Made by a program: the position numbers and the translations under genes
Part shown: piece after piece, positions 1-64,000 of the stretch
How the letters are laid out: every line of letters starts with the position of its first letter
Numbering within the stretch: position 1 is the stretch's first letter
The notes under the pieces: generated by a model
The model's input: only the letters and a program-made list of their open reading frames with translations
What the model was told of the DNA's origin: nothing
The model's database searches: none
Assembly: GCF_000981445.1 (NCBI RefSeq)
Contig: NC_027218.1
Coordinates: 1,364,001-1,428,000 of the forward strand
Direction: 5' to 3'
Length of the DNA: 64,000 bases
From: Babesia bigemina
Taxonomy: Eukaryota

Positions 1-291
1 AAGGGGGGGAGTGGCGGGACCGGAGGCAGAGACGCCAGTGGAGGAAGTGGAGCGATGCTGGGCATAGCTTACGGAAAAGCGTGCACTTCTACGACAGAAA
101 CATGGACAGTTGGTGTCACAACCAAGACACCCCGATTCATGGCATTCTTGTATTCCTACGCGTCCAAAGTAGATATCGCGACATTCAGGACAAGATGGAC
201 AACGTTTGCAAAACACGCGGCAGCATCTACAAATAGGCTTCGTACATTTAATAGTACATTTACACTGCGTCATTGTTCCTCCTCTCGACAT
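1..291 (-). CDS. Small cysteine-rich protein, ves-associated family (runs off the window edge; not in ORF track)
   Basis: Manual translation from ATG at 291: MSRGGTMTQCKCTIKCTKPICRCCRVFCKRCPSCPECRDIYFGRVGIQECHESGCLGCDTNCPCFCRRSARFSVSYAQHRSTSSTGVSASGPATPPL, open to position 1. Cys pattern, Ser-rich linker and upstream block match the paralogs at 49161, 52995 and 54271. Confidence 0.8.
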   Translation of the reverse strand, partial: MSRGGTMTQCKCTIKCTKPICRCCRVFCKRCPSCPECRDIYFGRVGIQECHESGCLGCDTNCPCFCRRSARFSVSYAQHRSTSSTGVSASGPATPPL

Positions 292-316
292 CTTCACCTT
301 CCGCTCCCAGTCTCTC

Positions 317-590
317 AACCTGCAAACATATCAATCACTCAAGCAGCACTCACCAACTGCAACACTACCACTGCCGCTACCACTCCCCTCAACCTGCGAA
401 CATGTCAATCACCTATGCAGCACTCACCAACTGCAACACTACCACTGCCGCTACCACTCCCCTCAACCTGCGAACATATCAATCACTTAAGCATACACTC
501 ACCAACTGCAACACGTACCACTGCCGCTCCCAGTCCCCTCAACCTGCAACCATATCAATCACTTAAGCATACACTCACCAACTGCAACAC
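317..590. repeat. Tandem repeat, ~74-76 bp unit x ~3.7
   Basis: Units start at 317, 391, 465 and 541 (aacctgc..aatcac..cactcaccaactgcaacac..ccactgccgct..cccctc). On the minus strand each unit contains a ~34-nt GTGAGT...GCAG intron-like segment. Confidence 0.9.
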
Positions 591-603
591 GAACACGCAC
601 CTC

Positions 604-790
604 AGCAGCGACACTGACCGTATCACATCGGCGTCACGGTAGTAGCCAGATGAACGCCATCCAAATCACAGCCGATTACATCACTACTATGCAGCTATCA
701 TAGCTGAATTAGCGCCCAGTCAAGGCATGTGAACGGTATCCTCGCCGTGGCATGCAGGTCAACCAGTGCCAGTGGAGCAGTCATTCTCAA
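604..790 (-). promoter_or_regulatory. Conserved upstream block of small Cys-rich genes (copy 1)
   Basis: GGTTGACCTGCATGCCAC at 747-764 (minus) plus GATAGCTGCATAGT. The same block occurs at ~48936-49130, ~52725-52905 and ~54035-54225. Regulatory role is inferred from position only. Confidence 0.55.
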
Positions 791-1289
791 TCATCAATGA
801 CAGTACAAAGTTGCCATTGCCTATGACTGCTTTTACATTTGTGTTATAATATGTACCTCAATGAGTTACACTGCGTTATTAATAAGTTTGTCATTCACCC
901 TGTTACCACCAATTACACTTAACCATGCCGTACCCGGGCCATCACGTCGCGTAACCACGGCTACATTCATTGCCTAGCAACAAACATGTTAACCATCTCA
1001 CCATACAATCACGTTGCATACGACGCACTTTCAGTTATCACAGCACGCTTCAGCAGCCTACATTGGTGGCTCATCACCCGGCATCACTGCCCACTATAAC
1101 CATGGGAGGGCGTGGGCACATTTCACCCGTAGCTGGCAGCTCTACATCCCAAACCACAAACCTTTAAATGCATGAACTACATTAACTGCCAGTTGATGAG
1201 TAGGCATTAGGTAATATACTTGGGTGAGTATCAGGTTAGGCGGTGGGTTGCTAGGTAGTGGGTTAGGTGAGCGGTGGTGAGGTGGTCTA

Positions 1290-4200
1290 TCAAGGTTGCA
1301 GATAGAATATCTTGGCAAGCCTGCCGACACGTGCGGCGGCAAGTAGTGATTGAGCAGCGATACGATGTGATGATGGTGAGTGCAAATGCGATTTGATGTG
1401 GAGCAGGTCGAGGCGGACGAGGAGGACGTAGAATAGGTAGAGTAGAGACAGTGACCACCAGGTGATGATGAGGTAGGAGAAGGGTTGTCGAATGGTCCAG
1501 AGGAAGTTGGGAATAGTGTCGTGTAATATTTTGGATAATATACTTCGCTCATTAAGCACTATCTGTAGTTGCTGAACTAAATCTTTGCAAGAACGTTTTA
1601 TTATATAATTGTTGTGATTACGACCGGATAATTGGCGTCTTCCGCCAAATACTAATCCGAAGGAATATAATGTTGGAAATGTCATGCTGCAGGAGAGCAT
1701 GGAGTTGCAAAGTTGAGTATGCATTTGACCGATTTCCTGCCCTATTTGTGGTTTGAATGCGAAACAATAGTTCTTATCACATCCGGTGATTCGGCACTTG
1801 GATTCACCGCTACCACAGTTGTTTTCACATTCCTTCAACAATTTATAAAATAGATCATACAATGTCTCTGTTAAATATACCATCCAGGAGAGATACAAGG
1901 CCGCATTACGTTTGCTAAACGTACCACATATCTCATAGCTCAAGGAATCAAGATATGCGCCACATTTGCCGTTACTAACATAACACGCATTGTCTACGGT
2001 TAATAACGAATTGAAGTCGCCCAAATTATGAGAAGTCGAATGATCCGTTGATTCAAACAGCATGGCGCATTCGTTCATGGCACCATACTCACGGCCGAGA
2101 TTAGCTGAAGTGACACAATCGTTAAATGCGGTTTTCTTATGTTCACCGCTCCAATTAATAAGGAACTGATGGTAAAACGCAAAAAGGTCACCGAGAGTTT
2201 TAGGTACACTAGGAAGGAGGCAATTCAATCGGCTACATAACTTCGTGAGGGGAGATGACTGATGTCCGCAGTAACCGCCAAGCGCATCAAGAATACGTTG
2301 GCCCGTATCCCTGTGCGATGCCATCTGACTGATACCGGAGAAGCCCATTGGAGTAATGCATGGTAAGCCAGAGTGACTCTTGAGCGAGCACTCCAGTTTT
2401 CCTCTTTCTGATTTCAGATGATGCGGTAGAAACCCTTGCAAACCATCTTCGAGGAACGACTGCAATGGCGATTTAACACCACACTTAGGGTACTCTTGAC
2501 ATCGTTGGTCAGCCTTTTGGTAATCATTTTGGTTAGCCCTTTGCTCACCCTTCTGGTTGCACGCTTGGTTGGCACATTGGTCGACGTTGCACCGCCAACC
2601 TGAGCCACCTACGCCTCGGCCATATTCGCAATCAAGCCAACCACTCAGAGAAGTGTCGTATTCACATTGCTGGTATAAGAAATAGAGCTGGAAATAAAGA
2701 CGGTTTAGAATGTCATGCAGCATACATATTAAACTATTCATATCGGTGGGATATAGTAGACCACTTTCGTTGGTGTAAAAATCGCAAGCATAGATGCCAC
2801 CAACATGACCGTTGCCGAGAATTGCGACTATTATGGCGTGCGATTCCGAACAACTATGCTTCAGCAGATCCAGTATGTTCTTGGAAGACAATGGATGGGG
2901 ATAGGCGCCAATGAATGGATGTCGCTTATCAGACACTTGGAAAATGTTTTTAACGTATGTCTTAAGATACTTGTATGTGAGATTATGTGGTAGACCACTA
3001 AGCCAACAAAGCATTTCGTATATAGTTGAGGGATGCTTAAGTGACCCTAAAGAGGATAGGTGACGCACTTGGTAATACTCGTGCAGGTAGTCGACACACA
3101 TCTTTAGAGTACTGCAGCTTTCCTTATTTGTTTCGTTATCGTCATACTCGCTTACAAGATTATGCTTGAGGAGAACATCAGAAATTAGGTCGCCTCTGCA
3201 CCCCTTCTCGTTTCGCAATTCGCCATTCTGATCGTCAGTTCCTGAAGAAACGATGAAACCACGCCTATCTAAAAACGCTCCAAGACCATTGTCTTTACCC
3301 AGATTTATAGGCTTATGATTCCATTTACTGCCCGACTTACTATCACATTCCTTGCGCAACCTACTGAGGCCGTCGTATAAAATTGAAATCAACGTTAAAC
3401 CTATTTTAGCACACTTATTACCCACTTCTCCGTTCCATACAAAATATTTGAATGAACCAGAATATGTGGAAATGTATACCTTCTGTAACTCCCGAGTCAA
3501 ACCGCTCATCCCTTTTGACAAAGTGTCAAGCAACTCCGGACTATCCCTGGTGGTGAATTTTTTAGGATGAAGCGCGCTTAGTGTTGTGTCGAGTTTCTGA
3601 TAATTATACGAAAATTGATGATCGAAATGGTTCGACTTTTGGAGTACATCAAGCAGAATGTCGAGATTCCCCTTTATTATTTTTACCTGTTCTGATTGTT
3701 CGGTTGGTGTTTTCTGAACCCTCAGCTTAGGCGGGGGCGGGGTCATCACTTGGTCCTCAGTATACAACAATATACGATCAAGGTAGTCCTGTATTTTTTT
3801 CGACATTTCTGCAAACGCAAATTTGATCTGCCGTTCTTTAGGATGCTTTAGAGAAGCCAGTCTTCCGCCTTGTTTGTCATACAATTTGCGAAGTAAGCCT
3901 TTAACTCCACTCTCCGAATCGTCCTCTATGATATCATTGATCTCCAAAATATTGTATTCCACTTTGGTTTTCATAGTATTAAACATTGTGCTAATCTTGG
4001 TGTGATATTCATCCTTGGCCTTCTTCTGAATTTCCTTAGTCGCCTCACAGACTTTGTTGGCGACTAAGGCTTGGATGTTGCTGTTAACATCTTGCACTTC
4101 TTTATCGATAATAGCGGTCTTGAAAGCTTCAACGTGTGAGACTATGGCTTGTAAATTGCCTTCTGTATTACTGTTGATAATACCTTTAATACGCGTTAGA

Positions 4201-6437
4201 ATGCCGTTTAGGGAATAACTAACCTCACCGTGTAGTGTATCCATCACTATACTCTTCATACTCAAAAGTTTCTGCTTGAGACCCCTGTCTTCAAGCCCAT
4301 TACCGGCAAGTTCCTCGATTTTTTTACAGAGTTGTTTAAGGTTGTTTTCGACTACGCCGGCTCTCTCTATTATTATAGATTCCGCTGATTTGGCGGTTTT
4401 AAGAAGTTCAGATGCTTCATTCTTAATATTCTTAAGTTTGTCATTAACGATTCTTTTAACCTCATTATGAAGATTCGTCGCACCGCTAATGGCCGCAGCC
4501 TGTAGGAGTGCGCCGAGTTCCGTATCGACCGCGTTGGCCCTCGTTGCTAGCTCGTTTTTCACCCCTTCGAAAATTTGGCGGGTGATGTTTTGTGTGATTT
4601 GAGTCCAGAGTACCTTGGCGCTGTTAAGATGGTTCAATACCTTTTCCAGCTTGGCTCCAGGACCTGTTGGAGTTGGGTCTGGGATGGCGGTCCCAAGAGA
4701 CGCTCCCACCTCTCTGATCTTACCCAAAGCGTTTACTTGCATAACTTTAAGACCGGGATATTCACCATTAATGGGATTGTCATTGGTAGCCACAATAACC
4801 GCCTGTTCCAAAGCCGTTACCAGCGTTCCGACTCCATCCTCAACGTTTTTCTTAATTTTTGCTACGAGCGGCTCAATATTGTTTTGCAACCCCCAATCAC
4901 CGCCCTTCTGCTTATACTGAGCAATATCACTCGGCTCATTCACCTTGCTATGTACATCATCAAGCAGACGTATGACGCATTCCTTTTCTTCTCCATCTCC
5001 TTTATTCCCCTTAATTGTCGTAATAACCTCATCGTACTTTTTTTTTAACTGTTCAAATTGTGTATGCAGCTTGGTTGCTTGAGCCTCAATTGCCTTGGCC
5101 GCGCTACTAATTTCGTGCGGCTTTCCTTTCACTAGTTCAACTTCGTTTATAATTGCAGTTACCTGCTGCTCAATAATTTTAATAAACTTTTCAGCCGCCT
5201 CTACCCACTTCACCAAATCTCTATGAACCATAGATAACTTCTCATTCACATCATTTAAAGGTTTCTTAATATTTGCTTCAAAATGTGTATTAATGTTCGT
5301 GGACATTTGACCCACAAGTAGTTCTGCTTTCGTATGTATCTCATCTCCCAGCTCCTTCAATTGATACTCACTGCACTCCACCACCGCCTTAAGCTCGTCA
5401 TTGCTGGCTGCTACAATGAACGCCCGAACTTGCACCTCCGCTCTACCAATTGCGCCCTGAAGCTTCCTACGAAGCTCGGGATCAAGATTAGAATACGCTA
5501 ATTTTGCGGCATCAAACGCTTTAGACATTTCGCCGGCGGTGCCAATACAGTTTGATAGCTTGGCTCCGATATGCTTAAACTGATCATCATATGCAATTGC
5601 TTTAAGATTTTGAAGCGCGCCGCTAAAGGCATCACATCTATGTGTTATAAGTGTCTTTAAAGCATCACTAACATTTTTTGCCCTGATCCCCAGCTCCTCA
5701 TCCCACTCCCGCAGCGCCTGGCTCACAGCTTTAATGGCCTCAGACAATCCATTGGGAGTGTACATACTTTCTTTAATTATTCGAAGCGTCGCACCCATAT
5801 CTTTATAATACGTAGTAACGCTTGGATCATCTTTCACTGCTTCAAGCACACCACTCAAAAATCCCATCACCCCGTCACACAGCCTATCCAAGTCGGAGTA
5901 CACAATGCCACTGCCGTCGTAGCCTTTGGTAGCAGAGTTGAAGCCGAGGAAAGTCTCGAGGCCGGCGCACAATTGCGTTAGAATGGTCTCGGGATCCTCA
6001 ATAAGCCCACCAAGGTTTCGCTGAAGTTTTTTCAGTTCCGACAATTTTGAGTCAACATCCTTCAAAGCTGTATCTTTGGAGGACTCAACATAATGGTTCT
6101 TTTCACAGGATTCTTTATCATATGTAAGTTGCTTTAAATGATCATTTAAAGGTGCATTTTCAAGAGAATTAGGTTGCTTAAGCAGCTTTTGAATTTCATC
6201 AATCGCCGAAAATTTAACCTTACAACATTCCTTTGTTTTCCACGATGGTTCAAGAGACTTAGCATACTTGTCAACAATACTATTGTAGGCATCCCTTATC
6301 GCCCCTTCAATCAGCTTTTGCAAAGCTTTGGCCAAATGCTTAAGACCATTACCATCGCCACCATGCCTGACCTGTATGAGCCAGTCGATGGCTTCCCGTA
6401 GATTTTCCGGGCAGTCAGTAAGTTTCTTAGGCGCCAT
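1290..6437 (-). CDS. ves1: Variant erythrocyte surface antigen (VESA/ves-family) protein, 1715 aa, single ORF
   Basis: N-terminus MAPKKLTDCPENLREAIDWL; GYDGSGIVYSDLDRLCDGVMGFL motif; long helical region; Cys-rich C-terminal domain; TM segment; tail RLDLLHIKSHLHSPSSHRIAAQSLLAAAR..YLQP, typical of Babesia ves genes. Confidence 0.9.
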   Translation of the reverse strand: MAPKKLTDCPENLREAIDWLIQVRHGGDGNGLKHLAKALQKLIEGAIRDAYNSIVDKYAKSLEPSWKTKECCKVKFSAIDEIQKLLKQPNSLENAPLNDHLKQLTYDKESCEKNHYVESSKDTALKDVDSKLSELKKLQRNLGGLIEDPETILTQLCAGLETFLGFNSATKGYDGSGIVYSDLDRLCDGVMGFLSGVLEAVKDDPSVTTYYKDMGATLRIIKESMYTPNGLSEAIKAVSQALREWDEELGIRAKNVSDALKTLITHRCDAFSGALQNLKAIAYDDQFKHIGAKLSNCIGTAGEMSKAFDAAKLAYSNLDPELRRKLQGAIGRAEVQVRAFIVAASNDELKAVVECSEYQLKELGDEIHTKAELLVGQMSTNINTHFEANIKKPLNDVNEKLSMVHRDLVKWVEAAEKFIKIIEQQVTAIINEVELVKGKPHEISSAAKAIEAQATKLHTQFEQLKKKYDEVITTIKGNKGDGEEKECVIRLLDDVHSKVNEPSDIAQYKQKGGDWGLQNNIEPLVAKIKKNVEDGVGTLVTALEQAVIVATNDNPINGEYPGLKVMQVNALGKIREVGASLGTAIPDPTPTGPGAKLEKVLNHLNSAKVLWTQITQNITRQIFEGVKNELATRANAVDTELGALLQAAAISGATNLHNEVKRIVNDKLKNIKNEASELLKTAKSAESIIIERAGVVENNLKQLCKKIEELAGNGLEDRGLKQKLLSMKSIVMDTLHGEVSYSLNGILTRIKGIINSNTEGNLQAIVSHVEAFKTAIIDKEVQDVNSNIQALVANKVCEATKEIQKKAKDEYHTKISTMFNTMKTKVEYNILEINDIIEDDSESGVKGLLRKLYDKQGGRLASLKHPKERQIKFAFAEMSKKIQDYLDRILLYTEDQVMTPPPPKLRVQKTPTEQSEQVKIIKGNLDILLDVLQKSNHFDHQFSYNYQKLDTTLSALHPKKFTTRDSPELLDTLSKGMSGLTRELQKVYISTYSGSFKYFVWNGEVGNKCAKIGLTLISILYDGLSRLRKECDSKSGSKWNHKPINLGKDNGLGAFLDRRGFIVSSGTDDQNGELRNEKGCRGDLISDVLLKHNLVSEYDDNETNKESCSTLKMCVDYLHEYYQVRHLSSLGSLKHPSTIYEMLCWLSGLPHNLTYKYLKTYVKNIFQVSDKRHPFIGAYPHPLSSKNILDLLKHSCSESHAIIVAILGNGHVGGIYACDFYTNESGLLYPTDMNSLICMLHDILNRLYFQLYFLYQQCEYDTSLSGWLDCEYGRGVGGSGWRCNVDQCANQACNQKGEQRANQNDYQKADQRCQEYPKCGVKSPLQSFLEDGLQGFLPHHLKSERGKLECSLKSHSGLPCITPMGFSGISQMASHRDTGQRILDALGGYCGHQSSPLTKLCSRLNCLLPSVPKTLGDLFAFYHQFLINWSGEHKKTAFNDCVTSANLGREYGAMNECAMLFESTDHSTSHNLGDFNSLLTVDNACYVSNGKCGAYLDSLSYEICGTFSKRNAALYLSWMVYLTETLYDLFYKLLKECENNCGSGESKCRITGCDKNYCFAFKPQIGQEIGQMHTQLCNSMLSCSMTFPTLYSFGLVFGGRRQLSGRNHNNYIIKRSCKDLVQQLQIVLNERSILSKILHDTIPNFLWTIRQPFSYLIITWWSLSLLYLFYVLLVRLDLLHIKSHLHSPSSHRIAAQSLLAAARVGRLAKIFYLQP

Positions 6438-6494
6438 GGTTTAGGAGTTGAAGTTGATGGTGTTATTTGTTTTGCAGAACTACATGTGAAATTT

Positions 6495-7363
6495 GAGGTT
6501 GCAGATCCTTGACTCCACTGCAAACATGCGATAAGCACTGGACGACTGGCAAACTCCTCTCTCAGTGCTCCAAACTACATTACTTAAGCATCTGCCTGAT
6601 TGAGGGCGTATTTGAAATTCGCGACAAAACTAGCATCCGCCTCGCTCACCTCATTACAACCTCCGGTACCCAGACAGCTCGAAATTCTGGCCCACTTCGG
6701 CGGTGTCCTGAAGCCTACCAACTACACTCCAATGTTCCACCGCCGGAAGAAACAGGTATAGTTGATGCAAGATGTGAGTTAATATTCGTATCAAATTCTA
6801 TCACTCTCCACGTAACTTCAACGATTGCCCCACTGCCACTGCAGGGTTTTAACATAATACTAATACGGCATTCCCAAATGTGACTCGAGCAACTGGGTGA
6901 CATCTAAACGAATATGGGCATGCTGTAATCGAGAATCGGAAAGGGCAATGGCGTTTCACCCCTCCGCATCCTTCACAAGCAGTGGAATCCTCGACGCATG
7001 ATGGATGAGGATGTGACCTCACTTTGAAGGATTACTGATGTAACTGTGAAGCACAGTCGAGAACGTGCTAGCTGAAAGGCGACTGTATGAGTGAAGAGCA
7101 GTAAGGGCAACTGGAGGACTATAGTAATGATGGAAAATGTCATGCCAAACTCAGGAGTCTCATGAGGGCTGAGAGCATACTATACCAGAAGAAAACATCG
7201 TAGATAGTATAGAGAACGCCTTCACAACCGTGGTGAACGGGGCTGTCAACGAAGGCAACCTGGTGTAGACGGGGCATAAAAGAAGAGGACATACAGGGGC
7301 GTGGTTGAGGATATGAAGCAGAGAGCTTTCATCTAGCAGAACAGTTTCATGGTTATACGTTAT
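6495..7363 (-). promoter_or_regulatory. Conserved ves upstream region (copy 1)
   Basis: Aligns by eye, inverted, with ~40650-41510 upstream of the second ves gene (e.g. catgccaaactcaggagtctcatgaggg vs ccctcatgagactcctgagtttggcatg). Confidence 0.7.
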
Positions 7364-7585
7364 ATGATGAGGGACGTGAAATCCAGAGAATATTATGACT
7401 CTCTGAACGACCCGCTGACCCAAATTGGATGCGTGCCAACGTGGATGATACCTGTAATGTTAGGCAACAGTACGACGTGGATCCGGCAACCAGTATCAGC
7501 GTGAGGCGCCAGCCCCGCAAAAAGGAAACCGGCTCTAGGCACGTAGCCACATCCCACACTATAAAATGAGAGAACGCAACAATAA
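7364..7585 (+). mobile_element. 3'-terminal fragment of non-LTR retrotransposon
   Basis: Translates MMRDVKSREYYDSLNDPLTQIGCVPTWMIPVMLGNSTTWIRQPVSA*, matching MRDMKPREDYDSVEDPRAQTGWMPAWMAPVTIGNGPTWIPQPVSA* at the end of the endonuclease relic (54800-54940). The 3' UTR also matches (gtagccac..cacact.taa.atgagagaac) and ends in a degenerate tail caacaataa. Confidence 0.75.
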
Positions 7586-9137
7586 ACAGAGTTCCACTGC
7601 GCATATGAATCTAATAAACTGCAGAATTATAGCGCAAATGGCCAACGGGACTCTCATAAAATCCGCCATGTTTATAATGCGTCAGACGATAAACAATCAT
7701 CCTGAATAAAAATGACCTTCAACAATCTTATAACGCATGAATATATGCATTAACTAATAACTAAGGCTGATTATTTTTTTTTCAAGTAGTGGCAGTGAAA
7801 ATCACAGTCCCAGCTATCTGCCTTTTTACGGCAGAATTTTTCTAAATAAAATACACAGGACAAAAAGTTTAATATATTAGACAACAGTCTTCATGTTATA
7901 TCATTGACAACGTTTTTATGCAATCCATAGCACGAAAATCAGAAGTTTATGCGTCACCGCCGTGCCCGACGACAGACCTCCCCTCAGCAATCCAACAGCC
8001 ACATTTGGCAGCAGATCATCACCGCTATGCTATAACCATTCTGGAAATCTGTATTACTAAGCGATGTTACGTGGAGGCTGCAGGGGTGTTTGCTATCGTA
8101 GGTGGCATGAAGTAGCTATTCAGAGTTGAGCATTTTTATACAACAAAACCGACACGCTTCTCATCCACAGTCTACCTATGTCTAACGGGGAATGCGGTTT
8201 CACCAAATGCACATTAACCAAACTGCAAAACAGCGAGCATAGCTGAATGTATAAATTTGCACTACGCATAGAGAATTGTATTACCGTTGACCTATTCGCC
8301 GCTAAGTTAAGGAACACTCCTAACTTGTAGTTGTTCGATAGAGAGATACAAGCCGTGTTGTATCCACTCCTTTGTAGCTAGCAGGCAGCAAATGTCTGGA
8401 GAAGGAAAAATCTGTATAACACCCATGGAAGTCGTGCACACTGTCGTGAAAGGTGTGGAAATAAACGTGTCGATATAAGACTATGGGGTATCAGCGTGAT
8501 ACAGGTCGGACTTCTCAGCAACGCGACGCTGTAGGTTGAGCCGGTACAAATTTCGGCTGCAGATAATACAAAAGAATCGATTAGCAATGATTTATCTGAT
8601 TCATTAGGTCGCGTGTGACACATCTATCTGGCGTTCTTCGATAATGAGTACAAGCAGCCTTTCCCGTTTGGAATGCTGCAAAGCGACATCAATACAATTA
8701 GACAGGCTTACACACTCTACTTTTGGGCATGATAGAATTCAAATACGACGTAAATATTCGAGCATGTCGGTGAAACAAACGGTTCTGCCATAATTTGCCG
8801 CCGCCCATCTCAGTTAGACATCGTAGACACCATGGATACTGAAATGCAAGTTAACATATTTACGTACAAATCTGTATTATACACAATGCACATTTAGTGT
8901 TCATATTATGCTAACTGGATTGATGGGCGTAATGTGGCTAATTATAATTTTTCATAGTCTGCGAGGCACGCAAAACGCACAGCTCGTTCGCGTTCTAGGT
9001 TTACACACATTTTGAGTGACACTTTTTCAATATATAAGAAACACTCTCATAGTACAAAACATGTAGTATAAGGGCGGTAACGAAGCGTTCTAACGTTACA
9101 CACTTATGGCAGTACAAGCCTCCATGGAATCTGAACG

Positions 9138-10477
9138 ATGGGTGATACTCCCCTAGATGCTGCTGCTACCAATTTATCGCAAGAACTCAAACCGGTCGAA
9201 ATCGCAGCATGCGAGGCGGATGACACAGTTGTTGGCGAGGATGAGGGGTATGAGCTTGAGGAGCTCAAGGAGGTCGTCCAAAACATCCTGTGGGATATTG
9301 TGGACACCAGAAGGCCATTGCTGCGTCGCCTAATCAACGCCAAAACAATCCTAGAAGCGCCTCCTCCGCCACCGCCAAAACAAGGAGCGAGAAAGCCAAA
9401 GGTGCCAGAGGTGGATGGTCATGCACTTTTCGAGGAAGTAGTCAAGGAGATTCTGGAAATTGACGAAGAGCTTGGCAACTTGGACAGAGAGATACTAGAT
9501 GAACAGCTTTTTATCCTATGTGGTATGTTACAACACCGGCCAACTTCATCTTGTCGCAGACAATCCACCGCCAGTGCCACCATCGGAAATCCAGATCATC
9601 CTCTTCAGGAAGAATGAGCAGGTCACAATGTTTGAGCACCATGAAATAATGTCGCGATTGTTCTCTTTTCTTGACGTCCAGTCTCTGTTGGAATTTTCCG
9701 AGGCGTCGAAGCTTTGCCGCGAGGCAGTGGACACTTACGCCAGGAAGGCGGCATACAACCTGCTGCTGCACAGGGGCTCGGTCTGCAGCAACTTGAGCTA
9801 CTGTAAGTGTTGGATGCACTATTGACGCATGTATATCATTCCAGGGCGACAGGTGATAGAGTTCTTTTTCACTGAAGTGGTGACGCTACAGCCAATCAGC
9901 CGCAGCAACTACCAGCCGATACAGGCACAACTGCGCATGAACAAGAACGTCTTCCCTATAAACACACAGTCCATGAAAGCGCATACTCACGTCTCATTCG
10001 ACTTCATAAAACCCCACTACATTGTGTACTGCGACCATCAGCGGCCGATGGCGCACACCTGCGAAGCATCAAGGTACTCCACAATACCAACCATCATCAC
10101 TCACATACAGGGCGCTGGACTGTGACCGCAAGGCGGTGACCAAGGTCATTACGGCGAACGAGTTCATCGTAGAGTACTGCAAGCGGCTGGAGGTGCAGGA
10201 CCCGGATACTCCAGCGTGGGGAGTGCCCGCTTCCATGGTCACGCCGGCGTACGTAGCGCTGATGCTGAAGGTGACCCTAGATACCATAGCCCAGTGCATC
10301 ACTAAGCACTCCGGCTTGGTCGAGTATCGCAGGACGGAGTACACCGCCAACGCAACGCACCACATAACGCACCGCATTTGGCTCCAGCTGTCCCTCAAGT
10401 GGGATTTCAGATTCGGCGACGACGCGCAGAACTCGCTCTACTTGAACGTCTTCGATCACTTCCGGTGGGACGGATAG
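9138..10477 (+). CDS. Multi-exon protein with F-box-like motif
   Basis: ORF pieces 9138, 9499, 9829 and 10022 are joined by short GT-AG introns (e.g. gtatgtt...gtcgcag 9523-9559). IMSRLFSFLDVQSLLEFSEASKLCREAV resembles an F-box. Confidence 0.55.
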
Positions 10478-10478
10478 C

Positions 10479-12080
10479 CTATTTCGCCACTTTGTTGCCG
10501 TCCTCGCCGATGAACACAGTAAACGTGTCGACGTACAGGCTGTTGTTGGGAACATCCACAAACTTGATAGTTTCCTCTTTTATGAGCGGTATGTAGAACC
10601 GTCTCACCGGTTTCTTGATTTCCTTCTCGTAGTATTCGTCCAAAGTGTAAATCTGTTCTCCTTTCGTGCTTTGGGCCTCTTGGCCATTAGACACATGTTC
10701 GTGGTCGGGAGATTCGGTAACCACACCAGCGTCGTGCGCCCTGTCATGTTCAAGAGCGATGGAGTAGTTGGTGAACTCCCTATTGCAAATGCTGCACGTA
10801 TAGTATTTCACATAATGGACGCCCATCATATTGGAATTGGCCAATACCTCTTCTGCGTCTATCACGTCGTCCGCCATGTCCAGGTCACGATCCGTGACTA
10901 CTGTCACCTTTTTGGATTTGACGACTTCGGACGCTGCAGGCGTCTCACCATCCAGTTCAGCAGAACGTTTTGTGAGTGCCAGCAGCGTTTGCAATGATAG
11001 CCTGATATCCATTTCCACTTCGATCAGATCCTCAGTCAGATTTGCTAATTTGGGATGATGGACCAGGTCTTCCCGGTGCCAGAACCCGACCACTTTCCCT
11101 AGACAGGTCTTCGTTTTGTCGTTGAACAGGTACACGTTGAGGTTCAGGATATCCCTGGAGTAATAGCAGTCCTCTTCTAGAGGCGGTACGTCCCTGATTG
11201 AAACAGACAGGAAGGCTCCGTTGAGCCTCAACGCTTGGTCCTTGGTGTCGACCCCCTCTAGTTTTAGGCGGTAGGTTTTCTCACCGTCCAGAAGCTTCCC
11301 TGAATCGATCTTTATCGGCATGACCGTCTCGTCACGGTTGGGGAACTTCAGGAACCTGTACCCGGGCTCGCAGAGTTTTATTTCCGGGTTGCTGCACAGC
11401 GACCTCACTTTAACATGCCCCCGCAATCCGTGTGGCGACAATATTTTACCTATAACGATGTATTCATCCAGGGGTGTTGAGAACAATATGCTTTTATCAA
11501 GCAATATTGCGTTGGGGCATTTTACTTGTGGCTGCGGGTCGGGAGCCGCCACTGGCTTCGCTAACGGTTTGGGTGGCTTTTCTGATTTCCGTGGAGGTGA
11601 TGAGCCACTTCCCGCTAATTTCGCACTCTCTTGTTTCTCCTTTTCTATATGGTGTTTGATGTACTTGTTTATGTCAGCCACAAGATCAGGGTCAGGGGCG
11701 TTTGGCCTGCTGGATGTGCTCATCAATTCCTCCTTAGGCATGGGAGCAAATATATTGAAAGTCCTCGCCAGCCTTTCCTCCTGCGTTTCGACTTCTTTCC
11801 GCAGCCCGCCCTTGAATCCCACCTTGGAATGTTTGCTGCGCTTGTAGTACTTGTTGGGAAGGACGAGGTCGTCCGTATCCCACCCAACGTCTGCAGGAAA
11901 ATCGTTAGCCGCGTTGGAGTCCGCTATGCGCGACGGCCTGTAGGCGGAAACATTATGCCCGCAACTGATAAATCCTGCATGAGACGCGATAGAAGCGCGC
12001 TTTATGCCGAACGTCGTGGCCAGATTGCAGACGAGGGCCGACGCACAGATAACAACGTAGCAGAATCCCATTCCTGACAT
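10479..12080 (-). CDS. rimM: Ribosome maturation factor RimM-like, probably apicoplast-targeted
   Basis: YIVIGKILSPHGLRGHVKV, LKLEGVDTKDQALRLNG, PPLEEDCYYSRDILNLNV and IPLIKEETIKFVDV are RimM motifs. N-terminal signal peptide followed by a transit-like region. Confidence 0.8.
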   Translation of the reverse strand: MSGMGFCYVVICASALVCNLATTFGIKRASIASHAGFISCGHNVSAYRPSRIADSNAANDFPADVGWDTDDLVLPNKYYKRSKHSKVGFKGGLRKEVETQEERLARTFNIFAPMPKEELMSTSSRPNAPDPDLVADINKYIKHHIEKEKQESAKLAGSGSSPPRKSEKPPKPLAKPVAAPDPQPQVKCPNAILLDKSILFSTPLDEYIVIGKILSPHGLRGHVKVRSLCSNPEIKLCEPGYRFLKFPNRDETVMPIKIDSGKLLDGEKTYRLKLEGVDTKDQALRLNGAFLSVSIRDVPPLEEDCYYSRDILNLNVYLFNDKTKTCLGKVVGFWHREDLVHHPKLANLTEDLIEVEMDIRLSLQTLLALTKRSAELDGETPAASEVVKSKKVTVVTDRDLDMADDVIDAEEVLANSNMMGVHYVKYYTCSICNREFTNYSIALEHDRAHDAGVVTESPDHEHVSNGQEAQSTKGEQIYTLDEYYEKEIKKPVRRFYIPLIKEETIKFVDVPNNSLYVDTFTVFIGEDGNKVAK

Positions 12081-12127
12081 GCATAGTTTAAGTACCGCTT
12101 AACGAAGTTTGAACCGCTACTTCGGAG

Positions 12128-13699
12128 TTACCATATCCCAGCCAATTGGTCGTACACCGTTTCCACCCTTTCCCGAGGCGCAGAATCCAACGATCCTTCG
12201 AGGGTGCTTTCGTACTCGCTGCCACCAATGGGAGTGCTCCCAACGTTGCTGTTAGGCCCTTTTACAGTTTCTAATTTGGCTGCTGGCATAAAATCTAGCG
12301 CCAGCGTTCTGTATATGAGGTCCCGCTGCTGCCTGCTCAGGTTGCCGAATCCGGCTGGCGTCTCTTGTGTCGGAGTTTTCTCATGTGACGGCTCCTCGAA
12401 GATCTCCTCGTAGATATCCCTGGGTTCTGCCTTCGGAGTTGCCCGAACTGGCGATTTAACGGGTTCTATAACCCGCTCTTGAACCGGCTCCGGCACCCGT
12501 TCTACAACCGAAGCCGTAAAGGACTCCGGAATCGGTGTTGGGTCTGTCTTTGGCTCGTACTCTGCAGGTGTGGCTCCAAACGTTTTTACCGATTCTGCTA
12601 TTTGCGTGGTCTCTTCGGCGTTGCTATTTTCCAGCTGTATCGAGCTCAGCCACAGCGACCCACTCCAAGCCTTGTTCTGGTTGGAGAGGAACAGACTGTC
12701 ATACGCATCTCCGTATTCCTGTCCCGCGGCCTCGGCGATGATTTGGTGGATGCTAATTTGCCCGGTGGTGTTTTCTGCAAGGTCCACCGCTTCACCAAAG
12801 AGCACTATGACGGGGTCTCCCGCATGCCTCAGAAGCAGCGACAGGGGGCTCTTGAGCGATTCACAGAACGAGGATAGCGATAGAAGTTCCTTCAGCGATA
12901 TTGTGATGTCCTTGGGCGGTTCCACCCTTTCGTCGAATTTGAGCTTTAGGAAGTGACTGCTGTTGATAGTTATTTTGCCCGAGATGCCGGCGCGCCTGCT
13001 TGCTCTCGTTTTGGTCCTTCCTGTGTTTTTCACAGAGCTTTTGACGATCGTCAGGGACACGTGATCTTTTTTGGCGTCATAAGCTATGGCGATGTCATCG
13101 AATGGCGACCAGTACGGGTTTATGCTCTTGTACAGTATGGTCGGCTGGATCCTGAGGTAGTGCCAGTTGAGCCAGTCGATGTCATCCGGCACGGACAGTT
13201 TCTGTTCCTCGTATGAGATAATGGCTGATCGCTGAATGTGCTCCCCAGCGCAGCTCAGGACAAAGGAGAGAACGTTGCCGTGCTCCGCCTCCTCTCTGAT
13301 GACGAGTTTCTCCAGCGCAACCGTCGTCCTCACGGTGTTGTCATCGCCCTGTCCCACGTCTTTGAGGAACACTGCGCAGTACCCCTGGCTCCTGTAACCA
13401 GCTGGCGACACAATCGATAGCGCTTGGCAGATGTTTTTGGTGGAGACTAGCCAGTATTTCCCCTGGGAGGTTTCGTATTCCTCGTCCTCCTCCCTTAGGT
13501 CGTGCTCCTGCAGCTGTATGGACCTGAAGAACTGCCTGCCCAGCTGGATGTGTAGCCACGCCGAGTTTGAGCCGTTGAGTGCGTACAGGTTCAGCCCGTT
13601 GTTGGTGGCGACTATTTGAACGTTGGAGGAGACATGGCGGAATAGAATGAAGATCTTCTTCAGCAGGAGGGTGTGACTGGCGTTCAGTTCATATTCCAT
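12128..13699 (-). CDS. RAD9: Rad9-like checkpoint clamp (9-1-1) subunit
   Basis: GLNLYALNGSNSAWLHIQLGRQFF and ISLKELLSLSSFCESLKSPLSL..AGDPVIV fit the Rad9 PCNA-like fold; disordered acidic C-terminal tail. Confidence 0.65.
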   Translation of the reverse strand: MEYELNASHTLLLKKIFILFRHVSSNVQIVATNNGLNLYALNGSNSAWLHIQLGRQFFRSIQLQEHDLREEDEEYETSQGKYWLVSTKNICQALSIVSPAGYRSQGYCAVFLKDVGQGDDNTVRTTVALEKLVIREEAEHGNVLSFVLSCAGEHIQRSAIISYEEQKLSVPDDIDWLNWHYLRIQPTILYKSINPYWSPFDDIAIAYDAKKDHVSLTIVKSSVKNTGRTKTRASRRAGISGKITINSSHFLKLKFDERVEPPKDITISLKELLSLSSFCESLKSPLSLLLRHAGDPVIVLFGEAVDLAENTTGQISIHQIIAEAAGQEYGDAYDSLFLSNQNKAWSGSLWLSSIQLENSNAEETTQIAESVKTFGATPAEYEPKTDPTPIPESFTASVVERVPEPVQERVIEPVKSPVRATPKAEPRDIYEEIFEEPSHEKTPTQETPAGFGNLSRQQRDLIYRTLALDFMPAAKLETVKGPNSNVGSTPIGGSEYESTLEGSLDSAPRERVETVYDQLAGIW

Positions 13700-14076
13700 C
13701 AGTGCTTGCTCTGTTGTCTTCCTCGAGCCGGCGGTTCCGGTACCCGTGGCAACGGCTCGGCGTGCCTCTCAGGGAGTGCGGTGGAAAGGATTCTCGAGGT
13801 TACAATTAGCTCAATATCGTACACATACTATAAATACTACCTTTCAAATAGAATGACAGTCGTTTCGCATGTGCAAACGACATAGAGGGTGTGGAATCCC
13901 AGCGTCGACGTCACACCTCACCGCTCGGCGAAGCGCGAATGGCGTTGCCAGTGGAAGGTTCAGCCATTATTTATCAAATGCCATTATGAGCGAGCGGGAG
14001 TGGTTGCCTGCCAGTTTGGCTCCTCACCCATGCAGTTCCTCGGTGTGTATAGTCGAGCAGCTGCCGTTGTCGCTTT

Positions 14077-15459
14077 GTGCAAGGTGTGATTAAAGGGAGC
14101 AAACCGCTGCAAATGGGACCCTTTGACGGCCTCATTGCGAGCAGCACTTGTCTAAACCGTGTAAAGTTGCTCACCAGCGCCGGCTTGGAGAAGCTGCTGG
14201 TCGGCGAGATCTCCGGCATCTCAAGCGACTGCAACATCCTCTCCGGAGGTCCGTGTTACGTGGACGCACGTGCCAGCCTGTACCATGTGTGGAAGCTGAT
14301 GCTCGAGAGCCGGCTGTGTGAGCAGCTGTGGATGCATGTCTGCGATCCCTTCCCCGTTCGACACAGCCGTACCTTCTTGCGCACCCTCAACAATGCGGAG
14401 TGGAAGGGGTTCATGCCCTTCAGCGCCAATCTACCGCCACCGTATGTACGTGTTAATTGCAAGGACTCGACGCTGTACCACACGGGTATGATCAAGAAGA
14501 TGGTGCACCAGGTCATCAAGGGCCACTGCCACAAATCTGTGCAGCTCCAGGGGGATTCGCTGCCGGAGATTATGCAGCGACGAGGGCACCTGCCAGTGTG
14601 TCCAACGCTCATGGTGAATATAGACAACGACATGTGCGAGGTTCTGGCCAACGCCTCCGGGGATATTGGCGAGCGGCCTTGGACGACCGCCTCTGCACTG
14701 GATGCCCGCATAAGCCCCGCCGCAGTTTCCGCTATCGCAAATAAAATCGACCTCATCCAGCGCATCAGGAACAACAGTATAACCGCCATATGGGATCCGC
14801 TGTGCCACAACGGCTCGCTGCTGCTGGAGCTGTATTCCATCTTCCGGGGCCACCGCCTGCGCGCGGTTGATCATGTCTACCCCATGAGCAACTTCCCGTT
14901 GAACGTAAGGAATGTTTACGAGGATGCGTACGAGTCATGTGCTCCCAATGGATATTCCGGGGCCCCGCTAAAGCTACTGGGCACTGATGTATTTGATAAG
15001 CATGTGGCGGATGCGAAGGCCTGTTTAGGTCGATATCTTAACTCCCCCATTCATTCTCACAAGCGAAAGCAAAACAAATTCACCAGTTCTGAGGGAGGAG
15101 AACATGCTGAAAGCGATCCTGATGCAGAAAATAGTGCACCCTCAACCGAATCTGCCGACGGTGTTACCCTCACCTTCTCACCTCAACCTATGGAGGAGGT
15201 AGATGTTAGCTGTGGCAACACTATGGTGTTGACAAATCTGTACTACGGTGATAAAGGGCGTCGGAAGGAATTCCTAGAAGCGCATCGCAGGTTTGAAGAA
15301 GTGCTGATGCGGTCGCCGCGGGCGTTGCTGCAGAATGTCTACGTGGTGGCAACCGAAGGACTGCGCACCCGTTCGAGGTTTTCCTGGGAGCCCGAGCTCC
15401 ACTTCAACAACGGCGGCGTGTTGGTGTCGCTACTGAAGCTACGTGGCGTGAAAACATAG
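14077..15459 (+). CDS. THUMP/RlmL-like RNA methyltransferase family protein (5' end uncertain)
   Basis: AGLEKLLVGEI, LESRLCEQL, STLYHTGMI, IWDPLCHNGSLLLE, LLGTDV, TNLYYG and FNNGG follow the RlmL/UPF0020 motif order. The ORF begins at GTG after a probable acceptor, so an upstream exon is likely. Confidence 0.6.
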   Translation: MQGVIKGSKPLQMGPFDGLIASSTCLNRVKLLTSAGLEKLLVGEISGISSDCNILSGGPCYVDARASLYHVWKLMLESRLCEQLWMHVCDPFPVRHSRTFLRTLNNAEWKGFMPFSANLPPPYVRVNCKDSTLYHTGMIKKMVHQVIKGHCHKSVQLQGDSLPEIMQRRGHLPVCPTLMVNIDNDMCEVLANASGDIGERPWTTASALDARISPAAVSAIANKIDLIQRIRNNSITAIWDPLCHNGSLLLELYSIFRGHRLRAVDHVYPMSNFPLNVRNVYEDAYESCAPNGYSGAPLKLLGTDVFDKHVADAKACLGRYLNSPIHSHKRKQNKFTSSEGGEHAESDPDAENSAPSTESADGVTLTFSPQPMEEVDVSCGNTMVLTNLYYGDKGRRKEFLEAHRRFEEVLMRSPRALLQNVYVVATEGLRTRSRFSWEPELHFNNGGVLVSLLKLRGVKT

Positions 15460-15483
15460 CGCCGCTGCTAATCGGCATTACAA

Positions 15484-15974
15484 CTAGCAGTTTTTTAATA
15501 TAACGTTGAGCGCCCTCATGATCTCTGTATTGTCCTCCACCGGCGCCCTCTCTAGCGCTGACTGTGCGCATTTTGCGATCTCGTCCTTCGCCCACAGGTA
15601 GAACTCGTGTAGGTCTTTGGAGTCCTGCTCGGCAAGCTTGCGGCATTCAAGCTTGTAGTCCGCCATGACCATGTCAAACTCGTTCTTGAGTTCCACTATT
15701 TCCGCCTGGCGCTTCTGTAGTCGTGTAGCGAGCGCCGTTTTGTGCTGCCTCAGGGCCTTCATGGTCTCCTTGACCTGCAGTGCGAATGAAGCTGTGGCAC
15801 GGTCTTCGTACCTGCGCCTTCCGACGTTCGATCTTGGCCTCGAGGCGGCGCGCTTGCGTCTCCCTCATTTGGCTGCGTGATATGGGCGCCTGAAGCCAAC
15901 ACATACCGCGCCTCCTCCAGGGACATGCCGCCGGCCGCAATGGAGGCCAACTGCTCCATGACATCGCTTGTCAT
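15484..15974 (-). CDS. Small coiled-coil hypothetical protein (spliced)
   Basis: ORF segments 15759-15998, 15674-15964 and 15484-15762 can be joined by short introns (gtacgaag...ctgcag ~15776-15811). Heptad-rich sequence. Confidence 0.5.
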
Positions 15975-16095
15975 TTTATACTGAAAACACAATCTCATTC
16001 AGGTAGACACAACTCCTGGTAACTAGTTTTTAAATATTAGTTGCGAGTTTATCATTTTCCCTGCAGGCCGAAATTTCAGCGGCTTTAATTTCCCC

Positions 16096-19000
16096 TCACA
16101 GCATAGGGAGACGCAACCCGTGCACCGGTTTAAACTGCTTGATATCCCGGATGAACTGCTTCAGCTCCTCTTTGTTGAAACCGTAGTTCACCTTGTTCAG
16201 ATTGCGCCACTCCTTCGAAGTGATACGGACTTTTGGCCGTGGCTTTTCTGTTGCTTCCTCAGCACCGCTGTCGTCCTGCTTCTGCTCCACAACCTCATCT
16301 GGCATCTCAGCATCGACATCTTCTGGCTCTATATAGTCGTCCGCACGGCTGCCAGCACCGCTTTTCAGCCTCACCAGGGACATCTCAAACTGCTCTGCCT
16401 TCGGCGCCCTCGACATCCTGCAAAAATATGTCGCTGGTCGGACTCCGCCTACCTCATGAGTTGCGTATAGAGCCCCTTAATCTGAGTCATCCCCCGCTTT
16501 TCGAGGTGCATTGGGAATTTATCCGGCTCCTTCACAAGCTCCGACACGGCTGGCAAAAGCGGTTTTCCCTTGGATGAGAAATACTCCTCGCGTAGCTCCT
16601 CCTCCGGCATCTTGTAGTCGACCCACGTTTCGTAATGCAGCGTCTTTCTGTACGCGTAGAAGAGGTCGTCGGGAATGGTGCGGTGGCGATGGCGCATGTG
16701 CGACATCAGTGAGTTGTTGGGATGCGACAGGATTCGCAGCACCCTTTGCAAAGCCTCGCGCGCCTCCTTGTCCATCACGAAATCGTTGCGCACATAGCGG
16801 TCGTACTGCTCGAGCTCGTCCATCTGCACGAAGTCGCCAATCTTCCCCGACCGCGGGACCAGCGACGCGAAAATGAGTTTCTCGCGGTCAGTAGCGTCGT
16901 ATATGGCTTCGAGGTAGAAGTCCTGTATCCCAGAAAGCAGCAGCTTGATGCTCCTCTCGAAGTACAGGGGTTCCTTGGGCTTCACCTGACGCCTTTCCAG
17001 GGGGTCGCGCATACGCTCCAAAAGGCTGTAGAAGGACCGCCCTCTGGAGTCGTAGAAAAAAGCCTTGATTTCTCCCTCCGTGCGTAGTCTTGCCATGTCC
17101 AAAGTGCGCTTGAACTTCCACAACTCTCGTCCATTCAGCAGTTCCTCGATAAGCGCCATCCGTATTTCGCGGTTGTGTAGGTAGTACCTGGGCGGTGCGA
17201 TGGCGTAATCTGGGTGGTCGTCAAACTCTATAGTGTAGCTGCCGAAGTTCGCCATGTCTATGGGGACGTGGCGCCGTTTTTCAGTTTCCTCCCGGTACTG
17301 CCGAGCCACCCTGAGCAGCGATGTCGTCAGCGATGCCGGGGCCAACGGCCGCTGCCTCCCGTTGATGGTCTGATCCAGAACGTTCTCCGTGCCCATTGGC
17401 GACAGCGACTCATCTATGGCGTGCACGAATGCCGTTTCCGTAATTGCAGGCTGCAGCGCAAGATACTTATCGTATTGCGGCGACCCTGGCGGCGGGATGC
17501 AGAGCCCGTCCATCCAGATGAGGTTGAGGCGCTTCTGCTGCTCGAACCTGCTGAACCCGAACGACTGTTTGCCCTCGTTCACCTCGTTTAGCCAATGCGT
17601 GAATGCCGTGTACTTGAAGCTGTCATGGCCGCCGATCTCCGACCGCGTTTGCATGTAGCGCATATTAACCTGATTTTGCGATATCGCGGCAACCCGCGCA
17701 TTCACGAACGATCCCGGCGCGGCTGTTTTCGACTTGGGGACTAGTTTCATGATCCCCACGAAGTAGTCGTCCGCTAGTGTGAAGTCGGGTTTCCGGAGGT
17801 AGTTAATGGCCAGGTAGAGGTATCCGTCGTCCTGCCCAAGGACGAGCGAGGGGTAGGAGGTGTACATCTTCAAATCCTTCATCTCCTCTACCTTCTGTTC
17901 AGTCCTGAGGCGCATGTATTTGCTGGACGTGTATGACTCACAGTTTCTTGAACGCCTTCTCGAGCTGGCCCTGCGGCTTGCAGACGTTGAGCGTTGTGAG
18001 CTCGATGCTCTGCACGGACCTGGAGACCTTCACCTTGCCATCCGAGTATAACGTCTGCGGCACCTTGTACTCGTGTACGCGCACGAACATGCAGTTGTCG
18101 TAGTTGAAGCCGTAGTTCAGCTTCCCGACGTTGATCATGGTATCGTGGTAGTAGAAGTGCTCGTTGGGCATGTTGAGGCGCTTGAATGTCTCGTTCAGGA
18201 GCCCCTCGGGGCTGAAATACGGCATTTGGCTCAGGAATATGTGCGCAGCGTAGTTGCTTTCGGGGATGGGCTTGCCCGCCACGCGCAGCTGGATGGACTC
18301 GCCGTGGTCCTCCTCGTATTGCGCGCGGAACCATCTTCCCGTCTTGACGTAATGATGCAGCATCTCGTCGTACAGCACCTTGAGGTTCTCTTCGCGCAGC
18401 TGCTCGTTGCCAATCCCGTTCCTCGTGAAGTAAACGTGCTGCAGGTCGGGGTCGGCCGCGGCCAGGTACACCTGCGGGCGATGCGGCAATGGTCACGTCA
18501 CACCTACCATGACGCGGTCCCCTGGGTTGTCTTTCGGCAGAGCCATGGAGTACGCATTGAAGCCCTCCAGATGCTCGTCCAGAAGCTGTAGCACCAACAA
18601 GTCGCCGTCCCGTTCCTTGATGACGGCCATGTACGGTGAGATTGGGCACGTGGGCTTGACGGACTCCACGGCCATCGCCATGTACGCCTGCCGTTTGGTC
18701 TCGACGATGCTGGGCGACCAGACCTCGCCCAGCAGTTTGTTGCCATAGACATCCACGTCGGTGACGATGAACTCCATCTGGTCGTCCCTGAACCAGCAGT
18801 GCGGCTGCTTCCGCCCTGCAATGCGCGGTGTCGAGAGCTGCCTAGGCCTGATTTCGCCCCCAACACCGAGGTCGTAACTCAATATTTGAGTGGCAGTGGT
18901 GTCCTTCTTGCAGTCGTCGGGGTATATAAGCCGGGGCCTCATGTGGGTCATGCGCTTACGCACGGGCATCTGCCTGGCGCGTATCAGCGTGTCCCCTACG

Positions 19001-19503
19001 AGCTCGTCCACCGACTTTTGCGGCACAAACTCAGGTTGACCGAACGACTCGAGTATTTTGTCGAATCGGCTTCGTTCTTCGTCACTGAGGAACACTAGCG
19101 ACTCCCGGGCAACAACGAGCGGCGCCTCCGCTCCGATGTCAACTTCGACGGTGCCATCCTCGTTGCGCCGTTCCGGCACGCCGACGACGATTTCCCCGCA
19201 TCTCACCTTGCTAACGCTTACCGGCACGGTTGGGGCGGCGTACGCCGGCAGTGCGCGATATCCGAATCGAGCATTTTGCAGCCGCCGGCTGGCGCCGACA
19301 CCCTCGCCACCAGCGAAACCATGGTGTCCTCCCAAAGCGTTTCCGGACGTTAATGTAGCGCCGTTGGCAGTTGAGATGCTGAGAGCCCCGACACCTAGGA
19401 GCGCGACTTCATTCACGAAGCATGTACAGAGCAGTATGATCAGCAGCAGACGAGAGGTTGTAGGAAGCGTCGAGCACGGTCGCGCCGCGGAATTCACAAC
19501 CAT
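16096..19503 (-). CDS. Large 4-exon protein with signal/transit leader and S1-like RNA-binding segments (apicoplast ribosomal protein S1-like, tentative)
   Basis: ORFs 18493-19503, 17938-18489, 16449-17915 and 16096-16416 abut across short GT..AG introns. Hydrophobic signal LLLIILLCTCFVNEVALLG; GEIVVGVPERRNEDGTVEVDIGAEAPLVV resembles an S1 domain. Confidence 0.5.
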
Positions 19504-20215
19504 GTGATCTACACTGGACAGTGCGCCAGATGCTGCGCTGCACCAACGTTACAATAGTTGCGATGCCTTCTCGAGCGGGGGTTGGCGGTACGGAGTTCGC
19601 TGCGCTCTCGACGACAAGCCCGGATGGGCTAGCATCGGGACCGCCGCCGTGCGATTATAAGGCCAGATTCCACTGTAACAACCCCTGTCTAGGTCACTTT
19701 GTGCATGATTCCGGTTTCGCATAGCACGTTAGGCAGTAGTCACGGGATTCCACATATTGCCCTGGATTTCTCGCACATTCGTGACTGTTGGCGATATATT
19801 TATGCTGCGTTGCTCGAGGAGTACAATATTCTGTGTTTTATATAGCCTCGGTCGGTCAGTAGTCGAGGCTGCCATTGAGCGGCCTGCCTGTGCACGACAG
19901 TGTCGTAGGTGTTCCATGTGCACTTACAATTCTACTAGACGTGGGCTGGTAGCGTGTTCATGGTTGTAAGATTTTAATTGATTTGTGGACATCGTCAGCA
20001 CACATTCCACGTTTGGCGGCTCGGTGTCTACTGCTTCGCGAGACTGGGTAGACGTTCTGTTGCTCAGGTCTTGTCGGCAGCGCAGCGACTCGCGGAGTGT
20101 CCAGCGTACTCGTGTTAGCGACATATCGAGGCTACTATCGGCTGGTTGCTCCCGCTTTATGCTTTTCCGTCCCTCTTGTCGGCTCCTTGGTCGTTGTCTT
20201 CAGCACGAGCGCAGG

Positions 20216-23200
20216 ATGGTCCCTAAAAGTAAGTTGCTTCGCGTCGGCATTTCACCTCGTCGCAGAGACGCTGGGCGAGCTCCAGAGCGCCTACGACCCC
20301 AAGGCGGTCGAGGAAGGCTGGTACGATTGGTGGTCCAGCCAGGGTCTGTTCACCCCGTCGAGTGAGTCGGAGCCCAATGCCAAGGGGCGTTGGGTGGCCG
20401 TGCTGCCCCCTCCGAATGTCACTGGAAAGCTGCACATCGGCCACGCGCTGACCGTGTCCATCCAGGACTGCCTGGCCAGATGGTGAGCTCGTTGGTCGTG
20501 TTTGTGACGTGTTGCAGGCATCGCATGAGGGGCGACACCACCCTGTGGATCCCCGGCACCGACCACGCCGGCATCGCCACCCAGACGGTTGTGGAGCGCA
20601 TGCTGATGCAGACGGAGAACAAGAACCGCCACGATTTCAGCCGCGTCGACTTCGTGAAGCGCGTGTTTGAGTGGAACGACCAGTACGGCAGCAACATCAA
20701 GACCCAGCTGAAGCGCATGGGCGCTTCCCTCGACTGGACGCGCGACGCATTCACCATGGACGCGGTCCGCTCCAAGGCCGTGATCGAGGCGTTCGTGCGC
20801 ATGTATCGCGACGGGCTCATTTACCGCGCCACCCGGTTGGTGTCGTGGTGCCCCCACCTCTCTACGGCGCTCTCCGACATCGAGGTGGACACTTTCGAGG
20901 TCACTGCCCCCGTGCGCATCAAGCTGCCCGGTTACGACTCGACCGTTGAGGTGGGGTCCTTGTGGATCTTCAAGTACCAGGTGAAAGGCGCGGATCCGGA
21001 GAAGCACATCTCCGTCGCCACCACCAGGATAGAGACCATGCTCGGCGACGTGGGCGTCGCGGTGCACCCCAACGACGCCAGGTACCGCGACCTGGTCGGC
21101 TGCGAGCTCGTGCACCCCTTCATCCCCGACCGCAAGCTCGTGGTGGTGGCCGACGAGCACGTGGACCCCGAGTACGGGACTGGCGCAGTGAAGCTGACCC
21201 CATCGCACGACAAGAACGACTACGACATCGCGAAGCGCCACGGTCTGCCGTTCGTGACGATATTCACCGACGACGGCCGCATCAACCGTAACGGCGGGGA
21301 GTTCGAGGGCATGCACCGCTTCGAGTGCCGCAAGGTCATCGAGGGCCGCCTGAAGGAGATGGGCGTGCTCGAGGACAAGGTGCCCAACTCGAAGCCCATG
21401 ACCATCCCGCGCTGCTCGCGCACCGGCGACATCGTGGAGTACATGATAATTCCGCAGTGGTACGTGAACTGCCAGGAGCTGGCTGCGCGCGCGATGGAGC
21501 ACGTTCGCACCGGGGAGCTCACGCTGATCCCCTCGTCGTATGTCTCCGTGTGGGAGATGTGGCTGGGCAACATCCAGGACTGGTGCATCTCCCGTCAGCT
21601 GTGGTGGGGTCACCGCATTCCCGCGTACCGCGTGGTATCTGCGGAGCTCAATGGCGAGGAGCCGTGGATCATCGCCCACGACCAGGCCGAGGCGGAGGAG
21701 CTGGCCAGGCGCCAGTACCCCTCCCTGACTTCGTTCGAGCTCAAGCAGGACGAGGACGTGCTCGACACGTGGTTTTCGTCCGGGCTCTTCCCCCTGTCCA
21801 CCCTCGGCTGGCCTGACGAGCAGCACCCGGACTTTTTGAAGTTCTTCCCCACCACCCTGCTCGAGACCGGCAACGACATCATCTTCTTCTGGGTTGCGCG
21901 CATGGTGATGATGTCGCTGCACCTGATGGGCAAGCTGCCGTTCTCTAAAGTCTACCTGCACCCGCTGGTGCGCGATGCGCGCGGTGAGAAGATGAGCAAG
22001 AGCAAGGGCAACGTGCTGGACCCCCTGGAGGTCATTGAGGGGACCACCCTCGAGAGCCTCAATGAAAAGATCACCAACTCCAGCCTGCCTGCCGGTGAGA
22101 TCAAGAAGGCCATTGCGCTTCAGAAGCAGCAGTTCCCGCAGGGCATCCCCGCTTGCGGCACTGACGCCCTCCGTCTCGGCCTGCTCTCCCTGACCCGCCA
22201 GAACCGGGCGATCCTGCTCGATGTGAACAAGATCATCAGCTGCAGGCACTTCGGCAACAAGATTTGGAACGCGCTGAAGTTCGCCATGCCCAAGATCCAG
22301 GGCCTCAGGGTCGACATGGGTACAGTGCCCTCGACCCTGCAGTGGGAGGACCGCTGGATTTTGCTGAAGCTGAACGAGTACATCGCCAAGGTGCGTACCA
22401 CGGCTGTGGCATCCAAACTTTGCGCAGGTCACTGAGGCCTTCGAAAACTACCAGTTCGGCGACGCCGTGCAGGCCGCCTACGACTTCTGGCTGTACCAGC
22501 TCTGCGACGTCTACCTCGAGGTGGTGAAGCCGCGCCTGCCGTCGTTCAAGGACGTTGCGGAGGTCGGCCCCGTCGTGGAGGGCGCCATTTACGCCCTCAA
22601 CAGCAGCTTCAGCGTCGGCCTGCGCCTGCTGCACCCCATCATGCCGTACATCACGGAGGAGCTCTACCACCACCTGCCGGAGCACCTGCGCACGAGCGAC
22701 TCCATCTGCGTGGCGGAGTTTCCCACCGTCCAGTCGGCGTGGGAGGACGCCTCTGTCGATGGCGAGATGCAGCTGTTGAAGTCCGCGGTGCACAGCCTGC
22801 GCTCGCTTGCCGTCACTCTGGGCATCCCGCCGAGCGTGGCCAAGACCGGTTTCCTGGTCGCCACCGATCCGCGCGACTCCGGCGTGCTCGCCACGCTGTC
22901 GCCGCATGCAGCGACGCTAGCCAAGTTCGAAAGGGTAGGTTCATCCGCATCATCTTTAACTGTCGGCAGGTGTCCGTCGTCTCCGCAGGCGCCCCGGAGC
23001 TGGCGCAATGCGTGCAGGACGTGTCGTCATCGTACGTCTCCTACGTCCAGGTGGACAGCAGCATGGACCTGAGCAAGACGACCGCCAAGCTGTCCGCCAA
23101 GCTGCAGAAGTCCCGCCAGTCGCTGCAGGGCTACCAGAAGAAGCTGACTGCCCCCGACTACGAGTCGAAGGTGCCGGAGAGCGTGCGCGAGCTCAACGCC

Positions 23201-23278
23201 GCTAAGATCCAGGAGCTGGAGCTCGAGATTTCGCAGCTGGAGCGCGCCATTGCGGAGTTGGAGAGGCTGCGCATTTGA
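20216..23278 (+). CDS. valS: Valyl-tRNA synthetase (5 exons)
   Basis: [52 protein letters not shown] and KMSKSKGN motifs, C-terminal coiled coil. Short introns near 20229, 20483, 22391 and 22935. An in-frame upstream ATG at 20159 is an alternative start. Confidence 0.95.
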
Positions 23279-23487
23279 CGGCACCGGTCTTTCCGCTAGG
23301 AGTCACACCCGCTCGCCAACGGTCATTGTCACCGGAGCACCAAGACGGGCCGTATCTCAACAATTTGCGCCGGCAACACTGCCGACTTGCAATGGCAGCG
23401 GCCAACTACAAGGCAAGCACAACATGAATCGCTAATGCAATTGGTTTAAGCATCTATTAGCAACAAAAGTATCTGTCATGACGCCAC

Positions 23488-26421
23488 CTATCGTGCGCCA
23501 ACGGGGGTCTGCCGCTGGTGCCTGTTGTTCTGCATCTGGCGGCGGTTGCGGTTAAAGTTGGGGGTCGCGTGGTGGCGGTCGTCGCGCCTGTTTCCGTATG
23601 AGAACTTGCTGTCGCGCGGCTGGAAGCGGCGGTCCTGCGAGAGCGCGAACTTGGGGTTCTTCATGTTCAGCGTCATCTCGTTCTGCTCCACAGCGGTGGT
23701 GAGGTTCTCCGCGAGCTTGATGGCCAGCTTCTGGAGGTCGGTGGGCTCGGTGTGGTTGATGAGGCAGCACTTGCTGCTGTCGTCCCAGGTGGCGTGGATC
23801 TCTCCCGAAATGATCATCTTGCTCAGGAGCGAGTGGATCACGTTGGGGTTGAGGTCGAACATGTCGGACAACTGGTCCACGGAGAAGGAGTCGTAGACGC
23901 TCACGTACTTGAAGATGTAGGTGTTGAATGCCTCGACCTTGATGCGCTCCTTCAGGATGAGCATGACGCTCTCCTTGTCGGGTAGCCTGTTCCAGATGGT
24001 AAGACTGGCCAGCTGCTCGTAGCAGTCCTTCCAGTTGCCGCTCTGCAGGTGCTTGAAGGTCGCCATCACCATGTCACGGTTGTTCTCCGGGGGGCCGACG
24101 AACACCTGCTTGTCGTACATCTCGTACATGCGGCGGAACTGCCTCGAGATGATTTCACGGGAGTTGATGGTCGACTTGGCCAAGTTCGCAGTCTCGAGCA
24201 GGCACGCGCAGATGTTGTTGATGCACTCGATGAGCTCGATGTTGAGGTGCATGTGGAAGGGCAGCAGCCTGCGCTTCTCAGCGCGCTCCTGCTCCGGCGG
24301 CTTCTCGTAGTTCTTCAACATGGAGAGGCCCTGGGCCAACAGCTCCTTGTGCCTGTTTTGCGAGCACAGGTCCATGAGGTACGAGTGCGCATCGCTGATG
24401 TATCCCTTCCTGAATGCGCATATTCCCAACTGAGCGATGTTGCGATTGAGTAAAATCTGCGTGGAAATGTTGGTTTCCGTCGCCAGTTCGTGGATGTTGG
24501 GCGTCAGCAGCAGATCCCTGGCCTCGAAGTAGTGCCCGTGAAGCGCCTTGTTGAACGCCAGGTGCAGGCAGGCCCTGACCTTCTCCCTGGTCGCCCCGTG
24601 TTCGAAGACGAAGTAGACCAGTTCCTCAACGACATCAGACGCCTTCTTGCCTTCGTCGGCGAAGAACAAAGAAGTGTCGTCCTTCGGGGTAGCCTTCTGG
24701 CGCACCAACTCCCAAATCTTGCCCGACACTACGTCGTCCTTGTAGTGCAGGTGCTCCAGCATGATGATTGCGATGCCAGCGGCGTGCTTCATGCACTCTT
24801 TGCCCTTGCTCAGGCAGTACATGAGGGTCTTGTGCAGCAGGTAGAGCATGTTGACGTTGTACACGAGCATGGTGTTGTAGTCGTCGCTTCCGACGTCGAT
24901 GTACAGCAGACCCTTGTACAGCTCGTCGTTCAGCTTGCGCACGATGGACTCCAGGATGGTCATCGAGCGCTCCAGCCTGCCCTCGCGCGTCTGCCCGGGC
25001 GCGCCGGCCTCCTTCTCGCCCTGCGAGTCCTCCGCGTTGGGATCGTCACTATCCATGGACTCCGATGAGAGCAGGGCCTGCGGGTGGTCCCGGAGCTCTC
25101 CTATCAGGTGGGACACGATCCTGTACGAGTCGATCCACTGCTTCGGCAACATGGCGCCGTAGGCGTTGGAGTAGCTGTCGAACTGAATGTGCAGCAGGGT
25201 CTCGACCACGAAGATGTAGAGTGAGTGCGAAGTGTTCTTGGCGATGTAGGGGAGGGTCTTGAGGTGTCTAATGGTCTCGTGTGTGTTTCCACCCCTCTTC
25301 CCCCTCCTCTCCACGATGGACTTGACGTACTCCTTGACGTTGTCCGCCGAGAGGAACACCTTGTCCAGCACGGCGTCGATCTCGGGCGTCGAGACTCCGA
25401 AGGGGTCGTCCTCCGCGGACAGCTCCAGCTTGTCGAGAGCTGGCATCACAACATCAGCCACCATGGCGACGGTGGCCGTGACACCCATGCCCGATGTGGT
25501 CGGTTGCCTCTCACGGTCGTCCTTCTTCTTGACCGTCTTGGCCTTGGGCTTCTTGACCGTGGTCTTGGGTTTCGCGACCTTTACGGTGGACTCGCTCTTC
25601 TTAACTCCCCACTTGGCCAGGGCAGACTCGTGCTTGTCAGTGGCGTCGTTGTCAGACAGGCTAGAGACGCCGGAGTCCGACCAGTCGGAGTAGTCTGAGT
25701 CTTCCTCGCTTCCCTCCTCCTTCATCGATTCCTCATCGCCGCCTTCCGAGCCCTCGTCTTCTTCCTCTTCCTCCGATTCGGACTCGGACTCCGACTCTTC
25801 GCTGACGTCATCCGAGGCCTCATCGCTCTCATCACTGTCGCTCTCGCTGTCACTGTCGTAGTCATCGTCGGAGTCCTCCTCGTCGGACGTCTCCTTCAAA
25901 ATGTCAACGTACGCATCGGGGTCTTTGTTGTACTCCTCCACGACATCGGCGTGCTGCTCGTTGAACTTCCTCAGTCGCGATCGCAGCGTGTTCAAGGATA
26001 TGGCACGCGCCTTGGACATTTTCTTCATCGTTTCCTTGTCCTTCTGCTTCTCCTCGACGAACTGCTGGAGGTCCAAAATGACCTCGACGATCAGCTTGGG
26101 GATCCTCGACTTCGCGTACTGCTTCTCGACCAATCTGGCGACGTTGTCGTAGTCCTTCAGCAGCTCCGAGAAGTCGCTGATGCTCTTGTGGTGCTCCATG
26201 GTCTTGCTGTAGTTCTGAATGACCTCCAGAGCCTTGGCCCTGGCCGAGCGGACGACGCGGTTTTCGTCGTCGTCACTCGAGCTGTCACTCGCAACCCAGG
26301 CGGCCGCGGCCTGTCGCTTGGTCGCATCGCGGTCGCCAGCATCGCTGGAGTATCCGGAGGAGTCGGAGTACGAGCTATCCGAGTCATCTCCCCAGAACTT
26401 GGACTGCACGTTCGTCGCCAT
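23488..26421 (-). CDS. eIF3c: Eukaryotic translation initiation factor 3 subunit C
   Basis: MATNVQSKFW start, acidic N-terminus RVVRSARAK; QILLNRNIAQLGICAFRKG, KELLAQG, LPFHMHLNIELIECI, GPPENNRD; PCI domain. Confidence 0.93.
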   Translation of the reverse strand: MATNVQSKFWGDDSDSSYSDSSGYSSDAGDRDATKRQAAAAWVASDSSSDDDENRVVRSARAKALEVIQNYSKTMEHHKSISDFSELLKDYDNVARLVEKQYAKSRIPKLIVEVILDLQQFVEEKQKDKETMKKMSKARAISLNTLRSRLRKFNEQHADVVEEYNKDPDAYVDILKETSDEEDSDDDYDSDSESDSDESDEASDDVSEESESESESEEEEEDEGSEGGDEESMKEEGSEEDSDYSDWSDSGVSSLSDNDATDKHESALAKWGVKKSESTVKVAKPKTTVKKPKAKTVKKKDDRERQPTTSGMGVTATVAMVADVVMPALDKLELSAEDDPFGVSTPEIDAVLDKVFLSADNVKEYVKSIVERRGKRGGNTHETIRHLKTLPYIAKNTSHSLYIFVVETLLHIQFDSYSNAYGAMLPKQWIDSYRIVSHLIGELRDHPQALLSSESMDSDDPNAEDSQGEKEAGAPGQTREGRLERSMTILESIVRKLNDELYKGLLYIDVGSDDYNTMLVYNVNMLYLLHKTLMYCLSKGKECMKHAAGIAIIMLEHLHYKDDVVSGKIWELVRQKATPKDDTSLFFADEGKKASDVVEELVYFVFEHGATREKVRACLHLAFNKALHGHYFEARDLLLTPNIHELATETNISTQILLNRNIAQLGICAFRKGYISDAHSYLMDLCSQNRHKELLAQGLSMLKNYEKPPEQERAEKRRLLPFHMHLNIELIECINNICACLLETANLAKSTINSREIISRQFRRMYEMYDKQVFVGPPENNRDMVMATFKHLQSGNWKDCYEQLASLTIWNRLPDKESVMLILKERIKVEAFNTYIFKYVSVYDSFSVDQLSDMFDLNPNVIHSLLSKMIISGEIHATWDDSSKCCLINHTEPTDLQKLAIKLAENLTTAVEQNEMTLNMKNPKFALSQDRRFQPRDSKFSYGNRRDDRHHATPNFNRNRRQMQNNRHQRQTPVGAR

Positions 26422-27184
26422 GGTGAAATCACAGGCGGATGCAAAGGTAAATAATGAGTTGTCAGGATCTGCGGAAACGATGAGGTTTTGAGACAACAGG
26501 TTAACCATCAAAAAATAGATCCCACCGTAAATCACTGTATCCAGAACGACATGAACGTGTAACGAGTATCAGAATAACACAAAAAATATGACCCCAAAGC
26601 ACCAAGGCACGTCAAACACCTGGACCACGACGGCTTGGCAGGGTGCTGCCAGTACCACCAGCACGGTAACCCAGAACCAGCCAATCACGGAGCAACTACA
26701 ACACCGAAATAAACGGCAATTACGTACACAATTAATAGGGAGACTACCACTGCGGTCAGATGAAACGAGGACGTATATCTGCGTTGGAATCGCCAGACCC
26801 AGTGTTTGGACACCCACCCACGGCGCCGATCACGCGATAAACGCCGCGAAATCCACGCCCCGATATACACACAGGCGGCTACTACAAAGCACAATGTAAA
26901 CAACGCACGGTTTAACCAACAAGCGGCCGTCCGCTCGGTGATGTGGCTGACAGGCCGAACGCAAACACGAATCCACGCAAGCTCACCTCCCCAGCCTGTT
27001 TGCGCGAAGGCTCGCTACCAACAGTTTGTGCGAAGTATCCCCTACGATGTATTGTGGCGGCCGTGTGCTTTCGACGCGGATAAGGCGCGGCCCCATAGCT
27101 CAGCAGGAAGGCCGGTCCCGCGCGACCTGCTCGGCGGTCACACATCCGGCCATCCTGCGCGGTGTGTTGCGCCAGCTTCCCTTT

Positions 27185-29600
27185 ATGCGTCGTTCACGCG
27201 CGTGGTTCTGGCTCTGCGTCGCCAACCCCCTCGTGTTGCGTTGCTCGGCACTTTGCCTTCGACGCGCGTCCACCTCGGCAACTAGTCAACACCGTGCCAC
27301 GGCAGGCGCCCTAGCCCGAAGCACATTACACTCCACACGTGGACCGGCCTGTTTCGCGTCGGCACGTCACTCGCGCGACCACGCTCCGTCGCCGGCGTAC
27401 CGTGCAGTACCGGGCGTAGCCTTCCAGACAAACAAACATATAAAGCCTGTCTTGTCGCCAAGACACTCTGGTATATATCAGAGCTCACGGCACCTGTCTT
27501 CAGTCGAAGCGTTTCGTAGGTTACGGTTACGCGCTCCCCTATGATGTGTAGCTGCCCTAGAGACGGTTGCGAGGATGGCGGCGGAAGCGTCGCCTACGCA
27601 GATGCTCATGTCGCTGCTTGCGGCGTGCCAGCTGGACGCCATCATCATCGACCACGACGACCCTCACTCCACGGAGATCCCGCACCCCGCCTTCGGCGCG
27701 TTGGAGTTCGTCTCGAGCTTCTCCGGCAGTTGGGGCAAGGCCGTGGTTACCCGCGAAGGTGCATGGCTGTGGACCGATTCGAGGTTGGTGGCGGCGGTTA
27801 ACCGTCTAAGCTGGTTTTAGGTACTACATCCAGGCCGCTCAGCAGCTGTCGCCGCCGTGGGAGCTCATGCGCTACGGCCAGAAGGACGTCCCGGACGTGG
27901 TCAAGTTCCTGAAGGAAAAGCCGTTTAAAAGGGTCGGCGTCGACGCCAGCACCACTCCACACAAGGTGTTGACGCACTACAAGGACAACTTGAAGGACAT
28001 CGAGTTTGTGGAGCTGCATGACAACCCCGTCTACAAGGTATGGGCCGACCGGCCGCAGCTGCCCGTCGACCCGGTGTTCGTCCACCCGGAGAGCTTCACC
28101 GGAATGAGCGCCGCTGACAAGTTGGCCAAGATAAGGAGTGAAATGGACAAGGCCGGTGCCAATGCAGTGGTATTTTCGTTGTTGGACGAAGTCGCGTACG
28201 TTCTCAACCTTCGCGGCCGTGACCTGGATGTCTCACCGCTGTTCTACGCGTATCTGATAGTCGAGAAAGGTGCCGCCACGTAAGTCAGTAGTGCCACGTT
28301 GTCAATGCTAGTAGGCTGTTCATCGACTCAAGGAAGGTCACCGACGAAGTGGAGGAGGCACTCAGGTCGTGCAACGTGACCCGTGCCGACTACGGCGAGC
28401 TGCCCGGCTACTTGGCGTCCATCACCGGCAGCTCCGAGGCTCAGAAGCCAGGAGACAAGTTCAAATTGTGGGTTTCACCGTGCGCGTCAGTCGCTATTTG
28501 CAACTCGTTCCTGTCCAACGCCAGCGAGAAGATGCCGCGCGAACTGTTGCAGGAGGATACCCCAGCATGTATAATGAAGGTAGGTAACGGTCTGCTTTAG
28601 TAGCGTTCATGCGGTTCACAGGCTGTTAAGAACGACGTCGAGCTGGAAGGCATGAAGGAGGCCCACATCCTAGATGGTATCGCGCTGGCCGAGTTCTTCG
28701 CCAAGGTGGAGGTGGGGTTCACCGCGATGAGAAGTTCACGATGTGCAGGCTATGAAAAGTGACGGCACTCTGTTCCAAAGCGATGAGATGGTACTGGGCG
28801 ACCTCAGCACACAGTGCCGCGCTGACCTCAAGGAGAACCGGGGCATTTCCTTCCATCCGATATCGTCCATCGGGCCCAACTGCGCCATCGTCCACTACCG
28901 CGCCACGGCGGAAAGCAAGGCGAAAATCGAGCCTCAGATGTATCTGCTAGACTCCGGCGGGCAGTACGGCGGGGGCACCACCGACGTCACCCGCACGGTG
29001 CACTTCGGAACCCCCTCCGCCGAGGAGAAGGAGTCGTACACCCAGGTGCTCAAGGGCCACCTGGCACTGCGGCACGCCGTTTTCCCCGAGCAGACCCCCG
29101 GCGCCACCTTGGACGTGCTGGCCCGCCAGTTCCTCTGGAGCGCTGGGCGCAACTACTACCACGGAACCGGGCATGGCGTGGGCGCCTACCTCAACGTACA
29201 CGAGGGCCCGATGTCGATATCGTCGCTGATGAAGCCCCGCATGGGCAACGTGAACGTGGTCTACCTGGAGCCCGGCATGGTGCTGTCTAACGAGCCGGGC
29301 TACTACAAGGAGGACCACTACGGCATCAGGATCGAGAACATGGTCTTCGTGCGCCGCGTGGAGGGCGACTTTTCGAAGGACTACACCAAGTTCCTGACCT
29401 TCGACGACCTCACTATGGTGCCCTACTGCAAGGAGCTGATGGACCTGGCCATGATGACCGAGCAGGAGGTCGAGTGGGTGAACGAGTACCACGCGCTAAT
29501 CGCTGCGACGCTGATCCCGCGCATGGAGGCGCTGTCGATCGCCAAATACGCCGCCGCCATCCAGTTCCTGCGCGACGCGGCCGTTCCGTTGCGGAAATGA
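27185..29600 (+). CDS. APP: Aminopeptidase P (Xaa-Pro aminopeptidase, M24B), multi-exon
   Basis: AWLWTDSRY, LDEVAYVLNLRG, YLLDSGGQYGGGTTDVTRT, HGTGHGVGAYLNVHEGP and SNEPGYY..GIRIEN motifs. A leader exon from ATG 27185 splices in frame (intron 27516-27551) to the ATG at 27575. Confidence 0.9.
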
Positions 29601-29751
29601 AGTACCGGCAATCGCTGTCTAATGTATAGTTTTTGCACACCTTCATCGTTTGGTGATGTCACGCCGTCGGTGCGGCTGTAGTGTGTAGATTCCATCAGTG
29701 CCATTCCGGCGGCAATGGCGGGTCCCGCTTGTTAACACGCGCGCGTGAGCA

Positions 29752-30486
29752 ATGTTTGCGACGGCCTTCTTTCGGTTGGCGCGGCCGCAGCCGTTCCTCG
29801 TGCAGAGCCGGTCGGTCGTACAGTCGCGGTTCGCGAAGAAGGCCAACGACGTGGCGGAGAAGCTGCCCTTTAAGGTTGGTAACGTCGCTGTAGTCGTGTA
29901 TCGTGGTTGTATGTGGCTGAAGTGCGTGCTTTATCTGCTGTTTCACGCGCCGTCGGCGCTTCCACACCCGCATTCTTCCACTACCTAAAGAGACACGTCC
30001 ACTCCATTTCAGGTGACCCGTACCCCGTCCGGCAACCTCGCAGTGTACGTGAAGATCCGCGCGCACGGCACGCTCGTGTATACGGTGGTTCGGCGCATCT
30101 ACGGCGACGTCGACGTTAGTTGAGCAGCTCCACCTCCACAGCGCCCACAGGCCATGAAGCAGCAGCTGCGGATCCTCTGCGAATCACCCGTGCGCGAGCG
30201 CATCGGCAGCCTCGAGGTACACGGTCTGCATGTAAAGAAGATCAAGAAGTGGCTCGTTCAGTGCGGGTAGGTGTTTTTATACGAGGCTTTTGTGCGGCCA
30301 CGCGGTGGCCGTCGAAAGCAGTACGCTGGAGTGGTGGCGACACAACCACCACTTTGACCCGCTCACGCGCATCACCAACTGGCTGCTTGCACCAGGGAAG
30401 GTTGGATACGGTGGGCATACATGACCACGGGCCTAACGGGCGACTGTGCACTTGGTCCGCATTCATCATAGCAACGCAGGTTCTGA
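29752..30486 (+). CDS. MRPL49: Mitochondrial ribosomal protein mL49 (Img2)-like, 4 exons
   Basis: Spliced product: mito-type leader, then LPFK|VTRTPSGNLAVYVKIRAHGTLVYTVVRRIYGDVD|AMKQQL..GSLEVHGLHVKKIKKWLVQCG|F*. Introns 29875-30012, ~30115-30150 and 30267-30479. Confidence 0.8.
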
Positions 30487-30552
30487 GCGCGCCGCGCAAA
30501 CATCGCATTAATCTGACTTAAACACTTAAATCATAGTTCTCTGTGCGCCAGT

Positions 30553-30828
30553 TCAGTTGAGCAGGCCGTGCTCCTTGAAGAGGCGGTTCATGGCCTCGTC
30601 GGCGTCGCCACCCAGGCGCATCTTGTGGCTGATGGCCAAAACGATGTTCTGGTTGTTGTAAACACCGTTCTCGTCAGTCTGCAGCAGGTGTAAGGGCCAG
30701 GGTGTGCGACCTACCATGCCGATGTTGACCTGGATGGATCCGTGGTCCTGAGCGGGCAGCAGGCGGGAAGTGGCGGAGCACTTGCGGGGGATGTAAAGGT
30801 CAACGAGCTTTCCGTCGTCGTTAATCAT
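30553..30828 (-). CDS. RPS21: 40S ribosomal protein S21 (eS21), one 36-nt intron
   Basis: [37 protein letters not shown]...[10 protein letters not shown]; in-frame intron gtaggtc...ctgcag 30679-30714. Confidence 0.93.
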
Positions 30829-31367
30829 TTTGGACCTGCGCGGCGTTAGCGGGAGGCAACGTTGGCGCGAAGGCGGTGGGCGGAGGCGGCCGTTGCCGCA
30901 ACGGCCACCATAACTTACCGATTTGACTTGGCTGCGCGCTTCGCGATATACGTACAGTAAAATTTGCGGTACGGTGGTGTGGAGTGGCTGGGCCGGCCGT
31001 GCGGAGCATAACCTTCGTTTCCTGCCCATCCCCATAAGCCGCGTGCTGGTGGTAGAGGTGTGGCCGGCCAGTTCAGCCGACGCTGGGCGGCCTGGTACCG
31101 CGACCGCGCGGCTCCATGCGATACACATACGGTCAAAAGGATATATAGTGCCGATTACGGCGGCGTTGTTTGGGGAGCATCTCCCGCCATCAGACATCAG
31201 ACGCTCGGTGTGTCGAGCTGGATGAGTTGACATAGTACGTAGTTAGTCTAGGACGACCACGTAGCTACATTTACGGCACAACTGTCCACCGCTTGCTACG
31301 CAACAGCATCGTTCGGCGATACGCGTGTCTAAACGTACAGTACCTTTAAGCACATGATACGACTGTT

Positions 31368-34300
31368 TTAGCTGGTGAAGGTGATGCCCTTGTGCTCGGA
31401 GGCGTCCCCGTTGGTGTTCTTCACGAAGTACGGGGCCTCGTACACCCACTGGCCGGTCTTGAAGTTTGCCGAGATGAACTTGCAGCCCAGCGAGGCGGTG
31501 TGGTCCTTGAGCTTCTCCAGCTGCTCGACGGTGCTGGTGATGGAGGCGCCTTCCGTGTAGTCGCGCGGCGCGCAGTTCTGTAGGGTGACGATGGCGCTCT
31601 TGTTCAGCCCTTCTCCCACGGGGTGGACACGGGACGTGTTACCGTACATAGTCACCTTGCGATGTGCGATGTCCACGATGTTGTCGAGGTTCAGCTGACG
31701 GACGTCGGTGTACCCGGGCCAGAGGATGTCGCCGAACCCCTCCCTGATGACTTGGAAGTCCATGACGTTAGCGAGCTGCTTGTCGGACATCTGTCTCAGC
31801 GACGACATTGTGGGTCTGGTAGTGTATCCTTCCTTGGTGAGGATGGGCGGGTGCCCGGGTGCGTTGTCCGCCAGCTTGAATATTGGGCAGGCATCCGCCG
31901 GCTCCTTCGGCGCGGTTCCAGTCAGGCTGCTGGCGTCGTCCGCCCTGGCAGAGTCTTCGCTGGGGTTGCTCTCGCTGCCCCTTGTGTCGGACCGGATCTT
32001 GTACACGTCGTCCAGGGTCCGGTGGGGTCGCTCGTTGTAGCTCTGGTCGCTGTCGGTGAGCGTCAGCACGTCTCCACGGTTGCTGGTGGCATTGCTCGAC
32101 TTGTCGAATACCACAGAAGAGCGATTGCTTGGCAGGTACGGGAGCTCATCCCTGTTCTCAACGACCGGTATCGGCAGCTTACGGAGATGGCCACCCCGCG
32201 CCTGGTAGCGCAACGCGTCCAGCGCCTTGGTGCCACCGTTGTGGAGTGACAGGAAAATTTCGCCGCCGCCTTCTTGGGAGCCGTTCTTAGACGGCAACTT
32301 GCTTGCTAGTTGCACCTTGGACGCCTTGATGAACGTCCTGGACATGTCACTCTCCGCCCTCTCCTCCCCAGACATCTGCGACATTCTTCGCGTTTCCAGT
32401 GCGGTGCGCTGGTATTTTATAATTTCGTCCTCTTCATCCTGGTGCACGCTGTAACGCGGGATCTGCACGCCGAGGTCCTTCAGCACCTGGCGCAGGCCGA
32501 AGCGGTCGTAGGAATCGTCCAGGTCGGGTATGGCTGTCGACGATTGCGCATCTGGATTCGAATTGGACTGATTTCGCCCCCCGGCGGCATTAGATCCCTG
32601 CGCCGCATTGTTCGTGGTGTTTGCCAGCTTGGCGAGGTACTCCTTCGCCTCCGGCGGCAGGTCGGCTTCGTTGGTCCAGAAGCTTCTCAGCCCGGGCGAG
32701 GGAGTGTTCACGCCCCATTTGAAGTTTATTGACCCCAGCCTCATGGTGTCACTCGGTTGCATCTGCTGTGCAGCCGTGGTTGACCCGAAGGGCTGCGATC
32801 CAGCCGACCCAAACGTGAAGAGCGGTGCGGTGTTACCTGTTTGGTTGGTGGTTGACCCGAAGAGCCCGGTTGTGCCGGTCGTTGGGGTGGCTCCGAATAT
32901 GGTGGTGGAGGGCGCCGGCATGGTGTTTGTCGTGGTGGTGGAGCTGGCGAAGACGTTGGGTACACTGGTGGTGGTCGTGGGCTGTGTGTTGCCGAAGAGG
33001 CTGCCACCGGTGGTAGGAGTGGTGGTTGACCCGAAAAGGCCTGTTGTGCCAGTTGTACCTGTTGATTGCGTTGCAGAAGGGGCGAATACATTGGTGGAAC
33101 CGAACAGCCCCGTGCCCGTGGTTCCGGTTGTAGTCGGGGTTGTGGTATTTCCGAAGAGGCCCTTGTTGGCCCCTCCGAATGCAGAGGTGGTGGACGATCC
33201 AAACAGGCCGGTAGAAGTAGACGTGCCGGTGGTGTTACCGAACAGCCCAGTCGACGTGGTGGTAGTTGGAGCAGGTGTCGTGTTACCGAACAGACCTGTG
33301 CTGCCGTGAGTGGTTCGATTTGCCCACGGCGAACTGGTGGAGGTTGACGGCTGCGTGCTTCCTAATAAGCCAGTGGTGCCTCCCGTAGTTGGTTGCGTAC
33401 TTCCGAACAAGCCAGTGGTGGGTTGCGTATTGCCGAAAAGGCCACCTGTCCCGGTGGTTGACGGTTGCGTTGAGCCGAATAACCCTCCTGTGGTGGTCGT
33501 CGGTTGAGTGCTACCAAAAAGTCCTCCCGTAGTTGTTGTGGGCTGCGTGTTGCCAAACAAACCGCCAGTTGTTGTGGTCGTTGGCTGTGTGCTGCCGAAG
33601 AGTCCACCACCGGTGGTAGGCGTGGTGGTTGACCCGAATAGCCCGCCGGATGTCGTGGGTTGCGTGCTCCCAAACAAACCGCCGGTACTGGTGGTCGACG
33701 GTTGAGTTGAACCGAACAATCCTCCAGTGGTAGTTGTAGGCTGAGTGTTGCCGAAAAGACTGCCCGTGGTGGGCGGTTGCGTTGAACCGAATAACCCGCC
33801 AGTGGGGGTAGTAGTAGGCTGAGTGCTGCCGAACAACCCACCCGTGGAGGTGGCCCCCTGCTGCGCTATAGGCAGGCCGAACTGCGGGTTAACCTTCTTG
33901 TAGTACTCCCATCTGTACTCTTCTTGGCATGTGTCCGGTTTGTCGTAGGCGATATGCGTGATGCTGGCGCCATCGAAGTGCTTCAGGGTTGCCACCTCAG
34001 TGCCCTGAATTTGCGACCCGAATGTCGAACTCGTAGAGCCAGACCACAACCCTCCAGTTGTCGTATTGTTCCCGAAGAGCGACGTGCCAGTGTTCATGGT
34101 GCTTCCGAAAGTGGAGCTGGTGGTGGTATTCAACCCGGACCCGAAAAGACTACCAGTTTGGGGGGGTTGCCCAAATAAGCCGCCAGAGTTGCCCATGAAC
34201 CCCTGCTTGTTTTGGTCGAACAGACCCCCGGTAGTACCCATGGTTCCAAAACCCGTGGTGGTCGGTTGCTGTGCAGGCTGTCCGAACAGTGAAGTGTTTT

Positions 34301-34508
34301 GCGATATTCCAAAGCTGGGCGTCGTGCTCTGTCCCATGAAACCCGTGCTGCCGGTGTTAGTAGTGCTACCGAAGCCGGTGAAGGTAGAGCCCATCTGCGG
34401 GTTGCTCTGCGCATTGGCGCCCAGAGCGTTGAAGGCGCCCGGCAGGTTGGTGTTCGGCTGTGTGGAGCCGCTCCAGTAAGTAGTGCCCGTGTTGGTGCTT
34501 CCGAACAT
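31368..34508 (-). CDS. GLFG-repeat nucleoporin, Nup98/Nup100/Nup116-like
   Basis: Many GGLFG repeats, GLEBS-like CQEEYRWEYY, and a C-terminal Nup98-type domain (GYTTRPTM, FQVIREGFGDILW, HPVGEGLNKSAIVTL, GQWVYEAPYF). Confidence 0.88.
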   Translation of the reverse strand: MFGSTNTGTTYWSGSTQPNTNLPGAFNALGANAQSNPQMGSTFTGFGSTTNTGSTGFMGQSTTPSFGISQNTSLFGQPAQQPTTTGFGTMGTTGGLFDQNKQGFMGNSGGLFGQPPQTGSLFGSGLNTTTSSTFGSTMNTGTSLFGNNTTTGGLWSGSTSSTFGSQIQGTEVATLKHFDGASITHIAYDKPDTCQEEYRWEYYKKVNPQFGLPIAQQGATSTGGLFGSTQPTTTPTGGLFGSTQPPTTGSLFGNTQPTTTTGGLFGSTQPSTTSTGGLFGSTQPTTSGGLFGSTTTPTTGGGLFGSTQPTTTTTGGLFGNTQPTTTTGGLFGSTQPTTTTGGLFGSTQPSTTGTGGLFGNTQPTTGLFGSTQPTTGGTTGLLGSTQPSTSTSSPWANRTTHGSTGLFGNTTPAPTTTTSTGLFGNTTGTSTSTGLFGSSTTSAFGGANKGLFGNTTTPTTTGTTGTGLFGSTNVFAPSATQSTGTTGTTGLFGSTTTPTTGGSLFGNTQPTTTTSVPNVFASSTTTTNTMPAPSTTIFGATPTTGTTGLFGSTTNQTGNTAPLFTFGSAGSQPFGSTTAAQQMQPSDTMRLGSINFKWGVNTPSPGLRSFWTNEADLPPEAKEYLAKLANTTNNAAQGSNAAGGRNQSNSNPDAQSSTAIPDLDDSYDRFGLRQVLKDLGVQIPRYSVHQDEEDEIIKYQRTALETRRMSQMSGEERAESDMSRTFIKASKVQLASKLPSKNGSQEGGGEIFLSLHNGGTKALDALRYQARGGHLRKLPIPVVENRDELPYLPSNRSSVVFDKSSNATSNRGDVLTLTDSDQSYNERPHRTLDDVYKIRSDTRGSESNPSEDSARADDASSLTGTAPKEPADACPIFKLADNAPGHPPILTKEGYTTRPTMSSLRQMSDKQLANVMDFQVIREGFGDILWPGYTDVRQLNLDNIVDIAHRKVTMYGNTSRVHPVGEGLNKSAIVTLQNCAPRDYTEGASITSTVEQLEKLKDHTASLGCKFISANFKTGQWVYEAPYFVKNTNGDASEHKGITFTS

Positions 34509-35541
34509 ATTCGATCGCTAAAGTATATACTCAAGGATCCGGAGTCGTCAGCGCCGCCGTACACGTTTCAAGAACGGCGCTTTAGCGAGAGATTCCTCTG
34601 GTGGCAATTCACGCCATCCCACCCGTCACATACACCCGTCTCGGGCCCTTAGAATTTATAAACACATGACAAAATCCAATCCGTGGCTTGAAAATGCTTA
34701 TGCGAACGACGGTCGTATACACTGTCGCCCTGCCACACCTGCTTGGGGCAGTCGAAGCATCGGTGATGTGTTCACTATTTCTGAACTACATAAATGCAAT
34801 GCTATTTGGAACAAATTATCGTGTAATTATATGGCCTTCTTGTTCACGTAACACGGCAGAAGGTTCATTTTAAGTTCGCCAGGTACCTTTGCGCGTGGTT
34901 CAGTCGGTGTACGTCGCATTCTTACACTTGTATTGCCATGTTGCCCACATGTGTTACCACGCCGCTGCCTAATCACGATGTGTAATCCACATGTGGCGGT
35001 ATTATGTGAATCGCGAAAAGCTAGCCTAGTTTTATAATGCAATGTCTCCAAGTGACATACACGGCTGGTTTATCTTGCCTAGGTTATCTACACCGCCGTT
35101 GAGATATGATCATGTGTTGAATTATGGTACCTTGTCGTATTTCTAAATATGGAAGATTGCCATGCGAGCCGATTCTCGCAAACAGTTCTCCATAGAGCCG
35201 TTCTGCAGCCTACAATTAACTCGTTTTGCGGCAATTTTGTACGTATGCGATGCTGCTGGTACTAAATTCAGTGTGTCGCGTATTCTCGAACACAGTTCGA
35301 TCTGCCGCGACGTCGGTCGGAGGTCATAGCAGGTTGGAAGCGTTTGCGTACGTCGCCTCAAAATAATCAAAGACAACCTCATTTCATTATACACCCTGCG
35401 CTTACAACATTATTTTCATACTAATAACCGTCTTCCTCCTTATTCCGAGCCAATATGTAAACTGAAACGATCGGAGCACCGTCGGACGTCCTTCCTCATC
35501 GCAAGATACCGCCGGCCGGTACCGTAGAATCGCAACGGACA

Positions 35542-37071
35542 ATGTGGAATGCTGTAAGGCGCTGCTATTTTGGTGCGCTGCGGCGGCGCTACCCGGAGGA
35601 GGTTCCGTAGGTATCGATAGACGTTACCTAACGCGTTCAACAGACTTGAGCTGCTCAGGCAGAAGGCGGTGCTCATAGAGAACCTGTCACCCGGCGTGCT
35701 GTCCACTCACGATGACGTACTCGACACCTTCTCCAAATGTGTTGGTTGACCGTGCCGTGTAGCGAACTTTCTCAGGGCATGACGATATCGCAAGACGACA
35801 TTCACATCATGCGCAACCGATTTGGTGTGCCATGCGGGCGTGTGATGGTGCTCGTAGAGAGCTTGTTGCAGCCGAACTTCGATTTCAGCGAAAGCAGAGG
35901 CACACCGGGAGACAGCGCCGTGGTACACGAGGGCTCTGCGGACACGGGGTCGCAGGCGGAGCCTCAACATGCGACCAGTTCGACCTTTCTCACCAAAGGT
36001 GCACAGAAAGCATTGCTGGACAGTCTTCCCGGGGAATCAAGAGCGTACATATGTGATGAGCACGACGTCAAGTGCTACGTGGAGCAGTGAGTGCCATTAC
36101 TCTTGAGGGACGATAGGGTTTCAGGTGCGAGCGTTATCTAACTCTATCCGAAGACCTGCGGAGGTTTGCTGACTCGGTGAACTTGCACCGCATAGTTACG
36201 GTCACCGGTATGAACAAAACCTACGGACGGCTGGAGCTGGCGGAGGTCATAGAGCGGCACACCAACGTTAAAGTGGTACGTGACCGAACCCATGAGGAGC
36301 GTTTCATGGCCGTAATAGAACCCTGTTAATATCGCTTTCCGCTTCAAAAGCAACGGGGAACAGGACTCCACGGCATGGGTGCTGTGTGACAGCACCCGCG
36401 ACGCCAACCGAATCATCGCAAAATTACAGGTAACTTCCTCTACTGAAACCAAGCTTATGAGACTATACAGGAAGTGGCCGTGCCTAAGCGCTATCAGTAC
36501 GGTGCACTTATGGGCGCTTCTTTTCTATACGCCGCACGGTCGTCCTTGTTTCTGTCTGACCCGGGTTTGGACTTCGTGACGAAGAAGAGCAAGTACCAGG
36601 TAAGTTTCGGCGACGTGTCAATGCGGCAATATATGAGCTTGTTATACGTATACATGAGGATAATTGTGTCAAACACCGCCACAATGCTGTAGGTGTTCAC
36701 TCTGGGCTGGCAACCGGATATAGATGAGGAGGAGCTGACGCACTTGGCCAACAGCCTCAAGTTTTTCCCAAAGTCAGTCAAGGTGGTCAGGTTGCCCGCT
36801 TCAGACGGCGCAAAAGATGAGGTGGGAGCGTTCTTCGAGTGCGACCGTATGCGCAACACCAAGAAACTGCTGGTCCGTCTGCACATGTTGAAGCGGCGCT
36901 GGAAGATTCCGGAGCATTCGCCCTTCTACGCCTACCCCAAGACGGTAAATTAGGTATAACCCTTACACATTGCGGTTTCAGGCGGATGTGCGCTGGGCTT
37001 CTGATAACGGCGTGTATGCCGAGGACGACCCGGCGGACGACTCCGACTTGGATGAGCCGGTGCACTACTGA
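35542..37071 (+). CDS. Multi-exon hypothetical protein (possible mitochondrial leader, RRM-like segments)
   Basis: A series of short GT-AG introns links coding-like segments (35778-36087, 36125-36430, 36471-36599, 36693-36944, 36982-37071). Start MWNAVRRCYF; ends DDSDLDEPVHY*. Exact exon structure not resolved. Confidence 0.5.
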
Positions 37072-37297
37072 CGCAAAGCACGGCAAATTCTAACAAATAA
37101 CATACACAATAGCGCATAATATTGCGTGCATAACATTAAAGACGAATTGACACACCGATATCAAAGAAGGTTGTGAGTGCTGCCGTCCCGCACACCGCAT
37201 ACCCGTAGAAGGCGGCCATCGGCGTTGGCATTTTTCAATGCAGCACGCAATGTCTATCGCTAAAATATAACAATGGCTCATAGGAGCTCGGCGTACG

Positions 37298-38597
37298 ATG
37301 GGTAGCAGGTTCCTTCCAGCCGGCGCTTTCGCTCAAGTGTTTCGTCGGTGTTTCGCTGCTGAGGCTGTGGCGACAGCCCCGAAGTTGCGAACCTTCTGCA
37401 AGCCATACGCAAGCAGATGGGTCAAACGGCTTGATCGTATGCAACAGAAGAAGAGGTTTGCACTCACGAAGGACGCTGCGTTGCAAATTCCGGAATCCGA
37501 GTCATACACCGAGACCCAGGTGGAGAGCCTTGGAATCAGACCTTCCTTCCCGATATGGAGCAGTAGGAGGTACGAGTCGTTGCATGGTTTGCTGCTGCGA
37601 TCGCAAAATTGGTGTACGTGCGAATTTTGTTTTGTTATGGGCGCCGCGTTGTTGCAGGTGCATTCATGTGTGTTCATTTTCACGAAAAGTGGCGTAAACG
37701 TGTGGCGTAATCGTGATCTGCGGTGTCACACTATTATCAAAAGTGTGACGTAATGCGTAAAACCTGTGGAATCGCTGTTGTGTGTGTATCGTATCACTTG
37801 TCTGAAAGTTGTCTAGGTGCGGCGTTTTGGCGTACAAGCTCGGTTGCATGTCGCTGTGGGACGACTGGGGAGAGCGTCATATGGTAACTGTGTGCCACGT
37901 GGATCGCTGTGTGGTGCTTGAGAAGCGCACGATATCGGATCACGGCTACGAGGCTGTTCAACTGGGCTTAGGATATCGCAACCCAAACCGCCAGTCCAAG
38001 CAGAACATCGGTCGCTTCATAAAGGCCGGAGTGGGGTCGAAGGATAAGATCGCGGAATTCAAGTGCTCTAGCGATTGCTTGCTGCCAGTTGGGCACTATA
38101 TGAGCGTGCGCCACTTCACCCCTGGTCAGTGGGTGTTTGTATCGGGGTGGTCACGGGCAAAGGGGTTCAAAGGTGCCATGCGCCGTTGGCATTTCGGCGG
38201 GCAGAACGCAAGTCACGGTACTGAGTGCAAGGCGCACAGCGCTCCCGGATCCATCGCACAGGGTAAGTCGGCGCATATCGTATGGCGAGGCACCAAGATG
38301 GGCGGGCATCACGGCCCTGACCCCCGAGTGACCAACTGCAGAGTGTTCCGCATCGAAAGCCATCGCAATCTGATATTTTTGAAAGGAGCGGTGCCTGGTG
38401 ACGTGGGTAGCGTTCTGAAGATAAGGGACGCATTAGGGATATCTGCGCGCAAAAATCGCGGACTCCACATCCATTATCCCACCTTTGTCCCAAAGCCGGG
38501 GCACTCATATCCGGTGACGCTGCAAGAGGTGCCGAAAGAGCGTGATCCGTTCTTGTTCACAGAGGACCCCATGTACGACCACCATCAACAGCAATAG
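37298..38597 (+). CDS. MRPL3: Mitochondrial ribosomal protein uL3m, one 247-nt intron
   Basis: RCGVLAYKLGCMSLWD, HGYEAVQLG, SRAKGFKGAMRRWHF, HSAPGSI, KMGGHHG and LIFLKGAVPG. Intron 37570-37816 joins the frames. Confidence 0.9.
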
Positions 38598-38606
38598 CCT
38601 GGACCG

Positions 38607-40064
38607 ATGAGACGCTTTGTCGTATTTCCCACCATCCAGGCTATTATTTGCTTTGTGTTGTCGCAAGTCACAGTCCACTGTTACATAAAGGGGCACAATG
38701 ACACTTTGTCGTTGGATATGCGCCAATTCAGGTTACTGGCGTCGCCCAAGGTAACCTACACCGGCCCCGGTCGTAAGGTTGCGGATCGCATAAAGGAGCA
38801 GTTCTCCGTTCAAAACGACTTCCAGGTTCGCCAAGTAAGAAAAGCGCTGAAGCGTTACAAGCGCACCGAGGAGCGGCGATTGTTGGCGAAGCGCCGCAAC
38901 ATTGTGCTCTCTGAGCGTAATGTAGACAAGTCTAAGCATCGCAACCCGGCTGACAAAAGGGCGTTCAAGATAGTGTCTAAATACGAGGTTCACGAGAACC
39001 CGTACACCCACTTTCTACGTCCACTGGAAAAGCGCACTGAGAAGAACCCTTTGGGGAAGGCCACTGTTAAACCTGTACGCATGGGTATTCCGCTGGACAC
39101 TGCTGCCGGGCTTTATGAGGGTGCCTCGCCCGTTGCGCAGCGTCCTTCAGGGACTCCGCAGGTATCCACCCTTCAGTTCATCGGAAGTTACATACACACT
39201 TCGACGCTGCCTTCCCTGTACTTGCCTGAAATATGCCTAGTCGGTCGAAGCAATGTGGGGAAGTCGTCTTTCATTAATACCCTGATGACGTACATCAAGA
39301 CCCGCCGTAAGAGCTGCGACATGGCGTATGTCTCAAAAACACCTGGGTACACGAAATGCATCAATATTTTCAAGGCTGTTGACGTCAAGGGTCGCGACGT
39401 TTTGTCTATAACGGACCTGCCAGGTTACGGTTACGTGAAGATCAAAAACCGTGAGACCGTGCGTGCCATGGACAGCGCCCTCCGTGCCTACTTGCAACGA
39501 CGTAATGAACTGAAGCTGATCCTGTTCCTCATAGACGGCAGCATCGAACCTCAGGAGTCTGACACGGCAATACACGAAATGCTGAAGGCCCTTGGAATAC
39601 CCTACCTTATGGTTTGTACTAAAATGGACAAGGTGGCTCAAAACCAAGTACCAGGTCAGATTCTGTTGTTCCGACAGGTGTACGACGTCAAGAGCCCTTT
39701 GCCAGTGGCGTATTCCAAGTTCGGTGGTGCTGACCTGGGAGGTATTTGGCGCGCCATCTTTGACGCTTGTGACGACAAGTTCGATCCAGCAAACTTGCAG
39801 ATATCAGACGCCTACCAGAGTCTGAAGGATGCTGATTTCGAGAAATACGTGCAGAGCCAGTCGATGGTGTCGACGAAGGATTTGAAGAAGCTTATTTACA
39901 AGAACTTCGATCTGCTGCCCCAGAGCGTGCAAAGTGCCGACATCGACCGCATGAGCAAGGACGAAATGCTAGACGTGTTGAGACTGGCTGCGGAGCGCTC
40001 CGACGCAATTCGCTCCAAGCCGATTGACTTGCTCGAGTACAAGAAAAAACATAGCAAGATGTGA
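38607..40064 (+). CDS. engB: EngB/YihA/YsxC-family GTPase, probably apicoplast-targeted
   Basis: PEICLVGRSNVGKSSFIN (G1), SKTPGYT (G2), DLPGYGY (G3), TKMDK (G4); N-terminal signal peptide and basic transit region. Confidence 0.88.
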   Translation: MRRFVVFPTIQAIICFVLSQVTVHCYIKGHNDTLSLDMRQFRLLASPKVTYTGPGRKVADRIKEQFSVQNDFQVRQVRKALKRYKRTEERRLLAKRRNIVLSERNVDKSKHRNPADKRAFKIVSKYEVHENPYTHFLRPLEKRTEKNPLGKATVKPVRMGIPLDTAAGLYEGASPVAQRPSGTPQVSTLQFIGSYIHTSTLPSLYLPEICLVGRSNVGKSSFINTLMTYIKTRRKSCDMAYVSKTPGYTKCINIFKAVDVKGRDVLSITDLPGYGYVKIKNRETVRAMDSALRAYLQRRNELKLILFLIDGSIEPQESDTAIHEMLKALGIPYLMVCTKMDKVAQNQVPGQILLFRQVYDVKSPLPVAYSKFGGADLGGIWRAIFDACDDKFDPANLQISDAYQSLKDADFEKYVQSQSMVSTKDLKKLIYKNFDLLPQSVQSADIDRMSKDEMLDVLRLAAERSDAIRSKPIDLLEYKKKHSKM

Positions 40065-40423
40065 TTGTGCTCTAGAGTAGGTCATATAGTCGCCACTGTT
40101 CTTTAGGCATGATTCGCCACTTCATAGTGGCACTATAATTACGATATGCTGGAACCACCTAATATGGCGCGTACGTAGTCAGAAACGATAAAAAGCACAA
40201 CATTTTAGTCTATCAGATGAAATCAATACATTGCAATGGGTATGTGGTATGTATGCCGTGACGCAATATGTAATGTGAGGGACTGTCAGATTAGTTTAGC
40301 GAGGATAGGTGAACGGTTTGCTATTTTTATGAGCAACTCAATACTGAGCATGATTCAGTTGAGCAGCTAATCAGCGTTGTATCACTGCCTATAACAATGC
40401 AATTGATTATAAAGTTAATGCCA

Positions 40424-40648
40424 TTATTATTATGTTATCTCATCTTATAGTGTTCTATTTGGCTACGTGCCTAAAGCATGTTTTCGATTGTACGTTGCTA
40501 GTGCCTAATGCCGCTAGTGTTGACTACGGTTTCCACGCCGGTTCATTGCCTATCGTCACTGGTGCCATCCATGCGGGGATCCATCCAGTTTGGGCTTGAG
40601 GGTCAGTCACAGAGTCAGCATCATCTTGGTTTCATGTACCTCGTCACA
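40424..40648 (-). mobile_element. 3'-terminal fragment of non-LTR retrotransposon with (TAA)n tail
   Basis: cattgcctatcgtcactggtgccatccatgcggggatccatccagtttgggct nearly matches 54835-54887. ttattattatgttatctcatcttatagtgt matches 54716-54745. Confidence 0.75.
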
Positions 40649-40649
40649 T

Positions 40650-41510
40650 AACTTATAACGATATAACGTGTCTGCTAGATGAAAGATGTCCGCTTAATAG
40701 CCTCGACCACGTCCCTGCATCTCCTCTTCTTGTATGCCCCGTCTCCACCGGGTTGCCTTCGTTGACAGTCCCGTTATCCACGGTTGTGAAGGCGTGATTT
40801 ATACTATATACGTTGTAGTATTCTTGTAGAGTATGCTCTCAACCCTCATGAGACTCCTGAGTTTGGCATGGCACTTTCCATCATTACTATAGTCCTCCAT
40901 CTGCCCTTACTGCTATTCACTCGTACAATCGCCTTTTAGCCGGATGAATCCTAACTGTGCTTCACAGTAACATCGGTCATCTTCCATACTGAGGTCACAT
41001 TCGCAGACATCACGTATCGAGGATTCCGTTCCCTGTAAACGCTGCGGAGGGGTGAAACGCCATTACCCTTTCCGCTTATCGATTACAGCATGCTTGTATT
41101 CGTGTAATCTCCGTCCAGTCACGCGAGTCACATTTAGGAATACCGCATTAGTATTATGTTAAAACCGTGCAGTGGCAGTGGGGCAATCCTTGAAGTTACG
41201 TGGAGAGTGATAAAATTTGATACGAATATTAACTTGCAGCTTGCATCACCTCTGGCTGTTTCTTCCGGCGGTGGAACATTGGAGTGCAGTTTGGAGGCTT
41301 CAGGGCACCTCCGAAGTGGACTAGAATTTCGAGCTGTCTGGGTGCTGGTGGTTGCAATTAGGTGAGCGAGGTGGATGCTAGTTTTGTCGTGAATTTCAAA
41401 TGCGCCATCAATCGGGTATATGCTTAAGTAATGTAGTCTAGAGCATTGAGAGAGGAGTTTGCTAGCCGTCCAGTGCTTGTCGCATTTTTGCAGGAGTCGG
41501 GGTCTGCAGC
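40650..41510 (+). promoter_or_regulatory. Conserved ves upstream region (copy 2)
   Basis: Inverted homolog of 6495-7363. Contains candidate leader splice sites (ag|gtgagc at ~41362, ttttgcag at ~41493). Confidence 0.7.
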
Positions 41511-41569
41511 CTCTAATTGTTGGTGGGTATATTGAAGTTGCGCAGACATTAAACTTTCGCTACTGGAGG

Positions 41570-44500
41570 ATGGCACCGCAATTCAAGAAGCTCACTGACT
41601 GCCCGGAAAATCTCCGGGAGGCCATCGACTGGCTGATACAGGTCAGGCATGGGAATGGTAATGGTGATGGTCTTGAGCATTTGGGCAAAGCTTTGAAAAA
41701 GTTGATTGAGGAGGCTATTCAGAAAGCTTACACCACTAATTTTGATGCACTTCTCAACATTCTCAATTCCGTCAAGTCTTACACCTGTTGTAAAGAGAAA
41801 GTGGCTAAAATTGAGGCACTTAAGAACCCTAAAATGCTTGCCCAAAACATCTTTGAAGACCTTAAGCATTTCTGTGAAAGCATTAGATATTGCTCTGAAA
41901 ATCACTTAGAATCTTCCCAACAAAAGTCCTTTGGTGACATTACCTCCAAGTTGGAACAGCTTGCTAAACTTAAAGAGGGTCTCACTGGATTCACTAATGA
42001 GACTCAATGTAAAGATTTACTTACTAACCTTTGTACTGGCCTCGAAAGTTTCCTCGGCTTCAACAAAGATTCAAAAGGCTACGACGGCAGTGGTATTGTG
42101 TACTCTGACTTGGATAGGCTGTGTGACGGGGTTATGGCGTTTTTGAAGGGGGTGTTGGAGGGTGTGGAAAATGAAGATGCGGTAGGGAAATACGTCGTTA
42201 ATGTTGATGAGATCATAAAGTTTGTCAATAAGAAAATTGGTAATGGACATGCGGGATTTATTTCTGCAATCACCAGTGTGGAATCCACGTTGTCGATGTG
42301 GAATAACATGTTGACACAGCGAACTAATGAGGTTAAGGGTCAATTAGGTGAGTTGAAGGATAAGCATATAAATAAGTATTCGCAGAATATTGAAGCTGTG
42401 AAAAACAATGGTTGTACAGCGATAAATACTTCATTAATGCAGTCTATTGTTAAACTCAAAGCATTTATGACTAACATTAGGAAAAATGATAAAGGATTTA
42501 ATGGCCTTGATACTGGTTTACAAGATAAATTGAATGTGCCGCTAGAGAAGGTAGATGATGGGATCAAAATTTTGCAGAATGCTACACAGGACGACGACTT
42601 TATAAAGGCCGTCTACGTTGTCCAGTCAACCTTTGCCAAATTGCCCAAAGAAATTGAGAGTTCCATATCGGAGAATGTTAAGAGTACTATTAGTGGGCAT
42701 GAGAGTGCGGTGGGTGTACTCAAAGAAACTGTAAAAAAAGAAGTTGAAAAATCTCGCGACGCATTTCTCACCGAACGCCTTGCCGTTTTCAAAGAGGATT
42801 TGGTGAAGGCCATTACTACGTTCAGTAAAAATGCATACAACCTGGGAGGTTTGAAGAATAAGACGGTTAGACAGGCGATTGAGGCAATTGAAAAGAAATT
42901 GGCGAAACTTAATAATGGCGAGGAGACTGTTGAAGACTCTGCAAAGTTGCAAGAATTAAGAACTGTGACTGTCATCCCCCAGACGAAGAGTATTAAAGAT
43001 GCACTTAATGAGCATGCAGGTGAAATTTCTACGAAGTTGAACACTTTGGATGATTCTATTGACGCACCGCAAAACTTATTTAGAACATATGAAAATGATT
43101 TGCTCAGGTTGGTTGAAAAAGCTAATGACGATTTGCAAAAGGCTCTAAAATGTGCCCGGGACAATGCTAAGAATTTGGGTGGGTTAAATAATATTGCGGT
43201 TAAGACGGCTGTACAGCAAATTCAAGTGAAATTGGATGATGCTGATAATATAACCAGCATGGAGAAGCTTAAAAAATTAAAAACCGATCTAATGGATAAG
43301 GAGCATATTGTAACCATTACGGATGCACTTAATCCGAAAGGCAGCGCCGTCAACAATACGATTCGGGATGCATTGAATCATATAGAAAATCCCGAAATTG
43401 TTTTTGCAACTCATAACAAAGATCTAGATACGTTAACTGAAAAAGCAAAAGCCGATTTGGTGGCCGCCGTCACCAACGTCACGGAATACATAGAGACCCA
43501 CGGTGGGATGAACAATAAGAAAGTTAAGGCCGCCTTAGACAAAATTGAATCAGCGTTACAGGAGTTTGAAACGCTAAGTATAGGTGTAGAGAGTTTGTTT
43601 CGCGTAGTCAATGCAGTTGATGAAGAGATTAGTGGGAAAGTTCCAAGTGTGGCTGCCCTTAGCGGTCTTCAAGCCAAATTGACCGGTGAACTGGAAATTC
43701 TAAAACAAAGAGTTCGTACGTTGAGCGATAAGAATACAACAGAATTAAAATCTCTCATAACATCTACCAGGTTGTATATTACTGATGCGATATACATAAT
43801 CGAGTGTTTCGGAACAACTTCTGAAGGGAAAAAAGAGGAGGAAGTTCATGGTGTAATAGGGCGCTTAGAAAAGCAGTTAAAGGAGCTCGATGATCCGTTT
43901 AAAGGTAAGAATTTAAGGGGATTTCATAGTTCCGTTAATGAACATCTTGCAAAACTTAAAAGTGATAATGTTGATTTTCAAGGCCAAGGCCTCCCACAAC
44001 TAAAAAACCCACATATGCCAGATATTAGTCAAAAACTGATAGAAGCACGTGATGCTGCCTTGAATCCTCTGCTGGATAGGGCGAAGGGTGTCGTTGAGAA
44101 GTATATAACGAATGCTGAGAATTACATCAATATTTCTAGGACCACATCTCTAAACGAATTTAGAGAAGCATTAGGCAGGTTAAAAGGAAACATTCAAAAA
44201 CTTAATGCGAATTCCGTGTTGACAGACTTTGAATCACAGCTGACAGAAGTTAATAGTCAGTTTGATAGTGCTAGAGATAATCCACAAGGTGCGGCCCAGG
44301 CCTTACTCCCACACTTTCAAGAATACATCGCACAAATTAAGAGACAAATTAGGCAGACATTCATACACGCGCAATCTACTGCCTTCCAAACGGCAATCGA
44401 CATATCCAGGGTAGAGGTTGGTGCTGTAGTTAGCAAAGCTAAGAAGGCGATTGAAGCAGCTTCACAGGAGTATCAGGCGGCAATGAATGGCCCACGTTCG

Positions 44501-47500
44501 CGCATTGATAAGGCGGTTAGTGATATTAAAGAGAAAGCTTCATCCGACACGCTTAACACTGTTACCTCTAATGTCTCCCCAGATTTTGAAATCATCATAC
44601 AAGCCATAAAGCAAAAATCAGTTTTCTCCGACGATTCAAATGAACGCCAGAAATATTTCAACGAACTTCAAGGGCTCATCACTAACACAACAAACACTCT
44701 GTCTGAGGCGTACAAAAACGCGTACAGGAGTGCAGCGAAGTCCTATCTGAGCGGAGCGATTGGTAAGATTAGGGTGGCGGTCACTAAAGCAGAGGATCAA
44801 TATTATCAGGCGATTCAACATGTAAATTTCGATTTAACCCAGATTAGTCATGACAACTTCACGAAAGAAACGGTGCGAACTTCATTAAGTGCAACACTCA
44901 CTAAACCATTCGCAACATTGCTCCCCAAAGTTGTAGAATATTCTGCATTCAGTAATGATTGTAGTGAACGTGTAAATTGTTTCACTCAGCTTCAAAGTTT
45001 AATAACCAACAAAGTATCCACTCTGACTGCCGCCTACAAAAGTGCTTATCAAAGTACTGCTAAGACGTATCTCAGTAAAGCAATAGGTATGATTAAGCAT
45101 GAAGTTGTTGAGACAGAGAAGAAGTATAAAACGGTAGTTGCTGGTACTGTTATGGAAATCGAGAACATTATTATTGGACTTAAAGCAGATGCATTCAAAA
45201 ATAAAAGAGCTCATTCTGCATTGAAAACGTTATTTGATGCGCCATTCAGGGTTTTGCAATCTACAGTCCAGGAATATTCCGCCTTTAAAAAAGACTTAGA
45301 TAATCGTAAAACATGTTTCTCAAAGCTTCACGATTTAATCGCCCACATGGTTCAAACACTCGTTGAAGCCTATGAACTGTTTGACAGGTGCGCAATAAAG
45401 GCAATAGATCACCTTCGCCAGTCATTCGATGATGCGAAAAGCAGAATTGATAGACTGGGAGTAGATGTGAAAGAAAAAGTAAGAAAGGCGTTCGACAAGG
45501 TTATTGGGGAGGTTTACGATATGTTCTCCAAAGACAAGATCGCGCTGTTAAAATCTTTGAGAATCTGCGTTGAGGAGCAGAGAAAAGAAGTTGAAAGAAT
45601 TATTGGCGTTGACTTAAAAAAAGGGGTTAAAGGATTACTACAGTTGCTGAAAATATGGCTTGATAAGAAAAGTGGTGACCTTAAAAACGCTCAAAACTTG
45701 AAATCGTTGGCTGACCTATTTAAACACCTCAACAAGCATCTTTATAGGTATGTTAAATTTCAATATGACGGATTGGAATTGGAAGATGATAGCGATGACG
45801 ATGATGATGATTCCCTATCTTCCACCCCTGCTGTCCGACTAGTCCCACCCCCGATTTCCGGTGGCAGTTATAGAGCGAGACCGGCAGAACCTACCTCTCA
45901 ACCTAAGGGGAATCCACTAGGTCGCGTCGGCATGCCTTATAAGACAGCGTCAACAGACCAGCAGCATCCTTCGCAGCCCACCAAGAACCCCATTGCGGAT
46001 CATCTTGACAGGCTTAAGGTGCATTCCGACAGACTTTTTGGCACACTTTCCGCCGGGTACTTTAGTAGATCATTCGCAACAAAATTGGAGGATGTAACAG
46101 AGTTCCTCAGCTCCATGCGCTCTTCAAATTTTGCAGGTATTGGCAGTCCATTATTCGACATCCTCACGTTAGGGCTTCAGTCTCTGACTCACGAACTTGG
46201 GAAGGCATATATATCGGCGTATGATACTCAGGCGTACAATTTCCAATGGGATACTGATAGAAATGCAGAGAACTGTGCCAAGTCATTCTTCACCCTTCTG
46301 AACAATGTCTACGAAGATATGGCCACGCTGAAAGAGAAGTGCGTAGACAAATCCAAATATGGTTGGAAAGACAAGAAAATTTGTAAAACTCAAAAAGGCA
46401 CAGGAAATTCACTTGGCGCGTTTTTCGAGAGGTGCGGATACAGGGTCCCTACTGATGACCAAGGCAAACAGGACGGGCAGTTGCAGTGTAAGGACAACAT
46501 GAAGGGTTCGGATATACGTGAGAAACTGGTTGAGTCGATGATTGACACGCTTAACAATTCGCATCTTAATGCGTGCATCAAGCAAAAATACTATCCAGAA
46601 CAGACGGCAAGAACGATGTATGATCTCTTCGACTTACTTAAATGCCTATTCCATCACCTCGACGAGTACAACGAGGTCTGCCACCTCGCAATATTCACCG
46701 CACGTAGGAACCCGTGCAGCGTTTATGACATGTTAATCTGGCTGACCGGTCTACCATACAACGTCGCACGTCCTGCAATGATGCGTGAAGGTATCGGTGG
46801 TCTGCTTGAAAATCCAAACAAGGCACTTGGTGGCGACGATGATGGCCTTTTGGCATATGAGTTGGACGACTTCTACCTCGATGCTCATCCAAGTAAGATC
46901 ACGTATCACGATATCGATTACACGATTCATCACATCAGTTCAAGCGCGTACGACATTATCACTTGCATAAGTGGCACCGGTGACGATGCGACATTCTACG
47001 GCAGCGACCTGTGCAACAACTCCTTCAAATTCAAGTATCCTACATCGGGTGAGGAATGTCTCGATATGCTTTTGGACATCCTCCGAAGACTGTTCCCGCC
47101 ACTTAAATTCTTGTTGACGCAGTGCAGTTATCCGGCCAATCTTAACGGTTGGTCACAGTGTGAGTACGGCAAGAACGTCTCCACTACTAAGTGGCCGTGT
47201 AAAAAGCACTCAACGTGCCGACGAAATGGCCAACCAAATTGTGAACCAAAATCACCACTTATGTCATACTTGAACGACTGCCTACCGGGCCATCTTCCGC
47301 ACCAACTAACCGATATTGGTTGCAAGTACAAATGTGACACCTGCCCTACATCAACGCCTGGACAACCATGTTTGACGCCACTCGGTTTCCGCGGTTTCTC
47401 AGGGTCCACGAAAACAGGTAAAGATATATGCAGAGCGCTGAACAAATTCTTTGACGATCGCAACCTGTCCGCCCTGTTTGGTCTCAGCACCAAGACGCCG

Positions 47501-48436
47501 ACCACTCTACCTGAACACTTCGGCTTCGTATCGTGTCTTGTCAAGGGATGGGTACAGAAATCAAAATTGGTAGGTGATAACATACAACAAACGTTCCATA
47601 AATCAATATCCAGCCGCTCTATATCATTATATAAGGAACCCAGTGAATTGACTGATGCGCTCCGCAATGCTTACGGTGACGCACGGCCTGCTCATGTTGA
47701 TCAGAGTCATCTGGCTGCATATGCGGCGTTATCACATCTGTCAATGACAACGTGCAGTGATCCCAACCAAAAAGCATATTGCGCTCCGTATATTACATCG
47801 CTATGCGGAGATTCATACACGTGTCTGCCATTTAAAAACTCTAATACCTATTTGTCGTGGGCAGTATATCTCCCATGGGATTTCTGGCAGCTACTCAACA
47901 ATTTCTACAATGACTTTTGCGATATGTTGTGTCAAGATTGGGGATGTCGCACGTGTTTACGCGCTGATAAATGCAGACGTGGTAAGCATGGCCTGGTAGA
48001 AAAACTTGATAATAAGGCTGACAGCCCTCATTGCAAATGCCCATCCATGGTACAGTGTAGAGGGGTCTCACCGACACTCTATCGGTATGGATTTGTATTT
48101 GGTGAGGCCTCAACGCTGAGTGACGGAAACTCCAAAAAGCTCTGCTCTGATTTCTGCACTCAATTGGGCAACGTGCTTAATTCGCAATACTTTAAAGACC
48201 TATTCACAAAATGTGATGAATACCTACTTGCCATCCGTTTCCCATTCATGACCTTAACTCTAGCGCTCTGGCTCCTCTCTCTGTTGTACCTCCTCCACAT
48301 CATGGTCATCCGCCTAGACCTGCTCCACATCAAATCGCATTTGCACTCACCCTCATCACATCGCATCGCCGCGCAATCACTACTCGCCGCGGCACGTGTC
48401 AACAAACTTGCCAAGATCACCTACCTGCAACCTTGA
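41570..48436 (+). CDS. ves1: Variant erythrocyte surface antigen (VESA/ves-family) protein, ~2288 aa, single ORF
   Basis: MAPQFKKLTDCPENLREAIDWL start, GYDGSGIVYSDLDRLCDGVM motif, helical repeats, Cys-rich C-terminal domain, TM segment, and RLDLLHIKSHLHSPSSHRIAAQSLLAAAR..YLQP tail. Confidence 0.9.
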   Translation: MAPQFKKLTDCPENLREAIDWLIQVRHGNGNGDGLEHLGKALKKLIEEAIQKAYTTNFDALLNILNSVKSYTCCKEKVAKIEALKNPKMLAQNIFEDLKHFCESIRYCSENHLESSQQKSFGDITSKLEQLAKLKEGLTGFTNETQCKDLLTNLCTGLESFLGFNKDSKGYDGSGIVYSDLDRLCDGVMAFLKGVLEGVENEDAVGKYVVNVDEIIKFVNKKIGNGHAGFISAITSVESTLSMWNNMLTQRTNEVKGQLGELKDKHINKYSQNIEAVKNNGCTAINTSLMQSIVKLKAFMTNIRKNDKGFNGLDTGLQDKLNVPLEKVDDGIKILQNATQDDDFIKAVYVVQSTFAKLPKEIESSISENVKSTISGHESAVGVLKETVKKEVEKSRDAFLTERLAVFKEDLVKAITTFSKNAYNLGGLKNKTVRQAIEAIEKKLAKLNNGEETVEDSAKLQELRTVTVIPQTKSIKDALNEHAGEISTKLNTLDDSIDAPQNLFRTYENDLLRLVEKANDDLQKALKCARDNAKNLGGLNNIAVKTAVQQIQVKLDDADNITSMEKLKKLKTDLMDKEHIVTITDALNPKGSAVNNTIRDALNHIENPEIVFATHNKDLDTLTEKAKADLVAAVTNVTEYIETHGGMNNKKVKAALDKIESALQEFETLSIGVESLFRVVNAVDEEISGKVPSVAALSGLQAKLTGELEILKQRVRTLSDKNTTELKSLITSTRLYITDAIYIIECFGTTSEGKKEEEVHGVIGRLEKQLKELDDPFKGKNLRGFHSSVNEHLAKLKSDNVDFQGQGLPQLKNPHMPDISQKLIEARDAALNPLLDRAKGVVEKYITNAENYINISRTTSLNEFREALGRLKGNIQKLNANSVLTDFESQLTEVNSQFDSARDNPQGAAQALLPHFQEYIAQIKRQIRQTFIHAQSTAFQTAIDISRVEVGAVVSKAKKAIEAASQEYQAAMNGPRSRIDKAVSDIKEKASSDTLNTVTSNVSPDFEIIIQAIKQKSVFSDDSNERQKYFNELQGLITNTTNTLSEAYKNAYRSAAKSYLSGAIGKIRVAVTKAEDQYYQAIQHVNFDLTQISHDNFTKETVRTSLSATLTKPFATLLPKVVEYSAFSNDCSERVNCFTQLQSLITNKVSTLTAAYKSAYQSTAKTYLSKAIGMIKHEVVETEKKYKTVVAGTVMEIENIIIGLKADAFKNKRAHSALKTLFDAPFRVLQSTVQEYSAFKKDLDNRKTCFSKLHDLIAHMVQTLVEAYELFDRCAIKAIDHLRQSFDDAKSRIDRLGVDVKEKVRKAFDKVIGEVYDMFSKDKIALLKSLRICVEEQRKEVERIIGVDLKKGVKGLLQLLKIWLDKKSGDLKNAQNLKSLADLFKHLNKHLYRYVKFQYDGLELEDDSDDDDDDSLSSTPAVRLVPPPISGGSYRARPAEPTSQPKGNPLGRVGMPYKTASTDQQHPSQPTKNPIADHLDRLKVHSDRLFGTLSAGYFSRSFATKLEDVTEFLSSMRSSNFAGIGSPLFDILTLGLQSLTHELGKAYISAYDTQAYNFQWDTDRNAENCAKSFFTLLNNVYEDMATLKEKCVDKSKYGWKDKKICKTQKGTGNSLGAFFERCGYRVPTDDQGKQDGQLQCKDNMKGSDIREKLVESMIDTLNNSHLNACIKQKYYPEQTARTMYDLFDLLKCLFHHLDEYNEVCHLAIFTARRNPCSVYDMLIWLTGLPYNVARPAMMREGIGGLLENPNKALGGDDDGLLAYELDDFYLDAHPSKITYHDIDYTIHHISSSAYDIITCISGTGDDATFYGSDLCNNSFKFKYPTSGEECLDMLLDILRRLFPPLKFLLTQCSYPANLNGWSQCEYGKNVSTTKWPCKKHSTCRRNGQPNCEPKSPLMSYLNDCLPGHLPHQLTDIGCKYKCDTCPTSTPGQPCLTPLGFRGFSGSTKTGKDICRALNKFFDDRNLSALFGLSTKTPTTLPEHFGFVSCLVKGWVQKSKLVGDNIQQTFHKSISSRSISLYKEPSELTDALRNAYGDARPAHVDQSHLAAYAALSHLSMTTCSDPNQKAYCAPYITSLCGDSYTCLPFKNSNTYLSWAVYLPWDFWQLLNNFYNDFCDMLCQDWGCRTCLRADKCRRGKHGLVEKLDNKADSPHCKCPSMVQCRGVSPTLYRYGFVFGEASTLSDGNSKKLCSDFCTQLGNVLNSQYFKDLFTKCDEYLLAIRFPFMTLTLALWLLSLLYLLHIMVIRLDLLHIKSHLHSPSSHRIAAQSLLAAARVNKLAKITYLQP

Positions 48437-48720
48437 TGAATCACCTCACCACCACTCACCTAACTCACTACCTAGCAACCCACCGCCTAACCAAACGCTC
48501 ACCCAAATATATTACGTAATACCTACTCAGCAATTGGCAGTCGATGTAGTTCATGCATTAATAGGTTCGTTGTTTGGGATGTTGAGTTGTGAGTTACTTG
48601 TAAGCGGCGTCCTCGTCATCCCATGGTGTTAGTGGGCAGTGATGTTGGGTGATAAGCCACTGATGTAGGCGGCTGAAGCGTGTTGTGATATGCGAAAGTG
48701 CGTTGTATGCAACGTTATTG
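48437..48720 (+). repeat. Conserved ves 3' flank/UTR
   Basis: Closely matches the reverse complement of ~1010-1289. More diverged versions of its distal part lie at ~52350-52560 and ~53650-53880. Confidence 0.75.
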
Positions 48721-49160
48721 TTTGGCACGTTAGCTATTATATACGTTACTAGAGTATGGATGTCACCGGGACTGCGAATTGGTGGTCAGTGGGCGGCTTA
48801 GTTATGTGACTCTAGTTGCAAGAATGCGAACGGCTAACATGGCAACCTTGTGCTGTAAGTCGGCTATACACTACTTAGAACACCAGCATATTGACACATA
48901 GAGCAGTGACGAAGTGGCGTGGTCTGTGGTGGGTGGAGTTGACTGCTCAACGGGCACCGGTTGATCTGCATGCCACGGCGATAATATCGCTCACATGCGT
49001 TAACTTAATGGTATTTATGTTGTGATAGCTGTGTAGTTGTCATGTAACCGGCGGTGCGCTGGATGTCGGTCATCTGGTTGCCACCATAACGCCGATGGGA
49101 GACGGCGTCAGTGTCGTTGGCTGACGTACGTGTTTAATGCCTGCACAGGTTGAGGGGAAG

Positions 49161-49523
49161 ATGTCGGAGTGCCAGTGTAGTACTAGCAGCAGCGGATCCT
49201 GCTCTGTATCGGGATGTAAGTGTTGTCCTTGGTGTTGTTCAAAGTGTTTGATTTGCTCTAAATGTAAAGAGAGTTGCACCACCTACACAAAAGACAAGGC
49301 GATATGCGATCTCTCAACATGTCCCAAATGTAGCGATAAAGGTTTGTGGAAGTGTTTTTGTCTGTGTTGTATGAAGAAGAAGGCTTGGATTTTCATCCCC
49401 CTCTTCATCGTCGTCATCATCGTCGTTTCATGCTACCATTTCGGATTGCTAAACATAACTTATCGTAAGCTTTCCAACATTTTTCCAACATCTCGACGGA
49501 GCGCCTACAGTGGACTCTCATAG
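49161..49523 (+). CDS. Small cysteine-rich single-TM protein, ves-associated family
   Basis: MSECQCSTS..CKCCPWCCSKCLICSKCKESC..CFCLCCMKKKAWIFIPLFIVVIIVVSCY; preceded by the conserved block and a leader acceptor (gcacag|gttgagggg). ATG 49137 probably lies in the intron. Confidence 0.8.
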   Translation: MSECQCSTSSSGSCSVSGCKCCPWCCSKCLICSKCKESCTTYTKDKAICDLSTCPKCSDKGLWKCFCLCCMKKKAWIFIPLFIVVIIVVSCYHFGLLNITYRKLSNIFPTSRRSAYSGLS

Positions 49524-49634
49524 GCTCACATATTATACGTAGACATGTCACATTAGTTAATAAAATATAGGCGGAATCTACCTTCACTCTCATGGCTTAG
49601 GTTTAGTTAACGTAATTGTCACTGATTTCTCCCT

Positions 49635-49751
49635 CTCCTCCACATCCGATCGCATTTGCGTAGTCCCTCAAGTCACCGTATTGCCTCGCAATCACCACTC
49701 GCTGCTGCAAAAATCGGCAGACTCCCCAAGATATCGTACCTGTAATCATAA
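49635..49751 (+). pseudogene. Relic of ves 3' end
   Basis: Translates LLHIRSHLRSPSSHRIASQSPLAAAKIGRLPKISYL*S*, i.e. the ves cytoplasmic tail with a stop replacing Q of YLQP. No upstream ORF. Confidence 0.8.
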
Positions 49752-51440
49752 TCGCATCTACACGTGTCATCTTCACCGCCAATTTAGTGACACTCATCAC
49801 CGTGATGACGCCACTACCTATCCCACGGGGTCCACCAACCACTAGGTAATATAGTTACCAGCTCCTGTTATTGCCATCAAAGTCTCCTAGACCATTCTGT
49901 CATGCCGATAATCCTAGTTTGCCATTGATTTCTCATTATTTTTAAGTTTCTCTAATAATTTCTGGAGCCCCTAAAACTCAACACCCACCTTATCCGCATC
50001 TGCAACTACTATTCCAAGTAACATGTCGTTCAGATAAGCAACGTTGCTCAGTCACCGTTTAATTTTCATGTCAGTACTTGGTATGTTAACGTAGTGTCTC
50101 AAGCTGAGTATAGCGCGTCCTGTCTCCTTTTTTTATTTAGAGGTGTATTTCTTGAATTAATATCACTGTTTGTGACTTATATACTAGGGGAAATGTAGTT
50201 GCTAGTGCAATGTCTATCCACTTCTCTCCATGACATGGGTATGACTTTGGCACTACGTGAATCGATAAGGTGGGGTACAACCATTAGCGTATTTGTCCAC
50301 AATTTGAAAGACTGTCAATGCCCGCAATACACAAAGATAAACGTTTTACGACAACTTTCACTGCACTTCAATGGCTCCACTAATGCTGAAGAATAACGGT
50401 GGCAACGGTTGCCTACACCAGACCATCGCTGGGATGCATACGGCGATGGCATTCACTGATCATGATATATTAACAGTGCATAATATCGACTGTTACATAA
50501 AGCTTCTGTTGTGTAATACGGAGAATATTGCAGTGCGGCTTTCGAGGTGGTACTCGCCACCGGCCTCACCGACACAGCTGACCGCTTCATTGACTGCGGG
50601 TGAGGGAAACCAATAGAATGCTCATATGGTAATGTTAGGAATCCTCAATGTGATGGATATGCGGGAACAGGACTCGATTGCAGAAGTGAGCGAAATATCC
50701 GAGATACGCCTCATGTATACAATGTCCCCGACCTCCTTTGGGCTGAGACTTGGCGAGTTGCCAGAGTGGGCAGTATAATGCTAACATGATGATGGAAAGT
50801 TGACTCTCTAGGGTACTAGCAATCACATTCGCAGAATGAGAGATCCACGTAGCCAACCGGGTTACGAAGTAATCGGGTAGATGTCACAGCGCTACTACCA
50901 CGTGGTTAGGTGGCTAAACAGCAACGCATTCAAGATATTGAAGCATGGCCATCGAAACATGATACCGTTTCGGCGGCAACTGATTTGATGCCTTATCCCA
51001 TGGCTGAATTTACAACATCCAAAACATAATGTAGACATGAATGTGGGAGTAATTGATCAGTCTATGTTTGACCCGATAAGCATGTTGTTTATGCGGTGTA
51101 AATCGTGCCTTTGTGATATATCTGGCGGTGTGGTTGGTGGCGGATGCTTGGGTGCTCACCTAGCGCCTACGGGAGACGACTAGGCGGCGCCACAATGCTG
51201 GGTCAGAAGGGCTGTACAGTATTCTACTCAGACAGCTCATGAGGACTCTCGTCTGCCAGCTTTGCTGCAGCCTCTTATGCCAGCCAATATCTGGTATTAC
51301 CGTATTCATGGGCTCATTGCTTTCCCCCTCCTCAGGTAGGTGGGATGTTTATAAGATGATCGTCCTGTCTGATGGGTTTTGAGAGCACAAAATGAGTCTT
51401 TTGCTGCTTTGATATCACGCATAATATAATCGCTGGGCGA

Positions 51441-52199
51441 TCCACTCCACACCCCGACTGCCCTGACTGGGACCATCTTGGTCGCCACGACCTCCAAGCT
51501 GTCAGTGGCATCCGAGGTTCTGAGTCCCTCAACCACAAGTCCAACTCCAACCACAGCAATGAGCATCCCCGTACCCTGTCCACACTGGTCGGCTGTAGCA
51601 GTGACTCTGCCAACTGCCATCCACACTGCTCGCCCATCACCTACCGGGCGTACTCCCTGTACTCTCCGACTTTCGCCCACACCTACCTCAGCTGGACGGT
51701 GTACCTGCCGGACAGGCTGCGGGAGTCACTTCAAAAGCTGTGCAATGACATGATAAAGTATAAATGCTCCGATGGCAAATCCCTCTACTCATGTTCCACT
51801 GCCCTGCCCCTCCTCTACTTACACGGGTTCACGCCGCCGGAGGGCACATCGCAGGTGTCACTCAAGTGCTCTGATGTTATAACTAAGCTGAAGGAAATTG
51901 TCAACGGTGGCCCTATCGCATCACTCATGACCTGCATGGACTATTTCCTCTACGGTATCCGGGAGCCATTCATCTTCAGTCTCGTGGCACTCTGGTCCAC
52001 CGCATTCCTCATCTTCGCCAACACAATGTTGTACCGCCTGGACATACTCCACATCCGATCACACCTCATCCGCTCCAAGGCCTCGCACCGCATCGACGTC
52101 AAGGCCTTACTCACCAAAGGCCGGAAGATGCTTTCACTTTACAAAGACGTCGACTACTTCGACGAGGACCCTATTGGCCAAATTGGCATTGTACAGTAG
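51441..52199 (+). pseudogene. ves1: 5'-truncated ves1 gene of a second subfamily (C-terminal ~250 aa)
   Basis: Open frame STPHPDCPDWDHLG..HPRTLSTLVGC..PITYRAYSLYSPTFAHTYLSWTVYLPDRL..TM..YRLDILHIRSHLIRSKASHRIDVKALLTKGRKMLSLYKDVDYFD. In-frame stop at 51393 and no ATG before the homologous part. Confidence 0.8.
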
Positions 52200-52994
52200 T
52201 TATCGCATTAATGTAGTCATTTATGCATAACTATGTGGTGGGGAGTAGTAGTGATGAGTTGTGATACCGCATCATCGATGGTACCATGGCGTGAAAAAGC
52301 GTAACTACTTCCAGGCATAACTTGAGTCATGTATCTCACTTAAGAGATCATTCTATTTGGGATGTTGGGTTGTGAGTTATTTGTGAGACGAGCCTACGTC
52401 ATCTAATCAAGTCAGTGTAATGTGAATCTGGGGTTATTGGTCACTAACGTGGCATTTCACAACTGTCGTACTGTGTGATATAGTGGGCTGCCTGTTAGAC
52501 TGGTGGATGACAGATTAGTGATCTGATGACAAGCCAGGCGATCAATGCCACCGGCACGCTAACGTGATGGCCACTGGACGGTGTGGTTATGACAGTGATG
52601 GTAACGGTGTAAATGAGAGACATATTAATGAGCCTGTGTAGCTCACTCGGGGTCTCATTATAATACAACTATGACGACATGTAGGAGCGCTGTCGCCGAC
52701 GTTGGCCGGCCTGTGATGTAGTGGACTACGCAACTGGTACCGGTTGACCTGCATGCCACTGCTAGTATACCGTCAACATGCGTTGACTTGTCTCTATATC
52801 TGTGCTTATATCTGCATAGTTGTGATGTGAGTGGCAGTGATTTGGATGGCCGTTACTTGGCTGGTTGTGGAGCCGACGGGAGGGGAGGAGTGTCCTTGGC
52901 TGAGGTGCGTATTCGTGTTGTAAATCAATGAGTGCGTTGCTTAAGTGATTGATATATGTTTGCAGTTTGATGGGACTGGGAGGGACAGGGGAAG

Positions 52995-53504
52995 ATGACG
53001 GTAGGGGATCCGTGTAGGTTTTGTGATAATAAATGTAAAATGATGATGGAGTGTTATTGCTGTCCCTGGTGTTGTGCGGGATGTAGCAATAAAAGTCAGT
53101 GTATTGAATGTTTGATGCAAAACATGGTGCGCAGAAAAGATCCAACTTACAAATGTGATCCTTCCGTATGTGAAAAACAATGTAAAAAGTGTACCAACTC
53201 TAGATGTAAATGTCTATGCCCATGCTGTAAAAGTAGAAATGGAGGTGAACTCACTACCAACTGCGACAGTCATTCTGGCAAACCGCTTCGTTCCCTCCCC
53301 TCTTCTTCCTCCCGTGGCTCTGCTTCTCACGGTCATGCCTCTGCCTCCCGTGCAAAGCAGCAAACCGGTTCATCATCTACCACAGCTTCCACTCCCATCC
53401 CTTACATCATCGCCTCAGTCGCCCTCATCATCCTCGTCATCTGCGTCATGAGCTACTTCCGCATCCGGCCCTTCCACAGGGTGCTATATCTACTTCGAAG
53501 CTAA
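52995..53504 (+). CDS. Small cysteine-rich single-TM protein, ves-associated family
   Basis: CYCCPWCCAGC..CIEC..CEKQCKKC..CKCLCPCC, Ser-rich linker, TM YIIASVALIILVICVMSYF, basic tail. Conserved upstream block and leader intron ~52904-52965. Confidence 0.8.
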   Translation: MTVGDPCRFCDNKCKMMMECYCCPWCCAGCSNKSQCIECLMQNMVRRKDPTYKCDPSVCEKQCKKCTNSRCKCLCPCCKSRNGGELTTNCDSHSGKPLRSLPSSSSRGSASHGHASASRAKQQTGSSSTTASTPIPYIIASVALIILVICVMSYFRIRPFHRVLYLLRS

Positions 53505-54270
53505 TTATAATAACCTGACTTGCGGCTAACATCTAATGTGCTAGACAAAGTATTGATCGCATTGATGAACAATCACATGAGCAGTGAGGTGACCTAGCTA
53601 CTGACGAAAGTGGTGACCTAGAACCTGACCATCCATTTGACATGGCATTTAATAGATGCACTGATGAGCGAGTTGTTTGGGGTGTTGGTATCTGAGTTAC
53701 TTGTGAGACGTGTAGACGTCATCGCATCTAATCAGTGCGATGTGAATCTAGATGATTGGCTGCCAACGTTAGAAGCTGTGATGACGGTGCTAGTTGATAT
53801 CATATGTTGTCAACTCCGCTACTGTTTGGCGAATCAGCTATCATCCGTGCTGCTGGGATGCCACCGGGACTCTGACATGATGGCTAGTGGATTGAGTGGT
53901 TACGTGACACCGATGGCAACAATTGAATGAGAGACGTATTGACCGAACAGAAAAGCTCACATATACACTCATCAGAGCACTGATGTGATGACCTTTACAT
54001 GAGGCACTGCCAACTTTGTACTGTCCTTTATGGTTGGAGTTGACTGCTCCACTGGCACAGGTTGACCTGCATGCCACGGCCAGGATGGTATTAACATGCT
54101 TTACCTTGGTTGTACTTCCGTTGTGATAGCTGCATAGTTGTGATGTGAGTGGCGGTGCACTGTATGGCCGTCATCTTGCTGCTACCGTAGCGCCGATGGG
54201 AGACGGTCAGTGTCTGGGGACGAGGTGAGTGGTTCATGTTTGCAGGTTAAGGGACAGGAGAGGGGATAAA

Positions 54271-54642
54271 ATGAGTGAGCTACAACGGTGTAAGTGTATT
54301 CTAAGTCGCAAGCAGTGTGACGATGGAATCTGTATATGCTGTAAACAGTGTTGCAATGAGTGTGTCAATCTCCATGGTTGTTCAAAGTGTGTATCTGGAC
54401 TCCGTGGCCGCATAGATAGTTATGACTGTAACCATATAAACTGCAAGACTGTATGTAAACCGAATTGTGAATGCTCATGTTGTTATAGTAGAAGTGCATG
54501 GCGTGCCGCTGCTGTCATCATCCTCGTCATCATCGCCCTGGTCTTCCTGTTTCATTTTTGCATCTTTCACATTCTGCCTTTTCCTCAGGTCCGGGAATAC
54601 ATCGTCCGCAAATTAGCCTGTTGCTCCTCATTTTACAATTAA
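54271..54642 (+). CDS. Small cysteine-rich single-TM protein, ves-associated family
   Basis: MSELQRCKCIL..CICCKQCCNEC..CSKC..CKTVCKPNCECSCC, TM AAAVIILVIIALVFLFHFCIF; conserved upstream block. Confidence 0.8.
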   Translation: MSELQRCKCILSRKQCDDGICICCKQCCNECVNLHGCSKCVSGLRGRIDSYDCNHINCKTVCKPNCECSCCYSRSAWRAAAVIILVIIALVFLFHFCIFHILPFPQVREYIVRKLACCSSFYN

Positions 54643-54715
54643 CTCCTACACCTTGTATTATCGCACTTAGCTCATGGTGTCAGACATTAACAACCCAACG
54701 TTTCGTATAATGGCC

Positions 54716-55501
54716 TTATTATTATGTTCTCTCATCTTACAGTGTGCTGTGTGGCTACATGTGACTTGTGCTACTGTTAAGTTTACCAAGGGTGCCGCCT
54801 CACGCTGAAACCGGTTGCGGGATCCACGTCGGTCCATTGCCGATCGTCACTGGTGCCATCCACGCGGGCATCCATCCAGTTTGGGCTCGAGGGTCTTCTA
54901 CAGAATCGTAGTCTTCTCTCGGTTTCATGTCCCTCATCACTATTTTATCTGTTTCTTGGATCACTACCCGTTGTTCGTGAGCCTCCGTGCGATCCGATAT
55001 GCCCAGGTCCCGTACATACTTGCTGTGTTCTTTCGTCACTATTCCCTCCCACGTCATAACGTAGGGGATAACCCGGATCTTGGTTTACTGGTTAAACTGT
55101 CGCGCCTTGAGGTCCCCGATAAGGTCTTCATACTTCTGCTTCTTGAACTTCTCAGTATCCACTAGGTTGTCTTGATTGCTGATTACGATCTCCACGATGG
55201 TTATGGTGTTCCTCCGCCGATCCGCCAGGATGATGTCTGGCCTGTTGTATTCCTTAGTCTTCCGAGTCTTGACCGTCATCTCGTACGCGATCCATCCGTA
55301 TTTTACATGCACTTGACTCTCGATCTTGTGGGCATCTATCTTCTCCTTGGGTAGTCCTATTTGCCTCCCGAGTACTGACTGGACTCGCTTTGCTACCTCG
55401 TTGTGCCTCTTCGTATATTCAAGGTGTAGGAGTTTCGGCCACTTCGTCGCGAGGTGGTCCACATTCTTGCCGTTGTTGCCTCTTGTGCCTCCCATATTCA
55501 C
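54716..55501 (-). mobile_element. 5'-truncated, decayed non-LTR retrotransposon (restriction-like endonuclease, R2-superfamily type)
   Basis: ORFs 55085-55501 and 54800-55057 are one frame split by a single TAA: VDHLATK..EYTKRHNEVAK..EYNRPDIILADRRRNTITIVEI..EKFKKQKYEDL..*TKIRVIPYVMTWEGIVTK..LGI..VIQET. This gives RHN, PD..D..E and K..KY..L motifs, then a short 3' UTR and a (TAA)3 tail. Confidence 0.85.
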
Positions 55502-55696
55502 TCTTAATGCGGTGACCTCATACGTGAGATGAAGCTGCTGTCACCCATTACTGACAAAAACGAACGAGACATGAAAGCCACCTAATAGCCACAATTACCA
55601 ATATTACCCACAATTACTGGTGTCAAAGGCCACAAGTATACAACAGAATCAGACAGTGAACAATAAAGATAAAAATACAAATTAAATTGTAATGCT

Positions 55697-58492
55697 TCAC
55701 TCGCAGGAAGGTTCCTCATCTGTGCTTTCAAGCAACATCTTCATGTTGAAAGGCTTGAACGCCTTGCCGTCAGCCTTGAAGAACTTGTTTTGGAACTCCA
55801 CCCACTGCAGCCTGAGCGCGTGCAGGTAGCACTCGAGCGAGTCCATACAGAGCATCACGAAGAAAGTGATCACCGCGAAGGCAATGGAGGTGATGAACAG
55901 GCTGATCACGGTGGCAATCACGCCACCTTCGCCTTCAAGTGAGCGGTAGATGGTCTGCTTGAAGAAGACGGAAGACAACTGCTGATGCGACAGCGAAAGC
56001 GCCCAGAGACGCAGGTATGACGAGGTGTTGCTGATGACACCCAGTGAGAACTCGATAGTTTCAATCAGCTGGTGGATGAAGATATCGGCGATGTTGTGCT
56101 GCCCGTGCGACCCGTGGTCCTCGGTGACAGTGCCATCGCTGTGAATGGTAACCGCGAACTCGCCCGGTTGCATTTCACTGGTCGAGCTGACTCGCTTGAA
56201 CTGGAATTTCGATTCCGACATTCCGTTGGCGTCCGTGTTGGACGAGCCGCCAACAGCCTGGTCCCTGGCCTCGATATCGTCTGATTGGCGGTAGACGAGT
56301 TCGTGCTCCCGCTTGGGCTCACCTCCGCCGATGACCAGCCTGCGCCTTTGTGCTAAATAGAGCATGATGGGCTTGGGGAAGAACATCATCGGGATGCAAA
56401 TCAACATGAGGATGACAAGCACACGCTGTACATTCTGCTGTCCCTCGTACATGATGTCGTCCTTGGTGAGGTCCTTCATGAGGCACATGTCAATCATGGT
56501 GGTGATGATCGACGGCTTGGCGAAGCCGTTGTTGAGTGGAGTGATCCACTTGTGGATGATCAGGAAGTTCATGTAGCCCACGAAGCAGCACATCATAACG
56601 AATTGGGGCAGGAACTCGAAGAAGAAGTCGAGCGGCTGCCTGAAGTATATGGCGTTCAGCCCCTTTAGGCACACACCCATAATCATCTGCAAGAACCCTA
56701 CTATGACAGAGAACTTCATCTTGAATGAGTGGAGCATGGTCTGTTCGTTTGTGGCGTGGATCCAGGCCACGTCGAGGCCGAACCCCACCGGGAAGCTTTC
56801 ACTGGACCGCTGCAGGGTCTCCAAGTACTGCCCCTCTCCAACCTTGACACGGCTGCTCGGGTTACTCAGCCAACACGATCCGAAGATGTTGTTTGGCAGA
56901 GACAAAAAATCGTTGTATATGAACCCGGTGTACGTGGCCATGATACCCATGAGCAGGATCATGTACCGACCGTTGATAACCATGAGTGCAATCTCGCCGT
57001 TGTAGGTTTCCTTCAATTTGCGGTGGCGGATGAGCAAGAACAAACCGAACAGGAGCACGCACATGCCATGTCCGATATCACCGAACATAATCCCGAACAG
57101 GAATGGGAAGGTGATGATGGTGAACGGCGCTGGGTTCATCTCTTTATACCTCGGTATACCGTAGGTGTCCACGACGTTCTGGAAGGCCTGTGTGAACGTG
57201 CCGCCTTTGTTGTAAGTCGGCGGCATGGTCTCGGGGTCGTCAAATAACCTCTTGTTTTTGCACTGGTTGTCGACAAGAAGCAACGCGCTGACGCGTCCTT
57301 GCGACTTCTCTGCCAAGAGATACGACCTGATGTTCTCCTCTTCCTCCTCGGGGAACCAGCAATCAGCGCGCAGCGTGATGTCACTTGCCTCGAAATGGTT
57401 CAGGATGTAGTAGATGTATTTCTCCTTCTTGCAGAACAGCGCCCATTCCTCAACGACGCTGTTGCCCTCGGGCCTCGGGCACTCCAGGAGACATGCAATC
57501 TCCTCCCGGAAGTACTTCTTGAAGGCGTTGAGTGCCTTCTGCTTGTCGCGGATGATCTCCTCGAGCTCGCCCAACCTTTGGCGGATGTGAGATTGTGACT
57601 TGGACCAATCGAAAAGTTTGGCCTGGAACCCGTTGCATAGTTTTTGCAGTTTTTGGAACGTGGAGCTGCTACTGGACGACTGGCAGTAGATTACGAATAC
57701 GATTTTCTCATCCTTGTCGTGCCCCGCGGCCTCCTCTTCGCTGATGAGCCCCCGCGCAAGCATGACTTCCCTAATCACCTGGCTGTCCTGGAAGAAGGTG
57801 TACACGTTGCCACGCATGGCCCTGAAAATAGCCCTCGAAAACGCATCCTTGTCGTGCGCGCTGATGATGCCCGCAATGTTGGAGAACGCCAGCGTGGCGC
57901 TTTGTATGTCGGTCTCGATTGATGACGGAATGTCGACCATTTCCCTGTCGACAACATCGCCGTTTGCGTCGCTCTCTGCCAGCAATTTAGCGTTGGATTC
58001 GGCAGATTCGTCCGTACCTGGCCCCCGCTGCGCTGGCGACTCGGCCGAAAGGTACGACTGCCCATTCGACGAGTTGAGCTGCTTCAGCGCCACCAGCATG
58101 ACGCTGTACTCGTTGAGCACCTCCTCGAGCTCAGTCCTGAGCATGAGGTCGTTGCTCTTGAACTTTTCAAACTGTCCGTACAGCTTGAACAGCGACTCCT
58201 CGACCTGGTCGAGGCGGTACACATCGTCGCACTGGAGGAAGTCATCGATTTTGTTCTTGACGATGAACGTGCCCGGTAGCGCCGTAATCTCCTCTTGCAG
58301 CACGCGAATCATGCGCTGCATGTTCAGGATACGCTGGAGGTACTTCTTGTACGGTCTCTCCATGCAGCGTTCGTTCATGTCGACGAACTGGATGTTTGTG
58401 TGCCGGCACAGGAGGTCAATGCAGTCCCGGGCCCTTTCCTGCGGGATGACCAGCGTCCCATGGGACATGGTCTCCGACCTGAAGATTCCCAT
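55697..58492 (-). CDS. VPH1: V-type proton ATPase V0 subunit a
   Basis: MGIFRSETM, PPTYNK, VDTYGIPRYKEMNPA, FPFLFGIMFGDIGHG, HSFKMKFS, ISNTSSYLRLWALSLSHQQLS and LHALRLQWVEFQNKFF. Confidence 0.96.
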   Translation of the reverse strand: MGIFRSETMSHGTLVIPQERARDCIDLLCRHTNIQFVDMNERCMERPYKKYLQRILNMQRMIRVLQEEITALPGTFIVKNKIDDFLQCDDVYRLDQVEESLFKLYGQFEKFKSNDLMLRTELEEVLNEYSVMLVALKQLNSSNGQSYLSAESPAQRGPGTDESAESNAKLLAESDANGDVVDREMVDIPSSIETDIQSATLAFSNIAGIISAHDKDAFSRAIFRAMRGNVYTFFQDSQVIREVMLARGLISEEEAAGHDKDEKIVFVIYCQSSSSSSTFQKLQKLCNGFQAKLFDWSKSQSHIRQRLGELEEIIRDKQKALNAFKKYFREEIACLLECPRPEGNSVVEEWALFCKKEKYIYYILNHFEASDITLRADCWFPEEEEENIRSYLLAEKSQGRVSALLLVDNQCKNKRLFDDPETMPPTYNKGGTFTQAFQNVVDTYGIPRYKEMNPAPFTIITFPFLFGIMFGDIGHGMCVLLFGLFLLIRHRKLKETYNGEIALMVINGRYMILLMGIMATYTGFIYNDFLSLPNNIFGSCWLSNPSSRVKVGEGQYLETLQRSSESFPVGFGLDVAWIHATNEQTMLHSFKMKFSVIVGFLQMIMGVCLKGLNAIYFRQPLDFFFEFLPQFVMMCCFVGYMNFLIIHKWITPLNNGFAKPSIITTMIDMCLMKDLTKDDIMYEGQQNVQRVLVILMLICIPMMFFPKPIMLYLAQRRRLVIGGGEPKREHELVYRQSDDIEARDQAVGGSSNTDANGMSESKFQFKRVSSTSEMQPGEFAVTIHSDGTVTEDHGSHGQHNIADIFIHQLIETIEFSLGVISNTSSYLRLWALSLSHQQLSSVFFKQTIYRSLEGEGGVIATVISLFITSIAFAVITFFVMLCMDSLECYLHALRLQWVEFQNKFFKADGKAFKPFNMKMLLESTDEEPSCE

Positions 58493-59184
58493 GGTGTTCG
58501 TTCGGCTGCTTCAGCGGCTATGGCATCGGTAAATCAGGCCTGATCTGCAGGGGTCCTTGTGCGTTGCCTGGCTCCCGCGCTACTCTCGGGTGAGGACACA
58601 ACCCATACAGATGCTTGTTTCGCTTTATTTATTCCACCGCTTGGGTGTATCGCCGGCGCTGCACGAAGATCGATCTCTCGACGTATTCAGTTGCCGTGCG
58701 ACGGCCGTCGCGGAGATACCATGCCCAAAACCTTAGTAACGGAAGTTGCGATTCGTTTTATTATCCAGTTTCAGCGTTTGGCACCGCGCTGGCGGTGCAA
58801 CAGCTTTTCCCTGCGACCCTGACGGCCGTGTATGCAGCCGTTGTGTATGGGCGGCGGCTTTCACGTGACCTGAGAATCTTGAGTTTTTCGAACCGTATGC
58901 GCAAGCTGGTAAGGTCTAAATCCCTGTCAACACCGCGCACGTATGGATCTTGTGCACCCAACACTAGGTACCTACATCCGTCACGTAGCAACGCGCGCCT
59001 GCGGACTAAGGCGACATTTTCCCGACAGCTCGGCCAATACGCTGCTGCATACTTGAAATTGCTATATTACACCTTTATACTGTGTGTAAGCATTGTTTTG
59101 ATGTGGTATGCGCGAATTTTATAAGGAAAGTACTCGCGCGCAATTTCCCGATCCAGGCGGTGCTTCCGTAGACGGCGCGCCGGT

Positions 59185-60595
59185 TCACCTGGCGACATCG
59201 TCGTCCTCGTAGATGATCGGGTGGTCGTACGGCCTATCTTCGGTTTCTATGTAGTTATCTTGCGGCGTCCACACGGGGTGGAGTCCGACCACAATGGACT
59301 CGATGGTCTCCATGGCTTCGATGCGCTCTTCCATCCGGCCCTTGTCACCTGCACCGCAATATGCTTGGGGGCCGAGGGGCACCTACGGCAATATTCGATC
59401 CCGTCCAGCAGCCAGTCACGGAAGTCCTCGATGTCTTCTATTTTTCGGAGGTTCTCCTTGAGCACGCGCTCGTAGTCCACGCAGTTGTCGTACCTGAAGC
59501 ACTCGGCCAGTATCCTGACCCACTTTCTGGTGCCCCTGGCGCTCGTTAGCACCTCGGCGGCAACCCTGTCCTTCAGCGTGCGCAGGAACTGTTCGGACAG
59601 CGCCGGGTGTTCGTCGCTTAGGCGGAATTTCTTAGACGCCAGCTTTATCAGCTCGTCAAATCGCTGCATGAGGTACTTGTTGAGCTGCTTCTGTTTGTGC
59701 AGCTTATAGAGCACGTCGTCAATGTTTTCGCTGCCGTCCTGCGGGCGATGGGGGCGCGCCGAGGGGCACTTACCACATAGCAGTTGACCAGCCTCACGAT
59801 AATTTCCTCGGCGCGTTCTTTGCGCACCTTGTCTGCGATGGGGGCTATCTCCGAGGCGATGACCTCGAGGCGCTGTATGCTCGCCTGGTCCCTGTTTTTG
59901 CGATACACGCTGAACGCCTTGCCTAGCACCTCCTCAAGCATGTTCTCTTCGTACATGTGCTCCTTGATCGGTTCTAGCGTTATTTCATTAATTTCCATGG
60001 GCGTCTCTGGCATTCCGGTGTCATCCACGGTGTCTTGGCTTTCCACGTCGGGGCCAGCGTTCGCCGCCGCTGTCAACCGGTCGGCCTCCTCCTTCGTCAC
60101 TTGCCGGATTTCGTATTCGCCACTGTTCAGCCCGCGTTCGATTTCTCGCAGTTGGGATCGTTTTCCCCTGCTAACTTCGATGTCCTCCAGGAATGTCCGC
60201 AGTTCGGCCACCCTGTGGATGATCTCCCTGTCCAGTAGGTACTCCCCGGTGGTTGCCGAGGGGTTCGGCAGCGTGATTGCCTCGCCTGGCAAAGGCTCTC
60301 GGAAAACCGAATCCGGTGAGGCCACTCCGGCGCACCGGAACGATTTGTGACGACCTGCATCCCATTCCGTTACCCGTATGTCAGAGGATTCCGTTTCCGG
60401 GGGATCAGCACGTTCATGCAGACCCCGGCTATGGCCTGTTGCGTAGTACAAGGCACTATTCGAGCCTGTTCTTAGCGCGCTCCGCCCATGGATGTAACCC
60501 CTTGCTTCCGCTTGTTGCCATTGGGGCAGAAGCAAGCGGTCAGGTTGCGGATGCGTGCCTAGGAAAGCGATGCAGTATACGGGAATGCATACCAT
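59185..60595 (-). CDS. Three-exon hypothetical protein (start uncertain)
   Basis: ORFs 59648-60595, 59247-59714 and 59185-59382 are joined by introns 59739-59773 and 59349-59386. Helical, charged sequence; no family recognised. Confidence 0.6.
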
Positions 60596-60941
60596 TAGCC
60601 CGTATCGTTTTGACCATCCTGGCGTATTTAGGGAGCTTAAGCACTGCTATACTCCGCAGTAGCCATAAATAGGTGTCTTGCCGCCGCTGGAGTGGCTTTC
60701 CGGTTACCCTCTTGCTGCAACGCCGGCCCGCGCCACCGTCCGGAAACCGTTTTAGAACCTTGGGCTGCTGAGGATTCTTCTGACCTGTTTACCGGCTCAC
60801 TGGATATTGTGTAAGCATTATTCGCAATGCATATGACTGACAACACGGATTCTTTGCGGTGTGTGTGACATACGCCTGTCCATTTTTGTCTGCTCGGCTC
60901 ATTACGCGGCCCGTGGCATCCGTTGGATGCATTCAGCCACA

Positions 60942-62273
60942 ATGAGTACTAAGAGCGGAAAACGAGTCAACGTCAGGGTTGGCAAGCAAATTGCCATCGG
61001 GACGTATGCGTTCCCCTTGACTCCCGTGGTAGGTGTTGCTCCGCATCCATGATTACGAAAATCACCGGCGACTGGCTACCTAAGTGGCGTGACATGGCAT
61101 GATTTCGGCGCTATAGGTCGAATATCAGCCTGCGTGGCCCCGAAAGCGCCAATTTGTGGGTGTCTGTCCCATGCATTGACCGACCCTTGATGCCCGTTGC
61201 CGCCACCGATTGATACGCCTCCCTGTTCTCATATTTTATGCAGGAGAAGAAGCGCTACGGGTCCATGACGCACAGATGGACCTGCTTGCTGCGCTCGCCG
61301 ACCAACGAGAACATGACCCACTACGTCAAGAAGGTCCAGTTCGACCTGGACCCATCGTTCCTTAACCCTCGTCGGGGTAAGCGGTTTGGCGCTATCAGTT
61401 ATAACGAGTTCAGTGTTGACAAGCATGCCGTACGAGGTGACGGAAGTGGGTTGGGGCGAATTCTACATCGGTGTGAAAATATACTTCGTGGACGAGTCCC
61501 TCGAGCCGGTGCAGCTTCAGCATCTCCTGGTGGTGCGTTCGTTGCGCCTTACGCCTCATTGTGGCTGCAGTTGAACCCGTCTGACAATACCGGATCTAAC
61601 GCAACGACGGCGACGAACGAGACCTTTGACGAGATCATCTTCAACGAGCCCGCCGCCTGGTTCTACAAGCACCTCATGTGCAGCACTACCGACTGCCTGC
61701 CTCCGCACAAGTACCAAGAACACTGTGAGTCGCAATGCGCAGCTTTTGTGTAATCGTGGGTGCAGTTTGGGATTACAGCATGCGTGACAAGGAGACCACG
61801 TGCCGCTACATCTGCTGCCAGTCATACTTCCAGGTGCGATTTCGAATCACTATAGTGCATAGCGTTGCAGAATGAGACGTACAGACTGCTGGCGGAGGCC
61901 TCAGAGCTGTCTCGCCAGATCCAATACCTCCAGGAGAAGGCTAACGTTATCAAGAACCCGACCATTCTCACTAAGACCAACCCCAACAGTACGTTCTGGG
62001 GCTCGAGTGCGTTGTCATCCTGTCGCAGAGCCCACGGTAATCGGCACAAAGAACGCGTGCTCCACCCCGACGACCACGCCGCAGGATGCGCCGACGAAGC
62101 GCGATGCCGTGGACAGCAACTCGCCGGAGTCCTCCATTTTATCGTCGTACGATCCCAAGCTGGCGTCGCTCTCCCCCTCCGCCACGGTAGTGTCGTCCAC
62201 ACCGTCGATGGCCGCAGAGGAGAAGCTGCAGCTGGATGACAAGGAGTTGGGCGACTCCGCCGACGGAACATGA
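60942..62273 (+). CDS. YEATS-domain protein (Yaf9/GAS41-like), multi-exon
   Basis: IAIGTYA..THRWTCLLR..YVKKVQFDLDPSFLNPRR|VLTSMPYEVTEVGWGEFYIGVKIYF..ETFDEIIFNEP, followed by a coiled coil; several short introns. Confidence 0.88.
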
Positions 62274-62511
62274 CCGAACCGAGCTCACCCTGGGCGTTGG
62301 GCACCCAGACCTCCATGCTGACGCCAAAACGGCTGCCAACATGTATCGCGAATTTTAAAGGTCATTGCAATACGCAGTGCGCCGCCCTGCAGCAGCAAAG
62401 TCACGCATCGATCTGCTGTACCATCCGTTATTCGGAGCTGCGGCAAGCGACCGAGTTGTCACCGGCATGAAAACAGTGAAGGTAACTGGTATATTAATTT
62501 TTGGCTTCCCG

Positions 62512-64000
62512 CTACGTGTTGTGTGCGTGGACGTCGAAGGGGTGCCGCAGTATGAGGTTGCGAGCACGCCTGTTGGTGGCGCCGTCCGTGCCCATGTCGG
62601 CGCCCGTCGCGTAGAGCTCCTGCGTTACCGCCTGGTAGGCGAGCGTGAAGGCCGCGGGGAACGACGCGCCAGTCTCGCGGATGAAGTGCGTCACCATCAC
62701 GTCCGTGCACAGCAGCATGTCCTGGCTGCACTCTTCGGCGAACCGCTCCCTGAACAGGTCTACTATCATCGCCCTCCCGGCGGTGGTGGCGGCATTGCCC
62801 CGGCAGTTTGACAAATTGGACGCAATGTAAGAAAAAGAGACCACGTGTTTGTCTTTCCTGCGAGTCTCGTGTACGACGAATTCTACATTCAGCATGGTCA
62901 GAAGCCCGCTAATCAGCTCCAAGGCGTCCCTGCAACCGACCACGGTGATTAGGAGCGGGCCCTCCACCGTCCTGAAAATGCGGTGGACGGGGTCCAGGAT
63001 TGAAATGGCGCTGCCATTTTCCTGAATGGCGATTATATGGTACAAGGATTCGGAAAACTCTTCTCCTTTGTCACAGGCGGCAATCGCCTGGTAGAGGTCT
63101 GAGGAGACGTGGAGTATCACCCGCGCTGTGTGATATTCGACGAACTTGATTCTAAAGGCGTTTTCCGAAGTCGGGCCGCTCAGATGGCCATGGTCTTCAC
63201 TACGCGCGCTAGCGAGTTCCGCGCCCTCCAGGTATACGTCGTGTTTCGCGAGTATGGAGAATGCGGGGATTACGTATTCCATGAGCCCGGGGAACACTTT
63301 GCTGTGTATGGACGCAACCAGAGTATCGCGTAGCGTGTCCTCAATACGTTGATGCGGAGTATAGAACTCTTTGTTGTCTGCAGTTACCTCGTGTTTACTT
63401 GAGACCCCTGGTGCATTCTTTGTGCTAACAGAAGTTGGTTTCTGCCGGGGTGAACATTTCGACTGTACACTGCCGCCCGTTTCGGCGGCTTTTGCAATAC
63501 CTGATACAACATTTGCGGTTGGGTTGGCGATTTGTTGCGGGTCAGCTTCATCCTCACGTTTCTCTGGTGAAGCTTCATCACCTTTGTCGACGTGAAGCAC
63601 ATCTTCGATATGGGAGCATTCGAAATTGAGCGAGTACTCCAGGTACCTTAGCGTATCCATTTCTGGATCGGAGCATATGCACACGCAGATTCCGGGCTTG
63701 CCGAAACGTCCGGTCCTGCCAGACCTGTGCAGGAATGCCTCCTTGGACGACGGCAGGTCCATGTTTATGATGAGGTCGACGTCATCTATGTGTATTCCGC
63801 GGCTCATCAAATCGGCAGCGATGACTACATTCCGATCGTTCTTCTCGGCATTTTCGACCACCTGCTGCCGTGTGTCAGTGGATTGCCTGGAACTGCTGAC
63901 GGTGCAGGACAGCCCCAACCTTTCCAAAGTGTTTGCCGTTAGCATCCGCGTGTGGCTTTCGTTGCTGAAGATTATGCACTTACGGTACTGCGCCTGTTTT
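62512..64000 (-). CDS. DEAD-box RNA helicase, C-terminal half (DDX20/Gemin3-like tentative; runs off window)
   Basis: CIIFSN (motif IV), AADLMSRGI (motif V), FLHRSGRTGRFG (motif VI), long C-terminal extension. The 3' end could be altered by splicing. Confidence 0.8.
   Translation of the reverse strand, partial: KQAQYRKCIIFSNESHTRMLTANTLERLGLSCTVSSSRQSTDTRQQVVENAEKNDRNVVIAADLMSRGIHIDDVDLIINMDLPSSKEAFLHRSGRTGRFGKPGICVCICSDPEMDTLRYLEYSLNFECSHIEDVLHVDKGDEASPEKREDEADPQQIANPTANVVSGIAKAAETGGSVQSKCSPRQKPTSVSTKNAPGVSSKHEVTADNKEFYTPHQRIEDTLRDTLVASIHSKVFPGLMEYVIPAFSILAKHDVYLEGAELASARSEDHGHLSGPTSENAFRIKFVEYHTARVILHVSSDLYQAIAACDKGEEFSESLYHIIAIQENGSAISILDPVHRIFRTVEGPLLITVVGCRDALELISGLLTMLNVEFVVHETRRKDKHVVSFSYIASNLSNCRGNAATTAGRAMIVDLFRERFAEECSQDMLLCTDVMVTHFIRETGASFPAAFTLAYQAVTQELYATGADMGTDGATNRRARNLILRHPFDVHAHNT

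What the first reader, a model, noticed from the sequence alone, without database searches (positions are those of the whole stretch)
7364..7585. The retroelement 3' end is a built-in cap of the ves upstream cassette
Seen: both full-length ves genes carry the last ~220 bp of the retrotransposon ~0.9-1.1 kb upstream, in opposite (head-to-head) orientation: 7364-7585 (+) and 40424-40648 (-). Both copies leave the element at the same junction (ctttcatctagcaga..gttata.gttat.tga.gagg.ac.tgaa), and similarity between the two cassettes stops at the element tail. Inference, three options: one insertion was co-opted into the ancestral ves promoter/boundary and spread with it; or the cassette is a non-autonomous element whose antisense transcript ends in an RT-recognised 3' tail and is mobilised in trans; or the repeat seeds silencing or ectopic recombination. 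Any of these would link antigenic-variation loci to a retroelement.
Basis: partly seen in the sequence, partly recalled or inferred. Interest (0 to 1): 0.88.

Follow-up and report, generated by a model that had tools for sequence, protein, structure and literature searches.

The report
Retrotransposon relic caps Babesia antigen genes
Two variable surface-antigen (ves) genes of the cattle parasite Babesia bigemina each have a patched-together remnant of a LINE retrotransposon about 0.7-1.15 kb upstream, whose 3' end marks where the two gene units stop resembling each other, so it likely served as the recombination point by which this gene subfamily was copied along one chromosome.

Summary
Both ves genes carry the LINE 3' end head-to-head, 927 and 925 bp from the ATG; their similarity ends at its tail. 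The window's 'retrotransposon' (54716-55488) is only a broken 3' fragment of the known B. bigemina LINE. The 'junction' is not where the cassette leaves the element: about 220 bp further toward ves is older LINE endonuclease sequence, so the junction is a seam lacking 40 codons. The blocks have different histories: old relic 84% between cassettes and 54-58% to the LINE; tail coding part 65% between cassettes and 75-78% to the LINE, and mosaic (p=0.001). In one other run the tail is far deeper than the LINE body. This ves subfamily sits on one chromosome (28 of 29 placed in B. bigemina; 28 of 29 listed in B. ovata), while LINE copies lie on three, which argues against copying by reverse transcription. 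Best reading (0.45): one old insertion, spread by DNA recombination with the tail as breakpoint, patched by conversion. This would explain 28 published 'anomalous' ves1b insertions. The genome-wide test could not be run.

The parts
1290..6437 (-). ves gene 1, single ORF of 1715 aa, N-terminal type found almost only on one chromosome (ves1b-like; family label inferred)
6438..7145 (.). shared ves upstream region (5' UTR/promoter, presumed); no LINE homology detected; mostly 74-94% identical to cassette 2 per 100 bp, about 60% next to the ATG
7146..7363 (+). old LINE relic: decayed restriction-like endonuclease coding sequence with stops and a frameshift; firm for 7173-7357, weaker for 7146-7172
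7364..7504 (+). LINE tail, coding part (last 46 codons, frame open); 75% to the LINE fragment; keeps some B. ovata-like residues
7505..7585 (+). LINE 3' UTR, cassette-type middle part and a conserved last 43 nt (35 of 43 to the LINE fragment)
7593..7780 (.). unidentified sequence past tail 1; single in the window, covered by about 5 contigs in run X1
38598..40064 (+). core gene (MMR_HSR1 GTPase) bordering the second ves island, 360 bp from tail 2
40424..40648 (-). LINE tail of cassette 2; 40530-40602 is a patch closer to the modern LINE (65 of 73, against 53 of 73 for cassette 1)
40649..40866 (-). old LINE relic of cassette 2 (DNA evidence for 40657-40797; 84% to cassette 1, 54% to the LINE fragment)
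41573..48436 (+). ves gene 2, single ORF of about 2287 aa, same N-terminal type
49125..49523 (+). small cysteine-rich ORF ending in a hydrophobic stretch, part of the repeated unit downstream of ves (related ORFs at 52971-53504 and 54229-54642)
51519..52175 (+). ves 3' fragment without 5' end or LINE tail (a shorter one at 49629-49739)
54716..55488 (-). younger 5'-truncated LINE copy (annotated BBBOND_0305640), direct repeat of tail 2 at 14.3 kb
55697..58510 (-). core gene (V-ATPase a subunit) bordering the island, 209 bp from the LINE fragment

Best explanation
The upstream region of both ves genes ends in a layered LINE remnant, an old endonuclease block joined at a shared seam to a younger mosaic tail, which was likely fixed once in the founder of this ves subfamily and likely copied with the gene by DNA recombination along one chromosome, with the tail as the probable breakpoint. 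Shown: the anatomy, the three blocks with different histories, the mosaic tail, the end of similarity at the tail, and the confinement of the annotated subfamily to one chromosome. Inferred: an old LINE copy landed divergently upstream of the founder gene; a younger 3' end replaced or patched its distal part, leaving the 40-codon gap; later copies of the unit (tail, relic, promoter, ves, small cysteine-rich gene) were made by strand invasion into short resident LINE 3' ends between core genes, resolving in the conserved last 43 nt; gene conversion from younger LINE copies keeps refreshing the tail. No RNA step and no regulatory role are required.
For: One origin: shared seam and shared 3' UTR indel; 7 contigs of run X1 turn from LINE-like to cassette-type UTR at 54795-54796. 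Different histories: sites grouping the two cassettes are 49 of 68 informative in the relic, 7 of 52 in the tail coding part, 13 of 27 in the UTR (Fisher 9e-11 for the first pair). Conversion: best-segment permutation p=0.001; one X1 contig end (depth 21) joins a 13-letter cassette-type stretch (13 of 13 to cassette 2, 5 of 13 to the LINE fragment) to LINE sequence running through the part missing here. Tail as breakpoint: unrelated flanks behind all three tails; 3 X1 contigs leave at 7575 with poorly agreeing flanks (0.63). Many tails: summed contig depth 88-172 on the tail, 0-21 on the LINE body, about 3 on single-copy DNA. DNA-level spread: 28 of 29 placed genes of this N-terminal type on the 3.52-Mb chromosome, against 6 of 14 annotated LINE copies; 28 of 29 on one contig in B. 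ovata. PMC4066756 section 21 reports 28 lineage-specific ves1b insertions on chromosome 3; B. bovis ves genes undergo segmental gene conversion (PMC7485966 abstract).
Against: Only 2 cassettes were read in full; no genome was available, so the relic is not shown at the other loci. A simple single crossover into the 54.7-kb LINE copy is not supported: its 3' UTR is not cassette-type and that of cassette 2 is (13 against 7 and 7 sites). About 5 X1 contigs cover the DNA past tail 1, so that flank is repeated too and some duplications may run beyond the tail. The X1 data are contigs of one run from a diverged relative (59 differences in 727 bases on a single-copy piece); the tool states that their depth is no copy number, and the chimeric end is 13 letters on one contig. 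LINE copies also insert in and beside ves genes on their own, so LINE sequence near ves needs no special mechanism.
Confidence: 0.45

Rival explanations
1. Passive passenger. One old insertion hitch-hiked with ves duplications driven by ves-ves homology or ordinary repair; conversion by LINE copies is a side effect and the tail plays no part in spreading.
For: Needs no new mechanism. LINE copies gather near ves loci anyway: 3 of 6 on chromosome 3 within 2 genes of a listed ves (background 12%, p about 0.03), a whole LINE inside a B. ovata ves gene model and one fused to a B. bigemina ves model. DNA past tail 1 is repeated in X1. PMC4066756 suggests ves genes land where selection is weak.
Against: Does not explain why similarity stops within about 10 bp of the tail end while the tail itself is still recognisable at 65-75%, nor the further flanks that start there in X1.
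Confidence: 0.27
2. Exapted control element. The relic has become part of the ves promoter, a boundary against neighbouring core genes, or a silencing seed, and is kept by selection. This can hold together with the best explanation.
For: The relic is as alike between the cassettes (85-91% per 100 bp over 7087-7336) as the proximal upstream region (86-94% over 6537-6886), with a dip to 74-80% between them. ATG-to-seam and ATG-to-tail distances agree within 2 bp. B. bovis ves promoters lie in the upstream intergenic region (PMC4066756 passage).
Against: Conversion between ves paralogues gives the same pattern. No fold better than shuffles in 6 of 6 tail pieces (z -0.7 to 1.0) and no Rfam match. 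B. bovis runs ves switching without detectable LINEs (PMC9141347 passage).
Confidence: 0.15
3. Trans-mobilised unit. An antisense RNA through ves ends at the tail and is copied by the LINE reverse transcriptase (SINE-like tail exchange or 3' transduction).
For: The unit ends exactly at a LINE 3' end with the last 43 nt well kept (34-38 of 43). The partner LINE has several full-length ORFs at 99.7-99.9% identity, so it was active recently. Tail exchange is known in SINEs (PMC5786205 abstract). A 7-letter word is shared by the two outer borders of island 2.
Against: Confinement to one chromosome in two species while LINE copies are on three. The truncated ves pieces in the window are tail-less 3' pieces, the opposite of what early-stopped antisense copies would leave. 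The unit is 7-9 kb or more. The 7-letter word is about 20 bases off the LINE 5' end and has p=0.05.
Confidence: 0.08
4. Independent insertions. A site-preferring LINE hit the same upstream position separately in each ves locus.
For: In the tail coding part each cassette is closer to the LINE than to the other. LINEs of this endonuclease type are often site-specific (PMC4640811, abstract start in listing).
Against: Same seam, same 40-codon gap, shared old relic and shared UTR indel.
Confidence: 0.05

Closest known systems
LINE-like elements of Babesia bigemina, B. ovata and B. divergens (PMC9141347; RT gene expansion in B. caballi, PMC10463595)
   Same: The source element is this family: RVT_1 domain, 91% to intact B. 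bigemina ORFs, 78% to B. ovata, about 50% to B. caballi.
   Different: In the passages and supplement rows seen, no link to ves genes, no truncated tails and no endonuclease type for B. bigemina are described.
The 28 lineage-specific ves1b insertions on B. bigemina chromosome 3 (PMC4066756)
   Same: Same chromosome; 28 listed genes of the window's N-terminal type lie there; the window lies just beyond the 975-1335 kb region drawn in that paper (inferred and contig lengths).
   Different: The sections and passages read give no mechanism and never mention a reverse transcriptase gene (0 hits).
SIDER2 retroposon remnants of Leishmania (PMC2424063, abstract)
   Same: Short decayed retroposon pieces, subfamilies clustered along one chromosome, proposed to serve DNA amplification.
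   Different: SIDERs are free-standing repeats of another LINE lineage (recalled) with a shown post-transcriptional role; here the remnant is tied to one antigen-gene promoter in divergent orientation.
Bipartite non-autonomous LINEs and SINE tail exchange (PMC5786205, abstract)
   Same: Internally deleted LINE piece with a younger tail.
   Different: No LINE 5' end or small-RNA head was found upstream, and the copies do not scatter over chromosomes.
ingi/RIME near trypanosome VSG loci and RHS genes (recalled; titles only)
   Same: Retroposon pieces in or beside variable multigene families.
   Different: Different LINE group and phylum; not compared here.

Membership tests
RLE-type (early-branching) non-LTR retrotransposon: the source element | Single ORF with a non-LTR reverse transcriptase | tested here: met
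   P0004, 1347 aa, RVT_1 at 640-881 as the only Pfam hit; best solved relatives are L1 ORF2 and R2 proteins
RLE-type (early-branching) non-LTR retrotransposon: the source element | CX2-3CX7-8HX4C knuckle after the RT (definition from PMC5678591) | tested here: met
   Present at residue 1119 of P0004 and 439 of P0005; broken in the window copy; not matched in B. caballi P0008
RLE-type (early-branching) non-LTR retrotransposon: the source element | C-terminal PD-(D/E) endonuclease with a distant lysine, no AP endonuclease | tested here: met
   RPD...E and downstream K..KY motifs by pattern; no AP-endonuclease Pfam hit; motif level only, no fold computed
RLE-type (early-branching) non-LTR retrotransposon: the source element | Target-site specificity and target-site duplication | tested here: inconclusive
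   Longest word shared by the flanks of the 54.7-kb copy is 6 letters, away from its ends
Named clade (R2, R4/Dong, NeSL, HERO, Utopia, CRE) | Position in an RT tree with named references | not tested
   No named reference set was at hand; B. divergens copies were called 'LINE R2' by MGEScan (PMC9141347)
Non-autonomous retroelement (SINE or bipartite LINE): the cassette | 3' end shared with a partner LINE | tested here: met
Non-autonomous retroelement (SINE or bipartite LINE): the cassette | Head from a small RNA or from the LINE 5' end | tested here: inconclusive
Non-autonomous retroelement (SINE or bipartite LINE): the cassette | Copies scattered like the partner LINE | tested here: not met
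   By proxy of the linked ves type: 28 of 29 on one chromosome against 6 of 14
Non-autonomous retroelement (SINE or bipartite LINE): the cassette | Target-site duplications | tested here: inconclusive
   One 7-letter candidate, p=0.05, offset from the junction; the far border of cassette 1 is outside the window
Non-autonomous retroelement (SINE or bipartite LINE): the cassette | A transcript ending at the tail | not testable with these tools
   No RNA run listed
BbigVes1b | Membership by the published C-terminal phylogeny | not tested
   Label inferred from the chromosome-3 location and the count of 28; no list of ves1b ids was seen in the supplement part read

The most novel reading that the evidence does not exclude
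All of the roughly 30 chromosome-3 ves1b genes of B. bigemina, and their B. ovata counterparts, are capped by this one LINE relic, older than the split of the two species, and the subfamily walked along the chromosome by using scattered LINE 3' ends as landing pads. A retrotransposon would then be the engine of variant-antigen gene dispersal in an apicomplexan, a phylum nearly free of mobile elements, and would account for the published anomaly of 28 ves1b insertions in otherwise conserved gene order.
Probability: 0.3. Interest if true: 0.78.

Novelty: new variant of a known kind. Interest (0 to 1): 0.52.

Why it matters
How ves genes reach new chromosome positions is open: PMC4066756 shows routine transposition and calls the 28 chromosome-3 ves1b insertions anomalous, without a mechanism. 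This finding supplies a concrete sequence at the unit's border and makes the question testable with one scan of public genomes. It also shows that part of what would be taken as a ves promoter region is decayed LINE coding sequence, which bears on promoter mapping and on repeat annotation in Babesia. If the relic is only a passenger, it is still a dated marker for the subfamily's history.

Tried and rejected
No RNA holder listed. Metagenome scans found nothing. Earlier findings: none. LINE homology upstream of about 7146 was sought and not found (z -0.4 and 0.5 on DNA; HMM over six frames); a knuckle-like match near the ves 5' UTR (score 28.6 against shuffle maximum 27.5) was set aside as chance. 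No fetched protein matched translations of the upstream or downstream regions at E 0.01. Tail RNA structure: none better than shuffles. Circle integration into the 54.7-kb LINE copy and 3' transduction of the whole 15-kb island were considered and not supported. No joint showing the 40-codon gap in a modern-type LINE was seen in X1, at 80% likeness. LINE-ves adjacency within 5 genes loses significance when the window's own copy is left out (p=0.09). Print searches that found no LINE-ves link; the library lacks most subscription papers, and the figure supplement of PMC4066756 (file 2) was not read.

Full report
What the window is. The window holds core eukaryotic genes and two long ves ORFs, 1290-6437 (-) and 41573-48436 (+). 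The fragment at 54800-55495 equals the annotated B. bigemina protein BBBOND_0305640, and the next gene is the V-ATPase BBBOND_0305650, so this is B. bigemina chromosome 3. No whole genome was held.

The observation. Self-comparison gives one 1.3-kb block shared by the two ves loci (6298-7585 with 41718-40424, 80%) and a third copy of its last 220 bp at 54716-54940 (73% to each), far above shuffles. The end motif occurs 3 times, 0 expected. The tails face away from the ves genes at matching distances. Behind the tails the three flanks are unrelated.

The element. The third copy is the 3' 775 bp of a LINE: 91% to residues 1120-1347 of a 1347-aa B. bigemina ORF, with a stop in frame and a broken knuckle. 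The intact ORF has an RT domain, a CCHC knuckle and a C-terminal PD-(D/E) motif and no AP endonuclease (definition from passages of PMC5678591): an RLE-type LINE. Several full-length ORFs are 99.7-99.9% identical, so the family was active recently (inference). Relatives exist in B. ovata and B. caballi. LINE-like elements in these species are in print (PMC9141347, passages: 0.97% of the B. bigemina genome, none in B. bovis). The clade was not tested.

The junction is inside LINE sequence. A B. ovata LINE protein aligns across the junction with a 40-residue gap. DNA upstream of the junction aligns to the LINE in both cassettes (z 6.8 and 6.5), and a frameshift-aware profile places 7173-7330 on endonuclease residues 1198-1250 (46.8 against 21.6 +/- 2.0 in 25 shuffles); this protein test missed the block in cassette 2. 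A weaker match extends to 7146; nothing was found further up. The relic peptide of cassette 1 scores 96, 102 and 65 against B. bigemina, B. ovata and B. caballi proteins, so it may predate the bigemina-ovata split (inference). LINE-derived DNA therefore covers about 440 bp and starts about 710 bp from the ATG.

Three blocks, different histories. Relic: cassette 1 to 2, 118 of 141; to the LINE fragment, 82 of 142 and 76 of 141. Tail coding part: 91 of 139 between cassettes; 106 of 141 and 108 of 139 to the LINE. 3' UTR: 61 of 81 between cassettes; 55 of 81 and 55 of 82 to the LINE. One insertion decaying evenly cannot give this (Fisher 9e-11). Within the tail coding part the informative sites come in runs (p=0.001, 1000 permutations): cassette 2 has a 73-bp patch at 65 of 73 to the LINE, cassette 1 has 53 of 73 there and keeps B. 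ovata-like residues. I read this as one founding event followed by conversion from younger LINE copies.

A second genome, as contigs. One run, X1, held part of the region; it is a diverged relative (59 differences in 727 bases). Summed contig depth, which the tool warns is no copy number, is about 37 on the ves upstream region against 4 on single-copy DNA, and 88-172 on the tail against 0-21 on the LINE body and about 3 on single-copy DNA. Seven contigs switch from LINE-like coding end to cassette-type UTR; one contig end at depth 21 joins a cassette-type 13-mer to LINE sequence that spans the part missing here, a lead for a second cassette type with another crossover. Three contigs leave at the tail end into disagreeing flanks, but about five cover 7593-7780, past tail 1; whether those are joined to a tail is not shown. 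Only 6 of 89 and 6 of 43 loose ends were printed.

Where the subfamily lies. The search with the ves N-terminus listed the best 120 of 182 hits; I dropped the window's own protein and typed the other 119 by N-terminal motif. Of 31 B. bigemina proteins with the window's motif, 28 are on the 3.52-Mb chromosome, 1 on a 0.89-Mb contig and 2 on small contigs; of 29 in B. ovata, 28 are on one 3.70-Mb contig. Annotated LINE ORFs and fragments placed on chromosomes number 3, 5 and 6 on chromosomes 1, 2 and 3 (chromosome 2 partly by accession order; lists may be cut). The contrast has p=1.6e-4. PMC4066756 (sections 21 and 22 part 1, passages, supplement 3 part 1 of 11) reports 28 ves1b loci on chromosome 3 as 'somewhat anomalous' lineage-specific insertions. 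That these other genes carry the relic is not shown.

LINEs and ves more widely. A whole LINE ORF interrupts a B. ovata ves model and another is fused to a B. bigemina ves model. On chromosome 3, 3 of 6 LINE copies are within 2 genes of a listed ves (one is the fusion; background 12%; p=0.03; ves list incomplete, the window's two indices estimated). On chromosome 2, 1 of 5 is next to a listed ves; chromosome 1 could not be judged. Orientation is unknown in all of these. In the window, island 2 is bordered by LINE sequence on both sides, 360 and 209 bp from core genes.

Mechanism. Confinement to one chromosome and tail-less 3' ves fragments speak against copying by reverse transcription (0.08). 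A border exactly at the tail end, several different flanks there and a mosaic tail speak for the tail as a recombination point (0.45) over a pure passenger (0.27). Against my reading: the UTR pattern excludes the simplest single crossover at island 2, and repeated DNA exists past tail 1. A regulatory role (0.15) rests only on conservation that conversion also explains; the tail is the least conserved part, has no notable fold and no Rfam match.

Comparison and novelty. It works most like Leishmania SIDER2 remnants (PMC2424063, abstract) and resembles tail exchange in SINEs (PMC5786205, abstract) without meeting the scatter criterion of a non-autonomous element. The LINE and the ves1b insertions are each known; seven searches and passages of the B. 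ovata and B. caballi genome papers showed no link between them. New variant of a known kind; interest 0.52, because it rests on two loci and one run but makes a published anomaly testable in one scan.

Noticed in passing
proteins P0169 and P0317: Gene models in which a whole LINE ORF lies inside a B. ovata ves gene (residues 635-1960 of 2412) or is fused in front of a B. bigemina ves gene lacking its N-terminal part (BBBOND_0308820). Likely fresh insertions stitched together by annotation.
   Followed up: partly
The ves subfamily with this N-terminus is confined to one chromosome-sized contig in both B. bigemina and B. ovata; the other N-terminal types are mostly on small contigs.
   Followed up: partly
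window 49125-49523, 52971-53504, 54229-54642 (+) and a related repeat-bearing stretch at about 200-600 (-): A family of small cysteine-rich ORFs ending in a hydrophobic stretch follows the ves genes; no significant Pfam family.
   Followed up: no
window 298-596: Tandem repeat of about 73-75 bp inside the cysteine-rich stretch downstream of ves gene 1.
   Followed up: no
window 7593-7780: Unidentified sequence, single in the window but covered by about 5 contigs in run X1.
   Followed up: partly
window 40416-40423 and 54708-54715: Tail 2 and the LINE fragment share about 8 more bases past the TAA repeats, and a similar word lies about 20 bases before the fragment's 5' end; possibly a target preference, p about 0.05.
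   Followed up: partly
PMC4066756 and PMC9141347: Speculation: species with LINEs (B. bigemina, B. divergens, B. ovata) have ves2, the 5'-only ves forms; B. bovis has no LINE and only two ves2-like genes. Early-stopped antisense copies of a tail-capped unit would look like ves2. Not tested.
   Followed up: no
proteins P0013, P0014: Among the closest non-Babesia relatives of the LINE are proteins annotated in a wasp and an octopus assembly, closer than L1 or R2; horizontal transfer or contamination was not examined.
   Followed up: no
window 55085-55087: The public gene model of the LINE fragment (P0026) omits the residues around the in-frame stop, probably a false intron.
   Followed up: yes

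What the first reader, a model, noticed from the sequence alone, without database searches (positions are those of the whole stretch)
54716..55501. Non-LTR retrotransposon (restriction-like endonuclease type) relic in a piroplasm genome
Seen: two adjacent ORF-track entries form one frame broken by a single TAA (55085-55087). They give the C-terminal architecture of R2-superfamily elements: knuckle, YxxRHN, RPD..D..E, KxxKYxxL, IPYVMTWEG, short 3' UTR and (TAA)3 tail. The knuckle keeps C-x2-C-x7-H-x4-C spacing (G-TR-G-NNGKNVD-H-LATK-W), and each missing Cys codon (GGC, GGC, TGG) is one substitution from TGC. No RT domain lies upstream, consistent with 5' truncation during target-primed reverse transcription. 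Known: apicomplexan genomes are generally described as poor in transposable elements, and the reported exceptions are mainly LTR elements. Inference: a LINE-like family was active in this lineage, possibly acquired horizontally.
Basis: partly seen in the sequence, partly recalled or inferred. Interest (0 to 1): 0.9.

Follow-up and report, generated by a model that had tools for sequence, protein, structure and literature searches.

The report
Microsporidia-like retrotransposon relic in Babesia
This is a broken tail-end copy of a jumping gene (an R2-type retrotransposon) that has near-identical intact copies elsewhere in the cattle parasite Babesia bigemina; such elements were already reported there, but its closest named relatives outside these tick-borne parasites are from microsporidia, so it was likely acquired horizontally and may still be mobile.

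Summary
Observation confirmed. Window 54716-55488 (minus strand) is a 773-bp, 5'-truncated, decayed copy of a restriction-like-endonuclease (RLE) non-LTR retrotransposon. It has a degenerate CCHC knuckle, RH, PD..E and K..KY motifs, one internal stop, a 75-nt 3' UTR and a (TAA)3 tail. It matches residues 1120-1347 of an intact 1,347-aa RT+knuckle+RLE protein of Babesia bigemina at 91%. Four such proteins differ from each other by 1-4 residues, and a model of one aligns with R2 structures through the nuclease (Z 33). Two older 3' fragments lie in the window beside ves-like genes.

The novelty premise is partly wrong: LINE-like elements in B. bigemina, B. ovata, B. divergens and T. equi were published in 2022 (PMC9141347).

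Not found in my 10 searches: piroplasm elements nest among microsporidian ones (microsporidian monophyly rejected, p-AU 0.0003), and the T. equi element is closer to Vairimorpha (49.5%) than to B. bigemina (41.6%). Horizontal acquisition is likely. The donor (microsporidian or mite/tick) and present activity are inferred. Dong/R4 membership is plausible but was not tested against named elements.

The parts
54716..55488 (-). 5'-truncated RLE non-LTR retrotransposon copy (copy A), 773 bp
   Evidence: 91% to residues 1120-1347 of intact P0009; family contigs stop matching at 55488; tail ends at 54716
55439..55489 (-). Degenerate CCHC zinc knuckle; all three Cys lost, His kept; first Cys codon lies on the 5' junction
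   Evidence: C1122, H1130 and C1135 invariant in 80 of 80 aligned relatives
55400..55417 (-). YxxRHN motif (RH of nuclease helix 1), intact
   Evidence: motif role in R2Bm from PMC4838377
55190..55240 (-). PD...D...E nuclease motif, catalytic-type residues intact
55130..55144 (-). K..KY motif, intact
55085..55087 (-). Premature TAA inside the nuclease domain, before the last core strand
   Evidence: the public gene model BBBOND_0305640 (P0002) skips these 27 nt
55043..55069 (-). IPYVMTWEG motif (last nuclease strand and turn)
54800..54802 (-). Natural stop codon of the element ORF
   Evidence: same end as intact P0009
54725..54799 (-). 3' UTR; the last ~45 nt are the part best kept among the three window copies
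   Evidence: 87% over 46 nt to copy C
54716..54724 (-). (TAA)3 tail
   Evidence: 15 of 24 related metagenome loci examined carry 3 or more TAA/AAT units within 400 nt after the ORF stop
55489..55498 (-). 10-nt 5' junction, matching neither family DNA nor the host flank seen in run X5; holds an in-frame ATG used by the public gene model
   Evidence: origin not established
55697..58510 (-). Host V-ATPase subunit a (stop-to-stop frame); its stop lies 209 bp from the element's 5' end
   Evidence: Pfam PF01496, E 3e-232
54229..54642 (+). Small Cys-rich ORF with a hydrophobic C-terminal stretch, 74 bp from the tail
   Evidence: no Pfam match
7365..7585 (+). Older 3' fragment of the same family (copy B), 928 bp upstream of a ves-like ORF
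   Evidence: 74% to copy A
40424..40646 (-). Older 3' fragment of the same family (copy C) with (TAA)3 tail, 923 bp upstream of a ves-like ORF
   Evidence: 78% to copy A

Best explanation
This is a 773-bp, 5'-truncated, decayed copy of an R2-type (restriction-like endonuclease) non-LTR retrotransposon whose intact 1,347-residue relatives are encoded elsewhere in Babesia bigemina, and it was likely inserted by target-primed reverse transcription that stopped early. Shown: the identity, the architecture of the intact copies (RT with YIDD, CCHC knuckle, RH/PD..E/K..KY nuclease, R2-like fold), the truncation point, the TAA tail and the decay of this copy. Inferred from R2 biochemistry: a protein made by an intact copy bound the element RNA at its 3' end, nicked the target with its nuclease and reverse-transcribed from the tail. 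Copying ended after about 770 nt, at the first knuckle cysteine, and the cDNA was joined through about 10 nt of unexplained sequence with no clear target-site duplication. The copy has no RT, so it could never move by itself, and it has since drifted. Inferred from phylogeny: the family entered piroplasms horizontally from the microsporidian/mite group of these elements (about 0.65), and it has copied itself recently in B. bigemina (about 0.7). Copies persist mainly in ves-type variable regions, most simply because insertions are tolerated there.
For: Identity: 207/228 residues to P0009, E 6e-142; RVT_1 in P0009, E 5e-30. Family: eight GenBank records are listed for four 1,347-aa proteins, which differ pairwise by 1-4 residues; five T. 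equi proteins of 1312-1314 aa are 98.2-99.5% alike. Fold: model of P0020, pLDDT 89.7; the top 7 Foldseek hits are R2 proteins, E 2e-28 to 9e-25; VIA Z 33.4, 754 residues aligned, model 67-887 onto R2Tg 550-1382, so the alignment runs through the nuclease. Truncation: family contigs leave the window at 55488; copies B and C are ~220-bp 3' ends; more distinct contigs show variants near the 3' end (10 and 18 at 54863) than further 5' (2 and 1 at 55087 and at 55334) in runs X4 and X5 (weak). Decay: 22 of 229 positions differ including a stop; 6 of 31 highly conserved sites changed against 15 of 197 others (Fisher p 0.047, the opposite of purifying selection). Tail. Horizontal origin.
Against: No read or contig spans either junction of this copy, and no empty site was recovered. 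The one contig that matches the host flank (run X5, depth 2.7, 94%) runs on before 55499 into sequence that the lays did not place on 53400-55498 and whose 30 printed letters match nowhere in the window. So the 5' end could also come from a later deletion or rearrangement rather than from truncation during insertion. No target-site duplication: the longest shared word is 5 nt, reached by 628 of 1000 random pairs. Some near-identical intact copies lie on small scaffolds and may be assembly or haplotype duplicates. The outgroup rows of the tree are unnamed. Mite-labelled and unnamed metagenome elements fall in the same group, so the donor is open.
Confidence: 0.9

Rival explanations
1. The copy was once longer or full-length and lost its 5' part in a later deletion or rearrangement at the border between the housekeeping block and the variable ves-like block.
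For: In run X5 the host flank continues before 55499 into unrelated sequence. There is no target-site duplication. ves regions are reported as rearrangement-prone (PMC4066756 passages).
Against: The 3' end and tail are intact, and all three window copies are 3' ends, the polarity expected from incomplete reverse transcription. Variant contigs are more numerous at the 3' end.
Confidence: 0.2
2. The family was inherited vertically from an early eukaryotic ancestor, or is an old paralogous lineage lost in most alveolates, so no horizontal transfer is needed.
For: Element lineages are not orthologues, so nesting can reflect old paralogy. Piroplasm monophyly is not rejected (p-AU 0.33), and within Babesia the tree keeps B. 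bigemina and B. ovata as sisters. Taxon sampling is limited to annotated proteins.
Against: T. equi is 49.5% identical to Vairimorpha apis but 41.6% to B. bigemina, and B. bigemina is 42.6-45.7% to Vairimorpha and Hamiltosporidium. Three named microsporidian rows branch outside the piroplasm-containing group, two of them behind starred branches of 97 and 98. Microsporidian monophyly is rejected (p-AU 0.0003). No other alveolate is among the named hits of the 120 listed.
Confidence: 0.2
3. The donor was a tick or other acarine element rather than a microsporidian one.
For: Dermatophagoides and Blomia entries are in the hit list. L006 carries a 35%-identical relative on a 17-kb contig beside an ankyrin gene that looks animal-like (the animal reading is my inference). 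Piroplasms pass through ticks. Element ORFs are often masked in animal annotations (recalled).
Against: Mite rows group away from the piroplasm clade and are more distant (35-37% against 43-46%). No tick-labelled protein is among the named hits of the 120 listed.
Confidence: 0.2
4. The copy has been domesticated as a small nuclease gene that starts at the junction ATG, with the stop removed by a 27-nt GC-AG intron as in gene model BBBOND_0305640.
For: There is an in-frame ATG at the junction; RH, PD, E and K..KY are intact; a public gene model exists.
Against: The skipped 27 nt are coding in the intact copies. Conserved sites are hit at least as often as others. The copy appears absent at this place in run X5.
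Confidence: 0.04
5. The segment is contaminating DNA (tick, microsporidian or cattle) or a chimeric join.
For: No independent read spans its junctions.
Against: The family is on megabase contigs of B. bigemina, B. ovata, B. caballi and T. equi and is present in B. divergens. The Babesia rows form one clade at 100 support. Three copies of different ages lie in this window. Family DNA is in runs X1-X5.
Confidence: 0.02

Closest known systems
LINE-like elements of Babesia/Theileria (models Bova_19, Bdiv_22; Rodriguez & Makalowski 2022, PMC9141347)
   Same: Same species set (B. bigemina, B. ovata, B. divergens, T. equi) as my hits. Very likely the same family, though I could not compare the model sequences.
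   Different: In the text and Table S2 rows I saw, the models are 'Unknown/LINE' with an RT domain. I saw no nuclease type, tail, intact near-identical copies or outside relatives described. B. caballi was not in that study.
R2 retrotransposons (R2Bm 8gh6/8ibw, R2Tg 9dou/9nl3; R2 superfamily)
   Same: Single ORF with RT, CCHC knuckle and C-terminal PD-(D/E)XK nuclease with RH and K..KY motifs; fold match over 730-765 residues.
   Different: Only 14-16% identity. No N-terminal zinc-finger pattern found in the first 600 residues. Not inserted in 28S rDNA; dispersed. Ends in TAA repeats.
Microsporidian RT elements (Vairimorpha apis, Hamiltosporidium tvaerminnensis, Enteropsectra, Dictyocoela); microsporidian LINEs are labelled Dong-R4 by repeat classifiers in PMC3614468 and PMC13174016
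   Same: Closest named relatives outside piroplasms: 50% over 411 RT residues to V. apis; the same knuckle, RH, PD and K..KY pattern.
   Different: The Babesia ORF is longer (1,347 aa against about 1,145 aa in the closest full-length metagenome relatives) and on a long stem branch. That my microsporidian hits are the elements labelled Dong-R4 in those papers is an inference.
Dong/R4 clade (Dong of Bombyx, DongAg/DongBg)
   Same: R2-group architecture; DongAg and DongBg insert into microsatellites (PMC3636483); TAA-type tail here and in most relatives examined.
   Different: No TAA array at the 5' flank of this copy, so no sign of microsatellite targeting. No named Dong or R4 sequence was available for the tree.

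Membership tests
RLE non-LTR retrotransposons (R2 superfamily) | Reverse transcriptase of non-LTR type in the element ORF | tested here: met
   Met in the intact family copies (RVT_1 E 5e-30, YIDD; best PDB sequence hits are L1 and R2). Absent from this copy, which is truncated.
RLE non-LTR retrotransposons (R2 superfamily) | CCHC knuckle downstream of the RT | tested here: met
   C-x2-C-x7-H-x4-C at 1119-1135 in intact copies; degenerate in this copy.
RLE non-LTR retrotransposons (R2 superfamily) | C-terminal PD-(D/E)XK nuclease with RH and K..KY motifs | tested here: met
   Motifs intact in the window copy; the profile aligns PD and K..KY to R2 (weak on its own); the structure alignment to R2 runs through the nuclease; features as defined in PMC4838377.
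RLE non-LTR retrotransposons (R2 superfamily) | No N-terminal APE nuclease, single ORF | tested here: met
   Only RVT_1 passes Pfam's cut-off in the 1,347-aa ORF; sequence matches to L1 ORF2p are limited to the RT region. DNA upstream of the intact ORF was not available.
RLE non-LTR retrotransposons (R2 superfamily) | Simple-repeat 3' tail, 5'-truncated copies, no terminal repeats | tested here: met
   (TAA)3 tail; three 3'-end copies in the window; no terminal repeats at the element ends.
RLE non-LTR retrotransposons (R2 superfamily) | Target-primed reverse transcription activity | not testable with these tools
   Needs biochemistry; inferred from architecture.
R2 clade proper | N-terminal zinc finger(s) plus Myb | tested here: not met
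   No Cys/His finger pattern in the first 600 residues and no such Pfam hit; feature per PMC5035012 and PMC4838377. Myb was not tested by fold.
R2 clade proper | Insertion in 28S rDNA | tested here: not met
   All three window copies are intergenic beside protein genes.
Dong/R4 clade | RT phylogeny inside the R4 clade | tested here: inconclusive
   Trees were built, but none of the 4 outgroup-side rows looked up (P0308, P0349, P0335, P0319) carried an informative name.
Dong/R4 clade | TAA-repeat tail (that Dong ends in TAA repeats is recalled) | tested here: met
   Window copies A and C; 15 of 24 related loci examined, chosen by me from 80 for long matches.
Dong/R4 clade | Target specificity (microsatellite for Dong, rDNA for R4) | tested here: inconclusive
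   No TAA array at copy A's 5' flank and no empty site recovered; some members of the R2 group are not target-specific.

The most novel reading that the evidence does not exclude
A still-mobile RLE retrotransposon jumped from microsporidia into piroplasms, plausibly inside a shared tick host, once or twice (Babesia; T. equi). Its copies accumulate in and around ves antigen loci, and their 3' ends mark the edge of duplicated ves cassettes, so they may act as homology anchors for the routine transposition of ves genes between loci.
Probability: 0.3. Interest if true: 0.75.

Novelty: new member of a known kind. Interest (0 to 1): 0.45.

Why it matters
The single relic is ordinary. The family matters in three ways. 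(1) It classifies the 'unknown LINE' of piroplasms as an R2-type element with intact, nearly identical copies, so an apicomplexan may carry a working non-LTR retrotransposon. (2) It points to transfer of a mobile element between two unrelated groups of intracellular parasites (fungal-related microsporidia and apicomplexans). The 2022 survey left gain versus loss in piroplasms unresolved, and this makes it testable. (3) An endogenous RT and dispersed repeats beside ves genes bear on how ves loci move; PMC4066756 cites a suggestion that ves1-alpha arose by retrotranscription. It also shows that gene model BBBOND_0305640 is probably a pseudogene fragment with an invented intron.

Tried and rejected
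No whole genome was held, so copy number and target sites could not be counted on DNA. Pfam on the two window fragments gave only a sub-threshold restriction-endonuclease hit (PF06616, E 0.024). The single-sequence fold of the nuclease part failed (pLDDT 38.5) and was not searched. Expression: no RNA holder was listed; runs X1-X3 are only guessed to be RNA, and raw-read run X6 laid 0 reads, so there was no test. Empty site: not recovered; no joint across the element; the X5 loose end matches nothing in the window. Target-site duplication rejected as chance. Two knuckle cysteines lost among 21 changes looked targeted, but the motif was picked after the fact and other conserved sites are hit too, so I treat it as drift. 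I recalled that PMC7313128 discussed piroplasm Dong-R4 elements; its main text has no mention of Babesia, Theileria or Dong, so that recall was wrong. The same holds for PMC4202319. The BovB/L1 sequences assigned to B. bigemina in PMC13465657 are other element types and do not bear on this family. Earlier scan notes: none found. The first tree had no outgroup and was not used for direction.

Full report
Observation. The minus-strand frame 55540-54800 reads as 247 codons with one internal TAA at 55085-55087. That nine-mer occurs only twice in the 64 kb, both times at the end of a copy of this element. The neighbours are V-ATPase subunit a on the 5' side (PF01496, E 3e-232) and small Cys-rich ORFs and ves-like remnants on the 3' side.

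Identity. The read-through peptide found 7 proteins of similar length and 3 longer ones, all from Babesia bigemina or B. ovata. P0002 (BBBOND_0305640) is the window peptide from the junction ATG with nine codons skipped across the stop, so the window is most likely B. bigemina and that model is probably a pseudogene with an invented intron. P0009 is a 1,347-aa protein with RVT_1 (E 5e-30), YIDD, C-x2-C-x7-H-x4-C, RHN, PD..E and KKQKY. The window copy matches its residues 1120-1347 at 207/228. Four 1,347-aa proteins, listed under eight GenBank records (lists capped at four accessions each), differ by 1-4 residues. Some lie on megabase contigs, others on small scaffolds that may be duplicates. 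Five T. equi proteins of 1312-1314 aa are 98.2-99.5% alike.

Fold. A model of P0020 (residues 421-1347) on an 80-sequence alignment had pLDDT 89.7. Foldseek ranked seven R2 chains first (E 2e-28 to 9e-25), then L1 ORF2p. VIA gave Z 33.4, rmsd 4.8, 754 residues, model 67-887 on R2Tg 550-1382; L1 chains reach Z up to 30.6 with fewer residues aligned (497-657). A fold of the nuclease part alone failed. The CCHC, RH, PD-(D/E) and K..KY features are those described for R2Bm (PMC4838377, passages).

Boundaries. Contigs of other family copies match up to 55488 and continue as element sequence (X2, X3), so the element spans 55488-54716. The 30 printed letters match nowhere in the window. This suggests the copy is absent or the whole block differs in that isolate, but it is a single shallow contig and gives no clean empty site. 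Ten bases (55489-55498) belong to neither side. There is no target-site duplication beyond chance. No record spans either junction.

Decay. 22 of 229 positions differ from P0009, including the stop and all three knuckle cysteines, the first at the junction. Of 31 sites conserved in 90% or more of relatives, 6 changed, against 15 of 197 others (Fisher p 0.047). There is no sign of purifying selection. RH, PD, E and K..KY remain.

Other copies. Two ~220-bp 3' fragments lie at 7365-7585 (+) and 40424-40646 (-), 72-78% identical to each other and to copy A. Both begin at the same element position, 928 and 923 bp upstream of large ORFs that I call ves-like. That label is recalled from their C-termini; Pfam VESA1_N did not hit them. 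Their shared upstream DNA is 85% identical against 72% in the element part (p 1e-5), and similarity ends at the tail. Of 7 fused gene models examined, 3 join an element to ves-like sequence: P0025 (B. bigemina), P0024 (B. ovata, element inside a gene similar to the P0025 partner) and P0039 (B. caballi, VESA1_N). Tolerated insertion in variable regions is the plain reading; a role as recombination anchor is a hypothesis.

Relatives. The RT region found 933 proteins, of which 120 were listed. B. ovata, B. caballi and B. divergens elements are closest (49-78% outside B. bigemina), then unnamed metagenome proteins and Vairimorpha apis at 50-53%, T. equi at 47%, then Hamiltosporidium, Pancytospora, Enteropsectra, Octopus-labelled and mite-labelled entries. 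The 50%-cluster search added a distant group at 25-31%. Of 248 candidates, 180 covered 80% or more of the profile and 68 were dropped; I hand-picked 62 of the 180 for IQ-TREE quick mode. Babesia rows form one clade (100). With T. equi they sit among Vairimorpha and Hamiltosporidium elements. One Enteropsectra row shares the 98-support clade with them, while a second Enteropsectra row and Dictyocoela (named) branch outside it and a 97-support branch. Holding the 6 named microsporidian rows together against the 6 piroplasm and 5 outgroup rows is rejected (p-AU 0.0003; run after I had seen the trees). Piroplasm monophyly is not rejected (p-AU 0.33). T. equi is 49.5% identical to V. apis but 41.6% to B. 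bigemina. Limits: the outgroup is unnamed, 14 rows have odd composition, most close relatives have no known host, and L006 puts a relative beside an animal-looking ankyrin gene, so mites or ticks remain possible donors. Of 24 related loci that I chose from 80, 15 have three or more TAA/AAT units within 400 nt after the ORF stop, which matches the window tail.

Literature. PMC9141347 (parts 1-3 of 5 of the text, passages, supplement part 1 of 5 and one search; the archive held lists Tables S1-S4 only, so S5 and S6 may bear on classification) reports LINE-like elements in B. bigemina, B. ovata, B. divergens and T. equi and leaves gain versus loss open. PMC10463595 (one passage) notes an RT cluster in B. 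caballi. PMC4066756, PMC5660447 and PMC3505731 (term searches) do not contain 'reverse transcriptase'; the first describes routine ves1 transposition. PMC13174016 and PMC3614468 (passages) label microsporidian LINEs Dong-R4. PMC3636483 (passages, section 8) and PMC5035012 (passages) define the R2 group and clade. PMC7313128 (part 1 of 4, passages) and PMC4202319 (passages) do not mention Babesia. Ten searches showed no paper linking piroplasm and microsporidian elements; several listed papers were seen only as listings. Repbase, Dfam and subscription journals were not searchable.

Verdict. It works like, and meets the sequence and structure tests for, the RLE non-LTR superfamily. It is not R2 clade proper, and Dong/R4 membership is plausible but not shown. 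The copy is dead and ordinary, and LINEs in this species are already in print. What remains of value is the classification, the near-identical intact copies, the microsporidian affinity and the ves association. Interest 0.45.

Noticed in passing
window 6298-7585 and 40424-41718: Two ves-like cassettes share about 1.3 kb (80%) from the gene start through the upstream region to an element fragment, and similarity stops exactly at the element's TAA tail.
   Followed up: partly
window 40424-55488: The second ves-like block is bracketed by two same-orientation element 3' ends (copies C and A); no copy was found in the housekeeping stretches 8-40 kb and 55.7-64 kb.
   Followed up: partly
window 582-822, 48930-49156, 52717-52919, 54002-54253: A ~240-bp block recurs four times (68-78% alike). 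Two copies lie just before small Cys-rich ORFs with a hydrophobic C-terminal stretch (52971-53504, 54229-54642), which have no Pfam match; possibly a small ves-derived gene family with a shared promoter or first exon.
   Followed up: no
window 49629-49739 and 51396-52199: Remnants similar to the C-terminal ends of the large ves-like ORFs.
   Followed up: partly
window 54641-54658 and 55417-55434: An 18-nt inverted repeat (94%) pairs a stretch inside the element with the 3' flank; probably chance.
   Followed up: no
window 54706-54715 and 40414-40423: The flanks just after the tails of copies A and C share CATTA in register; two cases are too few to call a target preference.
   Followed up: no
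L006:2134-5274 and 7183-7578: A relative (identical to P0130) sits on a 17-kb contig beside an ankyrin-repeat gene that looks animal-like, so this element group may include genuine mite-like copies.
   Followed up: partly
P0097 (B. ovata) against P0024/P0010: B. ovata holds two lineages of the element; the second is only about 52% identical to the B. bigemina type.
   Followed up: partly
P0073, P0098, P0148, P0167, P0168, P0281: Several relatives are filed under bacterial metagenome bins; on short element-only contigs they are probably mis-binned eukaryotic repeats.
   Followed up: no
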